A stretch of 64,000 bases of DNA, taken from the NCBI GenBank assembly GCA_048938295.1, contig JBHLMI010000011.1, positions 1,337 through 65,336 on the forward strand, in the 5' to 3' direction. Source of the DNA: Promethearchaeota archaeon (lineage in GTDB: Archaea > Asgardarchaeota > Hermodarchaeia > Hermodarchaeales > Hermodarchaeaceae). Each line of letters opens with the position of its first letter. Position 1 is the stretch's first letter. Shown piece after piece: positions 1-64,000 of this stretch. The position numbers and the translations under genes were made by a program. The notes under the pieces were generated by a model. That model saw nothing but the letters and a program-made list of their open reading frames with translations, was not told the origin of the DNA and did no database searches.

Positions 1-76
1 TCATTCCTGGTCTACCAGTCCAAGTGCGTTAGTTTTGTAACCGCCGATATTACGGCCGTAAATCTCTCATACACTA

Positions 77-247
77 TTCTTCTCTATCCATGTTTTCGTA
101 CTCTTCAGACCACCCGATATCGGTTCTTTTGACACGTTCACCTGAGATTAGCACATATTCACGGTTCTTGCGAGCGCGTGGTCGACGATCCAAATCCCGC
201 ATAACCCGTCCGTCAGTTTGTTCATCATCATTTGTTTCTTCGTTCAT
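77..247 (-). CDS. small hypothetical acidic protein (56 aa), not in ORF track
   Basis: Manual translation of minus strand from ATG at 247 gives MNEETNDDEQTDGRVMRDLDRRPRARKNREYVLISGERVKRTDIGWSEEYENMDREE; no recognisable family. Confidence 0.25.
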
Positions 248-367
248 ATTCTATCAGCTCCTGTATTAGTTATGAATTGAGAGCCAGTCTCAGCGCCCTA
301 TTTGGACTATACCTTATTGTTCAGCAGAGAGTGGGGTGGCTGAGACTGGATTAGGGTGATTGGTAGT

Positions 368-571
368 TTATTCCACCACAACGTTTGTGGCTTTTGGCCC
401 GCGGTCGCCGGCTTCGATTTTAAAGCTGACGTTGTCGCCTTCTCTAAGCAGGTTAGCGCCTTCGACTTCGCTGCCGTGTACGAATACGTCGGTGCCTGTT
501 TTGCGTTCGATGAAGCCGTAATTACGGTCGGGATTAAACCATTTGACTGTGCCTTTTACCATAGTGTTCAC
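368..571 (-). CDS. csp: cold-shock domain protein (CspA family)
   Basis: 67 aa; GTVKWFNPDRNYGFI and VFVHGSEV motifs are the canonical cold-shock domain RNP motifs. Confidence 0.9.
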   Translation of the reverse strand: MNTMVKGTVKWFNPDRNYGFIERKTGTDVFVHGSEVEGANLLREGDNVSFKIEAGDRGPKATNVVVE

Positions 572-845
572 CTCGATTCACTTGAGTTGAGATGGCGTTA
601 TCTCTCAGGGATAGGTGGCTGTGTCACGCAACCGTGCTGTTCCGTTGAATGTAATTCGGGGGAATAGCTGCCTAGCACGATAAGCTAAAGCTCTTTAAAA
701 AACGAAACTAAATCCTATTTGCTAACAACAAGTGGAAAGCCCGAGAGTGCTTATAGGTGTTGCTCTTCCTTGTATGTGACAGAAGTTTGCCCACAATTGG
801 GTACTCCAGGTGGTTTCAGGTGCGTTATATGTTCGCATGAATGAC

Positions 846-905
846 TATCGAAGACGTATTTGTGATTCTTCATTAATGAGCTGAAAGATGTTTGAGTTCA
901 CATCC
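846..905 (+). repeat. copy of conserved intergenic element (box1 ATCGAAGAC ... box2 GCTGAAAGATGTTTGAGTTCACA)
   Basis: Matches family consensus TTCGAAGAC-N(20-25)-AATGATGTGAAAGATAGATTTGTTTCAC; lies in 425-bp IGR upstream of csp. Confidence 0.6.
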
Positions 906-996
906 TTGCTTGCTGAATTGAGTGTTTCAGGATAGTGCTAAGTTCGTAAATCTGTTCATTGTAATGCCTACATGATGACTATGTGGGCCGAGTGGT

Positions 997-1938
997 TTAG
1001 GAGTGAGGGTGGTAGGATAGTGCGATTTGGATTTCTTCGATGTTTGCGTGTTGTTCGGCTAAAAGGGGTGCAGTATATTCGCTGGTTGAGAAGAAAATCT
1101 GTTCTCTGAGTGGGAGATCGGTCCATCCCGCGGCGACGGTTTCCTTGGCGAGTTCTATTAGCAAGCGTTTCCAAGCGGCTCGATAACCGGGTCGGACGGC
1201 GCGGAATCGCATTATGGCTCGTTCTTCCTTGCCTCTCAGAAAAATCCCATCGGGTTTGAATCTGAGGGGCGCGCTGGCGGCCACGATTTGATCTCCTTCG
1301 AACACCATGACTGCGTGCCCGTCTTTGAGGACTCGGTCTTTAAAGTAGCTCTCCCATGCTTCTTGGGTTGGGAAAGCATTGCGGGTATTGGGATCCGACT
1401 GGCAGACTTCAATTAGCCGAGTAATATCTTTACTTGTGGCCACTTGACTACGAAAGGAGCGAATATCTTCGGTTAGTTTCCATTCACTAACCTCCTTCAC
1501 ATCATAGTCTAGGGCATAGAGGAACACTCGCTCTTTCTCGGTGAAGCCGTTCTCTGTGAAAAACCGGATTTGTTCATCAGCTATCTTTGAAGCCAATACT
1601 ACTCCGGTAACGATTTCTTGAATTTTCTTGTTCTCTTTGATGTAGCTAATGAGGTCCTTGAAGATTTTTTCTTGGACATTGGAGGGGCATCCGGGTAAAG
1701 CCCAAGGATAACCCATGCCAATCGTCCAGGGTTGGGAATCAGAGCCACTTGCTGAGATGTAGGCGAGTGGCTCGTCTTTTTCCGTAAACGCAAACCGCAT
1801 CAGTTTTGGATCGCGATTTAGGGCTTGCAATCTGATCTGGTCCGCGGTCACGGGAAGACCTGAAGCCGTGGTGTAAATCTTGGCCCTTACTTCTTCTAGG
1901 TTCTGCTCTGGTTCATAATGACGATAAATGACTTTCAT
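997..1938 (-). CDS. hypothetical protein (possible GNAT-like fold)
   Basis: 313-aa ORF with good coding periodicity; no firm motif; RPGYRAAWKRLL region weakly GNAT-like. Confidence 0.55.
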   Translation of the reverse strand: MKVIYRHYEPEQNLEEVRAKIYTTASGLPVTADQIRLQALNRDPKLMRFAFTEKDEPLAYISASGSDSQPWTIGMGYPWALPGCPSNVQEKIFKDLISYIKENKKIQEIVTGVVLASKIADEQIRFFTENGFTEKERVFLYALDYDVKEVSEWKLTEDIRSFRSQVATSKDITRLIEVCQSDPNTRNAFPTQEAWESYFKDRVLKDGHAVMVFEGDQIVAASAPLRFKPDGIFLRGKEERAIMRFRAVRPGYRAAWKRLLIELAKETVAAGWTDLPLREQIFFSTSEYTAPLLAEQHANIEEIQIALSYHPHS

Positions 1939-2119
1939 GTTCTATCAACCTCCTTACGTGGTGTCTTTATGATATCGATTCTTAGATTATGGACATTATG
2001 TATTGGGAATGGTTAAAACATTCTCAGGTATTGAGAAAATTACATTCTTCAGTTATAAAAACATGATGAAACCGGATGCCAATTATTATCCGAACATCCG
2101 CAAACTCCGATAATATCGT

Positions 2120-2752
2120 CTAAGCTTCCTTTGTTTCTCCCCATCTTTCAAAATGCACCTTCTTTTGTAGTGACACCGGTTTTTGTTTTATAACGTGTTT
2201 ATGTGGGTACCCGATTGGGATTATAGCGGCGATTTCGTAACCCTCGGGAATATTCAACGCTTTTTTGAGATCGACCGTATCGTAGGGTATCTTGGTCACG
2301 CCATACAACCCCTCTGCCGCCATCGCTAACAAAATATTTTCAATACAACACCACACGGAAGCGAAACTATTCAAGTCGAAAAGGGTTTTACAATTCTCGA
2401 GAGATTTTCTCATTCTAAAACAGACGATAAGCACTTCAGGTGCACTCAATAGCATTCTTTTCTGGACGGGCAACGCCTTTAGATACATCTCTTTCTCTAA
2501 CTGATCAGTCATCCCCTCAGTCCATTCGTTAATCTCTTCACCTGAAAAATCGTGTGAACTCGGCTCCAACTCGAGAACTTCTTTCCTTCGTTCAATATTC
2601 TTCAGTAGAATAAATTCCCATTCTCTTTGATGATTATGCGTCGGAGCTTTCAATCCAGCATCTAAGACTCGTAGAAGTTTCTCCTTTTCCACCGGTTTAG
2701 CCTGAAACTCTCGGATACTCCGCCTCTTCTTGAGAACATTATAAAAATCCAT
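2120..2752 (-). CDS. nitroreductase family protein
   Basis: N-terminal KKRRSIREF motif typical of the NAD(P)H-flavin nitroreductase family; 210 aa. Confidence 0.7.
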   Translation of the reverse strand: MDFYNVLKKRRSIREFQAKPVEKEKLLRVLDAGLKAPTHNHQREWEFILLKNIERRKEVLELEPSSHDFSGEEINEWTEGMTDQLEKEMYLKALPVQKRMLLSAPEVLIVCFRMRKSLENCKTLFDLNSFASVWCCIENILLAMAAEGLYGVTKIPYDTVDLKKALNIPEGYEIAAIIPIGYPHKHVIKQKPVSLQKKVHFERWGETKEA

Positions 2753-2919
2753 GTTCCATCACCTTGGAATCCAGATATCTATTAGTAATTTCTGCTGACA
2801 CAGCCCGAATTATCTTGTGAACACTTAAATTTCGTTTTTTACCTTTTGCATAGAGGTAACAACGATCTCAACTGAAAGTAATTCAGATGTTGACAGTCTT
2901 GGTGGAAGATAGATCTGTA

Positions 2920-3264
2920 TTATGGGCTAGAGTCGCTATTCGCTTTTCTGTCAACTCGTACTTCATAGTGTTGTGAGCGGGCATCATAGCGGGAAAGTAA
3001 GGCTCTCGCTTTCGGGGGAACCACGGCAGCTTCATAGTCTTCGCCAGCAAAGGCTCGGATGGCTTCAAGGGTGTCAAACCACATGATGGTGACGAACTCG
3101 ACTTCCTTGTCAACCACCCGACGAAAGAGGTGAATGCCTCGATACCCTGCAATATGGCGGTCTTGAATCCCGTTGAATATTTCCTGTTTGAGAAGAGTTT
3201 CGTATGCGTCAGCATTTTGGGGTGTGGTCCATCCATGCCAGATTCGACTGATCATATTAATCAT
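2920..3264 (-). CDS. ABM-domain (antibiotic biosynthesis monooxygenase-like) small protein
   Basis: 114 aa; W..FDTLEAIRAFAGEDYEAA resembles ABM/ActVA-Orf6 ferredoxin-like barrel; preferred over overlapping frame 2883..3236. Confidence 0.55.
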   Translation of the reverse strand: MINMISRIWHGWTTPQNADAYETLLKQEIFNGIQDRHIAGYRGIHLFRRVVDKEVEFVTIMWFDTLEAIRAFAGEDYEAAVVPPKARALLSRYDARSQHYEVRVDRKANSDSSP

Positions 3265-3829
3265 TTCCCTGTTTGGGTAGGCTATCCTAGATTTTCACAT
3301 TTGTGGGTGCTTATTGGGCTCTGATTGAACTTTAGGGTTAGAGTAGGTGAGTCTTCTCATTCATTATGTGTCATTCTGCTATGCGTCGAGACTATTTAGT
3401 ATTCTCAAAGAATTAATTTCAAGGTTATAGAAATTTAGGCTAAGGGCATCACAAGATTACCCAGTATAACTCCCGCGCTCATTGCCTCCGTTGCTACAAG
3501 GCGATGAACATTATATGATCCATTTGAACCACAAGTTATTAGGAATTTAGGAGATTGTAGATAGTGCTTCTCTTTTTGAAGTAGATTCACTTCTTCTAAC
3601 TCATCACGATATAATTAGCGTTTTCTCCTCAGATTTTCAAAGTCTTTTATCAGCCTATCTACGACGTTATGAGATTCTGATAACATCTCTTCAACTAGGG
3701 CTTCTGGTAATTCAACAAATGGCTTTTCTTCCTTATTCATCAATCTCAAATTCTATAATCACGACTTCAATGAGTATCAGTCAGTGTGAAGAATCCAATT
3801 TCAATTGCGAGAAGAGGGAGGTATTGAGA

Positions 3830-5152
3830 TTATAACGCGAGATAATGGACCAGTTGTTTTGTCATATTGAGTAGGTCATCGATTCGGACCCATTCGTCGG
3901 GTTGGTGGGCTGAAATATTATCTAATGTTATTGCTCCAACGCCGATGAATTTGTCTGTGTTTAGTGCGTGAGCGACAAAGCCCATGTCTGTGGAGCCAGA
4001 TGCACCACCATAAACAAAGTCACTGTCTTGGTAGCCGTGAACGGCTTTCAGGGCGGCTCGCATTTTTTGTGAATATTGATTTTCGGTATCGGCTTTAAAG
4101 GGGTAGTTGGCGTGGGTAAATGTAACTTCAACATCCAAGGCTTTACTGTTGGCTTGTCCTCGTTCAATGGCAGCACGAATCTCTTCAACGATATCCTCAT
4201 AGTTTTCTTCTGGTATGTACCGACGATTGATGAGTAATTCACATTCTGAGGGGACAATATTGGCTTTGTTGCCTCCACTTATAATGTCAAGATTAAACAT
4301 AGGTGTCATCTGATCTGAGGGGGCTCCCAAGCTTCGAAGCGCCGGAATGAGAGGAACCTTGGATTCTCGTTTTTCTACTTCTTTTTTAAGTTTGAGCAAC
4401 TCGACGAGGATGGGAACCATCTCTTCTACTGCGTTAATTCCTAGAAAGTTCATCCCAGAATGGCAACTTCGTCCTTTGGTGCGAATGGTAATATCGACCA
4501 TCCCCGCTACACCACCCATGATAATTGGGAGCTGGGTGCCGAGTTCGGTATTGAGAATGTGTCCTTTCACGTACCCTTCTTTTGCTAAGTGATAAATGCC
4601 CGGGTAAACGCCAATTTCTTCATCGGTGCAAAGTGTGCAGATGAGATTGAAGTGGGGTGTAAGGTTGAGTTCATTCATGACCTCGAAGGCCACAAGCATA
4701 CCCGCGATTCCCGATTTCATATCACAGGCGCCCCGGCCATACAGCTTGCCATTTTCAACAATACCTGCAAAGGGATCCTTCGTCCAAGGCTCTTCAATGG
4801 GTACGACATCCATGTGGGCATAGATGGTGACCGCTTCTTTTTTGTCATGTTCGCGAGTGGCAACAAGATTGATACGAGGACCTTCAAGAGGATAGGGGAT
4901 TGCTTTGATATGTTCGTCCGGTACAATTACTCGTTCAGTAGTAAAGCCGAGGTTCTTGAAAAGTGGCTCCAAGAAATCGACCAAGTCTGCATAATTGTTA
5001 CCTGGGGGGACAACCGTGGGAATCTTAATGCACTCTCGTAAGAGGTCGATGATCCGCTCACGTTTTTGCTCAACCGCCCTAAACACCTGTTCCACAGAGG
5101 GTTGTTTAGTGCCCATGATAACAATCACCTTTGGCTGAAAGAGGTTCATCAA
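3830..5152 (-). CDS. M20 family metallopeptidase (ArgE/DapE/CPG2-like)
   Basis: AHMDVVP (HxD), GRGACDMKSG, TDEEIG metal-ligand motifs of peptidase M20. Confidence 0.85.
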   Translation of the reverse strand: MMNLFQPKVIVIMGTKQPSVEQVFRAVEQKRERIIDLLRECIKIPTVVPPGNNYADLVDFLEPLFKNLGFTTERVIVPDEHIKAIPYPLEGPRINLVATREHDKKEAVTIYAHMDVVPIEEPWTKDPFAGIVENGKLYGRGACDMKSGIAGMLVAFEVMNELNLTPHFNLICTLCTDEEIGVYPGIYHLAKEGYVKGHILNTELGTQLPIIMGGVAGMVDITIRTKGRSCHSGMNFLGINAVEEMVPILVELLKLKKEVEKRESKVPLIPALRSLGAPSDQMTPMFNLDIISGGNKANIVPSECELLINRRYIPEENYEDIVEEIRAAIERGQANSKALDVEVTFTHANYPFKADTENQYSQKMRAALKAVHGYQDSDFVYGGASGSTDMGFVAHALNTDKFIGVGAITLDNISAHQPDEWVRIDDLLNMTKQLVHYLAL

Positions 5153-5241
5153 GCCTTATAAGCTGACCTCCTCAAGGAAGAATAGAATATTCCTCCTCTG
5201 ACCCCACCAAAATGATCTGAATCTTCTCGGGGCTTTAGATA

Positions 5242-5256
5242 TATATAGAGCCTCTA
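5242..5256 (+). promoter_or_regulatory. TATA-like box plus inverted repeat TAGAG-c-CTCTA upstream of MFS gene
   Basis: tatatagagcctcta; near-identical motif recurs at 6693-6708 upstream of the P2-ATPase gene. Confidence 0.4.
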
Positions 5257-5346
5257 ATCATAGCTGCAATGAATCTGGTTCGATGGGCTGTGGTCTGTCT
5301 TTTTAAGATTCACAACTTGTCATAGCGGTTAGTGGAGTGTGTTGTG

Positions 5347-6579
5347 ATGGGTGAGTATAGTGATGAATCATGGCGTAATTGGTGGTTAGCACCTTTTGGA
5401 ATTTTTTACTTTGGACAGGGATATGCGCTGTCAGCCCTTGGCCTCTTTTTGCCCATATACCTAGTTACGGTGCTAGGTGTTCCCTTTGCGATTACTGGCT
5501 TAGCCTTAGCAGTGATTGGTATTCCGTGGATGCTTAAAATCATCTTTGGGGCCATCAGCGACTCGGTGGCGTGGGGTCGGTTTGGTCGTCGTCGTCCCTA
5601 TATCATTTTAATGGCGTTACTGGCGGCAATCGGATGGGCACTAATCCCTTTCTTTCCAGAATTTAATTTGTTATTTGTCGCTATACTCTTCTTGGTTGCC
5701 CTAGCAACAGCGTTTGCTGATACCACGATTGATGGGTTTGCTGTGGATATTACGCCTTCTGATCGGCGAGGAACCTTACAGGGTATGATGTGGGGGGGAA
5801 GAGCAGCTGGATCCATTTTAGGCGCTTTAGTGACCGGCATTATCGCGCAAGCTATTGGATGGCCAATCGTCTTCTTCCTTGGAGCGATAATTCTATTAGT
5901 GATGACGGGAGTCTGCGCCCTTCTTAAGGAACCTGCAAAACCATCCGGGCATATGATGTGGAGTGCACTCAAGACTGGATTTTCGTCCAAGGGTGTATGG
6001 CTTTCGCTATTATTTACGCCGATTTTGACCATGAGTTTTGTATTTTATTTCCAATGGGGAGGGTTATTCATCGGAGAAACTGTGGCTTTAAGCTTGACAG
6101 AGATTGGTCTTGTTCTCGCCCTCATGAACACAGGAGCCGCCATTACAGGATTCCTTGGAGGACCTCTTGCAGATAAGATTGGACTCCGACGAGCCGTGGC
6201 TGGACTGGTGCTGGTACAAATTATTGGGTTGGCAGCGCTACTGTTCGTTCAACCGGGGAATCTCTATCTCGCGATTGTGATTATGTTTATTCATGGTCTG
6301 TGTTGGGGTCTGGCAAATATTGCTTGGCTTTCCCTTGCCATGGCTTCATGCCCCCGAGAAGTGGGAGGCACTTTCTTCTCAATTTATGCCATGATCTTTA
6401 ACATAGGAACCATGCTTGCGGTGATTCTCAGCATTTTCATTAAACCTACCCTTGGATGGTCTGGTTTTATCCTGACCCTCATCGTCATCGTCATAATTAG
6501 CGAATTTGTTGGAATTTTAGCCGCTTCACAAGTCAAACAAGTGACCGCTATGAAAACACCACCTCCCGAAACGAGTTAG
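5347..6579 (+). CDS. MFS transporter
   Basis: 12 predicted TM segments, GRFGRRRP loop motif typical of the major facilitator superfamily; ATG at 5347 preceded by ggagtg is a likelier start than GTG at 5332. Confidence 0.8.
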   Translation: MGEYSDESWRNWWLAPFGIFYFGQGYALSALGLFLPIYLVTVLGVPFAITGLALAVIGIPWMLKIIFGAISDSVAWGRFGRRRPYIILMALLAAIGWALIPFFPEFNLLFVAILFLVALATAFADTTIDGFAVDITPSDRRGTLQGMMWGGRAAGSILGALVTGIIAQAIGWPIVFFLGAIILLVMTGVCALLKEPAKPSGHMMWSALKTGFSSKGVWLSLLFTPILTMSFVFYFQWGGLFIGETVALSLTEIGLVLALMNTGAAITGFLGGPLADKIGLRRAVAGLVLVQIIGLAALLFVQPGNLYLAIVIMFIHGLCWGLANIAWLSLAMASCPREVGGTFFSIYAMIFNIGTMLAVILSIFIKPTLGWSGFILTLIVIVIISEFVGILAASQVKQVTAMKTPPPETS

Positions 6580-6692
6580 ATACACCCAATCATTATCTAT
6601 CAGGTTCAGGCAACAATATGCACACGATGCAGTGCGCGTCAACTACCACCGACTGAAGTCGCTGGTTTCCTTGACCAGGCTTCTATGATGCA

Positions 6693-6708
6693 TATATAGG
6701 AGCCTCTA
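6693..6708 (+). promoter_or_regulatory. TATA-like box plus GAGCCTCTA motif about 30 bp upstream of ATPase start
   Basis: tatataggagcctcta; shared with 5242-5256. Confidence 0.4.
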
Positions 6709-6735
6709 GCATAAACCCTCGGACCGGTGATAGGC

Positions 6736-9525
6736 ATGAGCAGAGAATCTCCACCAGAAGGGCTCCTCGACTATTCAGAATGTCTAGCGAGCCTCGGCAC
6801 AGACCCTGAAGGGCTGAAACCAGAAGAGGCTAAAAAGAAGCTCTTGGAACACGGACGTAACGAACTCACAATGAAGGAGAGGCAGAGCCCCGTTTCGCTC
6901 TTCCTCCGTCAGTTCAAATCGCCTCTGGTGTATGTTCTCATTTTTGCCGCCGTTGTCTCTATTCTAGTAGACCATGCAGTAGACGCAGTGGTCATCGCCA
7001 TCATTCTCTTGATCAATGCGACTATAGGCTTCGTCCAGGAGTGGAAGGCAGAAAGAACCATCGAGTCCATCAAACAGCTCATAGAACAGCGGTCCATCGT
7101 CATTCGCGGTGGAGAGGAGACCGAGATCCCGTCCGCAGAGCTGGTGCCTGGGGACCTGCTCCTTCTCAGAGCTGGCGAGAAGGTCCCAGCAGACGGAAGG
7201 GTGTTATTCGAGAGCAACCTGCATGTCGATGAGAGTCTCCTCACTGGCGAGAGCGTACCAATCAAGAAAGATGTGTTCTGCGCGGTTGAGAACCCACACT
7301 ACTATGAGGAGTCCAACAAGGTCTTCGCTGGCTCGTATGTTACAGAAGGACGCGCCCGTATTCTAGTGCTGGCTACTGGTGATAACACCACTTTAGGTGA
7401 AATCAACAAGGAGCTCTCGGGCGTCGCTAAGAAAGAAACAACCATCATGATTCGAGTAAAGCGACTGAGCATCTTCTTTCTTGCTGCTGCAATGCTCTTC
7501 TTGGTGCTCACAGTAATTTTGGGGCTCTACCGGAGCATACCCGTTGTGGAGCTCTTACTGTTCTCACTATCTGCACTTGTATCTGCAATTCCTGAGGGAC
7601 TCATCGCTATTGTCACCATAGTGCTCTCTGTTGGAGTCTACAAGCTTTCACAGAAGAATGTCATTGTGAGAAACTTGGGTGTCGTAGAAACGCTAGGCCT
7701 AGTCAATGTCATTTGCTCCGACAAGACCGGAACTCTTACGAAGAACCAAATGATGACCCGCAGGATATTCACTCCGAACCATATGTTCGAGATAAGTGGC
7801 GTAGGATTTGATGTCGAAAGCGGAGGGGTCTTCCTTGCAGGCTGTGGCCCAGCAGAATGCCTTCGTTCGCCAGACCTCGATATGAGCCAAGGGTCCTCAG
7901 AAGAGCGCATCGAGGGGGATGGGCTCAAGGAGTACCCCGATCTTGAAAGGCTTCTGACGATGATGGCTCTCTGTAATGACTCAGAAGTCTATTCGGAGTG
8001 CCTCACAGCAGACGACCCAACGAGAATCTGCACCGGAGCCGATCAGGCATGGAGGATACGCGGGTCACCTACTGAGGCTGCTCTGCTGGTGGCGTTGGAG
8101 AAGGTCGGTCTTCACAAGTATGTGCTCGATGAGGCCTGGCCACGTATTTCTGAGATTCCCTTCAACAGCGAGAGGAAGTTCATGGCTACGCTTCATCAGC
8201 CCAGCAAGCTCCTGGGTGCAGAAGGAGAGGAAAATCTGGTCATAGTAAAGGGAGCCCCAGAGGTCATAGAGCAGTTACTTGTGGCCCAATCAAACACAGA
8301 GGAGATCGTAACGGAGTTCGCTTCACAAGGACTCAGAATGCTCGCATGCGCGGTCAGGACTGTATCCCCTGATAAGACCCAGATAGCCCAGGAGGATCTC
8401 AGAGACATGGCATTCGTTGGACTCTGTGGAATCAACGACCCACCAAGGGAAGCCGTCCGTGACTACATCGAGAAGGCAAACAGTGCAGGCATTGCTGTCA
8501 TCATGATAACTGGTGACAATGCCTTTACAGCCAAGGCAATTGGGCAGGAAGTGGGCATCTTTGTTGAGGAGAGAGGAGACCTGATACTTACTGGTGATGA
8601 GATAGATGCTATGGATGACCAGCAGCTTCAAGATGCACTGACTCATGGTGCAACAGTCCTCTCCAGAACGAGCCCAATCCACAAGCTCAGAGTTGTAAAA
8701 GCACTGCAGAGCCTCGACAAGCTCGTCAGCATGACGGGCGATGGCGTGAATGACAGCCCAGCTCTAAGACAGGCTAACGTTGGCATAGCTATGGGCGTCA
8801 CAGGGACTGACATCGCCAAGGAAGCCTCTGATATCGTGCTGCAGGACGAGCGCTTTGAGGCTGTAGTCGACGGCATTGAAGAGGGTAGAAACATCCTGGC
8901 TTCGCTCCGGCGTGTTGTTCTCTTTCTGACATCGACGAATCTGGCCGAGAGCTTCACTATCCTTGCAGTGCTCTTGCTTTTCGTGAATCCTGTTCTTCTG
9001 CTTCCGATTCAAATCCTTTGGGTCAATCTCGTTACTGATGGCATGCTAGACATTGCGCTCTCTCTCGAGCCAAAGGAGAAGGGTCTCTTGGATGAAGGGC
9101 CAGGCTCCCTGAAGGATCGGATCCTCTCTTGGGAAACCCTCAGCAGAGCGCTCTTCTATGGTGGCATCATGGCATCCTTAGTTGTCATCATCTACTACCA
9201 GAATCTTGGTCTGCCAGAGGACAAGATCAGGACAATGATGTTCGTTACTCTTATCGTGGTCCAGTGGTTCAGCGTCCAGAATTGCAGATCCCCCACCAAG
9301 TCAATTCGAGAGATGGGAATCCTTCGGAATCGATACATACTCGTCGTCTATCTCATCAACATCATACTAGTCGGAATCCTCTTTGTGGTCCCAGCGCTAA
9401 CAGCAGTCTTCAAAATTGTGCCGCTTTCTTGGTATGAATGGATTGAAGTGGTCCTGTTCGGATCCTTGGTTATCATCCTTGAAGAAGCAAGGAAGCTCGT
9501 AGCAAAGAGACTGCGCAATGACTAG
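6736..9525 (+). CDS. P2-type cation-transporting P-type ATPase (SERCA/PMCA-like)
   Basis: CSDKTGTLT phosphorylation motif, MITGDN, GDGVNDSPAL, 10 TM topology; ATG at 6736 after ggtga (track start GTG 6727). GC content and codon usage clearly differ from neighbours. Confidence 0.9.
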   Translation: MSRESPPEGLLDYSECLASLGTDPEGLKPEEAKKKLLEHGRNELTMKERQSPVSLFLRQFKSPLVYVLIFAAVVSILVDHAVDAVVIAIILLINATIGFVQEWKAERTIESIKQLIEQRSIVIRGGEETEIPSAELVPGDLLLLRAGEKVPADGRVLFESNLHVDESLLTGESVPIKKDVFCAVENPHYYEESNKVFAGSYVTEGRARILVLATGDNTTLGEINKELSGVAKKETTIMIRVKRLSIFFLAAAMLFLVLTVILGLYRSIPVVELLLFSLSALVSAIPEGLIAIVTIVLSVGVYKLSQKNVIVRNLGVVETLGLVNVICSDKTGTLTKNQMMTRRIFTPNHMFEISGVGFDVESGGVFLAGCGPAECLRSPDLDMSQGSSEERIEGDGLKEYPDLERLLTMMALCNDSEVYSECLTADDPTRICTGADQAWRIRGSPTEAALLVALEKVGLHKYVLDEAWPRISEIPFNSERKFMATLHQPSKLLGAEGEENLVIVKGAPEVIEQLLVAQSNTEEIVTEFASQGLRMLACAVRTVSPDKTQIAQEDLRDMAFVGLCGINDPPREAVRDYIEKANSAGIAVIMITGDNAFTAKAIGQEVGIFVEERGDLILTGDEIDAMDDQQLQDALTHGATVLSRTSPIHKLRVVKALQSLDKLVSMTGDGVNDSPALRQANVGIAMGVTGTDIAKEASDIVLQDERFEAVVDGIEEGRNILASLRRVVLFLTSTNLAESFTILAVLLLFVNPVLLLPIQILWVNLVTDGMLDIALSLEPKEKGLLDEGPGSLKDRILSWETLSRALFYGGIMASLVVIIYYQNLGLPEDKIRTMMFVTLIVVQWFSVQNCRSPTKSIREMGILRNRYILVVYLINIILVGILFVVPALTAVFKIVPLSWYEWIEVVLFGSLVIILEEARKLVAKRLRND

Positions 9526-9740
9526 AGCGGAGTCTTTCGGTAAGCGTCAGGAACCCGTATTTCAGTGTCGCCAGCAAACACATCCCTAAGCAGCTAAATG
9601 TACTCGTCAATGTCCTTTAGGCGCTTGTCCCTCGCGTTGGGTTTGATGTTCGACTCAACGACTCAGAGAGATTTCGATTTGTCTCAAGATAACAAAGGTT
9701 TAATTGCATTCGAATTCGAAGGCTGGTAGAGGTACCTGTA

Positions 9741-10544
9741 TTGAATAATTCGGTGTCGGTCGATGCGTTGAAACCTACAACGTGGGGTGGGTTTTGGGAC
9801 ATTTTCGGTGAGGTTCTAGTTGACCTCCTAGATATTCAGGAAGGACAGCGTGTGCTAGATGTGGGCACCGGCGGGGGGTCCGTGCTCTATCCCCTTTCGA
9901 AAAAAGTCGGTGCATCAGGATGTGTCATTGGCGTCGAAACATGTGATCATTGTGTGAAAAATACCAATGCAGAAATTCAGCGATGTAAGATTCACAATGC
10001 AGTGGTGCATTACATGGATGCACGTGAAGCCGAATTCGAGGACTACTCCTTTGATTGCGTCACGGCTGGCTTCATTGGGTGGGACGATTACTTTGACTTC
10101 CAGACACTTGAGTACAAGAAAGCCGATGCGCTGATGGAGGCAATATGTAGATTTCTAAAGCCCGCAGGGAAGTTTGGCATGAGTACGTGGCTCCTGCAAG
10201 AGGATCTGGATTGGATGTATAAGTTCCTCTCAGCGCAGTCAATTGAGTGCAAACGCAATTACTCCACTGAGAATGAGAAAGGATGGAAAAAGATTCTCTC
10301 ACTAGCCGGATTCCAGAATATACGAGGATACACTAAGCAGGCTTCATTCACCTATGATACTCTTGATTTCTGGTGGCAAGAGATGATGGACTATAATTGG
10401 CTTGTCACAGGAAAAAACAGTGATGTGATTACTGAGTCCATAAAGGCAGCAGCGTTTGCATCATTACAAGGGCGGTTGACAGAGACTGGTGGCATACCCT
10501 TCAGGCGCGATGCACTCTTTGTGACGGCAATCCGCCAGGCATAG
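9741..10544 (+). CDS. class I SAM-dependent methyltransferase
   Basis: VLDVGTGGGSVL motif I; TTG start. Confidence 0.7.
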   Translation: MNNSVSVDALKPTTWGGFWDIFGEVLVDLLDIQEGQRVLDVGTGGGSVLYPLSKKVGASGCVIGVETCDHCVKNTNAEIQRCKIHNAVVHYMDAREAEFEDYSFDCVTAGFIGWDDYFDFQTLEYKKADALMEAICRFLKPAGKFGMSTWLLQEDLDWMYKFLSAQSIECKRNYSTENEKGWKKILSLAGFQNIRGYTKQASFTYDTLDFWWQEMMDYNWLVTGKNSDVITESIKAAAFASLQGRLTETGGIPFRRDALFVTAIRQA

Positions 10545-10661
10545 CTCACTATGAAGCCCAATTTCCTGGCAAACCAATTACACAAGATGACTTGAATTTC
10601 AGTTAGTTTTGGAAGACTTTTATTCATTATTCACGCATGCCTAGCTGGAGGGTCTAAGGTA

Positions 10662-11540
10662 GTGCGATTCTTCATTGGATTGTATACAAATTGGATGAAT
10701 GAGTGGCCGGCTATTGAAGAGGTGGTGCTGGCTGCCGATCGGTTGGGATTTGATGGCGTTGTGATGCCAGACCATTATATGTTCAGCGAAGAAGTCATGG
10801 CCATTCGTCCGGACCGGAATGCCACCTTAGAATCTTGGATTGCAATAGCGGTCCTTGCGAGTCGGACAGAGCGAGTGCGGTTGGGAACATTAGTATCGCC
10901 CATTCCACTGCGTCCCCCGGGATTACTGGCAAAGATAGTAACCACGGTGGATGTCTTGTCCAAGGGTCGAGTCGTATTAGGTGTGGGCGCCGGTTGGTCA
11001 GATGTCGAATTCGAAGGGTATAGCGTATGGGATTCACCCAAGGTACGCGTTGGTAAGGTTGAAGAAGGCGTGGAATTGATGCGCCGCTTATGGACCGAGG
11101 ACGCCGTGTCTTTTGAAGGGAAGTATTACCAGGCAAAGGATGCTGTGTTGGAACCGAAACCGGTGCAACAACCCCATCCAACCCTGCTCTTTGGAGGGCA
11201 TAAAAACCGAATGCTGAGGCTAGCTGGTCGGTTTGCTGATCTTGCATATATTAAAACCGCTGAGGAAAATTTGGATTTGGAATGTGAGCTCTTTGAGGAG
11301 AAAAAAGCGAAGGTGCTACAAAGTGCCAAGGACCATAATCGGAGCAATGAGCTGGCGTTTATGTTTGGGAGTTTTCATGTTCACCTCTTATATAGTGCAT
11401 TTGATGTGAAGGAGTGTCAGGATCGGGTGGAAGCCGCGGAAAAGGTGGGCGCCCAGTATTTTTTGACCCCATTTCCAGCGGGAAGACAAGTTGAAGCGAT
11501 GAAACAGTTTGCAAAAGAGATTATGCCATCTTATTCGTAA
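10662..11540 (+). CDS. LLM-class (luciferase-like) F420-dependent oxidoreductase
   Basis: LGFDGVVMPDHYMF and LGVGAGW motifs of the luciferase-like monooxygenase / Mer family; GTG start after ggaggg. Confidence 0.8.
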   Translation: MRFFIGLYTNWMNEWPAIEEVVLAADRLGFDGVVMPDHYMFSEEVMAIRPDRNATLESWIAIAVLASRTERVRLGTLVSPIPLRPPGLLAKIVTTVDVLSKGRVVLGVGAGWSDVEFEGYSVWDSPKVRVGKVEEGVELMRRLWTEDAVSFEGKYYQAKDAVLEPKPVQQPHPTLLFGGHKNRMLRLAGRFADLAYIKTAEENLDLECELFEEKKAKVLQSAKDHNRSNELAFMFGSFHVHLLYSAFDVKECQDRVEAAEKVGAQYFLTPFPAGRQVEAMKQFAKEIMPSYS

Positions 11541-11593
11541 GCACTAAATTCGTCTAGTCAACCAATTTTCTGTGTTACCGCCTTTTTGACAAT

Positions 11594-11650
11594 TATTCGA
11601 AGACGCGAGTCTTCAACATGCTGTGAACGATGATTTAATTCGTATCATAA
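11594..11650 (+). repeat. copy of conserved intergenic element
   Basis: TTCGAAGACgcgaGTCTTCaacatgcTGTGAACGATGATTTAATTCGTATCA; box1 forms perfect GAAGAC/GTCTTC hairpin. Confidence 0.55.
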
Positions 11651-11700
11651 ATGCACCACTCTGAAGTCAATAGCGAGCTTGTATGAATGAGGATTTGTTC

Positions 11701-12354
11701 TCATTCTTCGATATCGGTTTTCTTTTTCTGGAGCTGTTCAATGGTTTTGTAAGAGTTCCACAAATTACCTTGAAACATAGCAAAAGGGATAATCAAGATT
11801 AATTGGACTACGAACATACCCACTAACCTAATGAGGATCACCCCTAATGGGCCCCATAGAAGGCTTATCATCGCTTCTAGATTGACAAATGTTAGATAGA
11901 AGAATTTGGAAGCGGTGAAACACGCAAGATTAATTAAAAATAGTCCAAAACTGAAGATGAAATACAAGAGCAATTGCACGGCTCGTCGAAGATTTTTTTC
12001 CACATTCTGTTGGAGCTCAGCAAACTTTTCAGACGGAAATAAAGTGGGTTCTATTTCGAGGGTTTTGTTAGCTAGGTAGAACTGAATTTCGTGGCTGATG
12101 ATAGAACCAATGATGGCTAGTCCGAGAGCGTAGGTGATGGTGAGGAACATCACCAGCGGCATCCCCCACGTTGTAAGCATTTCTTGGGGATATTCGAGGA
12201 TATAAATCACAACTATGAATAAGAAGCCGAGAAGAACTCCTACTAACCCAAGTATGGCGTCAAAGTGGATAGTAGGGCGTTGAAGTTTGGCTGGATTATC
12301 CGTCACTATAAGACCTCCTGAGCAGTTCAACAGACACAGACCACATTCAGTCAT
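11701..12354 (-). CDS. hypothetical polytopic membrane protein
   Basis: 217 aa, 5-6 hydrophobic segments. Confidence 0.5.
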   Translation of the reverse strand: MTECGLCLLNCSGGLIVTDNPAKLQRPTIHFDAILGLVGVLLGFLFIVVIYILEYPQEMLTTWGMPLVMFLTITYALGLAIIGSIISHEIQFYLANKTLEIEPTLFPSEKFAELQQNVEKNLRRAVQLLLYFIFSFGLFLINLACFTASKFFYLTFVNLEAMISLLWGPLGVILIRLVGMFVVQLILIIPFAMFQGNLWNSYKTIEQLQKKKTDIEE

Positions 12355-12615
12355 GAGCCATCAACGGGAAATCGAACTGGTTCTCAAGAGCTTATTAGAA
12401 GACACTTTTTGGTTAATAAGATGTTACTTTACTTGATTAGCGTAGACTACTATTCTAGTTCTTGATGTGATGATGTTATTTAGTGCTCTTTTGTTTGGCT
12501 TCGGTTTCTGATACTATTTTCTGGTGTTATTTGGCAGCCACTAAGAGAGAGAAAATCCAATGATGATGCAAACCTGACTTTAGTTCGAAGATTGATCTGT
12601 AATTCTAAGTAATTG

Positions 12616-13146
12616 TTATTGTGAGGTAGCTTGGTTATTTGAGTCCTTGATTAGTTCAAACTGGCATCTAGCATCACAAATTTCATCAGGGTTCAGTGTG
12701 ACCACACTTAGGGCAATGGCCATTGGGTGTCTAAGTGGTTCCTTCCAATTTCGTTTTACTTTAGAAAGATGCACCTGTAAATCTTGGATGAATTCTGTGA
12801 GTCTGATGTCTAGACCATCAAACTGTCCCTTTTCCGCAACATGAAACCCAATAATCTTGGTGACCTTATGGCACGCTTCTTGATTTCCATTGTTAATCGG
12901 GTGTCTTTGAGAAAGCATAAGGCGGGTAGTGAGTTGGTTGAGTATGAGAGGAACAGTTTCCCATGCCTGTACCCAACGGTTGAGTATTTCGGATCCCTTT
13001 TTTTCCTGTGCATAGTTCACGAGTCCATCAGCTGTGGTACGTTCGAGTAATTGTCCGAGGGTTTGGTGAATGTAATAGTGGGTACGATAACGGCGATCTT
13101 CCACGGTTGCATCTTCTTCTTTGGTAAGAAGGCCTAGTTTTAACAT
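12616..13146 (-). CDS. TrmB/MarR-like winged-helix transcriptional regulator; annotated ATG is probably internal (open frame continues to 13347)
   Basis: Frame upstream of ATG encodes SRIQDIIRVINQDSTLLIYAYLQLFGKTTPSELREKTELAHASVFRSLALMLKLGLLTKEED, a complete wHTH that spans the annotated Met; no in-frame ATG/GTG/TTG found upstream. Confidence 0.6.
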   Translation of the reverse strand: MLKLGLLTKEEDATVEDRRYRTHYYIHQTLGQLLERTTADGLVNYAQEKKGSEILNRWVQAWETVPLILNQLTTRLMLSQRHPINNGNQEACHKVTKIIGFHVAEKGQFDGLDIRLTEFIQDLQVHLSKVKRNWKEPLRHPMAIALSVVTLNPDEICDARCQFELIKDSNNQATSQ

Positions 13147-13488
13147 CAGGGCTAGACTTCTGAATACGCTGGCATGTGCAAGTTCAGTTTTTTCCCTCAG
13201 TTCGGATGGCGTGGTTTTGCCGAAGAGTTGTAAGTAAGCGTAGATGAGTAATGTCGAGTCTTGGTTGATGACTCGAATGATGTCTTGAATTCTTGAGAGT
13301 TTGACATCTTGAGATGCAGTGGGGGATGGATTGGGAGGAATTGCAGTTCACCTACTCAGAGACGATGACCTAGTGATGTGTATGTGGATCGTCCAGTTCT
13401 TGACTGAAGTCCGTTGAGAGTAGTTGCCTTTTGTCTTAAGAATATATCTTGTGAGATATAGGTTCGTAACTCGGAGGCTAATAGCTAC

Positions 13489-14358
13489 TCAATTAATGAG
13501 CGCAAAGCGGGTATTCGGGTAATCGATGACTAGTGTGTAACTCTTCAGGAAGGGATATCCGAGAACGCCATAATTAATTTCGTCACCGTTTGGAGAAATT
13601 AGTTTGAGATCGATTACACCCACATCCATGTTCTCTTGGGTGACTGAACCCACGGTGAGTTGGTGTAAGGTCGCACCAAATCCGGTTGCAACGCCTGTAG
13701 GGCCAACACAAACGCCTTGAGAACATCCCTGAGCTTGCGCAATTTTCTGCTCTTCGCTGCGTTGGGGTTGGTCATCAGTAATTCCTAATGTGTTCGCTAT
13801 TGAAGGAGTGATGACCGTTCCAGAAGCTCCAGTATCGAGGATTAGTTCAAAAGGTCCCTGACCGTTAAGGTGAACAGGAACCCTCATTAGATGAGTGCCT
13901 TCTACATACTGGAATGGAATCCACTCGACATTCTTCTCACCCATTGCTGATGGATCTAGCTGTTTTTCGAGTGTTACGGTTTCAGTCTGATAGTCAATTA
14001 TTAGGATGTAATCTTTCAAAATATCGTGACCAATGACTCCTGGGGTGAAACAACCAGCTCCCGTGATCGGGCTAAAATCGATTATTGCAATCGCCTTATC
14101 GTGAAAGGTGAATTTTCCTAATTGGAGGCTCGACACCGTTGCTGTTTTGACGGGAATTGGGTTTCCACCCACACCAATGGCTTTGGCTTTGGAACTTTGA
14201 TATACCTCGAGGTCAATCTGATCAGCGAGCGCTTTGGAGATCACTGTCATTCCAGCCCCGGTGTCCAATGTGAAGTCAAATGGGCCTTTTCCGTTGACAT
14301 ATGCTGAGAGGTGGATGTGACCTGAATCTTTGGCGAGTCTAATTTTCACAGTGCTCAC
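13489..14358 (-). CDS. tandem retropepsin-like (clan AA) aspartic protease
   Basis: Two DTGA active-site motifs (FTLDTGAGMTVIS and LILDTGASGTVIT) in one 289-aa chain = pepsin-like pseudo-dimer. Confidence 0.8.
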   Translation of the reverse strand: MSTVKIRLAKDSGHIHLSAYVNGKGPFDFTLDTGAGMTVISKALADQIDLEVYQSSKAKAIGVGGNPIPVKTATVSSLQLGKFTFHDKAIAIIDFSPITGAGCFTPGVIGHDILKDYILIIDYQTETVTLEKQLDPSAMGEKNVEWIPFQYVEGTHLMRVPVHLNGQGPFELILDTGASGTVITPSIANTLGITDDQPQRSEEQKIAQAQGCSQGVCVGPTGVATGFGATLHQLTVGSVTQENMDVGVIDLKLISPNGDEINYGVLGYPFLKSYTLVIDYPNTRFALIN

Positions 14359-14433
14359 TTCTTTTTACTTTTAAGGGAAACTATATCACGGATGATATAT
14401 ATTAAACCTGTCTCTTCAATGAGATATATTAAG

Positions 14434-14492
14434 TTTTCGATGACAGAGATGCTGTTTTTCACTAATGAAGTGAAAGGTGATTTGTTTTACAT
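14434..14492 (+). repeat. copy of conserved intergenic element (degenerate box1 TTCGATGAC)
   Basis: box2 GAAGTGAAAGGTGATTTGTTTTACATC; stem GTGAAA/TTTTAC retains pairing via G-U. Confidence 0.55.
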
Positions 14493-14692
14493 CTTAAGAA
14501 ATCATGCATCTCAAATCTTCAGCGAATTAAAGAACTAAGCTACTATCTTGATCCACTTTTCGATGGTTTTATGGAAACGAAAGCACCATATTCCCCCTCC
14601 ATACACCTTGAAATCCTCATTCAGCGTTTCCTAAAAACAGACCAAAATCCTTTTTTCAGAAATTCTCTATTGTGAATGAGGTGTAGCTATGC

Positions 14693-15217
14693 ATGGTTTC
14701 AAAATATAGTTTCAAAGTTATTATGATGGGAGATGGTGCAGTTGGAAAAACCTCTTTGGTTATTCGATATACGGAAAATCGTTTTGATCTAAAATACAAA
14801 GCGACTTTAGGTGCAGCCTTTGCCGCCAAAGAGGTTAAGATCACTAATGTCGAAATCAACCTAATGATTTGGGATCTAGCAGGTCAGCCTTCGTTTGATG
14901 AGGTACGGGATCGTTATTACCTAGGTTCTTCAGCAGCCATACTTGTTTTCGACGTTACTAATGCTTCAACCACTGAGAAACTAAGAAACTGGTTAGTAAA
15001 ATTCAGAAAACAGGTTCCGAAAGGACCAGTCATTTTAGTTGGGAATAAAACAGATTTGGAGGAAAAACGTCAAATCTCAACCCAAGAAGCACATGAGATT
15101 AGAGACAAATTACAATTACCGTATTTTGAAACATCCTGTTCAACCGGCGATGGAGTCAATGAGGTATTCCACAGCCTTATCATTAAAACCCTCGAAGCCA
15201 AGGAAAGAAGAAGATAA
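14693..15217 (+). CDS. Ras/Rab-family small GTPase
   Basis: G1 GDGAVGKTSL, G3 WDLAGQ, G4 GNKTD, G5 ETSCSTG; 174 aa; ATG preceded by gaggtg. Confidence 0.9.
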   Translation: MVSKYSFKVIMMGDGAVGKTSLVIRYTENRFDLKYKATLGAAFAAKEVKITNVEINLMIWDLAGQPSFDEVRDRYYLGSSAAILVFDVTNASTTEKLRNWLVKFRKQVPKGPVILVGNKTDLEEKRQISTQEAHEIRDKLQLPYFETSCSTGDGVNEVFHSLIIKTLEAKERRR

Positions 15218-15389
15218 ACAGCTAAACGCCCAAATAGCGTTTATGAATCATATGGTTATTTTTCTCTTCGATGAGCATCGCATCATTCTTTCTAATTATA
15301 TCAAAATAAGATTTTACCTGAGGATTTGTTCAAGCATTAATTCTCTTTGAGTTGGTCTCTTTTACAATTGTTATTGGCTTTTTGAGATA

Positions 15390-15451
15390 TTTTCGAAGAC
15401 ATACATGCCTAGAATCTTTCAAGTGATGTGAAAGATAGATTTGTTTTACAT
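15390..15451 (+). repeat. copy of conserved intergenic element (near-consensus)
   Basis: TTTCGAAGACATACATGCCTAGAATCTTTCAAGTGATGTGAAAGATAGATTTGTTTTACATC. Confidence 0.7.
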
Positions 15452-15540
15452 CGCGGGCTAAGCGGAAAATTAAATTTCTGAGATTAGGGTCATGCATGAT
15501 AAAACTTGGCTGTCACGAGCTCATTTTCATCGTTTTGCTA

Positions 15541-15601
15541 AAAAAAGAAAGAGCCGAAAGGACACTCCAAGCCATCTATTTGAGGTTATGGTGTCCTTTT
15601 A
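15541..15601 (-). terminator. hairpin plus T-tract at 3' end of secreted-protein gene
   Basis: AAAGGACAC...GTGTCCTTT 9-bp stem overlapping stop of 15586..16569; on minus strand followed by ctttcttttttt. Confidence 0.4.
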
Positions 15602-16569
15602 CGGCGAATTGCGATTATAGCGATTGCTACTAACGCGATTGTTATAATGGCAGTTCCAAGTGCAATCTCTGGCGTAATCAGAGGAAACGGTGTGAGGGGT
15701 AGGGCTGCGATTCCAAGTTTCGGATCATGGAGAATGTTCGTTCCATGTGGATAGCTCAACACAATGAGTGCGCCCTCTGCTGAGTCAATTACTGAGGAAT
15801 TGACCGGGACGGAGTCTCCGTCAACGAGGGCTTCTTTGAGCCAAGAATAGTAGCTACTGATAGTGTTAGAGTGAATTTCGATTTCTTCTTCGGTCCCTTG
15901 GATTTCGGTCTTAATCTCTCGTTCAGAGCTAGCCTCTGCAATCAATGCTAGTGCTCCATCTTCTTGATAAGGGAAGTTCTCGATTACGATGGTAAGTTTC
16001 ATCTCAGTTGGATGAATGAAAGACTCGTTGAGGACCGCATAGGTTGGAAAGATATTTGCAATAATCTGAAAGGTGTAACTTTCGTTGATTATGTGAGCTT
16101 CGATTTGGTATCCGAGTTCTCCATCGTCTGATGTAATTTGGGTAAGTATTGGGTCACTGTAATTGCGTGAAGTAAGATCGATCATGCCTCCGGAAACGGC
16201 TTCTCCAAGATTATAGATGCCATCAGCGTTTTGATCAATGAATTCGACTAACTGCTCGAATTTAACTTCTAATTCGAGTTCATATTCGCTGGCATTGATT
16301 TCTGTGCTATATCCAAGTTCCAACTTGATGCCCTCATTAGTGGCAAAGCTAATTTCGAACTCGTTTTCATTGGGTTCATTGACAAATTCGGAGTGAACCG
16401 TGATCATGCTATCCTCTGTTTCTATGTGCAGTTCGCGTTCTTCGGTGTCTTCAATGTGGTCGTCGATTCCATCATTGTCGTCGTCACCGTTACTAGTGCC
16501 ATTCACTTGAAATAGGTGGAAGCTAGAGAGAATCACTAATAGTAGGAATATCATTGCTAGTTTCTTCAT
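15586..16569 (-). CDS. secreted acidic protein with signal peptide and C-terminal TM anchor
   Basis: N-terminal MKKLAMIFLLLVILSSF signal; very acidic (DDDNDGIDDHIEDTEE); C-terminal PLTPFPLITPEIALGTAIITIALVAIAIIAIRRKRTP archaeal-type anchor. Confidence 0.65.
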   Translation of the reverse strand: MKKLAMIFLLLVILSSFHLFQVNGTSNGDDDNDGIDDHIEDTEERELHIETEDSMITVHSEFVNEPNENEFEISFATNEGIKLELGYSTEINASEYELELEVKFEQLVEFIDQNADGIYNLGEAVSGGMIDLTSRNYSDPILTQITSDDGELGYQIEAHIINESYTFQIIANIFPTYAVLNESFIHPTEMKLTIVIENFPYQEDGALALIAEASSEREIKTEIQGTEEEIEIHSNTISSYYSWLKEALVDGDSVPVNSSVIDSAEGALIVLSYPHGTNILHDPKLGIAALPLTPFPLITPEIALGTAIITIALVAIAIIAIRRKRTP

Positions 16570-16650
16570 TTAAAATCACCTCTAATCGCTTATTTTGCGA
16601 TTTTGCAGGAAAATAGCCGTATTCTGCCGATTTAACCTTTTATTTCAAGT

Positions 16651-16722
16651 TTTTTTGACTAATCAGAACTTGACAGTCAATTTTTCTTGACTGACTCAAA
16701 GTCAACTCTTTTTGACTCTCAA
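16651..16722. promoter_or_regulatory. array of TTGAC-containing palindromes (candidate operator)
   Basis: TTGACtaatcag, TTGACAGTCAA, TTGACTGACTCAAAGTCAA, TTGACtctcAA within 70 bp between regulator gene 16719..17573 and secreted-protein gene. Confidence 0.35.
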
Positions 16723-17573
16723 AAGCCCAAATTCAAAAGAAGCAACACCGCAATGCTCAGATAGGCCATAATAAAGCTCACAAATGCGGCTTTATCCAAA
16801 CGCAATATTTTGGCATGACTCACAGCAACTGTCAGGATAGCAAGTGTCCATGTTTGACTAAACAAGAAAAAGCCTCGTAGTAGCCATCCAAACCAAATGA
16901 ATTCCAACTGCCATTGAAGGCTATCATTAAGAAACCAGACGGTAGCAAAGATCACGAAGGGAATTGCTGAGATTACTATGCCTGTAAAGAGATTTGCGTT
17001 TCCAGTTTTTCTTTGAAATAATGCTAGACATAACAAGGCAATAAGAACAAAAATAGTCGTCCAATTCAAGAGAAATTGACCAATCGAAAAGGGCAGAATT
17101 AGGTTTTGAGGGACATAAAAAAGGAGAATTGGTTGAAGACCAGAAACAAAGCCCATCCAGGCGCCAAATACCAATAAGAGAATGGCTATCGGGGTTTGTC
17201 GTCGCCAATTGCCATTGAGGTGCGGCCAAAGCCAGTCAAATAAGAATGCGATTTTGAGTACAGTATAAAGCCTGGTGAAAGGTGTCTGAGATGTGACCCT
17301 GCCTTTCACGTGAAGCGTGTTGCTGGTGGTGAGGAGCTTGTATGCTTCTTTGCCTTTTGTACTGAGCCGATATTTATGGTCTTCAGTCTGTTCAATTAGA
17401 CCTCCAAGGTTGTCAAGATGATAATATAATTTTCCTGGTCCAAGGTTTAGGAGTTCTTTGAGTTCAGTGGACCCCAGCAATTCTTGGGAATCTAAAAGTT
17501 CGACTATTCGTCGACGGATCGGGTGGTTAAGAGCGTGATAGATTTTTTGCCGATCCTTTTTCATATTCTCCAA
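16719..17573 (-). CDS. membrane-anchored winged-helix (ArsR-like) transcriptional regulator
   Basis: N-terminal IYHALNHPIRRRIVELLDSQELLGSTELKELLNLGPGKLYYHLDNLGGLIE wHTH followed by ~5 TM helices. Confidence 0.7.
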   Translation of the reverse strand: MENMKKDRQKIYHALNHPIRRRIVELLDSQELLGSTELKELLNLGPGKLYYHLDNLGGLIEQTEDHKYRLSTKGKEAYKLLTTSNTLHVKGRVTSQTPFTRLYTVLKIAFLFDWLWPHLNGNWRRQTPIAILLLVFGAWMGFVSGLQPILLFYVPQNLILPFSIGQFLLNWTTIFVLIALLCLALFQRKTGNANLFTGIVISAIPFVIFATVWFLNDSLQWQLEFIWFGWLLRGFFLFSQTWTLAILTVAVSHAKILRLDKAAFVSFIMAYLSIAVLLLLNLGF

Positions 17574-17764
17574 CTCAAAAAATATGCTAGAAAATCTTAA
17601 TTCTGGAGTAAATCGAGAAATTTCTTGTAAAAAGCTTTGTAAATTGCTAACGAGACATGGATGTTCAATTAGAAAACCGCATATGGCATGAGTAAAAGCG
17701 GCGATTATCGGCTCCTGGGACTGAACCAGTTCGTTCTTTGAGCGTTATCCGCTATTTCTTTTTA

Positions 17765-17822
17765 ATTTCGAAGACATACCTGTGATTTCTAACAAATAAT
17801 GTGAAAGATTTCATCTTTTAAG
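17765..17822 (+). repeat. copy of conserved intergenic element
   Basis: ATTTCGAAGACATACCTGTGATTTCTAACAAATAATGTGAAAGATTTCATCTTTTAAG. Confidence 0.6.
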
Positions 17823-17895
17823 TTATTTATCTTGAAAACCTTGACAACAATCTTATCTTGAGATGCTTGCTCAAAGACCAATCTGCGTTCTGATG

Positions 17896-18822
17896 TCAGA
17901 GTGTTACGTCTTCATCTTGTGTGTCATTATGTTGTAAGGTCGCTTGGTCAGCTGTCTTCCGTGATCGGTACCAGTAACTTACGATAATAACGCTCATCAG
18001 AACAACAACACCCAGAATGATAAATAGATCGGGATTAATTGGCGATTCAATACCAATCAATCCGGGGAGAGTCCTGATTAGTGTTCGTGAGTTCAACACA
18101 ATGAGAATTGTGCCCACCAGCGTGCCCAAAAGGTAAGCTGAGACGCGTTTACAGGTATACGCGGCCACTGGAGCGGCAATAATCCCACCAATGATTAGTG
18201 GGATGGTTATGAACCAGAGGAAATTCTCAAAGCCCACAGTAATCCCGAATGTAATGACAATAGCCACCGTTGTAAAAAACTCGGCAATGTTTACTGAACC
18301 GATGATGACCCTGGGCTCTTTTTTATTCGCCGATACTAGCGTAGAAGTGCAAATCGGTCCCCAACCTCCGCCACCAAAGGCATCCACGGTTCCCCCAATC
18401 AATCCTAAAACTAGCAGAAAGCGATTTGAGAACTCGCCTTTATACAGTAGGATTTGTTTCTTCCAGAGAAATCTCACAAAAATCCTAATACCTAGAATTA
18501 GGAGAATTATTGCGACGATTGGGCTAACAAATTCGCTAGGTAGGGTTGCCAGAAAATAGGCTCCCACGATTCCACCTATAATCCCTGTGCCGGTTAATGG
18601 TACCGCGATTTTCTTCTCGACATTTCCAAAACGAAGATGGGAGGCTCCCGAAGCTAAACTCGCAAAGATTTCAGAAGTATGAACCGATGCAGATGCGAGA
18701 ACAGGCATTATGCCCGCCGTTATCAAGAAGGAGGAGGACGAGGCACCGTAACCCATTCCCAGCGCGCCATCGATATATTGAGCTAAAAAGCCGATCACCA
18801 AGATGATGAGGAAAGACCACAT
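17896..18822 (-). CDS. TauE/SafE (TSUP) family anion permease
   Basis: GMGYGASSSS and GGTVDAFGGGGWGP glycine-rich motifs, ~8 TM, internal duplication typical of PF01925. Confidence 0.75.
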   Translation of the reverse strand: MWSFLIILVIGFLAQYIDGALGMGYGASSSSFLITAGIMPVLASASVHTSEIFASLASGASHLRFGNVEKKIAVPLTGTGIIGGIVGAYFLATLPSEFVSPIVAIILLILGIRIFVRFLWKKQILLYKGEFSNRFLLVLGLIGGTVDAFGGGGWGPICTSTLVSANKKEPRVIIGSVNIAEFFTTVAIVITFGITVGFENFLWFITIPLIIGGIIAAPVAAYTCKRVSAYLLGTLVGTILIVLNSRTLIRTLPGLIGIESPINPDLFIILGVVVLMSVIIVSYWYRSRKTADQATLQHNDTQDEDVTL

Positions 18823-18840
18823 GGAAAATCACTTTGCAGA

Positions 18841-19050
18841 CTATGTAGAAGCATCGGGCTTAACCCGCTTCACCTTCTTGGGAACAATCAGGATGCGGTT
18901 GTTCCGTAAAAGAATCCATCGAATTCGATCCCCATCTTGGAGTCCAAGATGATCCACAATCTCTTTCGGGACCGTGGTGCGTCTTCTGGTTTTACGGATT
19001 GTCAGGCTCGTTTCGGTGATGTATTCCACTTCATTTAAATCAATTTGCAA
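18841..19050 (-). CDS. AbrB/MazE/SpoVT-type swapped-hairpin DNA-binding protein
   Basis: 69 aa; TVPKEIVDHLGLQDGDRI matches AbrB/MazE fold signature; 18-bp upstream of TauE gene. Confidence 0.55.
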   Translation of the reverse strand: MQIDLNEVEYITETSLTIRKTRRRTTVPKEIVDHLGLQDGDRIRWILLRNNRILIVPKKVKRVKPDAST

Positions 19051-19082
19051 GATAATTCACTAGACCTAAATTGAATAAATCT

Positions 19083-19114
19083 AAATATATTGGTTTTGTA
19101 CCAAAATATATTGG
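19083..19114. promoter_or_regulatory. direct repeat AAATATATTGG x2 flanking TTTTG-TAC-CAAAA inverted repeat
   Basis: ctAAATATATTGGttttgtaccAAAATATATTGG about 35-65 bp upstream of AbrB-like gene on minus strand. Confidence 0.3.
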
Positions 19115-19266
19115 TATATTATTCTTTGCATCATTGACACATATTGTCGATTCTACGATAGGCGAAACATCGAGTCAAATGTTAATACTCCCGTAAGCTA
19201 AAATCTACTATTGGTGCCTAGTTTCGGGCAAGCAATTTTTCCTAGTGCTATTCGCAATTCTCTATA

Positions 19267-19327
19267 TTTTCGAAGACACAAATGCCTTGTATTGAATTAA
19301 CGATGTGAAAAATAGATTCGTTTCTCG
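19267..19327 (+). repeat. copy of conserved intergenic element
   Basis: TTTTCGAAGACACAAATGCCTTGTATTGAATTAACGATGTGAAAAATAGATTCGTTTCTCG. Confidence 0.6.
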
Positions 19328-19466
19328 TCGCTCAATTGGCTGGTATCGTTGGATTTTCCTCTCCTCTCATCAGGTATTTGTGAAGTTCTAGAAAGTTAGT
19401 ATACTATTTCAAATAGTTATAGGAGAATAGATTCGTAGCTTGTGCATTGAGGAGGTAAATGTCTTC

Positions 19467-20003
19467 ATGATGCCAATTGGGCCATTGATGATTGAACACA
19501 GGTTGATTGAACGGATGATTGGGTTCATGAGAGAGGAATTGGGACGAATTCGAGATACGGCGCGTGTGAATTCACGATTCATAGATACCGCAGTGGATTT
19601 TCTGCGGACTTATGCAGACAGAACCCATCATGGGAAGGAGGAGGATATTCTGTTCCGTGAGCTGTCGAAGAAATCGTTGACAACTAGGCACCAGAAAATA
19701 ATGGACGAACTGGTCGAGGAACATAGAATTGCTCGGAAGACGGTGGGCCGCTTAATTGAAGCGAATACGAAATACATGCAAGGTGACAACACAGCAGTCG
19801 ATGAGATACTTCAGCTTCTTGAGAAACTCGTCAATTTTTACCCCGAACATATCCGGAAGGAGGATAAGAATTTCTTCATTCCGTGTATGGAATATTTTTC
19901 TCAACAGGAACAGCAGGACATGCTAAACGAATTTTGGGAATTCGATCGTAAGATGATTCATGAAAAGTACAAAAAAGTCGTTGAAAACCTTACACTAAAG
20001 TAG
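19467..20003 (+). CDS. hemerythrin-like (HHE cation-binding) domain protein
   Basis: MIEHRLIERM, HHGKEEDILF, EEHRIARK, EHIRKEDKNFF His/Glu motifs; ATG 19467 preceded by gaggaggt (track start TTG 19440). Confidence 0.7.
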   Translation: MMPIGPLMIEHRLIERMIGFMREELGRIRDTARVNSRFIDTAVDFLRTYADRTHHGKEEDILFRELSKKSLTTRHQKIMDELVEEHRIARKTVGRLIEANTKYMQGDNTAVDEILQLLEKLVNFYPEHIRKEDKNFFIPCMEYFSQQEQQDMLNEFWEFDRKMIHEKYKKVVENLTLK

Positions 20004-20036
20004 ACTCTTGGAAATAACTGCACAATGAAAGCGCGC

Positions 20037-21032
20037 TCATAGTTTTGAAATAATGTGATCCTTCAGGATATGAATCGTGTCTAATCCCATTTGTCGAATA
20101 TTTCCCACGAAAGGGAGGCCGATATTGAATACGTCGATATGATCCTTGTATTGACGTAATCGTTCAATAATCCTCTCAGGGGGTCCTGCTAGATCCTGCT
20201 TACAACCCGCCTCGAGAGCCTTCTTCTTAAATTCCTCTGTATATCCCCCTTGAGGCCATTCCTGACGTATCACATCGCGTTTTCGATTTTTAAAATCATC
20301 GTTATCCTCACCGATGACGGCTACCATGAGTCCTGTAGACCATTCTAAATCCTCAAAGTTGCGACCAACCGTTTCACACATTACCCGCATGCGCTCCTTC
20401 TTCTGTGCATAGTCTGCCGCTGTTCCTTTGATATAATCCACTCCGTCTGCATATCTCGCCGCAGTTTCTTCCATCATCGGTGCCTTGAGAGTTTCTGTCC
20501 CCACCCAAATTGGGATGCGAGGGCGTTGAATGGGTTTAGGGAGGAACATCGTTTTCTTGATACTATAGAACTCACCAGCAAAACTCGGTCGTTCTTCGGT
20601 CCATAGCAGATTGATAATTTGGAGCGCCTCCCGCAATTGGAGAATTCGAGTCTTTGGGGAAGGATACGTATATCCGTAGGCTTCGTACTCAGGCTTCTTC
20701 CATCCTGCTCCGATATCGAGGGTGATTCGACCATTGGACGCGTTGTCGAGGTTCGCCACAATCTTCGCAAGAAGCGCAGGATTCCGATAGGATTGACACG
20801 TGACCGACGTTCCAAGGCGAATCCTCGCTGTTTGTGGGGTGAGTAATGCAAGGGTGGTCCACGCCTCATAGCATTGGTTCTCCCGGTCTTCATTCCATCC
20901 AAAGAAATGATCTGATACGGTGAATCGATAGAATCCTGCATCTTCAGCTGCTTTCGCTAGGGTAACGATATCATCGTAAGTATAACCTATATGCGGTTCG
21001 ATGCTAATGCTAATTTTCATTAGGCTCACCAA
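20037..21032 (-). CDS. LLM-class F420-dependent oxidoreductase
   Basis: FTVSDHFFGW and LDIGAGW motifs of luciferase-like monooxygenase family. Confidence 0.8.
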   Translation of the reverse strand: MVSLMKISISIEPHIGYTYDDIVTLAKAAEDAGFYRFTVSDHFFGWNEDRENQCYEAWTTLALLTPQTARIRLGTSVTCQSYRNPALLAKIVANLDNASNGRITLDIGAGWKKPEYEAYGYTYPSPKTRILQLREALQIINLLWTEERPSFAGEFYSIKKTMFLPKPIQRPRIPIWVGTETLKAPMMEETAARYADGVDYIKGTAADYAQKKERMRVMCETVGRNFEDLEWSTGLMVAVIGEDNDDFKNRKRDVIRQEWPQGGYTEEFKKKALEAGCKQDLAGPPERIIERLRQYKDHIDVFNIGLPFVGNIRQMGLDTIHILKDHIISKL

Positions 21033-21294
21033 CTACTACCTTTGAATAAATGGTATTGAATTCTAATGTTCTTCGAAGGGCTTTTACTAGTTGAATTAAA
21101 TTCAAAGACATGTCTGCAATTTCTTCCAAATAGCCTGAAGATTATTTGTTTTGTATATTAAACCTAATGTGAAATGTCACCGCGGATGTCAACAATCCTC
21201 TTCTATACTCCACCTGTGGAGGACTTGCAGGTGGCATAGTGCTTATCTACTTTCCAGCCCTTTTGGAATTCACCGTGATTGTCGGTGATGTGCT

Positions 21295-22023
21295 ATGATC
21301 ACGAGTACAGAAAAGGTGCGTTATGCTGAACTGCTGCCGCACGAATTCTTGAAACGGTTGCACGACAAGCCTGTGGCGTATTTACCCTTGGGGACATTGG
21401 AATGGCACGGCGCGCATCTCCCATTGGGCTCGGATGCTATCCAGAGTGAAGCGTTAATGGTGGCTTGTGCCACGCAATTAGGAGGTATTGTGATGCCTCC
21501 TCTATTTCTCGGACCGGATCAGGCGGTGGTGGGAAAGACTGGGCAAGTCTTCTATGGGATGGATGCCCTCCCTACTTCCTTGCCCCCTCGACAACTGGAA
21601 GGCAGCTGTTACTGGGTGTCTAAAGACTTTTTCAAACAGCTCGTCGATGTCATTCTAGTCCAACTTAAACGAACCGGTTTCCACGCAGTATTTGCTGACG
21701 GGCACGGGCCTTCCCGCTGGTCTTGGGTGCAAGATATCCCAGAGCGTGAAGCGCGCTTGGGCTTAAAGTTGTTCGGCGTCACCGATGACATCAAGCGTGC
21801 TTGGAAATATCAGATTGACCATGCAGGGAAGAACGAAACCTCGATTATGCTGGCGATTCGCCCCGACCTCGTGGACCTATCACAACTACCACAGGACCCA
21901 GCTATTCCTGTTGGACGAATCTTGGGGAAAGACCCACGACGCGCCAAAACGATGTTGGGGTCCAAATATTTGGACACGGCGGTGGAGCTTGTTAAACAAC
22001 AGTTTGTTAAAGCCGGGATATGA
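21295..22023 (+). CDS. creatininase-family amidohydrolase (ArfB/MftE-like)
   Basis: LPLGTLEWHGAHLPLGSDAI metal-binding motif of creatinine amidohydrolase family (PF02633). Confidence 0.8.
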   Translation: MITSTEKVRYAELLPHEFLKRLHDKPVAYLPLGTLEWHGAHLPLGSDAIQSEALMVACATQLGGIVMPPLFLGPDQAVVGKTGQVFYGMDALPTSLPPRQLEGSCYWVSKDFFKQLVDVILVQLKRTGFHAVFADGHGPSRWSWVQDIPEREARLGLKLFGVTDDIKRAWKYQIDHAGKNETSIMLAIRPDLVDLSQLPQDPAIPVGRILGKDPRRAKTMLGSKYLDTAVELVKQQFVKAGI

Positions 22024-22070
22024 ACACGCACCAACAATTATTTTCCTGTAATAAACGCCCCCTCTAAGGA

Positions 22071-22137
22071 TTACGAAGACGCAGGTGCTGTTTTTTCCAA
22101 ATAACGTGAAAGATGATTTGTTTCACATAATCAGGTC
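22071..22137 (+). repeat. copy of conserved intergenic element
   Basis: TTACGAAGACgcaggtgctgttttttccaaATAACGTGAAAGATGATTTGTTTCACATAATC; perfect GTGAAA/TTTCAC stem. Confidence 0.65.
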
Positions 22138-22208
22138 TATACCTTAGATAATGAATAGGCATGAATTCGCCAAATTAAGGTTAAATTTGTAAAATCTTTG
22201 AATTGTTG

Positions 22209-22655
22209 CTAGATCACATAGAAGTACACATAGAATGTTAGACCGAAAAGGAATGCTAAGAACCAGATTGTGATTTGAATTCGCATCTGGGTACGCCTTC
22301 CACAGACTAGGGGTTTTTTGCTCGTAGCAAAGTATAGAAATCGAATCGTAAAGATGAGACCAATGATTAGCGCTGTGGAGCCAAAGAATACATGAACTAA
22401 TGTTACTAGTGAGCCCATACTCGTGGGAAATAGAATAAGGACAGGTAGGTTGATGGCTAATGATGGCTCCATAATGAGGAGCACTGTAACCAGCATCGAA
22501 AGTGTAGCAATGCCCATGATAGTACCATGATACTTCAAAGTTCGCTTTTGAAAAACACCGATGGTCAAGAGAAGTATGAGAACGATTTGGATTATGAGAT
22601 TTATATCAAAAATTAATTGTGCAGTTGAACCAAAGAGCACCATCTGAATCACCAA
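22209..22655 (-). CDS. hypothetical membrane protein (4 TM)
   Basis: 148 aa, hydrophobic segments; downstream of radical SAM gene. Confidence 0.5.
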   Translation of the reverse strand: MVIQMVLFGSTAQLIFDINLIIQIVLILLLTIGVFQKRTLKYHGTIMGIATLSMLVTVLLIMEPSLAINLPVLILFPTSMGSLVTLVHVFFGSTALIIGLIFTIRFLYFATSKKPLVCGRRTQMRIQITIWFLAFLFGLTFYVYFYVI

Positions 22656-22693
22656 GAATTTCTAGGTTCGCATAGCAGTTAAAGCTATGTTTT

Positions 22694-24046
22694 TCATCTT
22701 ATCAGCTTCAGAGCGTAATTCGAGAAGCGCTCTGCTACTTTGGCAGTTGCTTTTCCCAGAGCGCCATTTTTTCGAAGGCGATGTTGAACTAAACCAGCAT
22801 ACATGGCGAGACGTAATTTGTTCTCCGAAAACGCGCTTTTAAAAAGAAGGTCATGGCGGTTCGCAGATCCACGTTGTTTTCGCCAATCTGGTACAGTAAT
22901 TTGGTTTTGTACTCGAGAATATAATCCCGTGCCAAAAATCGGGTAAGGAAAGGAATACGACAAATAATCAAGAGGAAGTTTTGAAGAGAAATTGAGTGTA
23001 TCAAGGAGGGTTTCATTTGTTTCTCCAGGATAACCTAGAATGAAGAATCCGCCGGTTTCAATGCCTGCTTGTTGGGCATTTTCTACAGCACGACGGACTT
23101 GCTCGAGGGTTATTCGTTTTCCGATGATATTTAGAATGCTTTGATTGCCTGATTCAATACCAAAGAAGATACGTCGACATCCTGCTTTTTGCATCTGTGT
23201 TGCTAATGTTTTAGAGAGATGATCAGCGCGACTGAGACACATCCACTCTATATTCTGTTTATCGCGAATCAGGATTTCGCAGATTTCGGCAACACGGTGT
23301 GGGTTTTGTGTAAAACAATCATCAGTGAAGAAAACACGGTCATACCCCAAATTGCGAATCAGGACCATTTCTTCAACCACATTTTTTGCTGAACGTTCTC
23401 GATAACTTTGACCAAAAACAGGGTTACTGCAAAAATCACACAGGTACGGGCATCCCCTGGTGGAAATCATACTCGATGCAGTATAATGATGGAATGTGCG
23501 CCAATACCATTTATACTGAGAATTGGGAAACAAATCGCGCGCAGGGAGAGGAATCGAATCGAGCGGTTTGATAAATCGCCGACGAGGTTTGACTTTGATT
23601 CGACCGCCATTTCCTTTATAAGCAATTCCGCTCGTACGCGTCCAAGAAGTATGCTGGAAATGACGCCGAACTAATTCCAAGACGGTTTCTTCTCCTTCTC
23701 CTAATACTACGATATCAAAGATGTCGAGGAATTCTTCTGGTACTAGCGAGGGTAGAGGACCACCAGCTACCATGAGTTCGACACTGGAACGGAATTTTTG
23801 GGCAATCATAATTGCATGGTGATTGATAGTGACCATCGAGTAAATTCCCAGAATTCGTGGTTGAAGCTGTTCAATTCGCCGTAGCGCAGTGTCAAAATGT
23901 AGGAAAGTACAATCGACAAGATCAACGGAAAAACCAGCGATGCGAAGAATTGAAGCTAGATAGCCGAGACCCAAGGGTGGATACCGGAAAATTGAGCGGT
24001 CTAATTCTTCGTTGAAATAAGGATAGACGAGTACAATGTCAGTCAC
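22694..24046 (-). CDS. B12-binding-domain radical SAM protein
   Basis: N-terminal cobalamin-binding-like domain (VLVYPYF...) then TRGCPYLCDFCS Cx3Cx2C radical SAM cluster motif; start ambiguous (TTG at 24145 in track; GTG at 24046 abuts stop of upstream ORF). Confidence 0.8.
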   Translation of the reverse strand: MTDIVLVYPYFNEELDRSIFRYPPLGLGYLASILRIAGFSVDLVDCTFLHFDTALRRIEQLQPRILGIYSMVTINHHAIMIAQKFRSSVELMVAGGPLPSLVPEEFLDIFDIVVLGEGEETVLELVRRHFQHTSWTRTSGIAYKGNGGRIKVKPRRRFIKPLDSIPLPARDLFPNSQYKWYWRTFHHYTASSMISTRGCPYLCDFCSNPVFGQSYRERSAKNVVEEMVLIRNLGYDRVFFTDDCFTQNPHRVAEICEILIRDKQNIEWMCLSRADHLSKTLATQMQKAGCRRIFFGIESGNQSILNIIGKRITLEQVRRAVENAQQAGIETGGFFILGYPGETNETLLDTLNFSSKLPLDYLSYSFPYPIFGTGLYSRVQNQITVPDWRKQRGSANRHDLLFKSAFSENKLRLAMYAGLVQHRLRKNGALGKATAKVAERFSNYALKLIR

Positions 24047-24048
24047 CG

Positions 24049-24897
24049 CTACTGACCCTCCAGAATCCGTTGCAAGGTTCCAAATTGAACCTCGTATTTG
24101 CAAATTCTTGTTGATCTGGGTAATTGCAAAATTATACCCGACCAAAAGATTTCAGGTTCTTCAAGGACTTCTCGTCCTCGATATGCCCGCCCTTCCGCTG
24201 GTATTTCGACGCGGAACCCCAAGTTGAGTCGAGGCGCATAAAAAGCAGCCCATGAACTCTTGATTTTAGCCCACGGTTCAATCTGTTGTTGGTCGAGATA
24301 GGTTCCGGATGCATCATAGTATTGGGTAAAATGGTGTCCTCCAAGTTCGTTGGCAATGTAAATGGATTGAAGCGTATTTCGCACTATAGAATCGAAACTT
24401 AATTTAATCTTTAATTTTTGATTATCCTGGGTGACGAAATACTGTGATTGACTCTCTCCCCGGCTTTTCACAGGAATGAAAAATTGAGGTGCAAATTGCT
24501 TTCCATGTCTCGGGAAGTCCCATTGAGAAAGCCAAGTGATGAATTTGAGGAATTGCCGACCTGTTTTCATCTTGTATATTTGATTATGCGCACGAGGGAG
24601 TATCCATGAAAACGCCTTGATTGAATTACTAGAAGTGGGTTGCTTTCGTTCAATTAAATTAAAGCTAAACTTCTTCATCCAGTAGTTCTTCTTGGTTTCT
24701 TCTCTGCGTGAAACAGTTGAGGTGCCAGGAAAATAGAAATCACGGCGATATTGAAGAATTGGTGTCCCGAAACCAAGTCCTTCTCCACATAAATCTAATC
24801 CTCCATCCTGAAGGGCAGGAATGAGCCCTTTTTGAATTGGAGCGGATTTTCCTTGGTGGGGTTCTGGGCAATCAGATATATTGAATGAGAGCAACAA
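24049..24897 (-). CDS. hypothetical protein, translationally coupled to radical SAM gene
   Basis: 282-aa ORF, TTG start in track; no recognisable motif. Confidence 0.45.
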   Translation of the reverse strand: MLLSFNISDCPEPHQGKSAPIQKGLIPALQDGGLDLCGEGLGFGTPILQYRRDFYFPGTSTVSRREETKKNYWMKKFSFNLIERKQPTSSNSIKAFSWILPRAHNQIYKMKTGRQFLKFITWLSQWDFPRHGKQFAPQFFIPVKSRGESQSQYFVTQDNQKLKIKLSFDSIVRNTLQSIYIANELGGHHFTQYYDASGTYLDQQQIEPWAKIKSSWAAFYAPRLNLGFRVEIPAEGRAYRGREVLEEPEIFWSGIILQLPRSTRICKYEVQFGTLQRILEGQ

Positions 24898-24979
24898 CGG
24901 GAACCTCCGCTATACGTGCGCTATTATTGGGGTTTTGTGTTTTAACTGGCTTTCTTTATTCTGAAAATGATTTTTGATA

Positions 24980-25035
24980 TCGTTTCTGATGTTTATAATT
25001 GCTCAACGATGTGAAAGATAGATTTGTTTCGCGTT
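24980..25035 (+). repeat. copy of conserved intergenic element (box2 perfect, box1 degenerate)
   Basis: CGTTTCTGATGtttataattgctCAACGATGTGAAAGATAGATTTGTTTCGCG. Confidence 0.6.
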
Positions 25036-25126
25036 AAAGGATCGATCTTTACGCATTTGAAACTAAATAAGGATATAAGACTTCTAAAAGGAGTTTTGAC
25101 AGAAGTTTCGGTCACTTGAATCACTA

Positions 25127-25345
25127 TCATGCTTGGCCTTGCTGTTGTTCTTTCAGGAGGATAAACAAAACAATGCCAATGGTTGCACTAATTACAATGA
25201 CAAAAAGCACGATCCCAAGCCATATCATGGGCATTCCGTAGAAGAACATGAAGGGAAACATGTGGCTCCACATGTCAGGGTCTCCCTGTCCCCAATCCCA
25301 GTCAAGGGTCATCATGAGGGGTACGATTATATTTAATAGCTCCAT
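25127..25345 (-). CDS. small hydrophobic protein
   Basis: 72 aa, 2 TM, divergent from copB. Confidence 0.35.
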   Translation of the reverse strand: MELLNIIVPLMMTLDWDWGQGDPDMWSHMFPFMFFYGMPMIWLGIVLFVIVISATIGIVLFILLKEQQQGQA

Positions 25346-25549
25346 TTTTTATCACATCTTTTTGATCGAGATCTTTGTGTAGGTTTTGTGTTAGGATGTA
25401 GATCAGAAGTCTAACTTTCGGTTAATGAATCTTGTAGATTGGATAATCGATTTTAAACTTATCGGATTAGATATATCGGAATAGATATATAATGTGGAAT
25501 TTAAGTTCGAACAACACACAAAAAAAGAAGACTAATTGGACGTGGCGCT

Positions 25550-27592
25550 ATGAACCAAGACACAGAACACATGACAGGCAATCATTCGCCGCATCATGCG
25601 GCGATTAAACACAACTCCCACGATGGAGTTTCTCATCACGAAATGATGATACGTGACTATCGGAAAAGGTTCATCGTTTCAATGATACTGACAGCGCCGA
25701 TAGTCTTGCTGTCCCCCTTAATTCAGACCCTATTAGGATTAACAGCGTTCCTCTCATTTCCAGGATACACGCTGGTTCTATTTGGCCTATCGACAATAGT
25801 TTATTTCTTTGGCGGCTATCCCTTCCTGAAAGGATTAGTCCAAGAAATCAGAAAACGCCAATTGGGAATGATGACCTTGGTGGCGGTTGCGATAACCGTT
25901 GCATATGGCTATAGTAGCGCTGTGGTTTTTGGGTTACCGGGCACGTTGTTCTTTTGGGAACTAGCCACGTTGATCGACGTGATGCTCTTTGGACATTGGA
26001 TGGAAATGCGATCCATCATAGGGGCATCACGGGCGTTGGAGGAATTGGTGAGATTACTTCCCGCTACAGCATTTCTTCTCTTACCTAATGGAGAGGTAAA
26101 AGAGGTGCCAACCACTGACCTACAACGAGGAGATCGGGTTCTTATCAAACCAGGAGAACGAATCCCCTCCGATGGTACCATCCTGGAAGGTGAAAGTAGC
26201 ATGAATGAGGCCTTCATCACAGGCGAATCGCTTCCTGTGGAGAAGAAACCCGACGACACGGTGATTGGAGGTGCAATTAACGGGGATGGAACGCTCACCA
26301 TGGAAATCACAAAGGTGGGAAAGGAGACATATCTGTCACAAGTAATTGAGTTGGTGCGAGAAGCCCAGACAAGTCGTTCACGAACTCAGGACGTGGCAAA
26401 TCGGGCAGCGTTCTTCCTTACCGTCATTGCCTTATCAGTTGGAGCCCTCACGCTATTTGCTTGGGTTGCGTTAGGCCAAGGAATAGCATTCGGAATTGAA
26501 CGAAGCGTCACCGTAATGGTGATCACCTGCCCCCATGCACTTGGATTGGCTGTTCCATTGGTCGTGGCGGTTTCAACCTCAATTTCAGCACAGAATGGGT
26601 TATTGATAAGAGATCGTGTCGCATTTGAACGCGCTCGTAAATTAGATGCGATTATTTTTGATAAAACGGGTACACTAACTGAAGGTCAATTTTCAGTAAC
26701 TGATGTCGTGTCTTTAGCTGATCTGAACGATGAAACTGTACTCCAATTAGCAGCATCCTTGGAGACATTATCTGAACATCCTATCGCCCAAGGCATCGTA
26801 CGCGGAGCCAATGAACGAAATCTTACTCTCACCACAGCACACAATTTTCAAGCTATTCCCGGAAAAGGAGCCAAGGGACAAGTTGATGCCAAGCAGATCA
26901 AAGTCGTTAGCCCTGGATACCTGAAAGAAAAAGATCTGCTCCCAGAGAATGAAACAATCGAACGGCTCGCCCAACATGGCAAAACTATTGTCTATGTGCT
27001 CGTTGATGATCAGTTGCAAGGCGCCCTTGCATTAGCAGATGTGATTAGGAAAGAATCCAAGACTGCAATTGCCACACTAAAACGTATGGGCATTCAGAGC
27101 ATGATGTTGACCGGAGATAATCAGCATGTTGCGCAATGGGTCGCCGATGAATTGGGGCTAGATGATTATTTTGCTGAAGTTTTACCCCATGAAAAAGCGG
27201 CGAAGATTCGTGAAGTACAAGATCGAGGATTAACAGTGGCAATGGTGGGGGACGGCATTAACGATGCCCCTGCTCTTGCCCAAGCAGATGTGGGCATCGC
27301 TATTGGGGCTGGAACCGATGTTGCCATCGAAGCTGCAGATATCGTACTCGTCCGCAATGATCCTCAGGACGCTGTAGCCATTCTTGGCCTCTCTCGAGCT
27401 ACATACAAAAAAATGGTACAAAATCTATTATGGGCCACAGGTTACAACGCGATTGCGATTCCGTTGGCAGCAGGATTACTCCTCCCGCTGGGAATTCTCT
27501 TAAGTCCTGCAATTGGGGCTGCGCTAATGTCTATAAGTACCATCATTGTGGCCGTCAATGCCCGCTTCTTATCAATAAAAGGTGAATCATGA
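25550..27592 (+). CDS. copB: P1B-3-type copper-exporting P-type ATPase (CopB-like)
   Basis: His-rich N-terminus (HSPHHAAIKHNSHDGVSHHE), CPH transmembrane metal motif (VITCPHALGLA), DKTGTLT, GDGINDAPAL. Confidence 0.9.
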   Translation: MNQDTEHMTGNHSPHHAAIKHNSHDGVSHHEMMIRDYRKRFIVSMILTAPIVLLSPLIQTLLGLTAFLSFPGYTLVLFGLSTIVYFFGGYPFLKGLVQEIRKRQLGMMTLVAVAITVAYGYSSAVVFGLPGTLFFWELATLIDVMLFGHWMEMRSIIGASRALEELVRLLPATAFLLLPNGEVKEVPTTDLQRGDRVLIKPGERIPSDGTILEGESSMNEAFITGESLPVEKKPDDTVIGGAINGDGTLTMEITKVGKETYLSQVIELVREAQTSRSRTQDVANRAAFFLTVIALSVGALTLFAWVALGQGIAFGIERSVTVMVITCPHALGLAVPLVVAVSTSISAQNGLLIRDRVAFERARKLDAIIFDKTGTLTEGQFSVTDVVSLADLNDETVLQLAASLETLSEHPIAQGIVRGANERNLTLTTAHNFQAIPGKGAKGQVDAKQIKVVSPGYLKEKDLLPENETIERLAQHGKTIVYVLVDDQLQGALALADVIRKESKTAIATLKRMGIQSMMLTGDNQHVAQWVADELGLDDYFAEVLPHEKAAKIREVQDRGLTVAMVGDGINDAPALAQADVGIAIGAGTDVAIEAADIVLVRNDPQDAVAILGLSRATYKKMVQNLLWATGYNAIAIPLAAGLLLPLGILLSPAIGAALMSISTIIVAVNARFLSIKGES

Positions 27593-27773
27593 TAATTGGC
27601 GTGAAGACTTTATAGAAACACATTTCTCACCAAAGCAAAGAATCGAAGGACTAGTGTTTAGTGAGATGGTGTATCGTTATTTCAGAAACTTTATAATTTA
27701 AGCAAGCCTAAATTTTATTGTTTAGGCGCACCTAAAAAACAGTGTTGCCAAAGGAAACGGATGTTGAACTCAT

Positions 27774-28616
27774 ATGATTGCCGGGTTTGTCATTGCCCTT
27801 CGTGAAGGCCTTGAAGCCGCTCTAATTGTTGGAATTGTCTTAGCCTTTCTTGCTCGAACTGGTGGCTCTCAAAGGTATTGGCAAGTATTTGCCGGGATGA
27901 TCTCCGCAATCATCGTTAGTATAGCCTTAGCCTTCGGATTTCAGTGGTTAGCTGGCGGATTTAGTGGACCTAGTGCCCAAATCTTTGAAGGAATTACTAC
28001 TTTGATTGCCGCTGGTTTGCTGGTCACAATGATTGTGTGGATGGACCGCAAGGGACCGTCCCTTCAAATGGAACTCGAAAAAAAAACCGCCGCAACAATG
28101 ACAGCCACGCTAGGAATCTTCTTTATTGTTTTCATCGCCGTGCTTCGAGAAGGTGTTGAGACCGTGCTGTTTCTCTCCGTGCTCCCCCTTAATGAAGGCG
28201 CAATTTGGCTTGGTGTCCTCCTAGGCTTCGCGGTGGCAATTGGTATTGCCTACATCTATTTTGCTAGTGCAAAACAACTCAGTCTCCAAACCTTCTTTCG
28301 GATCACCAGTATCTTTCTCATTTTTTTTGCTGCCGGAATGATTGCTTATGGCATTCATGAATTACAAGAAGCTGGAGTCGTTCCGATTCTCGTTGAGCAT
28401 GTGTGGGATATTAACCTTATACTCCCTGAAAACAGCCCACTCGGATTGGTATTAAAAGGACTTGTAGGATATAATGGAAACCCATCACTGATCGAGGTCA
28501 CTGCTTACCTGACAGCCCTAACAGCATTGTTAGTCTATTTTGCCCGACATTATCAGTTAAAACCACCACCCAATCATCTCGAAACTACACACGCGAGTTT
28601 TACACCAGAAGTCTAA
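27774..28616 (+). CDS. FTR1/EfeU-family iron permease
   Basis: Two REGLE-type motifs (ALREGLEAAL and VLREGVETVLFL), 7 TM. Confidence 0.8.
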   Translation: MIAGFVIALREGLEAALIVGIVLAFLARTGGSQRYWQVFAGMISAIIVSIALAFGFQWLAGGFSGPSAQIFEGITTLIAAGLLVTMIVWMDRKGPSLQMELEKKTAATMTATLGIFFIVFIAVLREGVETVLFLSVLPLNEGAIWLGVLLGFAVAIGIAYIYFASAKQLSLQTFFRITSIFLIFFAAGMIAYGIHELQEAGVVPILVEHVWDINLILPENSPLGLVLKGLVGYNGNPSLIEVTAYLTALTALLVYFARHYQLKPPPNHLETTHASFTPEV

Positions 28617-28845
28617 CCTGAGTTATATCAGTCGAGTTGAACAGATGTTATCGGCAAACCTGAATTTAATTCGAAGACTAAATTTCCATTTTAGCTGATA
28701 GCACTTCGTAAGAAACTCAACACCATCAAAGACACCATCCACAAACTCGTCAACCCCTCCTCTACTCTGAAGTCTTTGCGCCATCATCAATGCGCCATCT
28801 GCATGAAAACCGAATAGTATAATGATTTCAATCGGTGGTGGTTGA

Positions 28846-29436
28846 CTAGGGTAGTAGACTTCCGATGAGCACAAGTACACCTGCAATGATGAAGGCCGCT
28901 GCGGCGATATAGGTGATGGTTGTTGAACTTAGGTATTTGCGGGCACGATCACCTACAAAGACGCCAATACCATTCACGAGTGCAAGAGCAAAGAATCCGG
29001 CGACGAAGACGAGAAGCAGTTGCCCTGTGGTTGCAGCAATAAGAATTATGATTAATTGAGTTTTGTCACCTAACTCTGCCAAGAACAAGAGAATAAACGC
29101 ACGCACCCAAACACGTGTTCCATGAGTCTTGGTCTTCTCTTCATCAGGGTCATTGCGTCTTACTCTGTAGATGCTAAAAATGCCAAGAATAATAAACACA
29201 AGTCCGGCGATGAGTTGAATCAGCGTAAGCGGTACAAAGAGCCCAATAAGAGAACCCACAAGGACGCCGAGTGCCGTCACTGTGAATAAGCCGCCTAATA
29301 CTCCAAGATATACTTGGGCAGGTTTTCCTGTTTCAGCCGCGAGGGCGAAGGTGACAAGTTGTGTCTTATCCGCTAGTTCAGCAAGAAGAACCAATGCAAA
29401 TACGATAAAAAACAACTGTACTAACACGAGAACCAC
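28846..29436 (-). CDS. GDT1/TMEM165 (UPF0016) family cation transporter
   Basis: Duplicated E-x-G-D-K-T motifs (ELADKTQL and ELGDKTQL). Confidence 0.8.
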   Translation of the reverse strand: MVLVLVQLFFIVFALVLLAELADKTQLVTFALAAETGKPAQVYLGVLGGLFTVTALGVLVGSLIGLFVPLTLIQLIAGLVFIILGIFSIYRVRRNDPDEEKTKTHGTRVWVRAFILLFLAELGDKTQLIIILIAATTGQLLLVFVAGFFALALVNGIGVFVGDRARKYLSSTTITYIAAAAFIIAGVLVLIGSLLP

Positions 29437-29538
29437 AGGTCAAAACTGCTTGGTGAAGATTGGCTGAATAGCATTATAGCATCCTAAAGAGTGTGACGCT
29501 GTACTAAAGTTCGAGCTGACATGAGCAATAGCCGAAAA

Positions 29539-29955
29539 CTAGCGAGCATGAAGATGGACGATACCATAACCAATTGGAATTAAAATCAAAACTCCCAGAG
29601 TGAACGAAATAACTAGATTCGTGTTGAAAATCAAATCTCCAAAGACAGGAAGGTAGTAGAAACTGTTCCATAGCATAAGCAGGAACCAAAAAATAACAGC
29701 AAAAAGGATGCTTCCCCCAAAATTCGCGGCTACCCATTTTCTTCGTTGATTTGTATAATACCAAATATCAAAAGCTGGGTTACAACACCAATCCATTCGT
29801 TCAACATCTCGAACCCAGGGGTTCATCCCAGCATAGATCATCATAATGACGTACACGAGGAAAAAGAGCCCCAAGGTCAATCCAATCAAAGCGAGAGCCC
29901 CAGCAATTACAAAATCAAGAAGGATTAACGGAAAGAATTGGAGCAACCAATACAC
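29539..29955 (-). CDS. hypothetical membrane protein
   Basis: 138 aa, 4 TM. Confidence 0.45.
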   Translation of the reverse strand: MYWLLQFFPLILLDFVIAGALALIGLTLGLFFLVYVIMMIYAGMNPWVRDVERMDWCCNPAFDIWYYTNQRRKWVAANFGGSILFAVIFWFLLMLWNSFYYLPVFGDLIFNTNLVISFTLGVLILIPIGYGIVHLHAR

Positions 29956-30181
29956 CTCGCTAACAACAGCACTGTATCAGCTAAATAAATTCATGGAGAA
30001 TATGGTTTTCGAGGATCTTTCCATTCCCCGGGTTTTCAGTTGAAGCAATCGTATTAGGATTACTTCTAACGCTTAGTCTAGGAGTTCTCGTTCGACGTCA
30101 CAGAAGGAAGTAGCACCGCTTCCTTCTCTCCTCTTTTTTTGCGAAGAAGCTTTTCCAAGGTGTTAATCGCCTTTCTTCCCA

Positions 30182-30245
30182 ATTTCGAAGACATACATGC
30201 CTGGAATCTTTCAAATGATGTGAAAGAAAGATGTGTTTCACTCCA
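30182..30245 (+). repeat. copy of conserved intergenic element (near-consensus)
   Basis: ATTTCGAAGACATACATGCCTGGAATCTTTCAAATGATGTGAAAGAAAGATGTGTTTCACTCC. Confidence 0.7.
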
Positions 30246-30308
30246 CAGAAGGGAGCGGGATACCTTAGAGATTCTAGCGATTTCAGCTGTTCAAGATATG
30301 TGTGAACT

Positions 30309-31826
30309 TTACTTGTCTTCCCATACACCGGCTGTTTCACAAATCGCTTTTCCTGCTAAAAATCCCGAAGCTTGACAGGGATAGAATCCGTGACCTGGTT
30401 GAGTCCACTGACCCGCGAGCCAAAGATTCGTAATGGGCGATTTTTGGGCAGGCCGCATCGGACCGATCTGGTCAGGCGTCGCATCATACCCATATGCCGT
30501 GCCCCACTCCGTCCAAAGGTACCGCTCATATGTCCGTGGTGTAGCCAGTTCCATGAGTTCTATCTGCCCAGCAAAATTAAGTCCCAATCTTTGTTGCAGG
30601 AAAGCCACAAGTTGATCGGTGGTTTGCTGCTTCATCTGTTTATATTCCGGTGTATTCCGTGTTGGCCACCGCTCGATGGCATCAAAAAGAGTGATTACAA
30701 CATTACTTTTTCCGGTAGGGGCAAACCAAGGACTCCCAAGCCGTGAATAGTTGGTAATCAGGAAACCGCCGGCTTCGGGACTACCCATATTAATGCTCTT
30801 CCGGAGGCTAGCCGCTGAAACCTTCCCTAAATACCAAATCCGTTCATAATCTGGCAGCTGGTCACTCACATCTCCCTCTATCCCTAAAAAGAGGGAAGTA
30901 AAGCTTATGGTGCCTTTCAATTGGTTTAATTTCTGCCCGTACTCCATAATCCTCGGTACGGGTTTGCCTTGAAGGTGCTCCCGAAAGAGTGGACCTGCTG
31001 ATCCATTCCAAACGAAGTAGCGTGCCCGCATCTGTTCTCCACCGGTTAGAACGACATGTGTTGCTTGGTTATCCTCCACGTGCACCTTTTCAACTGGGGT
31101 GTTCAATCGAATCTCAGCACCCGCTTCGGTAAGTCGAGTGGCGTAGGCCTGGGCCAGTGATTGTGACCCTTCGTGGAGTTGCCAACCGCCCTCCTTCAAG
31201 TAAGCCTGAAAGCCTTGGGCGAAGTTGATAATGCTCAGAGTATCGGGACTCTGTCCTAGCCAATTCCAAGCGGCGCTTGTGGCCAGTTTCGCGCCCTCAT
31301 GCCCCTTGAAGAAATGATCGAGCGCTTCTTGGAGCGTCTTCATCCCCCAGTCCATAAGAAATCGTGGCGTCCCCTTGGCTTGAGCATACCCCATGAGCAT
31401 CATAATTTCCTGCATGAGTGTTTCGGTGAACTCAAACCATGCCAGAACATTCTTCTTTGCCTTCGGAAACGCCTCCACCATCGCATTCTGGGCTGCCTCC
31501 CAACCCATGGGCATCGTAAAATCTAGGCTCCCTCCACCAGGCACCGATTCCACTTGGACCCGATACCATTCTTTAAGCTGAATAGGCTGAATTAGTGGTA
31601 GGATATCAAAAAACTGCAGTATCTGGTTGTCCACTGCTCGCCCATTAATTGCATGTAGCGCCGTTTCAAAGTTGTACCCCTTCTGACGAAAACTCGACGC
31701 ACATCCACCAACCTTCCGATGTTGCTCAAACAGCACCACATCCAATCCCCGCTTCGCACAGGTTAAGGCGGCGGACAATCCACCTAGGCCACTTCCAACC
31801 ACGATAACATCTCGAACCACACTCAT
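30309..31826 (-). CDS. FAD-dependent oxidoreductase, phytoene desaturase (CrtI)/amine oxidase-like
   Basis: VIVVGSGLGGLSAALTCAKRGLDVVLFEQHRKVGG dinucleotide-binding motif; 505 aa. Confidence 0.8.
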   Translation of the reverse strand: MSVVRDVIVVGSGLGGLSAALTCAKRGLDVVLFEQHRKVGGCASSFRQKGYNFETALHAINGRAVDNQILQFFDILPLIQPIQLKEWYRVQVESVPGGGSLDFTMPMGWEAAQNAMVEAFPKAKKNVLAWFEFTETLMQEIMMLMGYAQAKGTPRFLMDWGMKTLQEALDHFFKGHEGAKLATSAAWNWLGQSPDTLSIINFAQGFQAYLKEGGWQLHEGSQSLAQAYATRLTEAGAEIRLNTPVEKVHVEDNQATHVVLTGGEQMRARYFVWNGSAGPLFREHLQGKPVPRIMEYGQKLNQLKGTISFTSLFLGIEGDVSDQLPDYERIWYLGKVSAASLRKSINMGSPEAGGFLITNYSRLGSPWFAPTGKSNVVITLFDAIERWPTRNTPEYKQMKQQTTDQLVAFLQQRLGLNFAGQIELMELATPRTYERYLWTEWGTAYGYDATPDQIGPMRPAQKSPITNLWLAGQWTQPGHGFYPCQASGFLAGKAICETAGVWEDK

Positions 31827-31953
31827 TCAATCACCTGAATTGCTTCCTGATTTTTTCGCTCATAGTCACCGAAAGAATTCAAAGGCCATAATAAACGCCT
31901 TCCTTTGAAGCGGATTCAATAAGCATTGGATGAACTTAACTTTATTTTATTCC

Positions 31954-31994
31954 TATACTATTTGTATAAAATTGATTTTATAACAAAATAGTAT
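31954..31994. promoter_or_regulatory. ~40-bp imperfect palindrome in divergent promoter region
   Basis: TATACTATTTGTATAAAATtgATTTTATAACAAAATAGTATA. Confidence 0.3.
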
Positions 31995-32080
31995 AAAAAA
32001 ACGAATCAAAAAATTATGAAGAGCGTGCGTGTATAGCTAGAAGCGAATCATTCTTGGTTTGTTATAGGCAATCCTGATTG

Positions 32081-32138
32081 ATTTCGAAGACGTATGTGCA
32101 ATTGTCGGCAAATGATGTAACGGGCTGATTTTTTCTTC
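32081..32138 (+). repeat. copy of conserved intergenic element
   Basis: ATTTCGAAGACGTATGTGCAATTGTCGGCAAATGATGTAACGGGCTGATTTTTTCTTC. Confidence 0.55.
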
Positions 32139-32284
32139 TGTTAATTGTCGTTTGGATCGGGTTTGACGACGAACATGAGCTTCCATGTCAAAGTAGTTGC
32201 GTCAGTGTTATTATAGGAATAAGTTTATAAAAATAATCTTGGATTTGTATTAGTCTCTGACTACATAAAAAATAGTGAATTCCT

Positions 32285-33535
32285 ATGCTACAACTTGTAA
32301 TTGATCTTCCACTTCTGTTAGTCGTTAGCCTAGTTGTAGTTCTGACCGTAATCAGTGCGGAAATCCAACGGCGCTTAGGCATACCCCAAGTGTTGGGGTT
32401 TATTTTAACAGGAATTTTTCTTGGTCCTCTCCTTTTGGGTCTGATAGACGAAAGGCTTCTAGCTCTATCACCTGTTGTTACGGCGGTGGCGTTGGGGTTC
32501 ATCGGCTATAACATTGGAAATGAGCTCAAGTTCAGTAAAATTCGACAACAGTCACGGAACCTGATACCCATCATCTTAGCCGAAAGTCTTGGGTCAGCGC
32601 TCCTCGTATTTTGTCTTGTCTTCTTCTGGCTTCGTGACCCAATACCTGCCATTCTATTAGCCGGTTTAGCCAGTGCTACTGCTCCTGCAGCAACAGCCGA
32701 TGTAATCTGGGAATTCAAAAGCCGTGGTCCGGTCACAGATGCAGTTATGTTCACATTAATCATCGATGATGTTATCGCGATTATCCTTACCAGCATTACG
32801 ATGAGTATTGTTTTGCTGTTTATTGCCCCAGTAGTGCTGCCACTGCCTTTTCTAATTGCAGCACCAGTAATTGAAATCAGCATGTCTTTGGCCTTGGGTG
32901 CCGGTGTAGGGTTTCTTCTTGCCTTTGGATTAAGTCGTGTAGAAGATCACGGACGGTATATCCTTTTGCTAGTTAGTGTGATTCTTCTCGTTATTGGGGT
33001 TGCTGAATTTTTCCACTTTAGTTCTCTACTCTCTTGTATGATTTTAGGTATAGTGATTGGTAACCGAGTTCCGAAGCAGGCTCAAGAACTGAGTCATGAG
33101 GCAGAAAAAATCATCAGTCCCGTAATCCTCTTTTTCTTCGTTCTCTTCGGTGCCGGGATGATCGACCCGGTCGTGATAACAATCGGAGGCCTATTCATTG
33201 TTACGACGACCATCCTTTACGTAATGGGGCGAGGTTTGGCGAAATATTTCGGAACGCGTTTAGTCGCCACTCTTGGTGACAACCCTCCATCAGTTAAACG
33301 TTACCTCGGATTATGCCTCTTTAGTCAAGCTGGCGTTGCGGTGGGATTGAGCGTGGTGATCGCGGAGCAGCTAAATCAGCTCGGGTTCCCCAGTTACGCG
33401 TTTCTAATTATTGGTGTTATTGGAATCTCAACGCTTATTTTCCAAATCTTTGGACCCCTAGCGCTAAAATTTGCCATCCATCGCGCTGGTGAAGCCAATA
33501 GTAATTCTGATCAAAATCTCATAAATCCGGGTTGA
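32285..33535 (+). CDS. cation:proton antiporter (CPA1/CPA2 Na+/H+ exchanger family)
   Basis: 416 aa, ~12 TM, Na_H_Exchanger-like glycine-rich helices; no KTN domain. Confidence 0.7.
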   Translation: MLQLVIDLPLLLVVSLVVVLTVISAEIQRRLGIPQVLGFILTGIFLGPLLLGLIDERLLALSPVVTAVALGFIGYNIGNELKFSKIRQQSRNLIPIILAESLGSALLVFCLVFFWLRDPIPAILLAGLASATAPAATADVIWEFKSRGPVTDAVMFTLIIDDVIAIILTSITMSIVLLFIAPVVLPLPFLIAAPVIEISMSLALGAGVGFLLAFGLSRVEDHGRYILLLVSVILLVIGVAEFFHFSSLLSCMILGIVIGNRVPKQAQELSHEAEKIISPVILFFFVLFGAGMIDPVVITIGGLFIVTTTILYVMGRGLAKYFGTRLVATLGDNPPSVKRYLGLCLFSQAGVAVGLSVVIAEQLNQLGFPSYAFLIIGVIGISTLIFQIFGPLALKFAIHRAGEANSNSDQNLINPG

Positions 33536-35840
33536 GTTTTCGGAACCGCATTCGCCACAATGCATAGGTTGCTATTACGCCTATGACACTGACTATACCG
33601 ATAATGGGGATGAGAGGTCCAAAGAGTGAGGGGGGATGCACGTAAATGTTGATATGGGTTTCGCCTACTCCACCATCGTCATCAGTGACTGTAAGACTAA
33701 CACGATATAATCTTGGGGCGGAGGCGAGGATTCCCATTTCAGGTCCTTCAAAGGTTACTGTGGGGTAATGACTGGTGCTGGTTTCGGGCGTTGCTCCGTC
33801 TCCAAACTCCCAGTAATAGGTGAAGGTATCTGCGGTTCCCGGGTCTGTGACCGTTAATCCGAATCCGATGGTATCTCCGGCTGCGATATGCGTGTCGGCC
33901 GTCAGCGTTAAGGTGGGCGCTACGTTATGTATCACAAAGGGTTGGGTCTGGACTTCACTATAGCAGAGTCCATCGGAGGCTTGGACATGAACATCAACCT
34001 CTTGGTTGTCTGGATAGGTGTGGGCGATTAGCGTAGTTATCCACCCCGTATCCCAAACGGCGTCGCCGTCCAGATCCCAGCGGAAGGTGAGGGAGGGGCT
34101 GTCATAGTCCATGAAGTGCCACCAGTCGGGGTCAAAGGTGCATTCTTCGCCTTCATCTAACTCATTGGGGCCTGAATAATAATAGGGGTTGGTCGGTGGG
34201 AAATTCGCTAGGGATTTAACACGCAATGAGGGGTCGCCATAAAGCAGGAATTTTAGGGGTTGGTGATAGCCGGCTACCTTGAACCAGGCGCCACCGGAGG
34301 TAATACTGGTTTCTCCTCGTCCAATCGCCCCCAAATTAGTGCCGTCCATCGTTTTGGGCGTATCGCAGTAGCGGGTTACCATATCCCGCCACATATCACC
34401 TAATAGACAATGATCGGTATAGTTCTGGAAGAAGAACAAATCCAGGTATGAATTCCAGGCTTGAGCACCGGACACACACGCAAAGTACCCCATGGCACCA
34501 CGCCATCGTGTCCGCGTCAATAAGTGTTCAGCGAATGAATCTACCGTGTCCGCTTGAAGGCAGGCGGGTGGGGGAAGGGTGGGGTCACCGGCCACAGGCC
34601 ATAATTCTCCGTTGTTAATTCCCAAATGGGCTGTTCCGTATACATCCAGATAGGCTTCGTAGGGCGGTTCCGGACCGATCTTACCTGTCCCACATCCAGC
34701 ACTGAAGACCACAGGCCACTTTGTGGTGGTGAGTGTTGGAGAGCTAATCGAGGACGTGAAGAAGCAGTTCGCCCAGGCCTGAGGATTACCATGACCACCA
34801 AAATTCACAAATCCCACGCCTGTATTTAGGCGGGCAATAATATTGGCTTCAGTTGGTGCACCATCAGTCAATGAGGCCGCTAATCCATTGATGCTAGCGT
34901 TGTAGAGCCGAATTGGATTGAAACCTTCATCTTTGGTCAGGGCAGTGGCGTTAATGGCTTCTTTCGTCGTCAGGTAAGTTTCATCCAAATCATCATCGGG
35001 TGAGTTAGGAACAATAAAAAGCACATTGTTAAACCAGCTCCCCAAGTTAAACCCCTCATATTGGAGGATTTTTTCAACGTAATTTCGCACCTCTAGGGTG
35101 GTGGATGCTGGAACACGACCAATTGCTAAATCGGGGATCAAGTCGAGTCCTTCAAAATTAATGGGATCCGAAGTAAAATATTCGCCATGGAACTCACCAT
35201 AGATATGGTTAGCATTAGGGTCCCAATCATAGTAAGTGCCAGCAGGGCCAATTAGATCGGCGTAGTATAAGTCACAGGGAAAATAACACCCATACCCGTC
35301 CACATCATTGGAATCATTCTGTAGGCGATCTGTACATTGATACCGCACGGGAAACATCTCACAATCACCAACTAACATCACATAATCAGCTCGTCCTGTC
35401 TGGTGACGGAGCTGTATACCCTTGCGAATTCGGGCTGCCTCATCCCACCCATAAAACGAGTTGTTGAAGTATTGCCAACTGGTTAGCTCAACGTCAAATC
35501 CAGTACGGGCTTTCCACTCGGCTAACGGCTCTAATTCAGCCAAAAAATCCTCATGGGCAATAATAAGCAACGAGGGCAAACCATTAACAAAAGCCACCGC
35601 TGGTTCTTCCCTTTCGCAGGTATCAGTCAATACTAACTGCCCATATCCATCGCTTCCAACTATTACACATGCTGTTTCCGAGTTACCCGCGGAAAACAAA
35701 AGTAGTCCAAGAAGACTCAACAATAACACTGATACTATGCCGGATCGATTCCACACCGTTAATACTCCCCTATAACGGGTATCGATAGGCTTTACTGCTA
35801 TTCCCAAAATAAATCTCTTGTCATAAAGGGCGTGTATCAA
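33519..35840 (-). CDS. secreted clan CD cysteine peptidase (gingipain/C25-like) with Ig/PKD-like repeats and C-terminal TM anchor
   Basis: Signal peptide; catalytic His in FGGHGNPQAW and Cys in VFSAGCGTGK (His-Gly ... Ala-Cys dyad spacing of clan CD); C-terminal IPIIGIVSVIGVIATYALWRMRFRK anchor. Confidence 0.65.
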   Translation of the reverse strand: MIHALYDKRFILGIAVKPIDTRYRGVLTVWNRSGIVSVLLLSLLGLLLFSAGNSETACVIVGSDGYGQLVLTDTCEREEPAVAFVNGLPSLLIIAHEDFLAELEPLAEWKARTGFDVELTSWQYFNNSFYGWDEAARIRKGIQLRHQTGRADYVMLVGDCEMFPVRYQCTDRLQNDSNDVDGYGCYFPCDLYYADLIGPAGTYYDWDPNANHIYGEFHGEYFTSDPINFEGLDLIPDLAIGRVPASTTLEVRNYVEKILQYEGFNLGSWFNNVLFIVPNSPDDDLDETYLTTKEAINATALTKDEGFNPIRLYNASINGLAASLTDGAPTEANIIARLNTGVGFVNFGGHGNPQAWANCFFTSSISSPTLTTTKWPVVFSAGCGTGKIGPEPPYEAYLDVYGTAHLGINNGELWPVAGDPTLPPPACLQADTVDSFAEHLLTRTRWRGAMGYFACVSGAQAWNSYLDLFFFQNYTDHCLLGDMWRDMVTRYCDTPKTMDGTNLGAIGRGETSITSGGAWFKVAGYHQPLKFLLYGDPSLRVKSLANFPPTNPYYYSGPNELDEGEECTFDPDWWHFMDYDSPSLTFRWDLDGDAVWDTGWITTLIAHTYPDNQEVDVHVQASDGLCYSEVQTQPFVIHNVAPTLTLTADTHIAAGDTIGFGLTVTDPGTADTFTYYWEFGDGATPETSTSHYPTVTFEGPEMGILASAPRLYRVSLTVTDDDGGVGETHINIYVHPPSLFGPLIPIIGIVSVIGVIATYALWRMRFRKLNPDL

Positions 35841-36697
35841 GTCGAAGATTTACAGTATTTTTTGAATAGAGAACTGGCCTCAGCTAAGGTCATAGGGAGT
35901 GGCTCGTGACCCATTTGAGGAATAAGTTTCGTGGCATTGTGAAATAGTTGGGTAACTATCGGAGGGGCTAAGTGTGCATTATCCAGCATTTTCGCATTGG
36001 AGAAGATTTCTGCGACAGATCCCGCCCCGATGAATTTGCCTTCATAAAGAACGTAAGCGCGGTCTGCAATTAATGGGACGATATTGACATCATGTGTAGC
36101 GGTGATGATGGTGAGATTGCCTTCTGAATAAAGCTTAGATAAGAACTTGGCAAATTCATTTCGCGTACGTGGGTCCATATGGGCGGTGGGCTCGTCAAAG
36201 ACTAGAATTTGGGGGCGCATGGCAAGCACTGATGCGATAGCTGCTCGTTTCTTTTCTCCAACGCTTAGATGATGCGGAGGCTTTTCCTTTAAATGGCTTA
36301 AATCCACCACATTCAATGCTTCGTCGACACGCTGGTTCACCTCTTCGTCTGTAAGCCCCATATTGAGTGGCCCAAAGGCAATGTCTTCCCAAAGTGTTGG
36401 CATGAACAGCTGGTTATCCGGTTCCTGAAAAACTAACCCAATGGCTACCCGAAATTCATGGACATTTTTCGCCGTGAGCTCCCTATTGAGAATTTTAATA
36501 GTTCCCTTGGTCGCTTCAAGGATTCCACACATTATTGAAAGTAGGGTGGATTTTCCCGCTCCATTTGCACCAAGAATTACAGCGCGTTCGTGTAAACCCA
36601 CTTCAAAATCGATATCTTGTAGGGCAATGTGCCCATCTGGATACCGATATTGCACATTCTTCATATTTACAGCACAATGAACCATTTCTAAAACCAA
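35837..36697 (-). CDS. cbiO: ECF transporter ATPase component CbiO/EcfA
   Basis: Walker A GANGAGKST, signature LSVGEKKR, Walker B ILVFDEPTAHMD. Confidence 0.85.
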   Translation of the reverse strand: MVLEMVHCAVNMKNVQYRYPDGHIALQDIDFEVGLHERAVILGANGAGKSTLLSIMCGILEATKGTIKILNRELTAKNVHEFRVAIGLVFQEPDNQLFMPTLWEDIAFGPLNMGLTDEEVNQRVDEALNVVDLSHLKEKPPHHLSVGEKKRAAIASVLAMRPQILVFDEPTAHMDPRTRNEFAKFLSKLYSEGNLTIITATHDVNIVPLIADRAYVLYEGKFIGAGSVAEIFSNAKMLDNAHLAPPIVTQLFHNATKLIPQMGHEPLPMTLAEASSLFKKYCKSST

Positions 36698-37584
36698 CCT
36701 CCAAACAAGGTAACCGGGAACAGAAGGGGTGCGAAGAAGACAAGAGCGGTGATGCCCAACAGGCCGATGACAAATCCGTAATCCTTCAGCCCCATTTTCA
36801 GATGGGTTAATAGGTGGAACTGTCCCGTAAAGCCTCGGGCGATCATTGTTTGATAGACTCTTTCTCCCCGTTCATAAGCCCGGATAAAGAGTGTTCCAAT
36901 CATACTTGATATGGTGCGCCATGTTCGCAATCGGAAAACCCGTTCCTTCTTCACCATTCGGGCTTCTCGGGCTAGCCCCATGCGATAGGCTTCATCCGTA
37001 AAAAGGAAAATGTAACGATACGTGAGGGCTGTTAGTGAAACGAAAAGGCTAGGCAATCGGAGCCGTTGCATTCCGTGTAGTAAAACTGGAAACCGGGTTG
37101 AAAGAGTCAGTAAGCTCAAAGCCGCGACACAGACCCATATGCGCATCCCAAAAATCGCGGCTCGAAGAAGTCCTTCAACAGTTATCCCTATTAGCCAGGT
37201 TCCAAGTGGAATGACAAATATGAGCGTTCCCGGGGTAATGAATGGCAAAGGAATGATAATAATCACTGAAAAGATTATCACCATTGATTGACGACTAAAA
37301 AACGCTCGCAAGGGGATTCGGGAAGCAACGGCTAGCCCTGTCAAGAACAATAATAGAATCGCAAATTGTAGGAGATTTTGCATCAGAACTGTGAAGATGA
37401 TAACACAAGTTAGTCCAATAAGCTTGACGCGAGGATCAATGCGTTGAAGTAGTCCATTTCGACTCGCATACTTCTCAATGGCGAGGCTCTCACCCAGCAC
37501 CTTCAATAATTCTTTAAACATACCCGTTCGATTCCTTCTTGCCACGAATGTTATTCTTTTCGTCGTAACCTGACTAGTAACCAC
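36688..37584 (-). CDS. cbiQ: ECF transporter transmembrane T component CbiQ
   Basis: 298 aa polytopic protein overlapping cbiO by 10 nt and cbiN; operon position. Confidence 0.75.
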   Translation of the reverse strand: MVTSQVTTKRITFVARRNRTGMFKELLKVLGESLAIEKYASRNGLLQRIDPRVKLIGLTCVIIFTVLMQNLLQFAILLLFLTGLAVASRIPLRAFFSRQSMVIIFSVIIIIPLPFITPGTLIFVIPLGTWLIGITVEGLLRAAIFGMRIWVCVAALSLLTLSTRFPVLLHGMQRLRLPSLFVSLTALTYRYIFLFTDEAYRMGLAREARMVKKERVFRLRTWRTISSMIGTLFIRAYERGERVYQTMIARGFTGQFHLLTHLKMGLKDYGFVIGLLGITALVFFAPLLFPVTLFGGWF

Positions 37585-37874
37585 ATGAGCCCAAAGGTTA
37601 TCCCAAGGATGAGCACAACAAAAACCATACCTAACAGGAAATTGGAGAGTAGTACGCCTTCAAGTCCAGGAATCTCATAATCGGGGAAAAGGGGAATCCA
37701 TAATTCCCATTCTGGGGCTCCAAACAAGTTGGCAATGACATCAAGGGTTTCGTTTGCAAAACCCAACCAGATAACTCCAATCGCCACGAATATGATGGCG
37801 ATGAGAACACCACCCAGCATGAGCTTATATTTTTGGTCCATGGTTAGAGCACCTCCTCTAATTTGGGGCTCCAA
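37551..37874 (-). CDS. cbiN: cobalt/nickel transport protein CbiN
   Basis: ~100 aa, 2 TM, between cbiM and cbiQ; likely true start at internal MDQKYKL. Confidence 0.65.
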   Translation of the reverse strand: MEPQIRGGALTMDQKYKLMLGGVLIAIIFVAIGVIWLGFANETLDVIANLFGAPEWELWIPLFPDYEIPGLEGVLLSNFLLGMVFVVLILGITFGLMWLLVRLRRKE

Positions 37875-38542
37875 TCTCCTGTGATGGATGGGACCACACG
37901 CTCAATGACCAGAAGGTCAGGACGTACACCATCAATGACCAACAGAATAACTACTGTAGCACCCCCTTCAATGACTCCGATAACAGAATGATGTACTCCC
38001 ATCGCAATTAACGCAATGGGGGTTGAGTAGGGGAAGAGGGGATAGGAAAATCCGAGCATAATCGCAGCAGAAATTGCCGCCAAAAAATCACCAAAAAACG
38101 CGGCAGCAAACCCACCGACAATCATGCCTGTGCGGTTGGGTGAGATTCGATAGATCAGAACGAAGATAACCCAGGGGATAAAAACTCCAACAATACCCAT
38201 GTTGACGATATTAGCCCCTAGCGTAAGGATGCCTCCGTCGCCAAAGACCAAGGCTTGAATCACCAGAATAACGGTCATGGAAACAAGTGCCGCATAGGGC
38301 CCGAGGGTAATGGCAAGAATAGGTCCTCCTAAGAGGTGGGCGGTTGTTCCGCCAATTATGGGGTAGTTCATCATTTGGGCAGCAAAAAACATGGCCGTTA
38401 AAGTTGCCATCAGTGGGATTTGTTTCTCGTTGAAGTTCCGTTCAAGGCGCCAGAAAGCGAATGCCAGTAGAATGATCGCAATTGCCCACATGATGGCGGA
38501 GAGGAGGATGGTGAGAAAACCGTCCGGGATATGCATGGTCAT
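37844..38542 (-). CDS. cbiM: ECF substrate-capture component CbiM/NikM
   Basis: Hallmark N-terminus MHIPDGFL; 7 TM. Confidence 0.9.
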   Translation of the reverse strand: MTMHIPDGFLTILLSAIMWAIAIILLAFAFWRLERNFNEKQIPLMATLTAMFFAAQMMNYPIIGGTTAHLLGGPILAITLGPYAALVSMTVILVIQALVFGDGGILTLGANIVNMGIVGVFIPWVIFVLIYRISPNRTGMIVGGFAAAFFGDFLAAISAAIMLGFSYPLFPYSTPIALIAMGVHHSVIGVIEGGATVVILLVIDGVRPDLLVIERVVPSITGDWSPKLEEVL

Positions 38543-38732
38543 CTACTTCTCCAAGTAATACTTTTTTACATTTTTTTAATACCTCAATTTAAATGTAACT
38601 ACATAATCAAGGCTCCTACCCCAAGTGCGTTGAGAACCCGGATTCAGCTGTTTTTTCGAGTCTTCTCGTTGAGAAAGAGGTGTAGAGAAAGGTTCAAAGA
38701 GGTTCGCCTCCGAATAGATGCGGGTGACATGA

Positions 38733-39158
38733 ATGGTGGGAGCACCACACGAGATTGCCATTGGTTTGTTTTTTCTTTCCGGCCTGGTGATGCTGATTAT
38801 CATGGCCTTCATTGCGGCAGGAATATGGAGTGTGCAGAAGCGACGCTATCAAAAGAAAGCTACTGAACTTGGTGTTGTGGTGGATCTCTCGAGTAAAGAA
38901 TCATCAATTGATCCCTATGCGATTGAAGGATGTGGGTATTGTGTAGCGTTTGTGATCATTATTATTTTAGCAGCGTTAGGCGTTTCGTTACCCATTATTT
39001 TACCGGGAGATGTCCAGACCCTTCTTGTCCTTATTGTGTCCCTTGTGTTGGGCGGTATGTGTTGGGGCGCCTCAATCTGGAGTTTCTATTATATTTACAA
39101 GATTCCAGCGAAATTTCAATCAATCATTGATGAAGCACTTGATATGACTGAAAAATAA
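38733..39158 (+). CDS. hypothetical membrane protein
   Basis: 141 aa, 4 TM. Confidence 0.4.
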   Translation: MVGAPHEIAIGLFFLSGLVMLIIMAFIAAGIWSVQKRRYQKKATELGVVVDLSSKESSIDPYAIEGCGYCVAFVIIIILAALGVSLPIILPGDVQTLLVLIVSLVLGGMCWGASIWSFYYIYKIPAKFQSIIDEALDMTEK

Positions 39159-39304
39159 CTCACCTTCTAGCCACAGATTATATCTCTGGGTTACTAAATT
39201 TGGGCTTTCTTCAAGGCTAAGGAACCCGTTCTAATTCCATCTTCTAGAAGCGGCCCGTAGAGCACCAATCAATCCGGGAAGGTGCTGGTAGGGCGAGAAC
39301 GTTG

Positions 39305-40519
39305 TTACAGTGTTTTGCGCTGCATTGTTTCTTTGAGAAGGATTGAGATGAGTAACGCGAGCAGGTCGAGGACGAGAAGGAGCATCATGGCCCAGAAGAA
39401 GGAGTAGAATAGCGAATTTACCAAATCCATTGCGAGAATAAGGACGATGCCACCGGCTTGCCCAAAGATCATAAGAACGCCAGCAGAGGTGCCTTCAGGA
39501 ATGGGTTTTGTCATTTCAGCCCCCGTTTGCAGTCCCAAGGGTAATGCGGGCATGAGGAAAAATCCTAACAGGAAGGCGGATACTAGTAGTACGATGTAAT
39601 CGGGATGATAGGCTAGCATGAAGGTGAAAGGTGCGGCAAGTAAGAGGGCGAGGATGATAAACGGTTTACGACGCTGATATTTATCGGACAAAGTGGGAAT
39701 GATTACCGCTCCGATGATGCCCCCAAGAATGATGATGGCACCTACTATTCCTGCTTGAGTGATATCAATAACTCGTCCTGCAAGAATTTGTTCAATCCAT
39801 GTAGCAATGCCGTTAAAGATGCCCAAACCAACGAAGAAGAGCACTATCAGAATAATGAATTGTCTGATTCCGATGATTTGACGAAGCCCTTTGAGCATCT
39901 TTTCGTCTTCGGGTTCATCGAGTTCCGGAGGAGACGGCGGGTGCTCTTTAGCGACGAATAGAAACAAAACCGCTGCGATGACAGCGATCACCGCATAGCT
40001 GAGCATGGTATAAAAGAACCCAATGCCGACAACCGCAAAGGGGGTGACTAATAATCCAAGCATAATTCCAAGAAAAATGGCCATTGTACCTAATCCCGTG
40101 GCAAGGCCCCGCTCCTTTGCCGGAAACCAACGGCGCGCAATTTTGGTAGGGCTGTTAAAGACAAAGGGTTGTCCAATTGCGATACCGCCTGATAAGGCCA
40201 ATAAGAGAAGATAGTTGGGGGCAAATACGCGAAATACAGCAAATACTGCGGTGATTATTGCACCGACACCAGCGGCGTATCGAAAGCCTTTACTGTCGAT
40301 TAGATACGCCGAGGGGATCGAGACCGGGATGTAGACAGCCATGAAAATTAGTGAAAGCAGTGCCACATCGAGCTCGGTCACCCCGTAGAGACTGGCGACC
40401 ATTGAAGAAATCGGTGCAAAGGTGATCCATAAGATCTGTGTAACTGCTGCAATGAACATAAACACTAACAAAACAATCCAGCGATATCCATAAACAGGCG
40501 CTTCTGTTGCTTTAGTCAC
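39305..40519 (-). CDS. MFS transporter
   Basis: 404 aa, 12 TM, two 6-TM halves. Confidence 0.8.
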   Translation of the reverse strand: MTKATEAPVYGYRWIVLLVFMFIAAVTQILWITFAPISSMVASLYGVTELDVALLSLIFMAVYIPVSIPSAYLIDSKGFRYAAGVGAIITAVFAVFRVFAPNYLLLLALSGGIAIGQPFVFNSPTKIARRWFPAKERGLATGLGTMAIFLGIMLGLLVTPFAVVGIGFFYTMLSYAVIAVIAAVLFLFVAKEHPPSPPELDEPEDEKMLKGLRQIIGIRQFIILIVLFFVGLGIFNGIATWIEQILAGRVIDITQAGIVGAIIILGGIIGAVIIPTLSDKYQRRKPFIILALLLAAPFTFMLAYHPDYIVLLVSAFLLGFFLMPALPLGLQTGAEMTKPIPEGTSAGVLMIFGQAGGIVLILAMDLVNSLFYSFFWAMMLLLVLDLLALLISILLKETMQRKTL

Positions 40520-40617
40520 GAAATAACCACCTAGACAACCTGGTCTACGATTCGAATCAATAGACTACTAGTCACAAATGGGCTAGGACTTTCTAATATA
40601 CCTAGCTATCTTCGTGT

Positions 40618-41313
40618 TCACAGGGATTCAGGCTGCTCTTTTTTCAGCCATTCTCGTAAGAAGCTAAGCATCCGCTTGTTGGCTAGAGAAGCTGCAGCTG
40701 CATTGTAAGCGTCTTTTACATCTTCTTCGAAGAACCAATGAGACGTGTGGGGATATTCATGAAAGTCGATTACCCCTCGTCCCGCAGCTAAGCGTGTTCG
40801 CAGTTTTTGCATGGCCTCCGGTCCTGACCCCCATTCATCATTTTCCGCAAAATGCCCTTGAACGGGAATCGTAAATTCTCGGAATAGACCTCCTGCAACA
40901 CCATAGAACAAAACCACCGCACCGACATCTTTTGCCTTTGTTCGAGCAAGATTCATTGCAAAGCGCACACCCAACGAAAAGCCAATAATGCCGATTTTCT
41001 CACCATCCACTGCAGGATGGGATTTCATGAACTCCGCAGCCATTTTGACCTGTTTCTCTGCCTCCTTTCGATCCAGTTGGCCACTGAGCGCTTTCGCCGT
41101 TTCTACGCTAGTGGCTACCTGCCCATTATAATAATCTGGAGCAAACGTGATAAACCCCTCTCCGGCCAACCGCTTGGCAAGACCTTTAAAGAATTCATTC
41201 AGGCCCCACCATGCAGGTAACAGCAAGAGACCAGGTCCTGACTGATTCTTTGGGAACGTTAGAACACCGGCGACTGGGCTCTCAAGAAACTGGAAAATTA
41301 CAGTAGAAGTCAT
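40618..41313 (-). CDS. dienelactone hydrolase-family alpha/beta hydrolase
   Basis: GIIGFSLGVRFAM nucleophile elbow; DLH-like size and layout. Confidence 0.7.
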   Translation of the reverse strand: MTSTVIFQFLESPVAGVLTFPKNQSGPGLLLLPAWWGLNEFFKGLAKRLAGEGFITFAPDYYNGQVATSVETAKALSGQLDRKEAEKQVKMAAEFMKSHPAVDGEKIGIIGFSLGVRFAMNLARTKAKDVGAVVLFYGVAGGLFREFTIPVQGHFAENDEWGSGPEAMQKLRTRLAAGRGVIDFHEYPHTSHWFFEEDVKDAYNAAAASLANKRMLSFLREWLKKEQPESL

Positions 41314-41386
41314 GATATTGTTCCCTCCCTCAAACCGTTATCTACTTTTTCCACTAGATTTTGAAGACAGTGCGGTTGGTCCAACT

Positions 41387-42211
41387 TTATCGGTGCCTGG
41401 TTTCTACTCTATCGAGCCATTCGTTCACTAGACTGTTGAACAGTGTTGGTTGTTCCAGTTGGAGCGCATGACCGGCTTGGTCGAGTACCGCGAAGGTCGC
41501 TCGGGGGTAATTTTCAAGGATAGTCCAAGCATCGCGGTAACCCACCCAATGATCTTGGCGGCCTACAATAATCAGAGTTGGTTTGTCAAAACGAAATTCG
41601 GGGGGATTGAGCGTGAAGCTGAATTTATCCTTTCGTGGGTCCAATCGTGCTAGAAACGTCGTGTCAGCGATTTTCACAGCGGGAGTGATTTCTTGGGAAT
41701 AGCGGTGCCAATGATTGCGTGTCTGTATCACCGCTACTTCCATGAACCCTTCACGGTCTTGCGGGGGTAATTCTGCTAAGAAATCCTTCTCCCGTACAAT
41801 CACGGTTTTTGTGGGAAGGGCTCTTTGTTTGGGATTCCCAATGGTGCGGGGCACGATTAAGAGAAGCCCGTTTACCCGGTCAGGTTTCTTATTGACTAGC
41901 CCTTGCGCAAGATACCCTCCATAGGAAAGCCCAGCTACGACAAATTGCTCCTTGGGAATTATTTTGTCGATAAAACCAAACAAGAGCTCTAATACGTCAT
42001 TCGAGGTTTTTATCCAGTCAATTCCGGGTGTTTTTCCATGTCCCGGTAAATCAGGATAGATTCGCTGCCATCTCTTTCGGGACTTGAATATTGGCTCCAA
42101 TGATCCAACCATTGAGCGATGGTCAAGGGTAGAACCATGAAGTGAGATAATTGGGGTGCCTTCTCCAAAGACTTTGTAGTGAATAGGGACATCTCGCACT
42201 TCGCATATCAT
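41387..42211 (-). CDS. alpha/beta hydrolase fold protein
   Basis: HGSTLDHRS N-terminal oxyanion region, VVAGLSYGGYLAQ GxSxG motif. Confidence 0.75.
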   Translation of the reverse strand: MICEVRDVPIHYKVFGEGTPIISLHGSTLDHRSMVGSLEPIFKSRKRWQRIYPDLPGHGKTPGIDWIKTSNDVLELLFGFIDKIIPKEQFVVAGLSYGGYLAQGLVNKKPDRVNGLLLIVPRTIGNPKQRALPTKTVIVREKDFLAELPPQDREGFMEVAVIQTRNHWHRYSQEITPAVKIADTTFLARLDPRKDKFSFTLNPPEFRFDKPTLIIVGRQDHWVGYRDAWTILENYPRATFAVLDQAGHALQLEQPTLFNSLVNEWLDRVETRHR

Positions 42212-42387
42212 CGATTACACCTCACTTGATGAAATGGGTAACAGACACAGGTAATCTATCTTGTGATACATACTATTGGACTTTTCTTAAACCATAATCT
42301 GATTTCATTTGCCAGATAGATGAAAACGACGACTAGCGTGATGAACAGGATAACACAGCACTCAAGAAGCTATTGACCAGCAAAGGA

Positions 42388-43323
42388 TTACCGTGGTTTG
42401 TAAAGGTCTGTGCTCAAGTATTTTAGCCCTGAATCGTTTAGCAACGTGACGACGGTGGCTTTCGGTCCTAATGTTTTCGCGATCCTAATGGCTGCTACCA
42501 CATTGGCACCTGACGAAGTACCTGCGAAGAGTCCTTCCTCTCGTGCTAAGTGTTGAGCCATCTCTTTGGCTTCCTGTGTGGAAACTCGCATTATCTCATC
42601 AATCAAACTGGGCTTCCACAACGGGGGTATAAACCCAATACCGATTCCATCGATACCATGAGCTCCCCTGCTCCCACCAGACAACACAGGTGATTCGTTC
42701 GGTTCAACAGCTACTATTTTCACATCTGGATGCTGCTTTTTCAAAACCATCGCGGTTCCCATGAGCGATCCTGCCGTCCCAACGACTTGGACAAAGGCAT
42801 CAACCGTTCCCTCTGTTTGCTCCCAAATTTCTTCACCGAGGGCAAAATATCCGGAGATCTGGTCTTGGTTATACAGTTGATTTGTCCAGTAGGTTTCAGG
42901 TGTTTCACTAATTTTGCGCGCTTTTTCAATCATTGCCTCAATTAATTCCTTGGTTATCCCGCGTCCATGACTCGGAATAACTGTTACTTCCGCACCTAAA
43001 GCCTGCATATGATCCAGTTTATCACGACTAAAGGCATCCGAAGAGATTATCCGAAGCCGATACCCTTTCGCTGCACAAATAAATGCTAACGATGTGCCCG
43101 TACTTCCCCCGGTATATTCAACTACCGTTCCACCCGGTTTCAACCGCCCATCTTGTTCGGCTTTAACAATCATTGCTTGTGCCATACGATCTTTCATGCT
43201 CCCCGTTGGGTTTTCCCACTCCAACTTTACAAGCACACGGGCATATCCCTTTGGAACCACTTGCTGCAACTGCACCAATGAAGTATTCCCAATGGCGGCT
43301 AGAATATTCGCTTCACTTTTCAC
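42388..43323 (-). CDS. cysK: PLP-dependent cysteine synthase (O-acetylserine sulfhydrylase family)
   Basis: KLEWENPTGSMKDRMAQAMI PLP-lysine motif; glycine loop GGSTGTSLA. Confidence 0.85.
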   Translation of the reverse strand: MKSEANILAAIGNTSLVQLQQVVPKGYARVLVKLEWENPTGSMKDRMAQAMIVKAEQDGRLKPGGTVVEYTGGSTGTSLAFICAAKGYRLRIISSDAFSRDKLDHMQALGAEVTVIPSHGRGITKELIEAMIEKARKISETPETYWTNQLYNQDQISGYFALGEEIWEQTEGTVDAFVQVVGTAGSLMGTAMVLKKQHPDVKIVAVEPNESPVLSGGSRGAHGIDGIGIGFIPPLWKPSLIDEIMRVSTQEAKEMAQHLAREEGLFAGTSSGANVVAAIRIAKTLGPKATVVTLLNDSGLKYLSTDLYKPR

Positions 43324-43420
43324 GCAGCCAACCAGCTACCTCCAACTGCGTCTCTAAAGCCTAAATATCTTATTCCAAGTTAATGACGCAACAGTAGGCC
43401 ATTATGTTGCGTTTCGAAGA

Positions 43421-43472
43421 CATACATGCCTAGGATTTTTCAAATGATGCGAAAATTAGCGTTGTTTCAAGT
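43421..43472 (+). repeat. copy of conserved intergenic element
   Basis: GTTTCGAAGACATACATGCCTAGGATTTTTCAAATGATGCGAAAATTAGCGTTGTTTCAAG. Confidence 0.65.
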
Positions 43473-44701
43473 CATTCAGTGGGTTTTATGCGTAATCTGT
43501 AGAGGAGTAACAAAAGGGGAATTAACAGGAGGCTGCCACTAGCAATAAGGAATGCATAGAGGTAATTATTTCCACTGGCTGCAAGGAGAAAACCAACAGT
43601 GATTGGTCCCAGGACTTGTCCTACATCCATAATGGTGCTGAGAAGCCCGAGTGCTGTGCCTTTCAATTTGTGGTGCACCACCTCGGTGATAAACGGGATA
43701 GTTGCAGAAACTACCCCTGCCATCGCTAACGCCATGGGAACGATTACACCGATTTGAATCAGAGGATAGGGAAGCAACACCAGCAAGATAGTGAATACAC
43801 ACATCGCAATAAGTCCCCCAATAATGAATACCTGTCGCCCATATCGATCGGATAACGCTCCGAGGGCTGGGCTTGAAAACAGGAGTATAGCGGTAAATAG
43901 GGATAAGAGGGGGCCGGTCATCCACTCAGCAATTCCGGCGTTGGTCGTCCAGTAGAGGGGCATGAAAAATTCGAAAGCCCCATACAGGAAGAACACAGCC
44001 GCTTGAGCCAAGCAAATTAACAACACCTGGACGGTTGTGACCTGTCGTAACATTGCAAAGTTCATTCTTTCTTCAGAAACCGGCTCAAAATCCTGCCTGT
44101 GCTTCGTGGTAAGTGAGAACACAAGCGTTAATCCAAGCGCAATGAGGCCGAATACGCCACATGCCAAGTAGACTCCTTGGTACACATTGAGGCTCAGTAC
44201 AGCGAATATCGGGAACGCCAGTAACAGTCCTCCTACGAGGGGAGCCAGCATGCGACCCACACGTGTTGATGAGGAATAGGTAGCCATCCGCTCTCCACGA
44301 CGGCTCGTATACAAACCCGCCACTATTGCTAGGGCAATCGGACCAAGAATAGCGGTCGCGAATCCGTGTAGAAATCGCACCCAGAAGAGCTGCTGCGGTG
44401 TAATAATGGGGAGATACAAGAAGGGAACAAATGCTACAAGTAGGATTGAAATCCAAAGCATCCCGCGTGGTCCTTTTCGATCTGCTACCATTCCTGCCGG
44501 GATACTGACGAGAATTCCTGGAATTGTCGAAGCAGCTGCAATGAATCCCATCTGCTCAGGGGAAGCACCCAGAAATCCAGCAAAAAAGGGCAGCACAGGT
44601 GACTTGGACATCGTCGTACTCAAAATTGCGACTGCACCAATAGCCGAAAGCAGCACCATGGGGGTGAAGGTCTGAGATTTCGACCCCGATTCCTGTGCCA
44701 T
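43472..44701 (-). CDS. MFS transporter
   Basis: 409 aa, 12 TM, GMVADRKGPRG loop motif. Confidence 0.8.
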   Translation of the reverse strand: MAQESGSKSQTFTPMVLLSAIGAVAILSTTMSKSPVLPFFAGFLGASPEQMGFIAAASTIPGILVSIPAGMVADRKGPRGMLWISILLVAFVPFLYLPIITPQQLFWVRFLHGFATAILGPIALAIVAGLYTSRRGERMATYSSSTRVGRMLAPLVGGLLLAFPIFAVLSLNVYQGVYLACGVFGLIALGLTLVFSLTTKHRQDFEPVSEERMNFAMLRQVTTVQVLLICLAQAAVFFLYGAFEFFMPLYWTTNAGIAEWMTGPLLSLFTAILLFSSPALGALSDRYGRQVFIIGGLIAMCVFTILLVLLPYPLIQIGVIVPMALAMAGVVSATIPFITEVVHHKLKGTALGLLSTIMDVGQVLGPITVGFLLAASGNNYLYAFLIASGSLLLIPLLLLLYRLRIKPTE

Positions 44702-45240
44702 TATAAAGATCCCCCCGGAATTGATGGAGGCAATCGCTCACGCAACGTGGTATAGATCAGGTGGAACCGCTCTTCACGGTTCAACGGAACCAATTGTTCA
44801 TGAAGTTCTTCACGAACCCGACGCAACAGCAACCCAGCATATAATGCATCCAATACAGTCAAGCCCTTTTGTACCGCGTCCTGGTCGTTGTCACCCAGAA
44901 ACGCTAAACCACTCAATGTCAACTCCACTCCACGCGCATCCGGAGCCCTATCCAAATCTTTCTGAATATCCGCTGAATGAATTATTGCGGCCATATCCTG
45001 CAACACCGGATCTGTCAGCGCATAGTGCTTCACTAACACCTCGAAGGTACACATGTTATCGTGATGGGTAAAAGGAATATCTAGGTCAGGAAAATCAAAC
45101 GGCGTTCCATCCTCCTCAGCAAGTACTGCACCTGGCCACGACACAAACTTGAACTCCGCATCTAGATCAATAAACCGTTTTATCAACCACGGACATGCCA
45201 CCCGATCTACATGTACATGGGCACGCGTAACCCAACGCAT
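44701..45240 (-). CDS. chromate-resistance (ChrB C-terminal / Chrome_Resist) domain protein
   Basis: N-terminal WVTRAHVHVDRVACPWLIKRFIDLDAEFKFV resembles Chrome_Resist domain start. Confidence 0.55.
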   Translation of the reverse strand: MRWVTRAHVHVDRVACPWLIKRFIDLDAEFKFVSWPGAVLAEEDGTPFDFPDLDIPFTHHDNMCTFEVLVKHYALTDPVLQDMAAIIHSADIQKDLDRAPDARGVELTLSGLAFLGDNDQDAVQKGLTVLDALYAGLLLRRVREELHEQLVPLNREERFHLIYTTLRERLPPSIPGGSL

Positions 45241-45264
45241 AACAAGACCTCTAACAAATCAGGA

Positions 45265-45356
45265 AATACGATGACGCTACTTATACTCCTGAAATTAATA
45301 AAGCCAGCAGTTAGTATCCAATGATACCAATGACGTGAAAGATGATTTGTATTAAA
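45265..45356 (+). repeat. copy of conserved intergenic element (box2 strong, box1 degenerate)
   Basis: AATACGATGACgc...CCAATGACGTGAAAGATGATTTGTATTAAATCGC. Confidence 0.5.
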
Positions 45357-45391
45357 TCGCATTCTGAGAAAAATGCATAGACACAGCGGTT

Positions 45392-46042
45392 TTACTTTGG
45401 ATATCCTATTGTTTGTGCGAATAGTACCCTTTGGTTGGGTCGCAGGTTGAATTCCGTTGCGATACTAGCCGTATCACAATTATGGAACCAAGTTGCGAGT
45501 CCTTCTGACGCTGCAAAGAGGTAGATGTTTTGGGCAATAAAGCCGGTATCAGTGTAATAGTACGATTTCTGAACTTCAGAGTCTCCAATGCTTGGGTCTG
45601 GTTGGTTGGGTCCCAAATCATAGCGGGAAAAATTGACAACATAGAAGATATTTACGGGCGTTTTACTTGTGAGGCTCGCGGCCCGAGGGCTGCAGGAGAG
45701 GCTGCGAAAGTCCTTTGCGGAAATGGGGGTCAGTTGATGCGGACTTGCTTCGTACAAATAGAGGCCATCTTTCAATGCTACGTACAGGTCAATTTCTTGC
45801 GAATTGCTTGCTGAAGGCGCTGTCCGTCCAGGTTTGCTAAAAGCTCCCGTTTTACGGTTTACGCCAAAGGCTGCCCAAAGCAAGTTGGAAAGCACCTGAA
45901 GTGGGAGCTCTCTTGAGCTAATATTTCGGTCCGTCTGCCTGAGGTGCAAAGCCTCCAGTAACGTTTTCCCACCTGTTTTCTCAGGTTTTGGTAGAATAAT
46001 TGGTTCCATTTTACTCATCTTGTCTCCTAATTTTGTTCCCAT
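45392..46042 (-). CDS. SagB-type / nitroreductase-family dehydrogenase
   Basis: LLEALHLRQTDRNIS ... LLWAAFGVNRK ... LYLYEAS pattern typical of SagB/ThcOx nitroreductase-like proteins. Confidence 0.65.
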   Translation of the reverse strand: MGTKLGDKMSKMEPIILPKPEKTGGKTLLEALHLRQTDRNISSRELPLQVLSNLLWAAFGVNRKTGAFSKPGRTAPSASNSQEIDLYVALKDGLYLYEASPHQLTPISAKDFRSLSCSPRAASLTSKTPVNIFYVVNFSRYDLGPNQPDPSIGDSEVQKSYYYTDTGFIAQNIYLFAASEGLATWFHNCDTASIATEFNLRPNQRVLFAQTIGYPK

Positions 46043-46851
46043 TTTTGGTAGACCGCTTCGATGCCATCGCCTACGACTTCAATGTCGGTAATCTCGCCTA
46101 TGCCGGCTTCATGGAGCCACCTAACATGATCGATGGTATGGGGGTCGATGCCAATGCACCGGGCGGCGGTGGCGTCGGCAGCGACTGGGTCGACACTGGC
46201 GATGATGGTGTCCATCTTCACAGGGGTTCCACTCCATGGACCCGGACCTGATTTGCCGTAGAAGCCATCGATGACGCTGAGCGTGGGGGGGAGGGTCTTA
46301 CAGATATCGTAAACAAAGTTGTTCGTGCCGAGTGGGTGCAAGCCATATTTGTTCCGAATGGTGAGCATCCCGAACATATTCTTCAACCCCATCGTAATCG
46401 TGGTATGCTGCAAGGTCTTCATGGAAGGCACAGTGATAATGGCAGATTCGACGGCGAGTCGAGCCACTTTAAACTTCGCTAGCGCCTGGTGGTCTGTGAC
46501 CTCGAGTTCCACCTTATCTTTGAGCTTACGCATGTTGATGTACTCGGACCCCAAGCGTTCAATGACCTCCATCATTCCGGTCTCAACAATCGCGTCATCC
46601 GGTGAGGTGGTTCCTCCTTCGGTCTCTACCACGATCGCCTTTTTGTCTAGGTCCTGAACTTTCCTAATCACCGCCTCCACCACGACAGGATCCGTGGTGA
46701 TGCCGGTCTCAAAGGTGTGGTCAGTGATTAGATTGGGCTTAACTAAGACCGTATCATACGGCTTAAGGGCTTCTTGGAATGGAATTAGATCTATTGCCCG
46801 AAAGACCGGTTTAAGACTTCGTTCTCCCTTAACGACTGCGACCAATGACAT
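46027..46851 (-). CDS. DUF362-family protein
   Basis: VKGERSLKPVFRAIDL...VLVKPNLIT motif characteristic of DUF362. Confidence 0.5.
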   Translation of the reverse strand: MSLVAVVKGERSLKPVFRAIDLIPFQEALKPYDTVLVKPNLITDHTFETGITTDPVVVEAVIRKVQDLDKKAIVVETEGGTTSPDDAIVETGMMEVIERLGSEYINMRKLKDKVELEVTDHQALAKFKVARLAVESAIITVPSMKTLQHTTITMGLKNMFGMLTIRNKYGLHPLGTNNFVYDICKTLPPTLSVIDGFYGKSGPGPWSGTPVKMDTIIASVDPVAADATAARCIGIDPHTIDHVRWLHEAGIGEITDIEVVGDGIEAVYQKWEQN

Positions 46852-46942
46852 AACTCAATTTACAGACCATTAGCTATTAAAATTCAACATTGATGAGAAT
46901 GTCATTCTAAACCGTTCTTATTGTATTCAGCTAACCACAATT

Positions 46943-47347
46943 TTAGTCTTTGAGTGGCATAATTGTATACTTCACCTGAAGAAGGCCACGCATGGCACGG
47001 ATCCGACTTATGAACTCGGTTATGTCCTCGGCTTCTCCCTCGGCAATGAATACCTCAAGGCAATAGGCTTCACCGAGGTGCAAATGCATGTTACCCGACA
47101 CAATATGGCTGTAAGCATGACGGAGACGAGTTAATCGCTCATCCACTCCCTGCTGCTCGTGGGTCGAGATGGCCGTGATGGTGGCCGTAACCCGTCCTCC
47201 TTCAAACTTTTCAAGTTCAAATTCAGAAAGTGCGGTACGAACCGCATCTCGAATAGCCTCCGAACGACTAGAATAACCCCGTTCCTGCATGAATTGATCC
47301 AATTGCTTTAGGAGTTTGGTGGTCAGAGAAATGCTAATAATGGGCAT
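46943..47347 (-). CDS. nikR: nickel-responsive transcriptional regulator NikR
   Basis: N-terminal ribbon-helix-helix ISISLTTKLLKQLDQFMQERGYSSRSEAIRDAVR; C-terminal ACT-like domain with His/Cys ligands (HEQQ...HLHLGEAYC). Confidence 0.85.
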   Translation of the reverse strand: MPIISISLTTKLLKQLDQFMQERGYSSRSEAIRDAVRTALSEFELEKFEGGRVTATITAISTHEQQGVDERLTRLRHAYSHIVSGNMHLHLGEAYCLEVFIAEGEAEDITEFISRIRAMRGLLQVKYTIMPLKD

Positions 47348-47486
47348 GCCATCACCTTATTAATTCTTAGCATCGATTTTAATAAATATTATTAGGAATT
47401 TGCATTTTAATTAGCACTACCTTAATAGATTATACCAGCATCAGGTGAATTCAGACTAGACGTATTATGTCCTGGGGAAATCACTA

Positions 47487-49433
47487 GTGCCAGACCAGCG
47501 TTACGAAAATGGGAATAATTGCACAGTGTGCGAAGTAGCCTTTGAACCTGCCATTCACAGATCTTCGTTTTGGCGTGATTACCGGGTTCTCATTATTCTT
47601 GTCTCAACTGCGTTGTTTGCCTTGGGACTCATCGTCGATTTCGTCCTGCACCAGCAGCTCATCGCCTTTGCCCTGTACCTATTTGCGGTGGGTATTGCAG
47701 GGTATTCCATTGCTAAAGAGGGAATCAAAGCATTGATCTTCAAGCGACGGCTGAACATCGCCTTTCTAATGACAATCGCGGCCGTGGCCAGCTTCTTCAT
47801 TGGACATCCAGCGGAAGGTGCTGCTGTAATGGTGCTGTACTTCATTGCGGAGTTTCTTGAAATTAAGGCGAATGAGAATGCCCAGCGATCCGTCGCTTCC
47901 CTGATGAAGTTGGCACCGGAAACGGCGACTATAAAACGTGATGGCAAAGAATCCCGCGTTCATGTTCACGAAGTAAACCTCGATGAAATAGTGGTGGTTC
48001 GACCCGGTGAAAAAATCCCGTTAGATGGAATCGTTATCCAGGGATCGTCTAGTGTCAATCAAGCCCCCATTACTGGTGAATCGCTTCCAGTCGAAAAAGA
48101 AGCCAATGATGAGGTGTACGCAGGGACCATAAACAATGAAGGCTATCTCGAAATTCGAGTAACCCGATTATCGAATGAAACCGTGCTTGCCAAGATTTTG
48201 ACCATGGTTGAGGAGGCGCAAAAATCCAAATCTCCTATTGAACACTTCGTGGACAAGTTTGCGAAATATTATACACCCTCAGTCGTTGTCGTTGCGGTTG
48301 TTGTTGCAACGATTCCATCAATTCTTTTGGGTGCTCTTTGGATAGACTGGATCTATCGAGCCCTTATTCTTCTGGTAATATCTTGTCCTTGTGCTCTCGC
48401 TATCGGAACGCCGGTGGCGATGGTGTCAGCTTTGACGAGTGCAACGAAGCAAGGGGTGCTGATTAAAGGAAGTCGGTATATCGAAGCATTGGGCAACGTG
48501 AAGGTGGTCGCATTCGATAAGACCGGAACCTTGACTTCGGGTCAATTAGCGGTGACCGACGTTATTTCCTTTGACGAATCTGACGAATCGGTTCTCCGAG
48601 TGGCAGCGTCAATTGAGAGCTTCTCGGAGCACCCAATTAGTAAAGCAATTGTAGCGAAAGCCTTGAATCCCGGATTACAAGTCAGCGACGTGGATGATTT
48701 CACAACTATCACTGGACAAGGCGTCTCGGGCAGAATCGACACCGTACAATATTTTGTTGGAAGTGAACGGCTTTTCACTAAATTAGCTATCCCGTATCCT
48801 AAGAATCAAGTTCGGCATCTAGAGGAAGAAGGAAAAACAGTTATCCTGGTCGGTGATTCAGCGCGAGCGATTGGCGTAATTGCAATTCAGGATACGATTC
48901 GACCCTCCAGTATGAGTACCATTGCAACTCTGAAACAAATGGGGATCAAAACCGTCATGGTGACCGGCGATAATGAACACACTGCCGCGTTTATCGCCAA
49001 ACAAATCGGCATCGATGCGTTCTATGCAAATCTGATGCCTGAAGATAAAGTCAAGATTCTCGAAGAGTTGCAGCAACATTACGGGGCCATCGCAATGGTG
49101 GGAGATGGGGTGAATGATGCCCCCTCGCTAGCCACCGCGGATGTAGGCATTGCGATGGGAGCTATTGGAAGTGACGCGGCTATCGAAACCGCCGACATTG
49201 CATTAATGCATGATGATCTCGCAAAATTGCCCTATCTATTTGAACTGAGCCAAAAAACGCGAAGTATTGTTCGTCAAAATATCGGAACCGCATTAATTGT
49301 AAAATTTAGTCTGGCCGCTCTGGTCTTCCCGGGCTTAATCACTCTCTGGTTGGCGGTAGCCATCGGAGATATGGGCTTATCTTTAGCAGTTATACTCAAC
49401 GCGATGCGACTTTCCCGAGTAAGAGCTGAATGA
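47487..49433 (+). CDS. P1B-type heavy-metal (Zn/Cd/Co/Ni-class) P-type ATPase
   Basis: N-terminal CTVC metal-binding motif, CPC in TM6 (VISCPCALAIGTP), DKTGTLT, GDGVNDAPSL; GTG start. Confidence 0.9.
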   Translation: MPDQRYENGNNCTVCEVAFEPAIHRSSFWRDYRVLIILVSTALFALGLIVDFVLHQQLIAFALYLFAVGIAGYSIAKEGIKALIFKRRLNIAFLMTIAAVASFFIGHPAEGAAVMVLYFIAEFLEIKANENAQRSVASLMKLAPETATIKRDGKESRVHVHEVNLDEIVVVRPGEKIPLDGIVIQGSSSVNQAPITGESLPVEKEANDEVYAGTINNEGYLEIRVTRLSNETVLAKILTMVEEAQKSKSPIEHFVDKFAKYYTPSVVVVAVVVATIPSILLGALWIDWIYRALILLVISCPCALAIGTPVAMVSALTSATKQGVLIKGSRYIEALGNVKVVAFDKTGTLTSGQLAVTDVISFDESDESVLRVAASIESFSEHPISKAIVAKALNPGLQVSDVDDFTTITGQGVSGRIDTVQYFVGSERLFTKLAIPYPKNQVRHLEEEGKTVILVGDSARAIGVIAIQDTIRPSSMSTIATLKQMGIKTVMVTGDNEHTAAFIAKQIGIDAFYANLMPEDKVKILEELQQHYGAIAMVGDGVNDAPSLATADVGIAMGAIGSDAAIETADIALMHDDLAKLPYLFELSQKTRSIVRQNIGTALIVKFSLAALVFPGLITLWLAVAIGDMGLSLAVILNAMRLSRVRAE

Positions 49434-49625
49434 ACCATTTAGATAAAAAGTGCTCAAAGGAAGGAAAGAGCCTTTCACTACCGTAGGCGTTATCCGCTAT
49501 TCTCTTGGCCTTCGAAGACAAAATTCTTCGCGTATCACGGATTGCTGCCTTTTGAGGACCTTTTTTATACCAGCGTGACTTAACACTGTTAATACTAAAT
49601 ACTGTTAGGTTCATGGCGGCTTGCT

Positions 49626-50597
49626 GTGTTAGCTAAGAATCCGATTGATCTTATCGGTAATACACCCATGGTGCTTGTGCGTAGCCTTAATCCAAATCCA
49701 AAGGTGCGTTTTTACCTGAAGCTTGAAAAATTCAATCCAGGTGGCTCGGTTAAGGACCGCATTGCCAAGTATATGATCGAAGATGCAGAACAACGCGGGG
49801 TACTGACTAAAGATAAGATTGTCGTGGAACCTACGAGTGGGAATACGGGTATTGGTCTGGCGATGGTGTGTGGCGTTAAGGAGCATCGGCTTGTGCTGGT
49901 GATGCCCGAATCGATGACTCGAGAACGTCGACAGATGCTGATTGCGTATGGGGCGCACCTTATCCTAACCCCCGCGAAAAAGGGTATGGATGGTGCAGAA
50001 GATGAAGCCCATCGTATTGCCAACGAGAATCCGGATACCTATTTCATGCCCAACCAGTTCGCCAATGAAGCGAATGTACGGGCTCACCGAGAAACGACAG
50101 CCGAGGAAATCTGGCGGGATACAAGAGGAAAGATCACCCATTTTGTTGCTGGATTAGGAACGACGGGGACTGTCATGGGCGTAGGTTCCGCATTGAAACC
50201 TAGAAATAAAGAATTACAACTCATTTGTGTGGAAGCGGATGCCAAAACGCCGATACCCGGGCTCAAGAACCTCACAACGCAATATGTGCCCAAAATCTTT
50301 CAGAAGGAATTGATTGATGGACGAACAACTGTCTGCTTAGATGAGGCCCAAGAAGCTGTACGACTTTTGGCGTTACGCGAAGGAGTGTTTGTAGGTCCCA
50401 GTTCAGGGGCAATTTTCATTAGGGCACACGAACTGGCAAAGTCAATTAAATCAGGGACAATCGTGGCTTTAATGCCAGACGGAGGAGAACGATACCTTAG
50501 TACACAGGAATGTGATCTCAACAAGTGCAGTGAATGCGTCCAACGATACGGAATTGAATGCATACTACCTTCGCTACGATCCCCCAAATCACTGTAG
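49626..50597 (+). CDS. PLP-dependent cysteine synthase / CBS-like enzyme
   Basis: FNPGGSVKDRIAKYMIEDA PLP-lysine motif; Cys-rich C-terminal tail CDLNKCSECVQRYGIEC; GTG start. Confidence 0.8.
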   Translation: MLAKNPIDLIGNTPMVLVRSLNPNPKVRFYLKLEKFNPGGSVKDRIAKYMIEDAEQRGVLTKDKIVVEPTSGNTGIGLAMVCGVKEHRLVLVMPESMTRERRQMLIAYGAHLILTPAKKGMDGAEDEAHRIANENPDTYFMPNQFANEANVRAHRETTAEEIWRDTRGKITHFVAGLGTTGTVMGVGSALKPRNKELQLICVEADAKTPIPGLKNLTTQYVPKIFQKELIDGRTTVCLDEAQEAVRLLALREGVFVGPSSGAIFIRAHELAKSIKSGTIVALMPDGGERYLSTQECDLNKCSECVQRYGIECILPSLRSPKSL

Positions 50598-50868
50598 AAT
50601 TGGTTAGTGGGTAATTCGCTGGTTTTAACTCGTATTAAAGCCACGATTGTAAAAAGGATATTCTTCCGATCGTCCTTGTTGCTAATAACCACTATTCCTC
50701 TGGTCATTCGCCTCGTACAGTTTAACCTGCAACACATGCCACTGTGTACATGTCGAATAAATTGTATATATTATTCCGAAAGGCTTTTACGTCGTCACAA
50801 TGGGAAGGTGTCGTTCTTCACGCAGGCGTTGAATAAATGAAAGCGCGAGATTGTAAGGGGTGAAATGA

Positions 50869-51297
50869 TTGAGTTCGTCCAAACATGTTATTGATGTGGC
50901 TCGCAGAAAAGTGGTTTCAGGGCTTCCGAACGACTCGCTCCAGTCGATAGCCAAGAGTATGGTGGACCATTGGATTACTAGTGTTGTCATCGTGGAAGCG
51001 GGGAAACCCGTGGGAATCGTGACTGATGGCATAATATTCAGGCTAATAGCTAAGGGGCATAATCCATTGAAGCTTATGGCAAAGGATGTAATGGCTCACC
51101 CAGTGGAAACAATCCATGAAGATGTAGATCTGGAAGATGCCGAAGACGCTTTTCGAAAATCCAAGGTGAGCCGGTTAGTAATAGTAAATGATAAAGGACA
51201 GGTTAAAGGCATCGTCAGCAAAAAAGACGTGGATCGGTTTGCCGCCTATTCGCTGGCAGAAAAGCTCCTTCAACATCGACACGAAGTCATGGACTAA
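50869..51297 (+). CDS. CBS-domain pair protein
   Basis: Two CBS motifs (VVIVEAGKPVGIVTDGIIFR and VSRLVIVNDKGQVKGIVSKKDV); TTG start after aaggggtga. Confidence 0.8.
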   Translation: MSSSKHVIDVARRKVVSGLPNDSLQSIAKSMVDHWITSVVIVEAGKPVGIVTDGIIFRLIAKGHNPLKLMAKDVMAHPVETIHEDVDLEDAEDAFRKSKVSRLVIVNDKGQVKGIVSKKDVDRFAAYSLAEKLLQHRHEVMD

Positions 51298-51568
51298 TCT
51301 TCAACTCCCTATGACAAATAGTAAAGCTAGCGTGAGACGTGGTTTTACAGTCGATAAATACCACTAGCATTGGCTTCGTAGACATGAGCGCAACACTTGA
51401 AAAAGGACGTGAGAATAGTAGTCGTGGCTACCCAACATTTAGCCTATGAGTGGCGTGATCGTGTACTTTGGTATTCTACTCTAGGCAATTGGTGACTTGT
51501 GTTAGGAATTAAACACTAGTAGTATTTTCATACTATCGTGTTGAAAAAAAGAGGAGAAGGGGATCAAG

Positions 51569-52216
51569 CTAGTGTAGCTTGATCTGCTTCATTTTTCGTT
51601 GGGGGCTAGGTTCCCGTTTGGGTATTTCCAGGTTTAAGACACCATTTTCCATGGTGCCTTCCGCGAGGTCGGGGTCGACTTCTTCGGGGAAGTTGATGGT
51701 TCGTTGGCTAGCAGAATAGCTTCGTTCGCGGTGCACAAATTCTTGGTCGTTTGCTGCTTTTTCTAATTTTCTTTCTGCGCGGATGTTCAATGTGTCATTG
51801 TTCAACTCGATTTTGACCATTTCCTTGCTATATCCGGGGAGTTCTGCTTTGATCAAGTATTGGTGGCCCTGATCGATGATATCGACAAGGGCTGCTCGAG
51901 TCGGCAAGGCATCCATTCTACTTGGCTCCCATGCTCGCATCGGGAGGAAGGGCGCCATCATATTGTCGAAAGATCTCTTGAAGTCGTCGAAGAGGGAATC
52001 AAATCCGCGGTAGAGGCGGTTATCGTTTCTCGGTTCAACCGCTACTCGTTGTTCGTTCATAGGAGAAGTTACGATGGCTTTTTTAGCTGCTGTTTGTCTC
52101 GACGTGTTTACTACCTTCAATTTACAACTTTTTGTAGTAAACCTTATATTACTAACTTGCTTATAAATATATCGGTAAAACACATCTCTCATAGCGAATA
52201 ATTGCCCAAAGATCAA
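51569..52216 (-). CDS. Hsp20/alpha-crystallin small heat-shock protein with N-terminal extension
   Basis: C-terminal alpha-crystallin domain (MVKIELNNDTLNIRAERK...GVLNLEIPK); true start may be an internal Met. Confidence 0.75.
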   Translation of the reverse strand: MIFGQLFAMRDVFYRYIYKQVSNIRFTTKSCKLKVVNTSRQTAAKKAIVTSPMNEQRVAVEPRNDNRLYRGFDSLFDDFKRSFDNMMAPFLPMRAWEPSRMDALPTRAALVDIIDQGHQYLIKAELPGYSKEMVKIELNNDTLNIRAERKLEKAANDQEFVHRERSYSASQRTINFPEEVDPDLAEGTMENGVLNLEIPKREPSPQRKMKQIKLH

Positions 52217-52266
52217 TCAAATCCAAGAATTACTCTAATGAAATGGGGCCTTGAGGTTCGTTAGTT

Positions 52267-53013
52267 TTATTCGAACAGGGTGGTGTCCAGGCTTGCTTTT
52301 AATTCGCTAATTATCTCTTTTACAGTGGCTTCCCGCAGATTCAACACTTCAGAAATACGTCTTATGCTGTCGTCATGGGAATCAATGGCATGGTGCAAGA
52401 CGCGGCGGGCATCGGGGCTATCAATTTGCTGCACCATCTTGCGGGTTTCTTTCATCACGCTGTTTCGAATGTAAAGGAGAACCAGTTTTTCTTCTTCGAG
52501 GTAATCGAGGTGTTCATCTATATCTGTTAGAATCTCTGCTAAGTGATCGATTTTCCTCTCTTCTTTAGGATATTTGAAAAGTTCCTTCACTCGATTCAGG
52601 AAGGCTGCTGCCTTTTCAGAAAGGGTTTCTTGGTCTGGCTCTACATCAAAGGCTATTACTTTCTCTTTGAAGAGATGTGGACCGATGTTCACCATGATAG
52701 CGAGGCTCTTGTTTAAGAAGTAGATTCGCCGTTTGGGTCCTTGAGGGCTTGTTTCTTTAGCAGACTCAACGAGCTGTGCCTTTTCCATGATTTTAAGATG
52801 TTTGGCGACAAGTTGTTGACTTAAATTGAGGTCTTTGGCAAGCTGGAGAGGGTAATTGGGTTCTTGGCTTAAACGTTGGATAACTAGTCGGCGAATGGGG
52901 CTGTCTAAAATTCGCAAAATTGAATCGAGCTCGGTATCGCGTCTCGGTTTGACTCCAGTTTCCTTTCCTTTTTTGGAAGTTGATACAATCTTTTTTTTGC
53001 TCTTACTATTCAT
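52267..53013 (-). CDS. winged-helix (ArsR-like) transcriptional regulator with C-terminal domain
   Basis: LRILDSPIRRLVIQRLSQEPNYPLQLAKDLNLSQQLVAKHLKIMEKAQLV wHTH; adjacent to hsp20. Confidence 0.6.
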   Translation of the reverse strand: MNSKSKKKIVSTSKKGKETGVKPRRDTELDSILRILDSPIRRLVIQRLSQEPNYPLQLAKDLNLSQQLVAKHLKIMEKAQLVESAKETSPQGPKRRIYFLNKSLAIMVNIGPHLFKEKVIAFDVEPDQETLSEKAAAFLNRVKELFKYPKEERKIDHLAEILTDIDEHLDYLEEEKLVLLYIRNSVMKETRKMVQQIDSPDARRVLHHAIDSHDDSIRRISEVLNLREATVKEIISELKASLDTTLFE

Positions 53014-53109
53014 CGCTATGTAAACTCTTCAATATACTACTAAATGTTGTATAATTAAAGTTATTTATTGTGCAGTTGCATAGAAGCCATCGTCTTTAGT
53101 CGAGGTAGT

Positions 53110-54804
53110 TCACGCTGTAACAACCTCAATTTTGAGTTTGGGTTTACTAATCACTTCACGTTGTTCTTTGAGGATGTTTCGGGCAATGTCTAAGGCTGTT
53201 TCATCATCGTAGACGCCTTGAGCGTTTTTCCGTGCTTCTTGGAGCATCTGACGCTGCACCTTGAGTTTCAAATCCCCAATGGTCAACGCACCAATACCAT
53301 AGTTTTCAGGAATTAGCTCACGAAAATCATCTGTAGGAGTTAGAGATTCGATTCCACTTGGAGGTACAGCATTTACATCCAATAGAATTTTTGTCCCTAA
53401 AACAGATTGCAGCTGTTCGAGTGATACTAATTGAATACCCGGAGAGCCAACAGCGAAAATAAGGTTAGCATCCTCTAGAAGTTCATGAAGGTCATCAGGT
53501 GAAGTTGATTGCACGCCTTCCACTTTATTACTCTCGATTGAGGCCCGGTGCGCTACTTCTCTGGCCCGGTCAATATTTCGTGAGGTTAATACTGTCAGCG
53601 CTCCACTCTTGGAAAGTAAATGAGCCACACTTTCTCCAACTGGTCCTGTACCTGCAAGAACTAACGCAATGTTACTTTTGAGTGAACCTTGGTTAAGTCT
53701 GCGCAGAGCTTCCTCAGCTTTGGCAACCATAGCCGCCGCCGTGGAAAATGCACCGTGTGGATCAATAATTACTGCCGTTTCGAAAGGTTTCACCATGGCC
53801 TTTTGAATTCTGTCTGCCATTTGACGAGCAAGGGAAACCTGACGTCCTCCAACAAAGAAGCAAAGATGCTTTACTCCCTTGGTTCCCCTTGAAAAGATAG
53901 CATCTTGGACTAAGTCTTGAATCCGATCAAGCGACACTCCAGAATATGGAACTACAACATCAAATCCTGCGTCGTACGCTACACAGATATCAAACGGGCT
54001 AGCGTGGTCATCCGCTTCTAGGAAAAAAAGAATGTCACTTAGTTTTGTTTTTGGGCGCTTAATCACTGGCACAACAGAAACCGAAGAAACTCCTGTGAGC
54101 TCCGTCATGCCTTTCATTTCCTCTTTTGGCACTTCTGAAAGAATTCGTTTGAAGCTTATAGGGACCACATCTACCTCCAAGGATTGCAAAAGTTCCATTA
54201 AACCTTGGAAATGTCTGGGGCTGCTCAAGTGAAACGTGGTTATTCGCTTCTTCTTAAGAAGTTCAGCTTGTTGTAAAATCCCCATAGTAATCCAGCTTTC
54301 ACGGATTCCAAATTGTACTTGTCTAATTTCCTCTTCAAGTTCATCGTGCAAGTACTGACCATAGGCGACAAGCCGATCTATTTTGTCTTGCACACTTGGA
54401 GTTATTTTTTCATCTGATAGGATTCTTAACCCGTCTAAGACCTCATTGCGCTTTTCCAGTTTCAACTTGATACTCCGTGAGAGGTATGAGTGAGCGAACT
54501 CGTCCATTTCAACCGCATAAAAAGGGATCTTTAATTTTGAGAATACATCCGCTACTGGGTTGTCTTCACGGAATTCCTTCAAGCTCCGCAGACCCAATTC
54601 ATCGGTGGCAAAATCTGGTGACTCTGATTCAGCAATCTGCTTGATCATATCGCAATAAGCCATTGAAGGGCGTTTTATTGCAGAAATCTTCGATTCAGAT
54701 TCAGAAGGAGGGGAATGAATGAGCCAAGGTTCGTCATAGGCCTTTCTAATTAGGAAGACCCGCAATTTTTTCCCACTTAAAGGGGCAAGCTCTAACGTTT
54801 TCAA
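53110..54804 (-). CDS. fusion protein: unknown ~270-aa N-terminal domain plus MtdA-like NAD(P)-dependent methylene-H4MPT/H4F dehydrogenase domain
   Basis: C-terminal half matches MtdA family (FDxxVxYDAGFD...FVGG...TAAAMVAKA...VLAGTGPVGESVA...GDLKLKVQR); N-terminal half has no recognised motif. Confidence 0.7.
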   Translation of the reverse strand: MKTLELAPLSGKKLRVFLIRKAYDEPWLIHSPPSESESKISAIKRPSMAYCDMIKQIAESESPDFATDELGLRSLKEFREDNPVADVFSKLKIPFYAVEMDEFAHSYLSRSIKLKLEKRNEVLDGLRILSDEKITPSVQDKIDRLVAYGQYLHDELEEEIRQVQFGIRESWITMGILQQAELLKKKRITTFHLSSPRHFQGLMELLQSLEVDVVPISFKRILSEVPKEEMKGMTELTGVSSVSVVPVIKRPKTKLSDILFFLEADDHASPFDICVAYDAGFDVVVPYSGVSLDRIQDLVQDAIFSRGTKGVKHLCFFVGGRQVSLARQMADRIQKAMVKPFETAVIIDPHGAFSTAAAMVAKAEEALRRLNQGSLKSNIALVLAGTGPVGESVAHLLSKSGALTVLTSRNIDRAREVAHRASIESNKVEGVQSTSPDDLHELLEDANLIFAVGSPGIQLVSLEQLQSVLGTKILLDVNAVPPSGIESLTPTDDFRELIPENYGIGALTIGDLKLKVQRQMLQEARKNAQGVYDDETALDIARNILKEQREVISKPKLKIEVVTA

Positions 54805-54960
54805 TTAATCACCTGCCTATATTAGGCAGTTAAGGCTTCTTCCCATCTGAGAAAAAGGCGATGAAAATTTATTTTAGATGAAAAAAGACAATTTTTATAG
54901 TCAAGCTCGTTGCCCAAGGCAAATTGTGAACTAGATCGGGGCAGATATCTTAAGTTCAAA

Positions 54961-56304
54961 TCATGTTTTTCGTTCTCCAGCTTCTCTAAATCTATAATCT
55001 GTATGAGCTGCACAAGAAACGCAGGGATCAAAACATCGAACAGCCATCATAGCCCGTTCAAGGATTTTTTCATTTGGCCAACCAAGATTTATGCAAGCAC
55101 TCATGACGTTTTGTACAATCACCGCTATCGCACGGGCATTAAGCTCTGTTGGCACTCGAATGTCGATATCTTTGATTCTGTTGCTACTATTTGTACTTAC
55201 TCGGTAAAGGAGAATTCCCCGTGGAGCTTCAACTGCACTAGCTCCGATTCTAGTTCCTGGTGTCAACCCAATTGAAGAGTCTTCATCTTTCGACCATTCT
55301 GTTTCCAACAGGTTGATTGCATTTGTGAGAGCGAATTCCATTTCGTCAATTCGAAGAAGCCCGGTTTGGAACAGGTTAGGCACTCCTATGTACGATTTCT
55401 TACTTTTCGTTGGCTTAGACTGAAGTACAGCTAGTCGGGCATAAGGCCCCGCTAAGAGATTCTTGGATTCGTCGTTTGATTTGATGTAGACAACTTTTGT
55501 GGGGGCATCTAACAGGTCCTGCTCCACTAAGTATTCAGAGAAATCATCACAGGCAACGGTTTCATGTGTTCCATCATCAGAAATGAAATGGACCTGATTA
55601 AGACCAGAAAACCGGTTGGCCTTTGTTTCAAAGGAGCTAATATAAAGTGGAAGAGGAAGTGCATAGTGTTGGATTTCCTCTTCGATTTCATCTAGTAGCG
55701 AATTGTAGTATTCTTTAGTCCATTTCACTCCCGAGAGCGTTGAAGAAAGTTGTTGGATAAGATCTTGCTGTTGAGTGCTATTGATGTTTTGAACGACTCC
55801 ACCTGGAATCAGGTTAAAGGCTAAATTAGTATTACCTGCTGTTGCGGTGATTAACGCTTCTGCACACTCGTATAATTTTGTAGCAATTGGTAGAACTCGT
55901 GGTTGCATGCGATCAATGCCAAGGATGTCTTGTCGAGAGATTTGGTTTGTAAGATACATCAAATCAGCCAAAGTAGAAAAGAACACACTATATGTGTGCG
56001 ATCGGATGATTTCTCCCAAGAGCGCCAGTTCGCGGATTAACTCGGCAATTGGGGGAATTGATACATCTGTAGTCGATTCAATTGCTTTTATTGCTCCTAT
56101 TCTATGGGCAACTGGACAAATTCCACAGATCCGCGGAACAATTTTTGGTAAGTCATTAATGTGTTGTCCAATTAGAACGTTCAAAAAGTCCCGTGCCGTT
56201 GGCATGTTATATACAACATTTGTTATGCGATCTTTGTCTCGCGTTACAATGAGCTTGCTTTCGCCTTCTATCCGTGTCATTGGTAAGGATAGTCGAATTT
56301 TCAT
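54961..56304 (-). CDS. mvhA: [NiFe] hydrogenase large subunit, F420-non-reducing (Mvh/Vhu, group 3c)
   Basis: N-terminal RICGICPVAH and C-terminal DPCVSCAAH Ni-Fe ligands with C-terminal extension; TRIEG start region. Confidence 0.9.
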   Translation of the reverse strand: MKIRLSLPMTRIEGESKLIVTRDKDRITNVVYNMPTARDFLNVLIGQHINDLPKIVPRICGICPVAHRIGAIKAIESTTDVSIPPIAELIRELALLGEIIRSHTYSVFFSTLADLMYLTNQISRQDILGIDRMQPRVLPIATKLYECAEALITATAGNTNLAFNLIPGGVVQNINSTQQQDLIQQLSSTLSGVKWTKEYYNSLLDEIEEEIQHYALPLPLYISSFETKANRFSGLNQVHFISDDGTHETVACDDFSEYLVEQDLLDAPTKVVYIKSNDESKNLLAGPYARLAVLQSKPTKSKKSYIGVPNLFQTGLLRIDEMEFALTNAINLLETEWSKDEDSSIGLTPGTRIGASAVEAPRGILLYRVSTNSSNRIKDIDIRVPTELNARAIAVIVQNVMSACINLGWPNEKILERAMMAVRCFDPCVSCAAHTDYRFREAGERKT

Positions 56305-57035
56305 TGTTTAAACTTCAGCTCCGGTTTTTGATATCTAAAAGCGAGAGCCGCATACTTACGAATGGCGTCGCTGACTTTTATGAGAGAGAAGAAATTAGCG
56401 AGAGTCGAGGGTAGATTCCGGTCTATGGCACCCATACAGCCATCACAGGGAGTGGCTCCCTTAATACAAAGGGCTTCACACCCTGCACGGGTTATTGGGC
56501 CTAAACAGAGTATTCCCTCGCGTAAAAAACAGCTTTGGGGAGGGCGTACGTTATGTAAGGACGTTATCTCAACATCAAATGCTTGATCTTGGGCAAACGG
56601 GCATTCTCCACACACGTTTTTGTCAGGGAGTTCGATTTCAGAACCATCAATTGCGCTCATCAACAGATTTCCAAGTAACTTTCGTGGTGGCGGACAGCCA
56701 GGTAATGACATGTATAAGTCAACGAATTTACTGATGGGATCTATACGCATGTTGGGGGATTGGCTCATTATTCCACCGAGAACGGCACAGCTTCCCAAAG
56801 CGATGATTTTGGTTCCTGCGGTCCATAGTCTTCGAAGAAGTTCCGCGTCTTCATCTCGAGTGACTCCACCTTCTACAAATGCGATATCTAAATCCGTGTC
56901 AACTTGAACATCAGAGATTAATCGAAACACACGAATATCAACTGATTTAAGGAGTTCAGGGAATAGGGCGCTACCAAGTATGGCAAACATACACCCGCTA
57001 CAGGAGTTTAGTTGAAGAAAACCAATCTTAGTCAT
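56301..57035 (-). CDS. mvhG: [NiFe] hydrogenase small subunit (MvhG-type)
   Basis: NSCSGC proximal cluster motif, GCPP, additional Cys clusters; overlaps mvhA by ATGA. Confidence 0.85.
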   Translation of the reverse strand: MTKIGFLQLNSCSGCMFAILGSALFPELLKSVDIRVFRLISDVQVDTDLDIAFVEGGVTRDEDAELLRRLWTAGTKIIALGSCAVLGGIMSQSPNMRIDPISKFVDLYMSLPGCPPPRKLLGNLLMSAIDGSEIELPDKNVCGECPFAQDQAFDVEITSLHNVRPPQSCFLREGILCLGPITRAGCEALCIKGATPCDGCMGAIDRNLPSTLANFFSLIKVSDAIRKYAALAFRYQKPELKFKQ

Positions 57036-59563
57036 TAGCCTAATAGCTCCTCTAATTCAGTGGAAAATTGATTGACCTGGTTCGCGAACACGTGACCTTC
57101 AACGGCTGACACATTCAATACGCGTACACGTTTTTGTAGTTCGTCTCCATAAAAATCTGCGAGAACACCAATTCGTGTCTGAGCCTTCTTGATACCCTCA
57201 AAGAACCGGCAAGCTGTTTCATGACAGCCAACAACCATAACACCATCAAATCCGTGGTTTAACGCTGTTATTACATAATTTGCATCGATTGAACCCGCGC
57301 ATGGCAGTCTAATGACCATTGCACCAGGATCATAGTCCAGTCGACGAATGCCTGCATTATCCACTGCCGGGTATCCACATGAGTTGCAGGAAAACACAAT
57401 TATTCGGGGGGAGGCTGTGCTCATTGAGAGGGCATTCATTGCAGCTTGAACCTCCTCCTGAATTGGAGGGGAAGCCAGAGCTCCGGTTGGGCATATTGCG
57501 ATGCAGGCTCCACAGCCTTCACATTTTAGCGTATCGATACGAAGTGTGTCAGCTATGATGGCGAGAGCGTTAAAGGGACAGGACTCTACACAGAGATTAC
57601 AAAGCCCACATTTTTCTTGATTAATTTGAATTGGTATGTCCCCTGCAGGGAGGCTATCTTTTCCTAATAGAAGAAGAACTTCTAATGCGGTATCTCGAGA
57701 ATCTGCTACTAAGTCGGCATAAGCTTTAGGACCAGTTATAGACCCACAAGCCCAAATACCTGAGGATAAGCTCTTTGGGTCAATGAAACCTCGTCTATCC
57801 AAGGAAAAATTCGTCATACTACGAAGGGTTAGCTGTTGGTCTCCTGGCGTCATACCCATATTGAGAACAATAAGATCTGCTGGGAATGAATTTGAATCAG
57901 TTTGGATTAAGCGTTTATGCCCCCGATGAATGATCTTAATGCTTTCACAAAAGTGAATATGAGAATATTCTGGGATGAAGGTGCTTCGATCAGGGGGAAT
58001 TAAGGCTATCTGGTAAAGGACATTGATGGAAGTATTGGGCGCCTTTTTTTCTACAATCTCTAGGTATTTGAGCGCGAGGTTACAGCAGTAGTTTGAACAA
58101 GCCTTGGTTCGGTTCTGACATTGAAGAACAATTATGGAACGGGCAGGTTGGCCGGTTGTTGGGCAGATTATATTGCCTCCTGTTGGTCCATCAGGCGCTA
58201 GCATACGTTCAAATTCGGATGAAGTGATAATATCCTTAGCAGGGTTATATTGAATTGCTCCTTGAGATGGCAAGGTTTTAGGATCGCATACTTCTGCGCC
58301 TGTTGCAAGAATTATGGCACCAACCGTGAACTTCTTGGTTACAGGTTCTTGATCAAGATTAATCGCTTTAGATGGGCATGCTTTTTCGCATTTTCGGCAT
58401 GTCCGGCAAAAATCAATATCCTCCTGTTCAATGACGGGTCTACTAGGATATGCGGCAGGGCAAGGCACATGGATGAGTTTACGTTGGCTAATATGGTACT
58501 CAAATGCATCTGGACGAGACTCAGGACACGTATCGACACAAGAGCCGCACATTATGCATTTTGATAAATCGACATATCGGGGCTGTTGCAGAGCAGTAAT
58601 CTCATAATTGCCAATTGTTCCTGAAATATCGGAGAGTTCGGTATTAGTAAGAATTCGTATGTTCCCTGAAAGCATAACTGAGGATACATCCTCAGCAATC
58701 ATACATGGACCACAATCGATAGCCCCATAGATGCTTTCCCATCGCCGCGCGATTCCACCTAGACATGACTCTTTCTCTAGCAGAATAATGGAATAGTTGG
58801 ATTGAGCCAAAACCTTGGCAACCTCTACTCCAGCTAGTCCACCACCAATGATGGCGGCACTTTTCCGAATTGGTAACGTACGCTTTGGAATTGAGACCCG
58901 ATGCCGGAGCATCTCAGCGCTGGCCCGTATTAGAAGTAACGCTTTTTCTGTGGCTTGCTCGGGTTTATTTCTATGAACCCAAGCACAATGTTCACGTATG
59001 TTCGCGAATTCAATGGGTATATCCAATTGCATTCGAATAGCGGTAAACATTTGGCTGTGAAGGTGAGGGGAGCAGGCTGCAATTACAAGATTATTCAGAA
59101 AATACCGATCACACCATGCTTTTAGTTTCTCAACGTTTTCTAACAAACATAAATGCTGAAACACCATTGTACGTTCAACATATGGCAGATCATTGACTTT
59201 CTCCATAAGCTCCCCGACATTAATGGCTTGATGAATTTCCTCCCCACAAGAACAGACAATTACGCCAATACGGAAAATTGCTCCTCGTGAATCCGCTTCG
59301 CTCAGATCGATTGCCTCTCCGGCCATCAATTGTTCCTTGGCGGTCATTAGGCGGATTGCATTTGTTCCTGCGGCGGAAAGTTGATAGAAGCCATTCCGTT
59401 TCTCTATGAACCCCTCCAGTTTTTTGAGATGATAATTGAAGAGACCTGTTTTCGTGAGCCCTAATCTTTTCATCAAATCATTATAGGTGATTAGTCGTTC
59501 AGCGTCTAATATTCGAAGAATTTGTTCGCGGAGTGGATGGGCCAAAGCCGCATATACATTCAT
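57035..59563 (-). CDS. hdrA: HdrA-like flavoprotein fused to MvhD, with N-terminal winged-helix domain
   Basis: Residues 1-75 wHTH (LREQILRILDAERLITYNDLMKRLGLTKTGLFNYHLKKLEGFIE); then HdrA hallmarks RIGVIVCSCGEEI, AACSPHLH, FAD GGGLAGVEVA, ferredoxin CxxCxxCxxxCP x3; C-terminal MvhD domain (FSCNSCGYPAVDNAG...LPCAGSID). Confidence 0.85.
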   Translation of the reverse strand: MNVYAALAHPLREQILRILDAERLITYNDLMKRLGLTKTGLFNYHLKKLEGFIEKRNGFYQLSAAGTNAIRLMTAKEQLMAGEAIDLSEADSRGAIFRIGVIVCSCGEEIHQAINVGELMEKVNDLPYVERTMVFQHLCLLENVEKLKAWCDRYFLNNLVIAACSPHLHSQMFTAIRMQLDIPIEFANIREHCAWVHRNKPEQATEKALLLIRASAEMLRHRVSIPKRTLPIRKSAAIIGGGLAGVEVAKVLAQSNYSIILLEKESCLGGIARRWESIYGAIDCGPCMIAEDVSSVMLSGNIRILTNTELSDISGTIGNYEITALQQPRYVDLSKCIMCGSCVDTCPESRPDAFEYHISQRKLIHVPCPAAYPSRPVIEQEDIDFCRTCRKCEKACPSKAINLDQEPVTKKFTVGAIILATGAEVCDPKTLPSQGAIQYNPAKDIITSSEFERMLAPDGPTGGNIICPTTGQPARSIIVLQCQNRTKACSNYCCNLALKYLEIVEKKAPNTSINVLYQIALIPPDRSTFIPEYSHIHFCESIKIIHRGHKRLIQTDSNSFPADLIVLNMGMTPGDQQLTLRSMTNFSLDRRGFIDPKSLSSGIWACGSITGPKAYADLVADSRDTALEVLLLLGKDSLPAGDIPIQINQEKCGLCNLCVESCPFNALAIIADTLRIDTLKCEGCGACIAICPTGALASPPIQEEVQAAMNALSMSTASPRIIVFSCNSCGYPAVDNAGIRRLDYDPGAMVIRLPCAGSIDANYVITALNHGFDGVMVVGCHETACRFFEGIKKAQTRIGVLADFYGDELQKRVRVLNVSAVEGHVFANQVNQFSTELEELLG

Positions 59564-59705
59564 CTTGGGGTCCTTCTCGTGATTTCTGTGGAGAAATACC
59601 TTAGATAACTCTAATTGTCAAGAAACATAACTTAGACAAAAAAGCTTGCCCTGTTTAAAAAGGCAAGCAATGGCTGCAACTATTCTTGCTACTTCTGATG
59701 AGAAA

Positions 59706-59951
59706 TTACATCTTTTTACTCTCAGAAGTAGGAATGGGAGCACGATAGCGCGTTTGATAGCAATTGCGGCAAATGTAGCGAGGCATAACGTTAAGCGCAC
59801 CACACCATGGGCATTTCCAAAAATCGATCGTTGTTAGTGTCACATCGGCCTCACGTCGGATATAACGACAATGCTGGCATAAACGTAAATGAATAAAATT
59901 TGATACTCCACATTTCGGACACGTCCAATACTTCAAATTCCACCACCCCAC
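59706..59951 (-). CDS. double zinc-ribbon protein
   Basis: CPKCG...CQHC and CPWCG...CRNC pairs in 81 aa. Confidence 0.55.
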   Translation of the reverse strand: MGWWNLKYWTCPKCGVSNFIHLRLCQHCRYIRREADVTLTTIDFWKCPWCGALNVMPRYICRNCYQTRYRAPIPTSESKKM

Positions 59952-60144
59952 GAGGATCTCTTATTGCTACTTTCTCATTAAATCTCCTAAGTTGTGCTAT
60001 AGGATGCGCGGGTTTCATAGCGACTCTATATTGATTTCAGCCGAATCTTCACATCCTAGCATATAGTAGGAGGGAACGAAAAAACAAAAACACTCTGAAA
60101 AACATCATTTCCAAAGTGTGACAAATAATTTTATCTTGAGCTTG

Positions 60145-60160
60145 TTGTCAATCTTGACAA
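60145..60160. promoter_or_regulatory. perfect palindrome TTGTCAA-tc-TTGACAA upstream of zinc-ribbon/hdrA-mvhDGA gene string
   Basis: 7-bp arms, 2-nt spacer; shares TTGAC half-site with 16651-16722 array. Confidence 0.35.
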
Positions 60161-60244
60161 ACGCTTTCCAAATATCAGCAGAAACGCGATTCTGTGATGG
60201 TTTTTCGTAGTATTATGAAAATTAAGCTTTCATAGTGTTAGACT

Positions 60245-60571
60245 TCATTTTATTTGTTCAAGTTTCTCTAGCATTTGTTGGCGATATCGTTCTAAAGCGG
60301 TTTTCCCCTCATCAGAGAGTTGGATGAGCGTGTGGGGAATTTTATCAACGAATTCTTTGGTGATCCTAACATAGCCGACGGTTTCCAGTTTGCTGAGATG
60401 AGAAGAGAGATTACCGCGCGTGAGGCCCGTGCGGCGTAAGATGAACAGGAAATCTGCACTCTCGACTTCTTTGAGAATGGTGAGGATTTTCAGACGTGCT
60501 GGCGAATGGACAATAGGATCAACATCCTCATCCTCGATGGAAGAGAATGGGGGGGAGTTAGAGGAGGGCAT
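60245..60571 (-). CDS. winged-helix (ArsR/PadR-like) transcriptional regulator
   Basis: ARLKILTILKEVESADFLFILRRTGLTRGNLSSHLSKLETVGYVRITKEF; start placed at internal ATG 60571 (preceded by ggtga) because upstream part of track ORF 60245..60829 overlaps membrane-protein gene in another frame. Confidence 0.65.
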   Translation of the reverse strand: MPSSNSPPFSSIEDEDVDPIVHSPARLKILTILKEVESADFLFILRRTGLTRGNLSSHLSKLETVGYVRITKEFVDKIPHTLIQLSDEGKTALERYRQQMLEKLEQIK

Positions 60572-61241
60572 GGGGCGTCTCACCTTCAATGGACTCGGTG
60601 TGTTCGACTGGATAGTGGTGCAGGAATCGGAGAAACAGGATAGTGCCGAATAAGAGAGCGAGGAGCCCAATGGCGGCGTATTGGATGGCAAGGGTTGTGA
60701 AAAACGCCGCATATGCGCTGGGAAAACTGAGAGGCAACCATGGCACGAGAATCCCAATGAGAGGCGGAAGAACCGCAAATAGATAATAGCGGGCAACGTG
60801 GTATTTGCGGGCGATGATAAAGAGCCCAATGGAAATTAAGACGCTAAAGGTGACGGGGGCAATCCAGATTAACCAGAAGAACAGTCCATCATATCCGGAG
60901 AAGATGAATAAGACCACCGGCGGAAGGATGAGCAGAATCATAATCGAGACCAGCACAAGGACTGCTGTGCGTGTACTCGTGGCTTCCAAGGGCTTGGGCT
61001 TGACATATCCGACGCGGGGATAGACCCACCGTTGTTTAGCTCGCTCAATGAGCGGTCTATATAGCAGGGGATTAAGGGTCAGGATCATAACCCACAGGAA
61101 TGTGATATTGTGGGCAAGCAGGGTGAGAAGGGCAGCCAAGCCAAGAAGAATGACGGCCATGAAAAGGTCAGCGAGTCCATCCTCATAATAGGCTTGTTGG
61201 ACTTTCAGAGCGAGTGCATCTAATTCTGTGGAGGTTGACAT
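60558..61241 (-). CDS. polytopic membrane protein, operonic with wHTH regulator
   Basis: 227 aa, 6 TM; 14-nt overlap with downstream regulator gene. Confidence 0.6.
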   Translation of the reverse strand: MSTSTELDALALKVQQAYYEDGLADLFMAVILLGLAALLTLLAHNITFLWVMILTLNPLLYRPLIERAKQRWVYPRVGYVKPKPLEATSTRTAVLVLVSIMILLILPPVVLFIFSGYDGLFFWLIWIAPVTFSVLISIGLFIIARKYHVARYYLFAVLPPLIGILVPWLPLSFPSAYAAFFTTLAIQYAAIGLLALLFGTILFLRFLHHYPVEHTESIEGETPHALL

Positions 61242-61398
61242 TGGCGTTCATCTTGAGGTTCCAGTTCCAAACTGGTTTGCGATGCAAACATGTTTGAAAA
61301 TTGAGCCTATAAAGTTTTGGATACAGGCATATAGCTTCACTCGTCTCGAGTAAAGTTCCTTACTCATGAAAAAGAAGGCTTCGACTCTGTGAATCTTA

Positions 61399-61596
61399 CT
61401 AGTCAGCAGCTCTGACTACAATACCAGCACCTAAACCAACGAGAAGCCCAATGAGCCAAGGAATAAAAATGAAGAAAGCATTATTAGTTAATATCCAGAG
61501 GGCTGAACCTATCACGAGGCCAAAACACATTCCGTACAGCATGAATTGCATTACTCTACTCAACTTAGCCATTTCAACCAGCATTGTATACTTCAA
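61399..61596 (-). CDS. small membrane protein
   Basis: 65 aa, 2 TM. Confidence 0.3.
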   Translation of the reverse strand: MKYTMLVEMAKLSRVMQFMLYGMCFGLVIGSALWILTNNAFFIFIPWLIGLLVGLGAGIVVRAAD

Positions 61597-61679
61597 AAAT
61601 CAGACCCTTTAACATTAGCTTCTTAATTCAGGCACAGAGCAACGCTCTTCACGAGGAATCAATTCCTAACCGTTATTCG

Positions 61680-61900
61680 AGCTCTGGTTTTTTCGCGGCG
61701 TTTCAACTACACCTAGGAAAGAAGATATGTAACAGTGCTTGCCAAGGATGGCTTTGATCGCCTTAGCCAACCAGCAATCCCATTGAGCAAGATCAAGAAC
61801 CCAAATCATGAGGTTCTACCTCGATTCTTAGAATCACATCTTCAGCAATTCCATCCATTGAGCCGCACCTCATTTACAAGCCACCACAAAATACAGCTCG
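61680..61900 (-). pseudogene. decayed fragment paralogous to ICMT-family methyltransferase gene 63440..63994
   Basis: DNA about 65-80% identical to 63540-63790 (e.g. gccaaggatggctttgatcgccttagccaacc vs gacaaggatggcagtgatcgattggcccaacc); residual ORF encodes MIWVLDLAQWDCWLAKAIKAIL vs intact PMILGFLILLSGIGWLGQSITAIL. Confidence 0.5.
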
Positions 61901-61912
61901 TTCTTTGAGGCA

Positions 61913-62362
61913 TTGCAAATAAATACCATAAGCTGTGTCACATCTTTAGGTGACTCAACGGTGCTCTTTCTCATTCTCTCCGTCCTATTGATTTTGACTG
62001 CGATTTTTGTAATCTACTTTTGGGTAGATTACTTTTTCAAAGGCAATGTTCAGGTAACAAAAGAGGAGTGGTATAACAAATTTGAATCCGCTTTTCCAAT
62101 CGCTGATTTCTGGATGTCAGCTTGTGCGATTCTCGGTGCTTTGGGCCTCCTACTTGGCCAGTCTTTTGGTCCCTTCTTCGCCCTCCTAGCCGCCAGTTCA
62201 CTGATTTTCTTAGCCCTTATGGACATCACCTTCAATATCCAAAATAAGATGTATCGGTTAGCGAGGAAGTCCCGTGAAATGGCATTCGAAGTCATAATCA
62301 ATGTCTGGTGCCTTACCCTGGGTATCACGCTGATTCTTGTGTTTTCAACGATTTTCCTTTAG
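61913..62362 (+). CDS. hypothetical membrane protein
   Basis: 149 aa, 4 TM. Confidence 0.4.
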   Translation: MQINTISCVTSLGDSTVLFLILSVLLILTAIFVIYFWVDYFFKGNVQVTKEEWYNKFESAFPIADFWMSACAILGALGLLLGQSFGPFFALLAASSLIFLALMDITFNIQNKMYRLARKSREMAFEVIINVWCLTLGITLILVFSTIFL

Positions 62363-62432
62363 TGAGACAACGGATTTGATAAGGAGGCACACGCACAGTA
62401 CTACTACCAACACTTGTGAGTGGTAGTTTTCA

Positions 62433-63227
62433 GTGTCCTCAGATACTTCAATGCGCGACGAGCGCATCCGCGAAGCACAACGTATCATCGACACAGCTCA
62501 ATCACAGAACGTGCTCCTCCGATTAATTGGAGGGCTTGCAATTAGGAATCATTGTGAAATCATCGGATTTTGTGAACGAGATTATGCCGACATCGATTTA
62601 GTGGGACTGCGGAAACAATCCACTAAAATCGTCAAAGTGATGAGAGACCTTGGTTACCAAGAAAACACCCAAGTTGCATTAACTACTGATGGTCAACGGA
62701 TGCTGTTTCTAAAACCCCATTCAACTGATCATGTTGATGTCTTCTTAGATACCTTCGAAATGGAGCATTCTATTGATTTGAAGCACCGCCTTCGAGTTGA
62801 ACCGTATACAATCTCCATTAGCGATCTGTTGCTCTCCAAACTTCAGATCCATCGACTAAATGAAAAAGATGTTCGCGACATATTAACCATAATCAAAGAT
62901 ATCCCCCAAGGAAACACCGATGAACGCGGTATCATCAATATTACCTATATCGCCACCCTCTGTTCCAAAGATTGGGGTCTATACCATGACGTGACCTCCA
63001 ACATCACCACGGTTCTTCAGCTTTTATCCAACTACTCTCTTTCTCTCACCGAAACCAACCACATCCGCCAAAACCTATACCATATTCAAACCGCCATCGA
63101 ACAGGCTCCTAAAACCCCCAAATGGAAACTCCGCAAGCGCCTAGGAACACGCAAAGCCTGGCGCCGCATAGTGGAGAATCAATCTGAACCACCAACAATG
63201 GGTGATGACGCTCTTTATCGCACTTAG
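62433..63227 (+). CDS. hypothetical protein, possible Pol-beta-type nucleotidyltransferase fold
   Basis: LIGGLAIRNH...DYADIDLVG resembles GS/GG-x(9-13)-DxD NTase motif; GTG start in track, ATG at 62451. Confidence 0.45.
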   Translation: MSSDTSMRDERIREAQRIIDTAQSQNVLLRLIGGLAIRNHCEIIGFCERDYADIDLVGLRKQSTKIVKVMRDLGYQENTQVALTTDGQRMLFLKPHSTDHVDVFLDTFEMEHSIDLKHRLRVEPYTISISDLLLSKLQIHRLNEKDVRDILTIIKDIPQGNTDERGIINITYIATLCSKDWGLYHDVTSNITTVLQLLSNYSLSLTETNHIRQNLYHIQTAIEQAPKTPKWKLRKRLGTRKAWRRIVENQSEPPTMGDDALYRT

Positions 63228-63439
63228 TACTTCTACCTATAGACCACAGCCTATTTCACCTCAGCAACACAATTTTGCCTAATAGGTAGTCAGTTTCACT
63301 AAATAGGTCTCCGCATAATCATGGGGCGTGTCATTATTCACCCTCGTCAAAACGTATCATCATAGAGTCTTTTCTATAGGTCCACTGCGCGTCTAAAAGC
63401 TCAAGTAAAGAATGATAACATGTAACCCCAAAACCTGGT

Positions 63440-63994
63440 TCAGGCTTCCTTTTCATGAAGCTTTTTTGCACGGCGCCGCGGTCGGGGTATAATCAAAGGG
63501 GTTGTTTCCCGGTAAGCGCGGTAGGCGGCACCAAACCGTTGTTCAAGCTTCGGCTCTTCCCGACGCTTCAGCCAGATCCAAAGCAGAATGAATGCTATCA
63601 GAGGGTTGACAAGGATGGCAGTGATCGATTGGCCCAACCAGCCAATCCCGCTGAGCAGAATCAAAAATCCAAGAATCATAGGGTTTCGCGTATACGCGTA
63701 GAATCCCGACGTCACCAACTCCCTTGATTGCGCCGCATCATCCACATCCCCCCATGGTAACCCCTGACCTGCTCGATATAACTGAAGAATCGACCCCCAA
63801 CAGACTATCATCCCGCAGACATAGAAAGTGATTCCAATGATGAGATTCAATGGGAAAGGAGGGAATAAGGGAAACAACAGCACCGCATCCACCCATTTTC
63901 CCACCCACCACGTCACCAACGGAATCACCACCACAAATAACAACACAACAAACGGGACCACCCGCCAAGACAATTTCCGTTTAGGTTGTGCCAT
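63440..63994 (-). CDS. isoprenylcysteine carboxyl methyltransferase (ICMT/PEMT) family membrane methyltransferase
   Basis: ELVTSGFYAYTRNPMILGFLILLSG motif typical of ICMT family; 184 aa, 4-5 TM. Confidence 0.8.
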   Translation of the reverse strand: MAQPKRKLSWRVVPFVVLLFVVVIPLVTWWVGKWVDAVLLFPLFPPFPLNLIIGITFYVCGMIVCWGSILQLYRAGQGLPWGDVDDAAQSRELVTSGFYAYTRNPMILGFLILLSGIGWLGQSITAILVNPLIAFILLWIWLKRREEPKLEQRFGAAYRAYRETTPLIIPRPRRRAKKLHEKEA

Positions 63995-64000
63995 TTGATC

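What the first reader, a model, noticed from the sequence alone, without database searches (positions are those of the whole stretch)
53110..59951. mvhDGA-hdrA gene string without hdrBC, followed by an MtdA-like fusion gene
The order on the minus strand is zinc-ribbon gene, wHTH-hdrA-mvhD, mvhG, mvhA (4-nt and 1-nt overlaps), then a 564-aa gene after a 156-bp gap. The C-terminal half of that gene is an MtdA-type NAD(P)-dependent methylene-tetrahydromethanopterin/folate dehydrogenase domain. No hdrB or hdrC is present in the window. The physical link between a bifurcating-type hydrogenase module and a C1-carrier dehydrogenase suggests a dedicated electron route to the C1 pathway. The unknown N-terminal domain of the MtdA fusion, with no motif I recognise, may mediate that coupling.
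Basis: partly seen in the sequence, partly recalled or inferred. Interest (0 to 1): 0.6.

Follow-up and report, generated by a model that had tools for sequence, protein, structure and literature searches.

The report
Hydrogenase-HdrA genes linked to two-domain MtdA
In an Asgard (Hermodarchaeota-like) archaeon, genes for a hydrogen-splitting enzyme and its electron-splitting flavoprotein partner sit next to a gene for a C1-pathway dehydrogenase that carries an extra, uncharacterised domain; that linkage holds across Asgard lineages, which gives a testable lead on what these hydrogenases feed.

Summary
The minus strand carries a zinc-ribbon gene, wHTH-HdrA-MvhD (842 aa), MvhG, MvhA (1-nt and 4-nt overlaps), a 156-bp gap, and then a 564-aa gene. 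Residues 258-544 of that gene are a complete MtdA-type methylene-H4MPT dehydrogenase. No hdrB or hdrC is in the window.

The two-domain gene is not a frameshift artefact. The ~565-aa architecture is conserved across Asgard lineages, Bathyarchaeia and Hadesarchaea.

Synteny with the hydrogenase is strong but Asgard-specific. All 10 Asgard-type loci with enough flank have mvhA directly upstream. Loki-type loci keep the linkage in a rearranged, divergent form.

In 68 Bathyarchaeia-type loci the same fusion gene sits beside F420-dependent Mtd and a PhoU-type regulator, with no hydrogenase. In one further lineage it sits beside NfnAB-like genes. So the N-terminal domain is a family-wide module and not a hydrogenase adaptor. 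It has no Pfam or PDB match and is joined to the MtdA domain by a flexible tether.

Best reading: the hydrogenase/HdrA module and an NADP-type dehydrogenase step of the Wood-Ljungdahl pathway are coupled at pathway level and transcribed from separate, similarly boxed promoters. A physical complex is not excluded. I found no published description of this linkage.

The parts
59706..59951 (-). Double zinc-ribbon protein, 81 aa, function unknown. It is syntenic upstream of hdrA in Hermod/Hod-type relatives only.
   Evidence: ORF. Weak zinc-ribbon Pfam hits. tblastn gives 66-94% identity at the same position in L001, L009-L012, L019 and L020, and nothing in the Thor-type loci L003-L005.
59644..59668 (-). 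Terminator-like hairpin plus T-run after the zinc-ribbon gene. It suggests hdrA starts a new transcription unit.
   Evidence: 9-bp stem, 5 G-C pairs, TTTTTTG tail. The block AAACAGGGCAAGC-TTTTTGTCT is invariant in 6 relatives.
59604..59620 (-). Conserved dyad-like box TGACAATTAGAGTTATC upstream of hdrA. It could be a core promoter or an operator.
   Evidence: Alignment A4 shows GACAA...TTATC invariant in 6 sequences. The pattern TGAYRA-N6-TYRTC gives 4 hits in the window against 0.76 expected, and two of them lie in this cluster.
57035..59563 (-). wHTH(DUF7347)-HdrA-MvhD fusion flavo-iron-sulfur protein, 842 aa. Residues 1-~95 are the wHTH (about 59279-59563), 98-709 are HdrA (57437-59272), and 714-840 are MvhD (57044-57424).
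   Evidence: Pfam and NCBIfam. PDB sequence alignment to HdrA 8rvu/5odc (E ~1e-90) and to MvhD 5odc_D (E = 1e-19). Four CxxCxxCxxxC motifs, plus CSC, CGPC and CC motifs that match the positions of the methanogen HdrA cysteines.
56301..57035 (-). [NiFe]-hydrogenase small subunit, MvhG-like, 244 aa, 12 Cys.
   Evidence: Oxidored_q6, E = 2e-16. Best NCBIfam hit is VhuG at 121 bits, below the 450-bit cutoff.
54961..56304 (-). [NiFe]-hydrogenase large subunit, MvhA-like (group 3c-like), 447 aa.
   Evidence: NiFeSe_Hases. Best NCBIfam hit is VhuA at 116 bits, below the 800-bit cutoff. Both Ni-Fe ligand motifs are present.
54805..54960 (-). 156-bp intergenic region. Its last ~110 nt are strongly conserved and contain the A/T-rich dyad-like box TTGACTATAAAAATTGTC (54887-54904), a small hairpin CTGCC-N7-GGCAG (54813-54829) and the SD-like AGGTGAT (54808-54814).
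   Evidence: Sequence. The 7-sequence alignment A2 shows long invariant runs. The stem change in L012 (TTGCC...GGCAA) keeps the pairing. No Rfam family matches.
54040..54804 (-). N-terminal domain of the fusion protein (residues 1-~255). It is an uncharacterised alpha/beta domain with an ~80-residue helical hairpin. Invariant residues are K21, T67, E69, R168, W171, H192, S195, P196 and H198.
   Evidence: No Pfam hit. AF2 model has pLDDT 84 and pTM 0.79. Foldseek against the PDB gives at best E = 0.057 and TM 0.26. A profile search of PDB sequences finds nothing.
53110..54033 (-). C-terminal MtdA-type NAD(P)-dependent methylene-tetrahydromethanopterin dehydrogenase domain (residues 258-564).
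   Evidence: Mpt_N at 101 bits against a 27-bit cutoff. End-to-end alignment to MtdA 6tlk/1lu9 with GTGPVG conserved. Fold match at TM 0.92-0.93 and rmsd 2.0 A.

Best explanation
This is a conserved Asgard gene neighbourhood made of two adjacent units, with coupling at the level of the pathway.

Unit 1 (hdrA-mvhD, mvhG, mvhA, translationally coupled) encodes a group-3c-like [NiFe] hydrogenase wired through MvhD to a complete HdrA flavoprotein. This is the electron-bifurcating or confurcating core that exchanges electrons between H2 and ferredoxin, plus a second, higher-potential carrier.

Unit 2, behind its own conserved promoter-like block, encodes a two-domain enzyme. Its C-terminal half is an MtdA-type, pyridine-nucleotide-dependent methylene/methenyl-H4MPT dehydrogenase, which is the third redox step of the archaeal Wood-Ljungdahl methyl branch.

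The most likely logic is that the hydrogenase/HdrA module balances the reductant pools (ferredoxin, and directly or indirectly NADP(H)) that this dehydrogenase and the rest of the pathway use or produce. The two units are kept together and probably co-regulated for that reason.

The N-terminal domain is an accessory module of the whole archaeal MtdA-like family. It is probably a ligand-binding, regulatory or oligomerisation domain, and it is not a hydrogenase-docking device.

Shown: gene order, domain identities, intact metal and cofactor motifs, conservation of the architecture, and lineage-specific synteny. Inferred: the direction of electron flow, NADP(H) as the shared carrier, co-regulation, and the role of the N-domain.
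For: - Domains and motifs are established.
- Asgard synteny: 10 of 10 Asgard-type loci with at least 1.5 kb upstream have mvhA within 300 bp on the same strand. 8 of 8 with at least 5 kb have mvhA, mvhG and hdrA-mvhD. HdrA identity in these loci falls as low as 53%.
- The linkage survives rearrangement. In Loki-type loci the fusion gene is divergent from wHTH-hdrA-mvhD.
- Thor-type loci also place cdhA and cdhB (CODH/ACS) next door.
- In other lineages the same fusion gene neighbours other hydride- or electron-carrier modules for the same metabolic node. F420-dependent Mtd lies within 400 bp in 45 of 58 Bathyarchaeia-type loci, with Ftr nearby. NfnA/NfnB-like genes, scoring above NCBIfam cutoffs, lie beside it in L099.
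- Separate but similar conserved promoter-region boxes precede hdrA and the fusion gene.
- The N-domain is present with or without a hydrogenase neighbour. It occurs in reversed domain order and as stand-alone paralogs. The full-length model has pTM 0.58 against 0.79 for the domain alone, with a low-confidence linker.
Against: - No expression, interaction or activity data were available.
- HdrA shows no recognisable second dinucleotide-binding site from which it could reduce NADP+. This comes from inspecting the alignment.
- The cofactor specificity of the MtdA-like domain (NADP vs NAD, H4MPT vs H4F) is untested.
- The promoter-box similarity may simply reflect a generic A/T-rich archaeal core promoter.
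- The synteny counts rest on 14 distinct Asgard loci, several of them closely related.
- hdrBC may exist elsewhere in the genome. The hydrogenase's real partner could be an unknown disulfide with no special link to MtdA.
Confidence: 0.45

Rival explanations
1. Physical supercomplex. The MtdA-fusion protein docks onto the Mvh-HdrA complex, through its N-domain or otherwise. Hydride then passes between the HdrA flavin and NADP(H) bound at or near MtdA. The result would be an HdrBC-independent, H2-driven (or H2-evolving) methenyl/methylene-H4MPT oxidoreductase, possibly with ferredoxin as the co-substrate of a bifurcation. It would be a multi-subunit functional analogue of Hmd or of Frh plus Mtd.
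For: - Tight, conserved adjacency in all Asgard-type loci, kept after rearrangement in Loki-type loci.
- No hdrBC in the conserved block.
- Precedents exist for Hdr modules bound to C1-pathway enzymes. The Fmd-Hdr supercomplex chains appear among the PDB hits (7bkb). MetFV-HdrABC-MvhD of Moorella thermoacetica is another (my own knowledge).
- There is a precedent for an HdrA-MvhD fusion (HdrA2) that takes hydride from a free carrier, F420H2 (review text).
- The N-domain has a long helical hairpin and tends to occur in pairs, which suits protein-protein contacts.
Against: - The N-domain is equally conserved where no mvh/hdrA neighbour exists: 0 of 15 well-flanked Bathyarchaeia-type loci have one.
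- The fusion protein has 3 cysteines in 564 residues and no detectable flavin domain, so it cannot accept single electrons from Fe-S clusters.
- The methenyl/methylene-H4MPT couple (about -390 mV, my own knowledge) is too low to serve as the high-potential arm of a bifurcation from H2.
- The fusion gene has its own promoter-like block and is not translationally coupled to mvhA.
Confidence: 0.2
2. An ordinary MvhADG-HdrABC system whose hdrBC genes lie elsewhere and which reduces an unknown disulfide. The MtdA-like gene is simply a neighbouring Wood-Ljungdahl gene, kept nearby by shared ancestry or loose regulon clustering, with no specific redox connection.
For: - Published Asgard and Hermodarchaeota reconstructions report hdrABC together with mvhADG and assume an unidentified heterodisulfide.
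- One Thor-type relative has hdrC-hdrB-hdrA 9 kb downstream.
- hdrA is unlinked from hdrCB in some methanogens (my own knowledge).
- The HdrA here keeps every cysteine motif of canonical HdrA.
- The fusion gene looks separately promoted.
Against: - The adjacency persists down to 53% HdrA identity and through an inversion in Loki-type loci, while the genes on both outer sides are not conserved. That is more than inertia would give.
- The same MtdA-like family repeatedly neighbours redox-carrier modules in unrelated lineages.
- Similar conserved boxes precede both units.
Confidence: 0.25
3. Artefact. The 564-aa ORF would be two genes joined by a sequencing or assembly error, or the adjacency would be a chance feature of this one contig.
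For: The start codon is TTG, and the N-terminal half has no database family.
Against: - More than 100 homologs of 560-580 aa from independent assemblies cover 97-100% of the query.
- The N-terminus MKTLE(L/I)xPL is conserved.
- An SD-like AGGTGAT lies directly upstream of the TTG start (its last base is 3 nt before the first T).
- Synteny is reproduced in 14 distinct loci.
Confidence: 0.02

Closest known systems
MvhADG-HdrABC, the H2:CoB-CoM heterodisulfide,ferredoxin reductase of methanogens (PDB 5odc, 8rvu)
   Same: It has a [NiFe] large subunit with both CxxC ligand motifs, a small subunit, MvhD, and a full-length HdrA with all its cysteine motifs. HdrA aligns over residues 98-709 at E ~1e-90.
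   Different: MvhD is fused to HdrA. An extra N-terminal wHTH (DUF7347, ~95 aa) is absent from the solved HdrAs. There is no hdrB or hdrC in the window or in the conserved block. All NCBIfam equivalog scores are far below cutoff (for example VhuA at 116 bits against 800). These organisms are reported to lack Mcr, so CoM-S-S-CoB is not the expected acceptor.
MtdA, the NADP-dependent methylene-H4MPT/H4F dehydrogenase of Methylorubrum extorquens (PDB 1lu9, 6tlk)
   Same: The C-terminal 290 residues align end to end at about 39% identity in the phmmer alignment. The GTGPVG dinucleotide motif is conserved. The predicted fold gives TM 0.92-0.93 and rmsd 2.0 A.
   Different: Bacterial MtdA is a single-domain protein of about 288 aa. 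This archaeal family carries an additional ~255-aa domain of unknown fold family, usually N-terminal and C-terminal in one lineage. Bacterial homologs match only residues 247-549. Substrate and cofactor are untested.
MetFV-HdrABC-MvhD methylene-tetrahydrofolate reductase complex of Moorella thermoacetica (my own knowledge; Mock et al. 2014)
   Same: [quoted passage not shown]
   Different: That complex contains HdrBC and no hydrogenase, and it serves the methylene-to-methyl step with a flavoprotein (MetF). Here the partner is the methenyl/methylene step, carried out by a pyridine-nucleotide enzyme with no flavin or Fe-S cluster, and physical association is unproven.
Formylmethanofuran dehydrogenase-Hdr-(Mvh/Fdh) supercomplex of methanogens (PDB 7bkb-7bke)
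   Same: An HdrA-centred bifurcating machine is directly attached to a CO2-reduction enzyme of the H4MPT pathway. Its chains appear among the PDB hits of this HdrA.
   Different: The link there runs through polyferredoxin to a ferredoxin-dependent enzyme. MtdA-type enzymes use hydride carriers, so the same wiring cannot apply.
Frh plus F420-dependent Mtd, or Hmd, in hydrogenotrophic methanogens (my own knowledge)
   Same: They serve the same metabolic need, moving reducing equivalents between H2 and the methenyl/methylene-H4MPT couple.
   Different: The enzymes and carrier (F420, or direct hydride transfer) are entirely different. Here the carrier would have to be NADP(H), and the hydrogenase is of the Mvh/HdrA type.
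NfnAB (NADH-dependent reduced ferredoxin:NADP+ oxidoreductase)
   Same: It is a flavin-based bifurcating module that connects NADP(H) to ferredoxin. NfnA/NfnB-like genes occupy the position next to the MtdA-like fusion gene in locus L099, analogous to Mvh-HdrA in Asgard.
   Different: It has no sequence relationship to Mvh/HdrA. The parallel is positional and functional only.

Membership tests
MtdA/MtdB-type NAD(P)-dependent methylene-H4MPT dehydrogenase | Mpt_N (PF09176) domain above Pfam's gathering score | tested here: met
   101.2 bits against a cutoff of 27, covering residues 270-349 and profile positions 1-80 of 81.
MtdA/MtdB-type NAD(P)-dependent methylene-H4MPT dehydrogenase | Full-length sequence and fold similarity to a solved MtdA | tested here: met
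   Residues 258-544 align to residues 5-287 of 6tlk/1lu9 at E ~5e-40. Foldseek gives E = 4e-25, TM (target-normalised) 0.92-0.93 and rmsd 2.0 A.
MtdA/MtdB-type NAD(P)-dependent methylene-H4MPT dehydrogenase | Glycine-rich dinucleotide-binding motif of the Rossmann domain | tested here: met
   LAGTGPVG aligns with MtdA's LAGTGPVG. G385, T386 and G387 are invariant and G390 nearly invariant in 32 family members.
MtdA/MtdB-type NAD(P)-dependent methylene-H4MPT dehydrogenase | Single-domain architecture of about 290 aa | tested here: not met
   The protein is 564 aa with an extra ~255-aa domain, and this is conserved across the archaeal family. Bacterial homologs cover only the C-terminal half.
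MtdA/MtdB-type NAD(P)-dependent methylene-H4MPT dehydrogenase | Catalysis of methylene-H4MPT (or H4F) oxidation with NADP+ or NAD+ | not testable with these tools
   This needs enzymology.
MvhADG-HdrABC (group 3c [NiFe] hydrogenase : heterodisulfide reductase) | [NiFe] large subunit with N- and C-terminal CxxC ligand motifs, plus small subunit and MvhD | tested here: met
   RICGICPVAH at 58 and DPCVSCAAH at 426. Oxidored_q6 small subunit. FlpD/MvhD domain at E = 3.8e-32, aligned to 5odc_D. MvhD is fused to HdrA.
MvhADG-HdrABC (group 3c [NiFe] hydrogenase : heterodisulfide reductase) | HdrA with an FAD-binding fold and the full set of Fe-S cysteine motifs | tested here: met
   Residues 98-709 align to positions 13-649 of 8rvu HdrA. 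All the cysteine motifs of the reference have counterparts.
MvhADG-HdrABC (group 3c [NiFe] hydrogenase : heterodisulfide reductase) | HdrB (CCG domains) and HdrC encoded with, or available to, the complex | tested here: not met
   There is no CCG or extra ferredoxin motif in the 64-kb window. No CCG-domain gene lies in the conserved block of any relative; only L003 has hdrCB, 9 kb away. The rest of the genome could not be searched.
MvhADG-HdrABC (group 3c [NiFe] hydrogenase : heterodisulfide reductase) | NCBIfam equivalog thresholds for VhuA, VhuG, VhuD and HdrA | tested here: not met
   VhuA 116 of 800 bits, VhuG 121 of 450, VhuD 77 of 215, HdrA 310-355 of 1300-1400.
HdrA2-type HdrA-MvhD fusion (F420H2-oxidising, Methanosarcina) | HdrA and MvhD in one polypeptide, scoring above the NCBIfam HdrA2 threshold | tested here: inconclusive
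   The fusion architecture is present, and HdrA2 is the best NCBIfam hit (527 bits). That is below the 1100-bit cutoff, and the best-scoring stretch covers only residues 98-517.
TraB/Tiki/ChaN/erythromycin-esterase-like superfamily (considered for the N-domain) | Profile or fold match to a member of the superfamily | tested here: not met

The most novel reading that the evidence does not exclude
In Asgard archaea, which are reported to lack methyl-CoM reductase and hence CoM-S-S-CoB, the Mvh-HdrA-MvhD module may not be a heterodisulfide reductase at all. It could be an HdrBC-independent, electron-bifurcating or confurcating H2:ferredoxin/NADP(H) oxidoreductase dedicated to the methenyl/methylene-H4MPT step. 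In that reading, the two-domain MtdA-like enzyme is its physically associated, NADP(H)-channelling partner. The uncharacterised domain would be a new, widespread archaeal module that recruits MtdA to whichever redox partner a lineage uses: F420-Mtd, NfnAB, or Mvh-HdrA.
Probability: 0.12. Interest if true: 0.8.

Novelty: new variant of a known kind. Interest (0 to 1): 0.5.

Why it matters
Asgard archaea are the closest known relatives of eukaryotes, and models of their metabolism and of eukaryogenesis depend on how they make or consume H2. Their Mvh/HdrA-type hydrogenases are routinely annotated as "MvhADG-HdrABC reducing an unidentified heterodisulfide". What these enzymes actually couple to is an open question.

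A conserved, rearrangement-resistant link to an NADP-type methylene-H4MPT dehydrogenase points to the Wood-Ljungdahl methyl branch and the NADP(H) pool as the place to look. It also supplies concrete proteins to co-express and assay.

Separately, the ~255-aa domain attached to every archaeal MtdA-like enzyme examined is a well-folded, widely distributed domain with no family or structural assignment. It sits in the middle of a core carbon-fixation pathway in Asgard, Bathyarchaeia and Hadesarchaea, and standard annotation overlooks it: the whole protein is simply named "methylenetetrahydromethanopterin dehydrogenase".

Tried and rejected
- Frameshift or mis-assembly of the 564-aa ORF: rejected.
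- hdrB/hdrC hidden elsewhere in the window: a six-frame scan for CCG-domain and ferredoxin motifs found none, and Pfam scans of the other large ORFs found none.
- N-domain as a member of the TraB/Tiki/ChaN/erythromycin-esterase superfamily. I raised this from motif resemblance (…ATEELG…, …RESW…, …HxSSPxH…). It is not supported by Pfam, by a PDB sequence-profile search or by Foldseek.
- N-domain as an Fe-S or flavin relay: unlikely. The whole protein has 3 Cys and no flavin-family Pfam hit.
- N-domain as a replacement for the cyclohydrolase Mch: considered and given low weight. mch is listed among the methyl-branch genes of another archaeal group with this pathway, and my recollection is that it is also reported for Bathyarchaeia and Asgard, but I did not test presence or absence genome-wide.
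- The downstream 248-aa ArsR-type gene as a counterpart of the PhoU-type regulator seen in other lineages: no similarity, and it is not syntenic in relatives.
- An RNA element in the conserved intergenic block: no Rfam family reaches gathering score anywhere in the window.
- The sigma-70-type promoter scan is uninformative: 14 hits against 14.8 expected.
- 'Stand-alone' N-domain proteins: among the metagenome loci of the survey, all six 'not fused' cases lie at contig ends, so many of the ~210-260-aa hits in the exhaustive search may be truncations too. Genuine stand-alone paralogs do exist in L017, L018 and L099.
- The literature searches and the papers I read found no description of the linkage. 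The library holds only open-access papers, so key Asgard metabolism papers may be missing.

Full report
**What is in the sequence**

- an 81-aa double zinc-ribbon gene (59706-59951);
- an 842-aa gene (57035-59563);
- a 244-aa gene (56301-57035, overlapping the previous stop by 1 nt);
- a 447-aa gene (54961-56304, with a 4-nt ATGA overlap);
- after 156 bp, a 564-aa gene (53110-54804, TTG start).

Profile searches assign the 842-aa protein an N-terminal winged helix (DUF7347, residues 3-71), a pyridine-nucleotide-disulfide-type FAD fold with four ferredoxin-type cluster motifs, and a C-terminal FlpD/MvhD domain. Against solved structures, residues 98-709 align over the whole length of methanogen HdrA (8rvu, 5odc; E ~1e-90) and residues 714-840 align to MvhD. 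The reference's cysteine motifs all have counterparts.

The 244-aa and 447-aa proteins are the small and large subunits of a [NiFe] hydrogenase. Their best NCBIfam matches are VhuG and VhuA, but far below the equivalog cutoffs. Both Ni-Fe ligand motifs are intact.

The 564-aa protein has an Mpt_N domain at 270-349 (101 bits against a cutoff of 27). Residues 258-544 align end to end with Methylorubrum extorquens MtdA, including the GTGPVG motif. The predicted structure of this half superposes on MtdA with TM 0.92-0.93 and rmsd 2.0 A.

A six-frame scan found no CCG-domain or additional ferredoxin motif anywhere in the 64 kb, so hdrB and hdrC are not in the window.

**Source organism**

The window encodes a Ras-family small GTPase. 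The nearest genome-collection relatives of the fusion protein are Hermodarchaeota MAGs at 95%, 78% and 77% identity. A 100%-identical HdrA-MvhD is on record from a 66-kb NCBI contig named 'Promethearchaeota archaeon'. Promethearchaeota is a phylum of the kingdom Promethearchaeati in the NCBI taxonomy, and a preprint gives it as the current name for Asgard archaea. The window is therefore from a Hermodarchaeota-like Asgard archaeon.

**The two-domain gene is real**

More than 100 homologs of 560-580 aa from independent assemblies cover 97-100% of the query at 40-95% identity. They are labelled Hermod-, Hod- and Thorarchaeota, Bathyarchaeia and Hadesarchaea. The N-terminus (MKTLE-x-PL) is conserved, and an SD-like AGGTGAT precedes the TTG start.

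**The N-terminal domain**

The domain (about residues 1-255) has no Pfam family. An exhaustive profile-free search of 1.8 billion representatives found it only in this protein family and in short relatives.

The invariant residues are K21, T67, E69, R168, W171, H192, S195, P196 and H198. In the model's secondary structure they fall at or just after the C-terminal ends of strands 1, 2 and 4 and on the second long helix. That is the usual ligand-binding edge of such folds. I infer a conserved binding or catalytic site, and I did not check this in three dimensions.

The full-length model is confident within each domain (mean pLDDT 87.6), but pTM is only 0.58 and the linker at about 225-257 has low confidence. 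The two halves therefore look like separate modules on a flexible tether.

Three further observations agree with that:
- One lineage has the domains in reverse order (P0153).
- Genuine stand-alone paralogs of the domain lie next to the fusion gene in Loki-type loci (hhalign 98.6%).
- Another stand-alone paralog lies next to the fusion gene in locus L099 (hhalign 99.2%).

**Synteny**

I collected loci through exact-protein look-ups, a genome-collection scan, and a metagenome scan seeded with the N-domain alignment (80 loci). I then mapped neighbour proteins onto all of them with tblastn.

| Locus type | Distinct loci | Result |
|---|---|---|
| Asgard-type (N-domain at least 56% identical) | 12 | 10 of 10 with at least 1.5 kb upstream have mvhA within 300 bp on the same strand. 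8 of 8 with at least 5 kb have mvhA, mvhG and wHTH-hdrA-mvhD. None has F420-Mtd or PhoU. HdrA identity falls to 53%. |
| Loki-type (L017, L018) | 2 | The fusion gene is divergent from wHTH-hdrA-mvhD, about 1.1 kb away, with the N-domain paralog between them and mvhG/mvhA within 4.4 kb. |
| Bathyarchaeia-type (37-43% identity) | 68 | 45 of 58 have F420-dependent Mtd (PF01993) within 400 bp upstream. 49 of 50 have a PhoU-domain (often MazE/AbrB + PhoU) gene directly downstream. Ftr is commonly within 1-5 kb. 0 of 15 with at least 5 kb on both sides have any Mvh or HdrA gene. |

The genes outside the Asgard block differ between relatives on both sides. The zinc-ribbon gene is kept only in Hermod/Hod-type loci, and the downstream regulator of the window is not kept at all. 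Thor-type loci add cdhA and cdhB, convergent, next to the fusion gene.

A Hadesarchaea locus has PhoU directly upstream, along with F420 and pterin genes.

Locus L099, from an unidentified archaeon, has the reversed-order fusion, a divergent MazE/PhoU gene and an N-domain paralog. These are followed by an NfnA/SudB-type gene (418 bits against a 220-bit cutoff), a GltA/NfnB-type gene (634 bits against 472), an MtaA-family methyltransferase and an HdrD-like gene.

The link between the hydrogenase/HdrA genes and the MtdA-like gene is genuine. It is conserved and survives rearrangement, so a functional relationship is likely. It is also specific to Asgard.

The extra domain is not specific to that link. 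It is equally conserved where the neighbour is F420-Mtd or Nfn-like. It lacks cysteines and any detectable flavin domain, so it cannot relay single electrons. The idea that it is the coupling device is therefore disfavoured.

What the neighbourhoods share is that this MtdA-like enzyme sits next to whatever module handles the reducing equivalents of the methenyl/methylene-H4MPT node in that lineage: F420 through Mtd, NADP(H)/ferredoxin through Nfn-like proteins, or H2/ferredoxin through Mvh-HdrA. I take this as evidence for pathway-level coupling through a soluble carrier, most plausibly NADP(H). That step is an inference.

**Thermodynamics** (standard potentials from my own knowledge: H+/H2 -414 mV, methenyl/methylene-H4MPT about -390 mV, NADP+ -320 mV, ferredoxin about -500 mV in vivo, CoM-S-S-CoB about -140 mV)

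The methenyl-H4MPT couple is too negative to be the high-potential arm of a bifurcation from H2. NADP+ could serve near equilibrium, in either direction. However, HdrA here shows no second dinucleotide-binding site in the region aligned to the methanogen enzyme (inspection). Direct NADP+ reduction by HdrA would therefore need a binding mode like that proposed for F420H2 at HdrA2 (review text). This keeps the supercomplex model possible but unproven.

**Transcription units**

hdrA-mvhD, mvhG and mvhA are translationally coupled through their overlaps.

The 156-bp spacer before the fusion gene has a poorly conserved first third and a strongly conserved last ~110 nt in seven relatives. The conserved part contains an A/T-rich dyad-like box (window TTGACTATAAAAATTGTC, 54887-54904; consensus TTGACGATAAAA-TTGTCA), a T-rich stretch, and a small hairpin that overlaps the ribosome-binding site (54813-54829). 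One sequence has paired changes in the hairpin that keep the stem.

A terminator-like hairpin follows the zinc-ribbon gene. A conserved box, TGACAATTAGAGTTATC, lies upstream of hdrA (59604-59620). The degenerate dyad TGAYRA-N6-TYRTC occurs four times in the window against 0.76 expected. Two of the four lie in front of hdrA and of the zinc-ribbon gene, and the fusion-gene box differs from the pattern by one base.

This suggests separately promoted but similarly controlled units. The boxes could equally be generic core-promoter elements. No Rfam family matches anywhere in the window.

**Comparison with what is known**

The parts belong to known families: a group-3c-like [NiFe] hydrogenase, HdrA, MvhD and MtdA. 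HdrA-MvhD fusions and hydrogenase-HdrA clusters in Asgard archaea are already noted in general terms. Hermodarchaeota genomes are reported to hold hdrABC and mvhADG. The absence of hdrBC from the locus is therefore not remarkable in itself.

Three things appear not to be described in the papers I could search:
- the conserved pairing of this hydrogenase/HdrA unit with an MtdA-type gene across Asgard lineages;
- the extra domain carried by the whole archaeal MtdA-like family, with its stand-alone paralogs and its permuted form;
- the alternative, equally conserved Mtd-fusion-PhoU arrangement in Bathyarchaeia.

The library holds only open-access papers, so this absence is not proof of novelty.

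**Verdict**

I file the locus as a new variant of known kinds, not as a new system. It is of moderate interest because it offers a concrete, testable lead on the unresolved partner of Asgard Mvh/HdrA hydrogenases, and it exposes an unannotated domain in a core carbon-fixation enzyme.

Noticed in passing
L006, L026-L098 (e.g. L028:8000-11000, L038:8000-11000): In Bathyarchaeia-type contigs the fusion gene sits in a highly conserved trio. F420-dependent Mtd (PF01993) lies 100-180 bp upstream in 45 of 58 loci, on the same or the opposite strand. A PhoU-domain gene abuts its 3' end tail to tail in 49 of 50 loci. Ftr lies 1-5 kb away. Two different methylene-H4MPT dehydrogenases side by side could form an F420H2:NADP+ exchange cycle.
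   Followed up: partly
L099:3110-11543: This locus has a reversed-order fusion (MtdA domain first, the unknown domain last; P0153). It is flanked by a divergent MazE/PhoU gene, a 183-aa stand-alone paralog of the unknown domain, NfnA/SudB-like and GltA/NfnB-like genes, an MtaA-family methyltransferase, DUF1847 and an HdrD-like (Fer4 + CCG) gene. The organism was not identified.
   Followed up: partly
L017:6955-7512 and L018:6965-7585: Loki-type loci carry a stand-alone, partly degenerate paralog of the N-domain (185 and 206 aa) immediately upstream of the fusion gene. Several invariant residues are lost (for example the SPxH motif). That hints at a hetero-dimeric partner and not a second active copy. 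L017 also has two copies of wHTH-hdrA-mvhD, only one of them followed by mvhG and mvhA.
   Followed up: partly
window 59279-59563 (residues 1-95 of the 842-aa protein) and window 16719-17573: HdrA carries an N-terminal winged-helix domain (DUF7347) that is absent from the solved methanogen HdrAs but present in the full-length Asgard homologs of ~840-860 aa (about 60 of those listed). A second protein with a weak DUF7347/HTH_20 match lies elsewhere in the window. A DNA-binding domain on a bifurcating flavoprotein could mean redox-linked autoregulation.
   Followed up: no
window 54887-54904, 59604-59620, 60119-60135: Dyad-like boxes (TGAYRA-N6-TYRTCA) lie in front of the fusion gene, hdrA and the zinc-ribbon gene. 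The first two are conserved in relatives. The pattern occurs 4 times in the window against 0.76 expected. They could be a shared operator or the core promoter.
   Followed up: partly
window 54813-54829: A small conserved hairpin (CTGCC-N7-GGCAG) overlaps the ribosome-binding site of the fusion gene. One relative has a paired change that keeps the stem (TTGCC...GGCAA). It may control translation.
   Followed up: partly
window 14693-15217: A Ras-family small GTPase (PF00071, E = 9e-50), a eukaryote-signature protein typical of Asgard archaea.
   Followed up: no
window 10662-11540 and 20037-21032: Two luciferase-like oxidoreductases whose best match is the F420-dependent LLM class (TIGR03560, 185 and 227 bits against a 231-bit cutoff). 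They are not Mer equivalogs. This is a weak hint that the organism uses F420.
   Followed up: partly
window 46943-47347 and 47487-49433: A NikR-type nickel-responsive regulator is divergent from a P-type ATPase, about 8 kb from the [NiFe] hydrogenase genes. The window holds two further P-type ATPases (6727-9525 and 25550-27592).
   Followed up: no
window 60245-60829 vs 60558-61241: Two long minus-strand ORFs overlap in different frames. The 194-aa ORF has a real HTH_34 winged-helix domain only at residues 112-186, and its first ~100 residues are low-complexity. Its true start is therefore probably internal, and the 227-aa membrane-protein ORF is the real upstream gene.
   Followed up: no
L003:12026-14910, L004/L005:12283-15182: In Thor-type relatives, CODH/ACS subunit genes cdhA and cdhB lie convergent with, and directly after, the fusion gene. 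L003 also has hdrC-hdrB-hdrA 9 kb downstream.
   Followed up: partly

Follow-up and report, generated by a model that had tools for sequence, protein, structure and literature searches.

We report here that, in an Asgard archaeal genome, an apparently intact HdrA-MvhD enzyme and a predicted DNA-binding domain, i.e. a winged helix-turn-helix (wHTH) of the ArsR/SmtB fold, sit in one polypeptide. The palindromic operator TGACAA-N6-TTGTCA, which lies upstream of the genes for such fusions, is a new finding of the present analysis. Because both its own operon and partner genes have this conserved operator in their promoters, the enzyme probably regulates itself, and we favour, with a probability of about 0.55, a 'trigger enzyme' comparable to PutA, BirA or RbkR, in which a hydrogenase subunit would carry a repressor-type wHTH.

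The analysis was centred on a window of 64,000 nucleotides from a Promethearchaeota archaeon (contig JBHLMI010000011.1). The fusion gene was delineated from the list of open reading frames and domain searches; its domains and the genes of its neighbourhood are the following:

57035..59563, minus strand: wHTH-HdrA-MvhD gene, 842 aa plus stop, ATG at 59563
59324..59563, minus strand: ArsR/SmtB-fold wHTH, residues 1-80 (Pfam, AF2, Foldseek)
59273..59323, minus strand: variable linker, residues 81-97, predicted flexible tether (low pLDDT, high variability)
57464..59272, minus strand: HdrA core, residues 98-700 (5ODC_A, NCBIfam HdrA2, invariant cysteines)
57044..57403, minus strand: MvhD (FlpD) domain, residues 721-840 (Pfam FlpD PF02662, 111 bits)
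56301..57035, minus strand: MvhG-like [NiFe] hydrogenase small subunit, start overlapping the hdrA stop by 1 nt
54961..56304, minus strand: MvhA-like [NiFe] hydrogenase large subunit, start overlapping the mvhG stop by 4 nt
53110..54804, minus strand: MtdA-like methylene-H4MPT dehydrogenase with a ~257-aa N-terminal extension (Pfam Mpt_N; 1LU9, E 9e-40)
59571..59576, minus strand: purine core GAAGGA resembling a Shine-Dalgarno sequence, ahead of the wHTH start codon
59644..59668, minus strand: terminator-like hairpin followed by T6, located between zinc-ribbon ORF and hdrA promoter
59706..59951, minus strand: small double zinc-ribbon ORF, between the palindrome at 60145 and hdrA

A preliminary description of this DNA had proposed an ORF starting at the ATG at 59563, an HdrA core beginning in frame at RIGVIVCSCG and a C-terminal MvhD domain, and all three proposals agree with the present data. 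The HdrA core starts at R98 of that motif and comprises an N-terminal 4-Cys domain, a FAD/TrxR-like domain, and inserted and C-terminal ferredoxin (2x[4Fe-4S]) domains; it scored 527 bits with NCBIfam HdrA2 and had 5ODC_A as best structural match (E 3.5e-55, TMt 0.79). The NCBIfam HdrA equivalog cutoffs were missed (355 vs 1300 bits and 527 vs 1100 bits). Among 62 full-length homologues, every cluster cysteine of the core and its GGG-AG motif (G240-G245) were invariant, as were, among the [2Fe-2S] cysteines of MvhD, C726, C729, C755 and C785, C780 being kept in at least 90 %. Judging from this conservation, the enzyme part is intact. The MvhG-like gene lies downstream of the fusion gene in 43 of 67 loci and the MtdA-like gene is linked to it in most loci; HdrB and HdrC Pfam families were absent from the neighbourhoods of the 7 loci examined. 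The zinc-ribbon ORF is conserved, with synteny limited to Hod-type loci, and the terminator-like hairpin is kept in loci L002, L086 and L088.

The N-terminal ~75 residues had been described as an ArsR-like wHTH, and both a Pfam search and a structural model bore this out. Residues 1-75 alone matched three families above threshold, i.e. DUF7347 (PF24038, 57.3 bits for a cutoff of 27.6), HTH_20 (27.9 for 27) and HTH_24 (25.0 for 21.9); Pfam HTH_5 gave no match and NCBIfam HTH_metalloreg NF033788 reached 24.4 bits for a cutoff of 55. The AF2 model was confident (pLDDT 90.9) and displayed the ArsR/SmtB-type element order a1-a2-a3-aR-b1-b2-a5. The top Foldseek matches were ArsR/SmtB repressors (TM 0.66-0.82), the nearest solved folds (CadC, SmtB, BigR, HlyU, NolR, SqrR, PagR and YodB) being nearly all dimeric DNA-binding repressors, and 1Y0U of A. 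fulgidus aligned with E 9e-7 and 41 % identity over 64 columns. The domain is best viewed, from its sequence, as a relative of the ArsR/SmtB family and not as a curated member. In the alignment, H45 matches the His of S-x-H-L, the motif of the recognition helix in ArsR and PagR, and R12, T39, G40, N43, H45, L46, Y60, L62 and G66 were invariant in the 62 full-length homologues. Entropy was lowest in the wHTH among all domains of the fusion, and the domain is basic (net charge +4.4, pI 9.4, vs pI 7.5 for the remainder of the protein). Residues 1-97 contain no Cys and, as His, only H9 and H45; since Cys and metal-site residues are missing, i.e. there is no metal/thiol sensing site, the wHTH has no built-in sensor, a point that counts against self-regulation. 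The linker (pLDDT 55-64, below 50 at residues 87-94) is the most variable segment of the fusion, with 20 % identity in distant homologues.

We considered whether the wHTH is translated at all, the preliminary description having named an internal Met as a possible start. It is exceedingly improbable that the extension is an annotation artefact, be it an untranslated stretch ahead of a real start at Met73 or a separate gene joined through an error of sequencing or gene calling. Although 37/62 homologues do have Met73, 21/62 lack any Met in the stretch 56-100, which rules out an internal start as the general case. A Shine-Dalgarno-like core was found at -20 to -4 in 57/67 orthologues, vs 7/67 in a control window, and in 49 complete orthologues of at least 800 aa, from independent assemblies, the frame was uninterrupted with the same start and Shine-Dalgarno-like core. 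At the protein level, moreover, the wHTH is the most conserved domain. Contig L166 bears an 84-aa gene plus a 728-aa gene (P0293/P0294), which could suggest a natural wHTH/HdrA split; this candidate was rejected as a broken gene, as it misses ~30 codons including the essential CxC motif. These observations indicate that the wHTH is translated as part of the fusion.

A survey of HdrA homologues revealed that the extension is no peculiarity of this genome. Even where identity falls to 37 %, the fusion keeps its length and start, and it does so in Hod-, Hermod-, Loki-, Thor-, Odin-, Hel- and Jordarchaeia; one 100 % identical protein occurs in a Promethearchaeota MAG. HdrA homologues outside the fusion clade, among the matches listed, begin at the equivalent of residue ~98. 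The wider family came from an exhaustive search; in a word-indexed search with the wHTH profile, all matches were pieces of this fusion at contig ends. A profile scan of genome contigs recovered mostly generic HdrA, which were reused as a control set, and at least three wHTH loci. The cluster look-up of the fusion retrieved MAGs only and no cultured organism. Annotation pipelines name the fusion protein 'hydrogenase iron-sulfur subunit' and its contig-end fragments 'transcriptional regulator'. The wHTH-HdrA-MvhD arrangement is thus a clade-wide Asgard architecture and no one-off. The preliminary description was not aware of an HdrA with a wHTH and took it for a possibly unique case; the literature searched likewise contained no description of it.

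Of 67 non-redundant wHTH-hdrA genes, 38 had the operator TGACAA-N6-TTGTCA (up to 2 mismatches) in the 160 nt ahead of them; the 67 loci are phylogenetically related, and ~11 of 20 clades defined at 80 % N-terminal identity have a proximal site. The same scan yielded 0.62/67 in shuffles, 14/254 (5.5 %) in upstream regions of other genes and, among the matches listed, 1/75 for hdrA genes without the wHTH; four Asgard hdrA paralogues without the wHTH scored 5-6 mismatches at best. In an unbiased enumeration of dyads, GACAA-N6-TTGTC was the sole G/C-containing dyad among the top matches (5/67, for a shuffle mean of 0.01), and a spacer of 6 bp gave 38 loci where any other spacer gave 0-8. Intergenic sites with at most 1 mismatch numbered 60 in 60 kb of wHTH loci and 0 in 63 kb of control loci, the latter being less AT-rich (0.50 vs 0.67) and the AT-matched control set small. 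A tandem second operator lies exactly 21 bp downstream in 12 loci. The 29/67 loci that lack a site with at most 2 mismatches in the 160 nt often have one farther upstream or before the preceding or partner gene; no operator was found in the scanned DNA of L005 and L089, nor for hdrA itself in L004. Membrane-fused wHTH paralogues (L156-L165) give no independent support, since the operator was not found upstream of them.

The position and composition of the site bear on whether it acts as DNA. In 18/38 loci, the start of a TATA-like box precedes the operator by 9-11 nt and the operator begins 1-3 bp past the box, so part of it should precede the transcription start. This speaks against an RNA element, i.e. 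a 5'-UTR stem-loop affecting stability or translation, with a wHTH that is unrelated or binds RNA. Such an element is suggested by the location of the site between TATA box and start codon and by the ability of TGACAA-N6-TTGTCA to fold as a 6-bp stem with a 6-nt loop. However, the full stem is possible in only 6/38 instances and there was no compensatory change: pair 3/14 is pairable in 13/38, and 9/53 half-site deviations stay pairable. Conservation is of specific bases and not of pairing, and a search of the window matched no Rfam family. As the half-sites do not covary, the RNA-hairpin reading of the palindrome was rejected; we regard it as very improbable.

Three copies of the operator are of interest in the window (given in minus-strand reading, no strand assigned):

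59603..59620: operator O-hdrA, TGACAATTAGAGTTATCT, 2 mismatches to TGACAA-N6-TTGTCA
54886..54903: operator O-mtd, TGACTATAAAAATTGTCT, 2 mismatches, 99 nt upstream of the MtdA-like gene
60119..60136: operator-like site, AGATAAAATTATTTGTCA, 2 mismatches, upstream of the zinc-ribbon ORF

All three carry 2 mismatches and the whole window holds 6 matches for 3.8 expected, which is not above chance; for these copies, only location is telling. O-hdrA begins 57 nt upstream of the ATG and has an equal position in the Hod-type loci L086 and L088 (1 mismatch each). Equivalents of O-mtd occur at -100 to -103 in L004 (perfect) and in L002 and L006 (1 mismatch each), so that 4/4 co-directional loci have a site ahead of the MtdA-like gene, at -99 to -103. 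The core of the site at 60119-60136 is invariant in four Hod-type genomes. Further sites lie at -84 to -113 of an FrhB-like gene and of a paralogue of the MtdA-like N-terminal extension.

The preliminary description had pointed to another sequence as the target of the wHTH, namely a palindrome upstream of this gene string, which does exist:

60145..60160: TTGTCAATCTTGACAA (TTGTCAA-TC-TTGACAA), no strand assigned, same hexamers as the operator, everted

Its 7-nt arms flank a 2-nt centre that is not self-complementary, and it reads TTGTCA-N4-TGACAA where the conserved operator reads TGACAA-N6-TTGTCA. That the wHTH binds there and controls the gene string from this place is quite improbable. The shared hexamers and the distance of 8 nt to the conserved operator-like site would fit such a role, but the palindrome is missing in all 166 related loci and is not conserved in the three closest relatives (neither in L002 nor in L088, half-recognisable only in L086). 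It lies 582 nt upstream of the ATG, beyond the zinc-ribbon ORF and the terminator-like hairpin, and its everted geometry with a 4-nt spacer is not enriched in the family (3/67). In the window, the pattern with up to 2 mismatches occurs 2 times for 0.43 expected, a count reached by 11/100 shuffles and thus no excess over chance. The palindrome was accordingly rejected as operator. Of the two roles suggested for the extension, a redox-responsive autoregulatory module or a docking domain, autoregulation is supported by the conserved operator and not by the site offered at the time.

Docking is the main rival: the wHTH would bind a partner subunit, candidates being the FrhB-like protein and the extension at the N-terminus of the MtdA-like protein, or reinforce HdrA dimerisation, and the operator would be bound by another factor encoded elsewhere. 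We deem this possible, if somewhat unlikely. The wHTH of BamF, an MvhD-like adaptor of class II benzoyl-CoA reductase, contacts BamI (bioRxiv 10.64898/2026.04.10.717634), HdrA has unusual conserved partners, with unexplained extra domains, that would require docking sites, and the invariant surface residues would equally suit a protein interface. Yet the domain retains the whole ArsR repressor topology including the a5 dimerisation helix, together with the His/Asn pattern of the recognition helix and the basic charge, and its variable, low-confidence tether is unlike that of a fixed docking module. The restriction of the operator to wHTH loci also argues against this rival. Two further wHTH regulator genes, of HTH_34 and HTH_5 types, lie close by in the window (60245-60829 and 52267-53013) and could encode the other factor; both are missing from the other loci examined and are disfavoured because neither is syntenic there. 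More generally, the upstream neighbours of the fusion gene differ between genomes and no separate regulator gene recurs.

For the self-regulating enzyme, we propose the following model, in which the link between wHTH and operator is one of co-occurrence. HdrA-MvhD would act with MvhG and MvhA as an Asgard [NiFe] hydrogenase module, with HdrBC not nearby, the wHTH being attached to HdrA by a flexible tether of ~17 residues. The two wHTH domains of an HdrA dimer would bind the 6-6-6 palindrome, the predicted targets of residues 1-97 or of the full protein being TGACAACAATATTTGTCA and window positions 59603-59620. Such sites would be occupied in the promoters of the own operon, the MtdA-like dehydrogenase, the paralogue of its extension and the FrhB-like protein. 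Operator occupancy may block RNA polymerase recruitment, and the enzyme would therefore repress its own synthesis; relief of repression would depend on the state of the enzyme part, i.e. its assembly, cofactor loading or redox state. A further step, which we put forward as doubtful, is direct control of operator binding by the redox or assembly state of the flavin/Fe-S enzyme. In that case the hydrogenase would serve as a one-component sensor-regulator for the H2/ferredoxin redox poise, ancestral to much of the Asgards, with a small H2-to-C1 (H4MPT) regulon.

Hydrogen syntrophy is central in models of eukaryogenesis, and the Asgard literature regards MvhADG-Hdr as a key enzyme of hydrogen metabolism. 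To our knowledge, no regulation of the Asgard MvhADG-Hdr genes has been described, and our literature search retrieved none. In cultured MK-D1, MvhADG-Hdr was described as the only hydrogenase and as the route of syntrophic H2 transfer (PMC7015854), and for soil Asgards the most highly transcribed metabolic genes include those of Hdr and group 3 hydrogenases (PMC11291895). The proposed system consists of a soluble domain of 80-97 aa plus an operator of 18 bp for which consensus, spacing and place in the promoter are defined. Its predicted regulon ties the hydrogenase to the MtdA-like methylene-H4MPT dehydrogenase and the FrhB-like protein, which hints at a physiological partner of an HdrA without nearby HdrBC. 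If self-regulation is true, an electron-bifurcating enzyme joins the short list of enzymes doubling as transcription factors; should redox gating also hold, this would be the first such enzyme to serve as a transcription factor and the first defined transcription-factor/operator pair in Asgard archaea.

PutA, BirA and NadR are bacterial trigger enzymes, with an N-terminal DNA-binding domain on the enzyme and autogenous repression. In PutA, whose bacterial DNA-binding domain is a ribbon-helix-helix, the redox state of the flavin decides whether the protein is on DNA or at its catalytic location, while the switch of BirA is a dimerisation driven by a reaction intermediate; PutA is the model for a redox-gated Asgard fusion. 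With ArsR/SmtB proteins (CadC 1U2W, SmtB 8QKF, BigR 3PQJ, HlyU 4K2E, SqrR 6O8M and 1Y0U), the Asgard wHTH shares the fold, the order of elements, the C-terminal dimerisation helix and the x-H-L motif of the recognition helix, with TM values of 0.66-0.78. Those proteins, however, stand alone (~100 aa) with metal or thiol sites, whereas the Asgard domain is enzyme-attached and lacks Cys and a3N/a5 ligands. Canonical HdrA (MvhAGD-HdrABC, 5ODC) has the same core fold, FAD site, Fe-S cysteines and adjacent MvhG and MvhA, and the C-terminal MvhD is shared with methanogen HdrA2-MvhD fusions; canonical HdrA, among the matches listed, begins at position ~98 of the Asgard fusion and works with HdrBC, none of which lies near the examined Asgard loci. 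BamF likewise places a wHTH motif inside an MvhD/HdrA-type electron-bifurcating complex, but within an enlarged MvhD-like adaptor, whereas the ArsR-like Asgard wHTH is tethered to HdrA at the N-terminus and comes with a conserved DNA palindrome. The riboflavin kinase/regulator RbkR, an enzyme fused to a wHTH, is a precedent, since comparative genomics predicted its operators by the logic used here and they were later validated (PMC5397151). It differs in being a small soluble kinase, the Asgard enzyme part being a 760-aa FAD/iron-sulfur electron-bifurcating hydrogenase subunit known from sequence, and the two wHTH families are unrelated beyond fold. Both are nevertheless archaeal enzyme-wHTH fusions with palindromic operators at their own gene and at pathway partners, and binding by RbkR is modulated by its own ligands.

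The fusion gene occupies positions 57035..59563 of the minus strand, as claimed in the preliminary description, and encodes from an ATG start a protein of 842 aa in which a winged helix-turn-helix domain (wHTH, residues 1-80) and a tether (residues 81-97) precede an HdrA core and an MvhD domain. The HTH family match expected at the N-terminus was obtained when residues 1-75 alone were compared with Pfam: DUF7347 (PF24038) aligned with residues 3-71 at 57.3 bits (cutoff 27.6), and HTH_20 and HTH_24 likewise exceeded their cutoffs. NCBIfam HdrA models aligned from residue 98 onward, and Pfam identified two ferredoxin domains and, at residues 721-840, FlpD/MvhD. The full-length AlphaFold model (pLDDT 87) matched HdrA of the Mvh-Hdr complex (5ODC_A, E 3.5e-55), with low confidence in the tether (pLDDT <50 at residues 87-94). 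In an alignment of 62 sequences, all HdrA cluster-binding cysteines were invariant, as were four of the five conserved cysteines of MvhD, C780 being conserved in at least 90 %. Judged from its sequence, the enzyme part of the fusion is intact.

An identical (100 %) copy of the protein was found in one Promethearchaeota MAG. The survey of homologues for the same extension, proposed earlier, recovered the wHTH across Asgard lineages: PF24038 is present in about 65 other proteins (838-885 aa), with 98-100 % query coverage and 37-80 % identity. Among their source labels are Hod-, Hermod-, Loki-, Thor-, Odin-, Hel- and Jordarchaeia and one MAG labelled Thermoproteota; on these assignments, the wHTH-HdrA-MvhD architecture is distributed Asgard-wide. 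The wHTH is missing from a second Asgard paralogue (~783 aa), and alignments with generic HdrA-MvhD of bacteria and other archaea begin at query residue ~98. Across the 62 aligned sequences, column entropy was lowest in the wHTH (1.17 versus 1.33-1.51 in the other domains), where R12, T39, G40, N43, H45, L46, Y60, L62 and G66 are invariant, and the linker (81-97) was the most variable segment (1.90). The start position is common to almost all members, an SD-like purine core was present at -20..-4 in 57 of 67 orthologues (versus 7 of 67 in a control window) and 21 of the 62 proteins contain no Met at positions 56-100, which together argue that the wHTH is translated; the last two observations speak against a start at an internal Met, which would leave the wHTH untranslated. 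In one metagenomic contig (L166, 2745-5187), the fusion gene is broken into ORFs of 84 and 728 aa, about 30 codons being gone, the CxC cluster motif among them; the break reflects either misassembly or a pseudogene.

The AlphaFold model of the wHTH alone, also proposed earlier as a check, reached a pLDDT of 90.9 and displayed the order a1-a2-a3-aR-b1-b2-a5. The solved structures closest to it in fold (TM 0.66-0.82) belong, with few exceptions, to dimeric repressors that bind DNA, of the ArsR/SmtB and MarR/YodB types. The best sequence match (E 9e-7) was 1Y0U, a putative ArsR protein of Archaeoglobus, whose S-x-H-L recognition-helix His aligns with H45 of the wHTH. With a mean net charge of +4.4 and a pI of 9.4, the domain is basic; the remainder of the protein has a pI of 7.5. 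Cysteine and ArsR/SmtB metal sites were looked for in the wHTH and none was present, so that a signal governing DNA binding would have to originate in the enzyme part. An exhaustive profile search retrieved 3027 wHTH relatives at E ≤ 1e-3; most of the best 150 have 90-450 aa and an N-terminal domain, and ArsR-type models co-hit in the ten relatives scanned, which include tandem-wHTH and TPR fusions. Such a profile is, in terms of predicted domains, that of a regulator family. The same type of wHTH, with the recognition helix TGKLSFHIKNL, is joined to a ~170-aa membrane domain at loci L156-L165, whose upstream regions have a conserved sequence of their own, without the TGACAA-N6-TTGTCA palindrome (hereafter the operator) found upstream of wHTH-hdrA genes.

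Eighty metagenomic loci were gathered with the wHTH alignment, HdrA fusions numbering 74 and membrane-domain fusions ten, and operator statistics were computed on 67 non-redundant upstream regions (-160..-1). The consensus is TGACAACAATATTTGTCA. When all 5-mer inverted dyads with spacers of 0-14 were enumerated without bias, GACAA-N6-TTGTC was found in 5/67 regions (shuffle mean 0.01, maximum 1) and was the sole dyad of the top list containing G or C. TGACAA-N6-TTGTCA was present with ≤2 mismatches in 38/67 regions (0.62 expected per set from 500 shuffles) and with ≤1 in 19; among control upstream regions of other ORFs of the same loci, 14/254 contained the operator. Enrichment was restricted to the 6-bp spacer (38, versus 0-8 across spacers 0-10), everted arrangements giving 1-14. 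In 18 of the 38 loci, the first site is preceded by a TATA-like octamer that begins 9-11 nt ahead of it, and 12 loci have another site exactly 21 nt further downstream. An RNA hairpin was rejected, as the half-sites degenerate independently (9/53 deviations still pairable, a full stem possible in 6/38 instances), which is consistent with a protein-binding DNA palindrome. The operator was found upstream of 1/75 hdrA genes without the wHTH, and the best scores for four Asgard paralogues without it were 5-6 mismatches. In 60 kb of intergenic DNA from wHTH loci, the operator occurred 60 times with ≤1 mismatch, 12 of these copies being perfect, versus zero times in 63 kb from control loci, whose AT content is lower.

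MvhG- and MvhA-like genes lie 3' of the fusion gene in 43/67 loci. The stop/start overlaps between hdrA and mvhG (1 nt, at 57035 in the window) and between mvhG and mvhA (4 nt, ATGA, 56301-56304) suggest that the three genes may be translationally coupled. A 560-565-aa MtdA-like protein is linked to the fusion gene in most loci, being encoded downstream in Hod-/Hermod-type loci and ~1 kb upstream, divergently, in Loki-/Jord-type loci. Genes 5' of the fusion gene vary between genomes. In the window, the following neighbours were identified:

53110-54804, minus strand: MtdA-like protein of 564 aa, with a ~257-aa N-terminal extension and a full-length MtdA-like domain
59706-59951, minus strand: small zinc-ribbon protein, conserved over ~75 aa, whose two ribbons are RanBP2-like, W-x-C-x2-C ... 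C-x2-C
60245-60829 and 52267-53013, minus strand: pair of wHTH regulator genes, one of HTH_34 and one of HTH_5/ArsR type, flanking the cluster

The C-terminal 290 aa of the MtdA-like protein are a full MtdA homologue (1LU9, E 9e-40) of the NADP methylene-H4MPT dehydrogenase type; its extension had no Pfam match. No member of the HdrB/HdrC families was found in the neighbourhoods examined. The linkage of the MtdA-like gene to wHTH-hdrA, mvhG and mvhA across Asgard lineages suggests that H2 oxidation could be coupled to the H4MPT C1 branch via HdrA without nearby HdrBC. Synteny of the zinc-ribbon ORF, whose Pfam scores are sub-threshold, with the downstream hdrA is confined to Hod-type loci, and neither flanking wHTH gene is syntenic in other loci. 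The S/P-rich N-terminal half of the 194-aa ORF 60245-60829 overlaps ORF 60558-61241, so its true start is probably further downstream.

The number of operator matches in the window is not above chance (six at ≤2 mismatches versus 3.8 expected). Three are in coding sequence, and all three intergenic ones sit in the hdrA neighbourhood:

59603-59620: intergenic operator copy, -57 of hdrA, ≤2 mismatches
54886-54903: intergenic operator copy, -99 of the MtdA-like gene, ≤2 mismatches
60119-60136: intergenic operator copy, ≤2 mismatches

All four co-directional MtdA-like genes have the operator at -99 to -103 from their start (perfect in L004, one mismatch each in L002 and L006, two in the window). 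In Loki-/Jord-type loci, the divergent operon begins with a gene for a ~210-aa stand-alone paralogue of the MtdA-like N-terminal extension (26 % identity, E 1e-14), and the operator lies at -86 to -113 of this gene (~90-110 nt from it in L099, L149, L003 and L008). In six loci without a proximal site (L107, L116, L119, L137, L144, L146), the operator precedes an FrhB/FdhB-like gene, at -84 to -93, often with a second copy at about -261. This gene, ~1.3 kb upstream of hdrA, codes for a ~370-aa protein whose N-terminal domain is of the 2x[4Fe-4S] type; since it ends ~100 nt before hdrA, it probably opens the operon, and in some lineages its product is probably a further subunit. The predicted sites beyond the hdrA promoter are not random, and no other regulator gene was recurrent among these loci.

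The palindrome at 60145-60160, offered previously as the wHTH binding site, does exist and consists of the operator hexamers, everted and with a 4-nt spacer. That role was not retained, as it was found in 0/166 loci and is not conserved in the Hod-type relatives L002 or L088, and no more than half-recognisable in L086. Between it and the hdrA promoter lie the zinc-ribbon ORF and a hairpin followed by T6 (59644-59668). Adjoining it is a conserved element:

60060-60136, minus strand: ~75-nt non-coding block, mostly without variation among four Hod-type genomes

It comprises an operator-like AGATAA-N6-TTGTCA followed by an imperfect 12-bp hairpin and T-run (60090-60119), core and hairpin being invariant in 4/4 Hod-type genomes. 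It had no Rfam match and, lying upstream of the zinc-ribbon gene, could act as leader, terminator or small RNA.

The most economical reading of these sequence data is that the fusion is a self-regulating, bifunctional enzyme-regulator. A dimeric HdrA would bring two ArsR-type domains, each on its tether, to a palindrome with 12 bp between the half-site centres, and binding just 3' of the TATA box would block polymerase recruitment, as many archaeal repressors do from just downstream of this box. Pairing of the wHTH with the operator is supported, though not proven, by the fact that recognition helix and operator are both invariant between lineages whose proteins share 37 % identity, and by the absence of the operator where the wHTH is absent. 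The chief alternative is that the wHTH serves in docking or dimerisation and that another factor binds the operator; the wHTH of BamF, in a related bifurcating complex, is a case of this type. An autoregulatory role remains likely for the wHTH; of the earlier interpretation, the domain and this role were kept and the site at 60145 was abandoned. A wHTH on HdrA was not described in the literature searched, which included Asgard metabolism papers and an archaeal fusion survey and in which subscription journals were thinly covered, so that an earlier mention may exist. For redox gating of an enzyme-regulator, PutA is the model. Archaeal wHTH-enzyme fusions of such a kind exist, as exemplified by RbkR, for which a comparable style of operator prediction later held up (PMC5397151).
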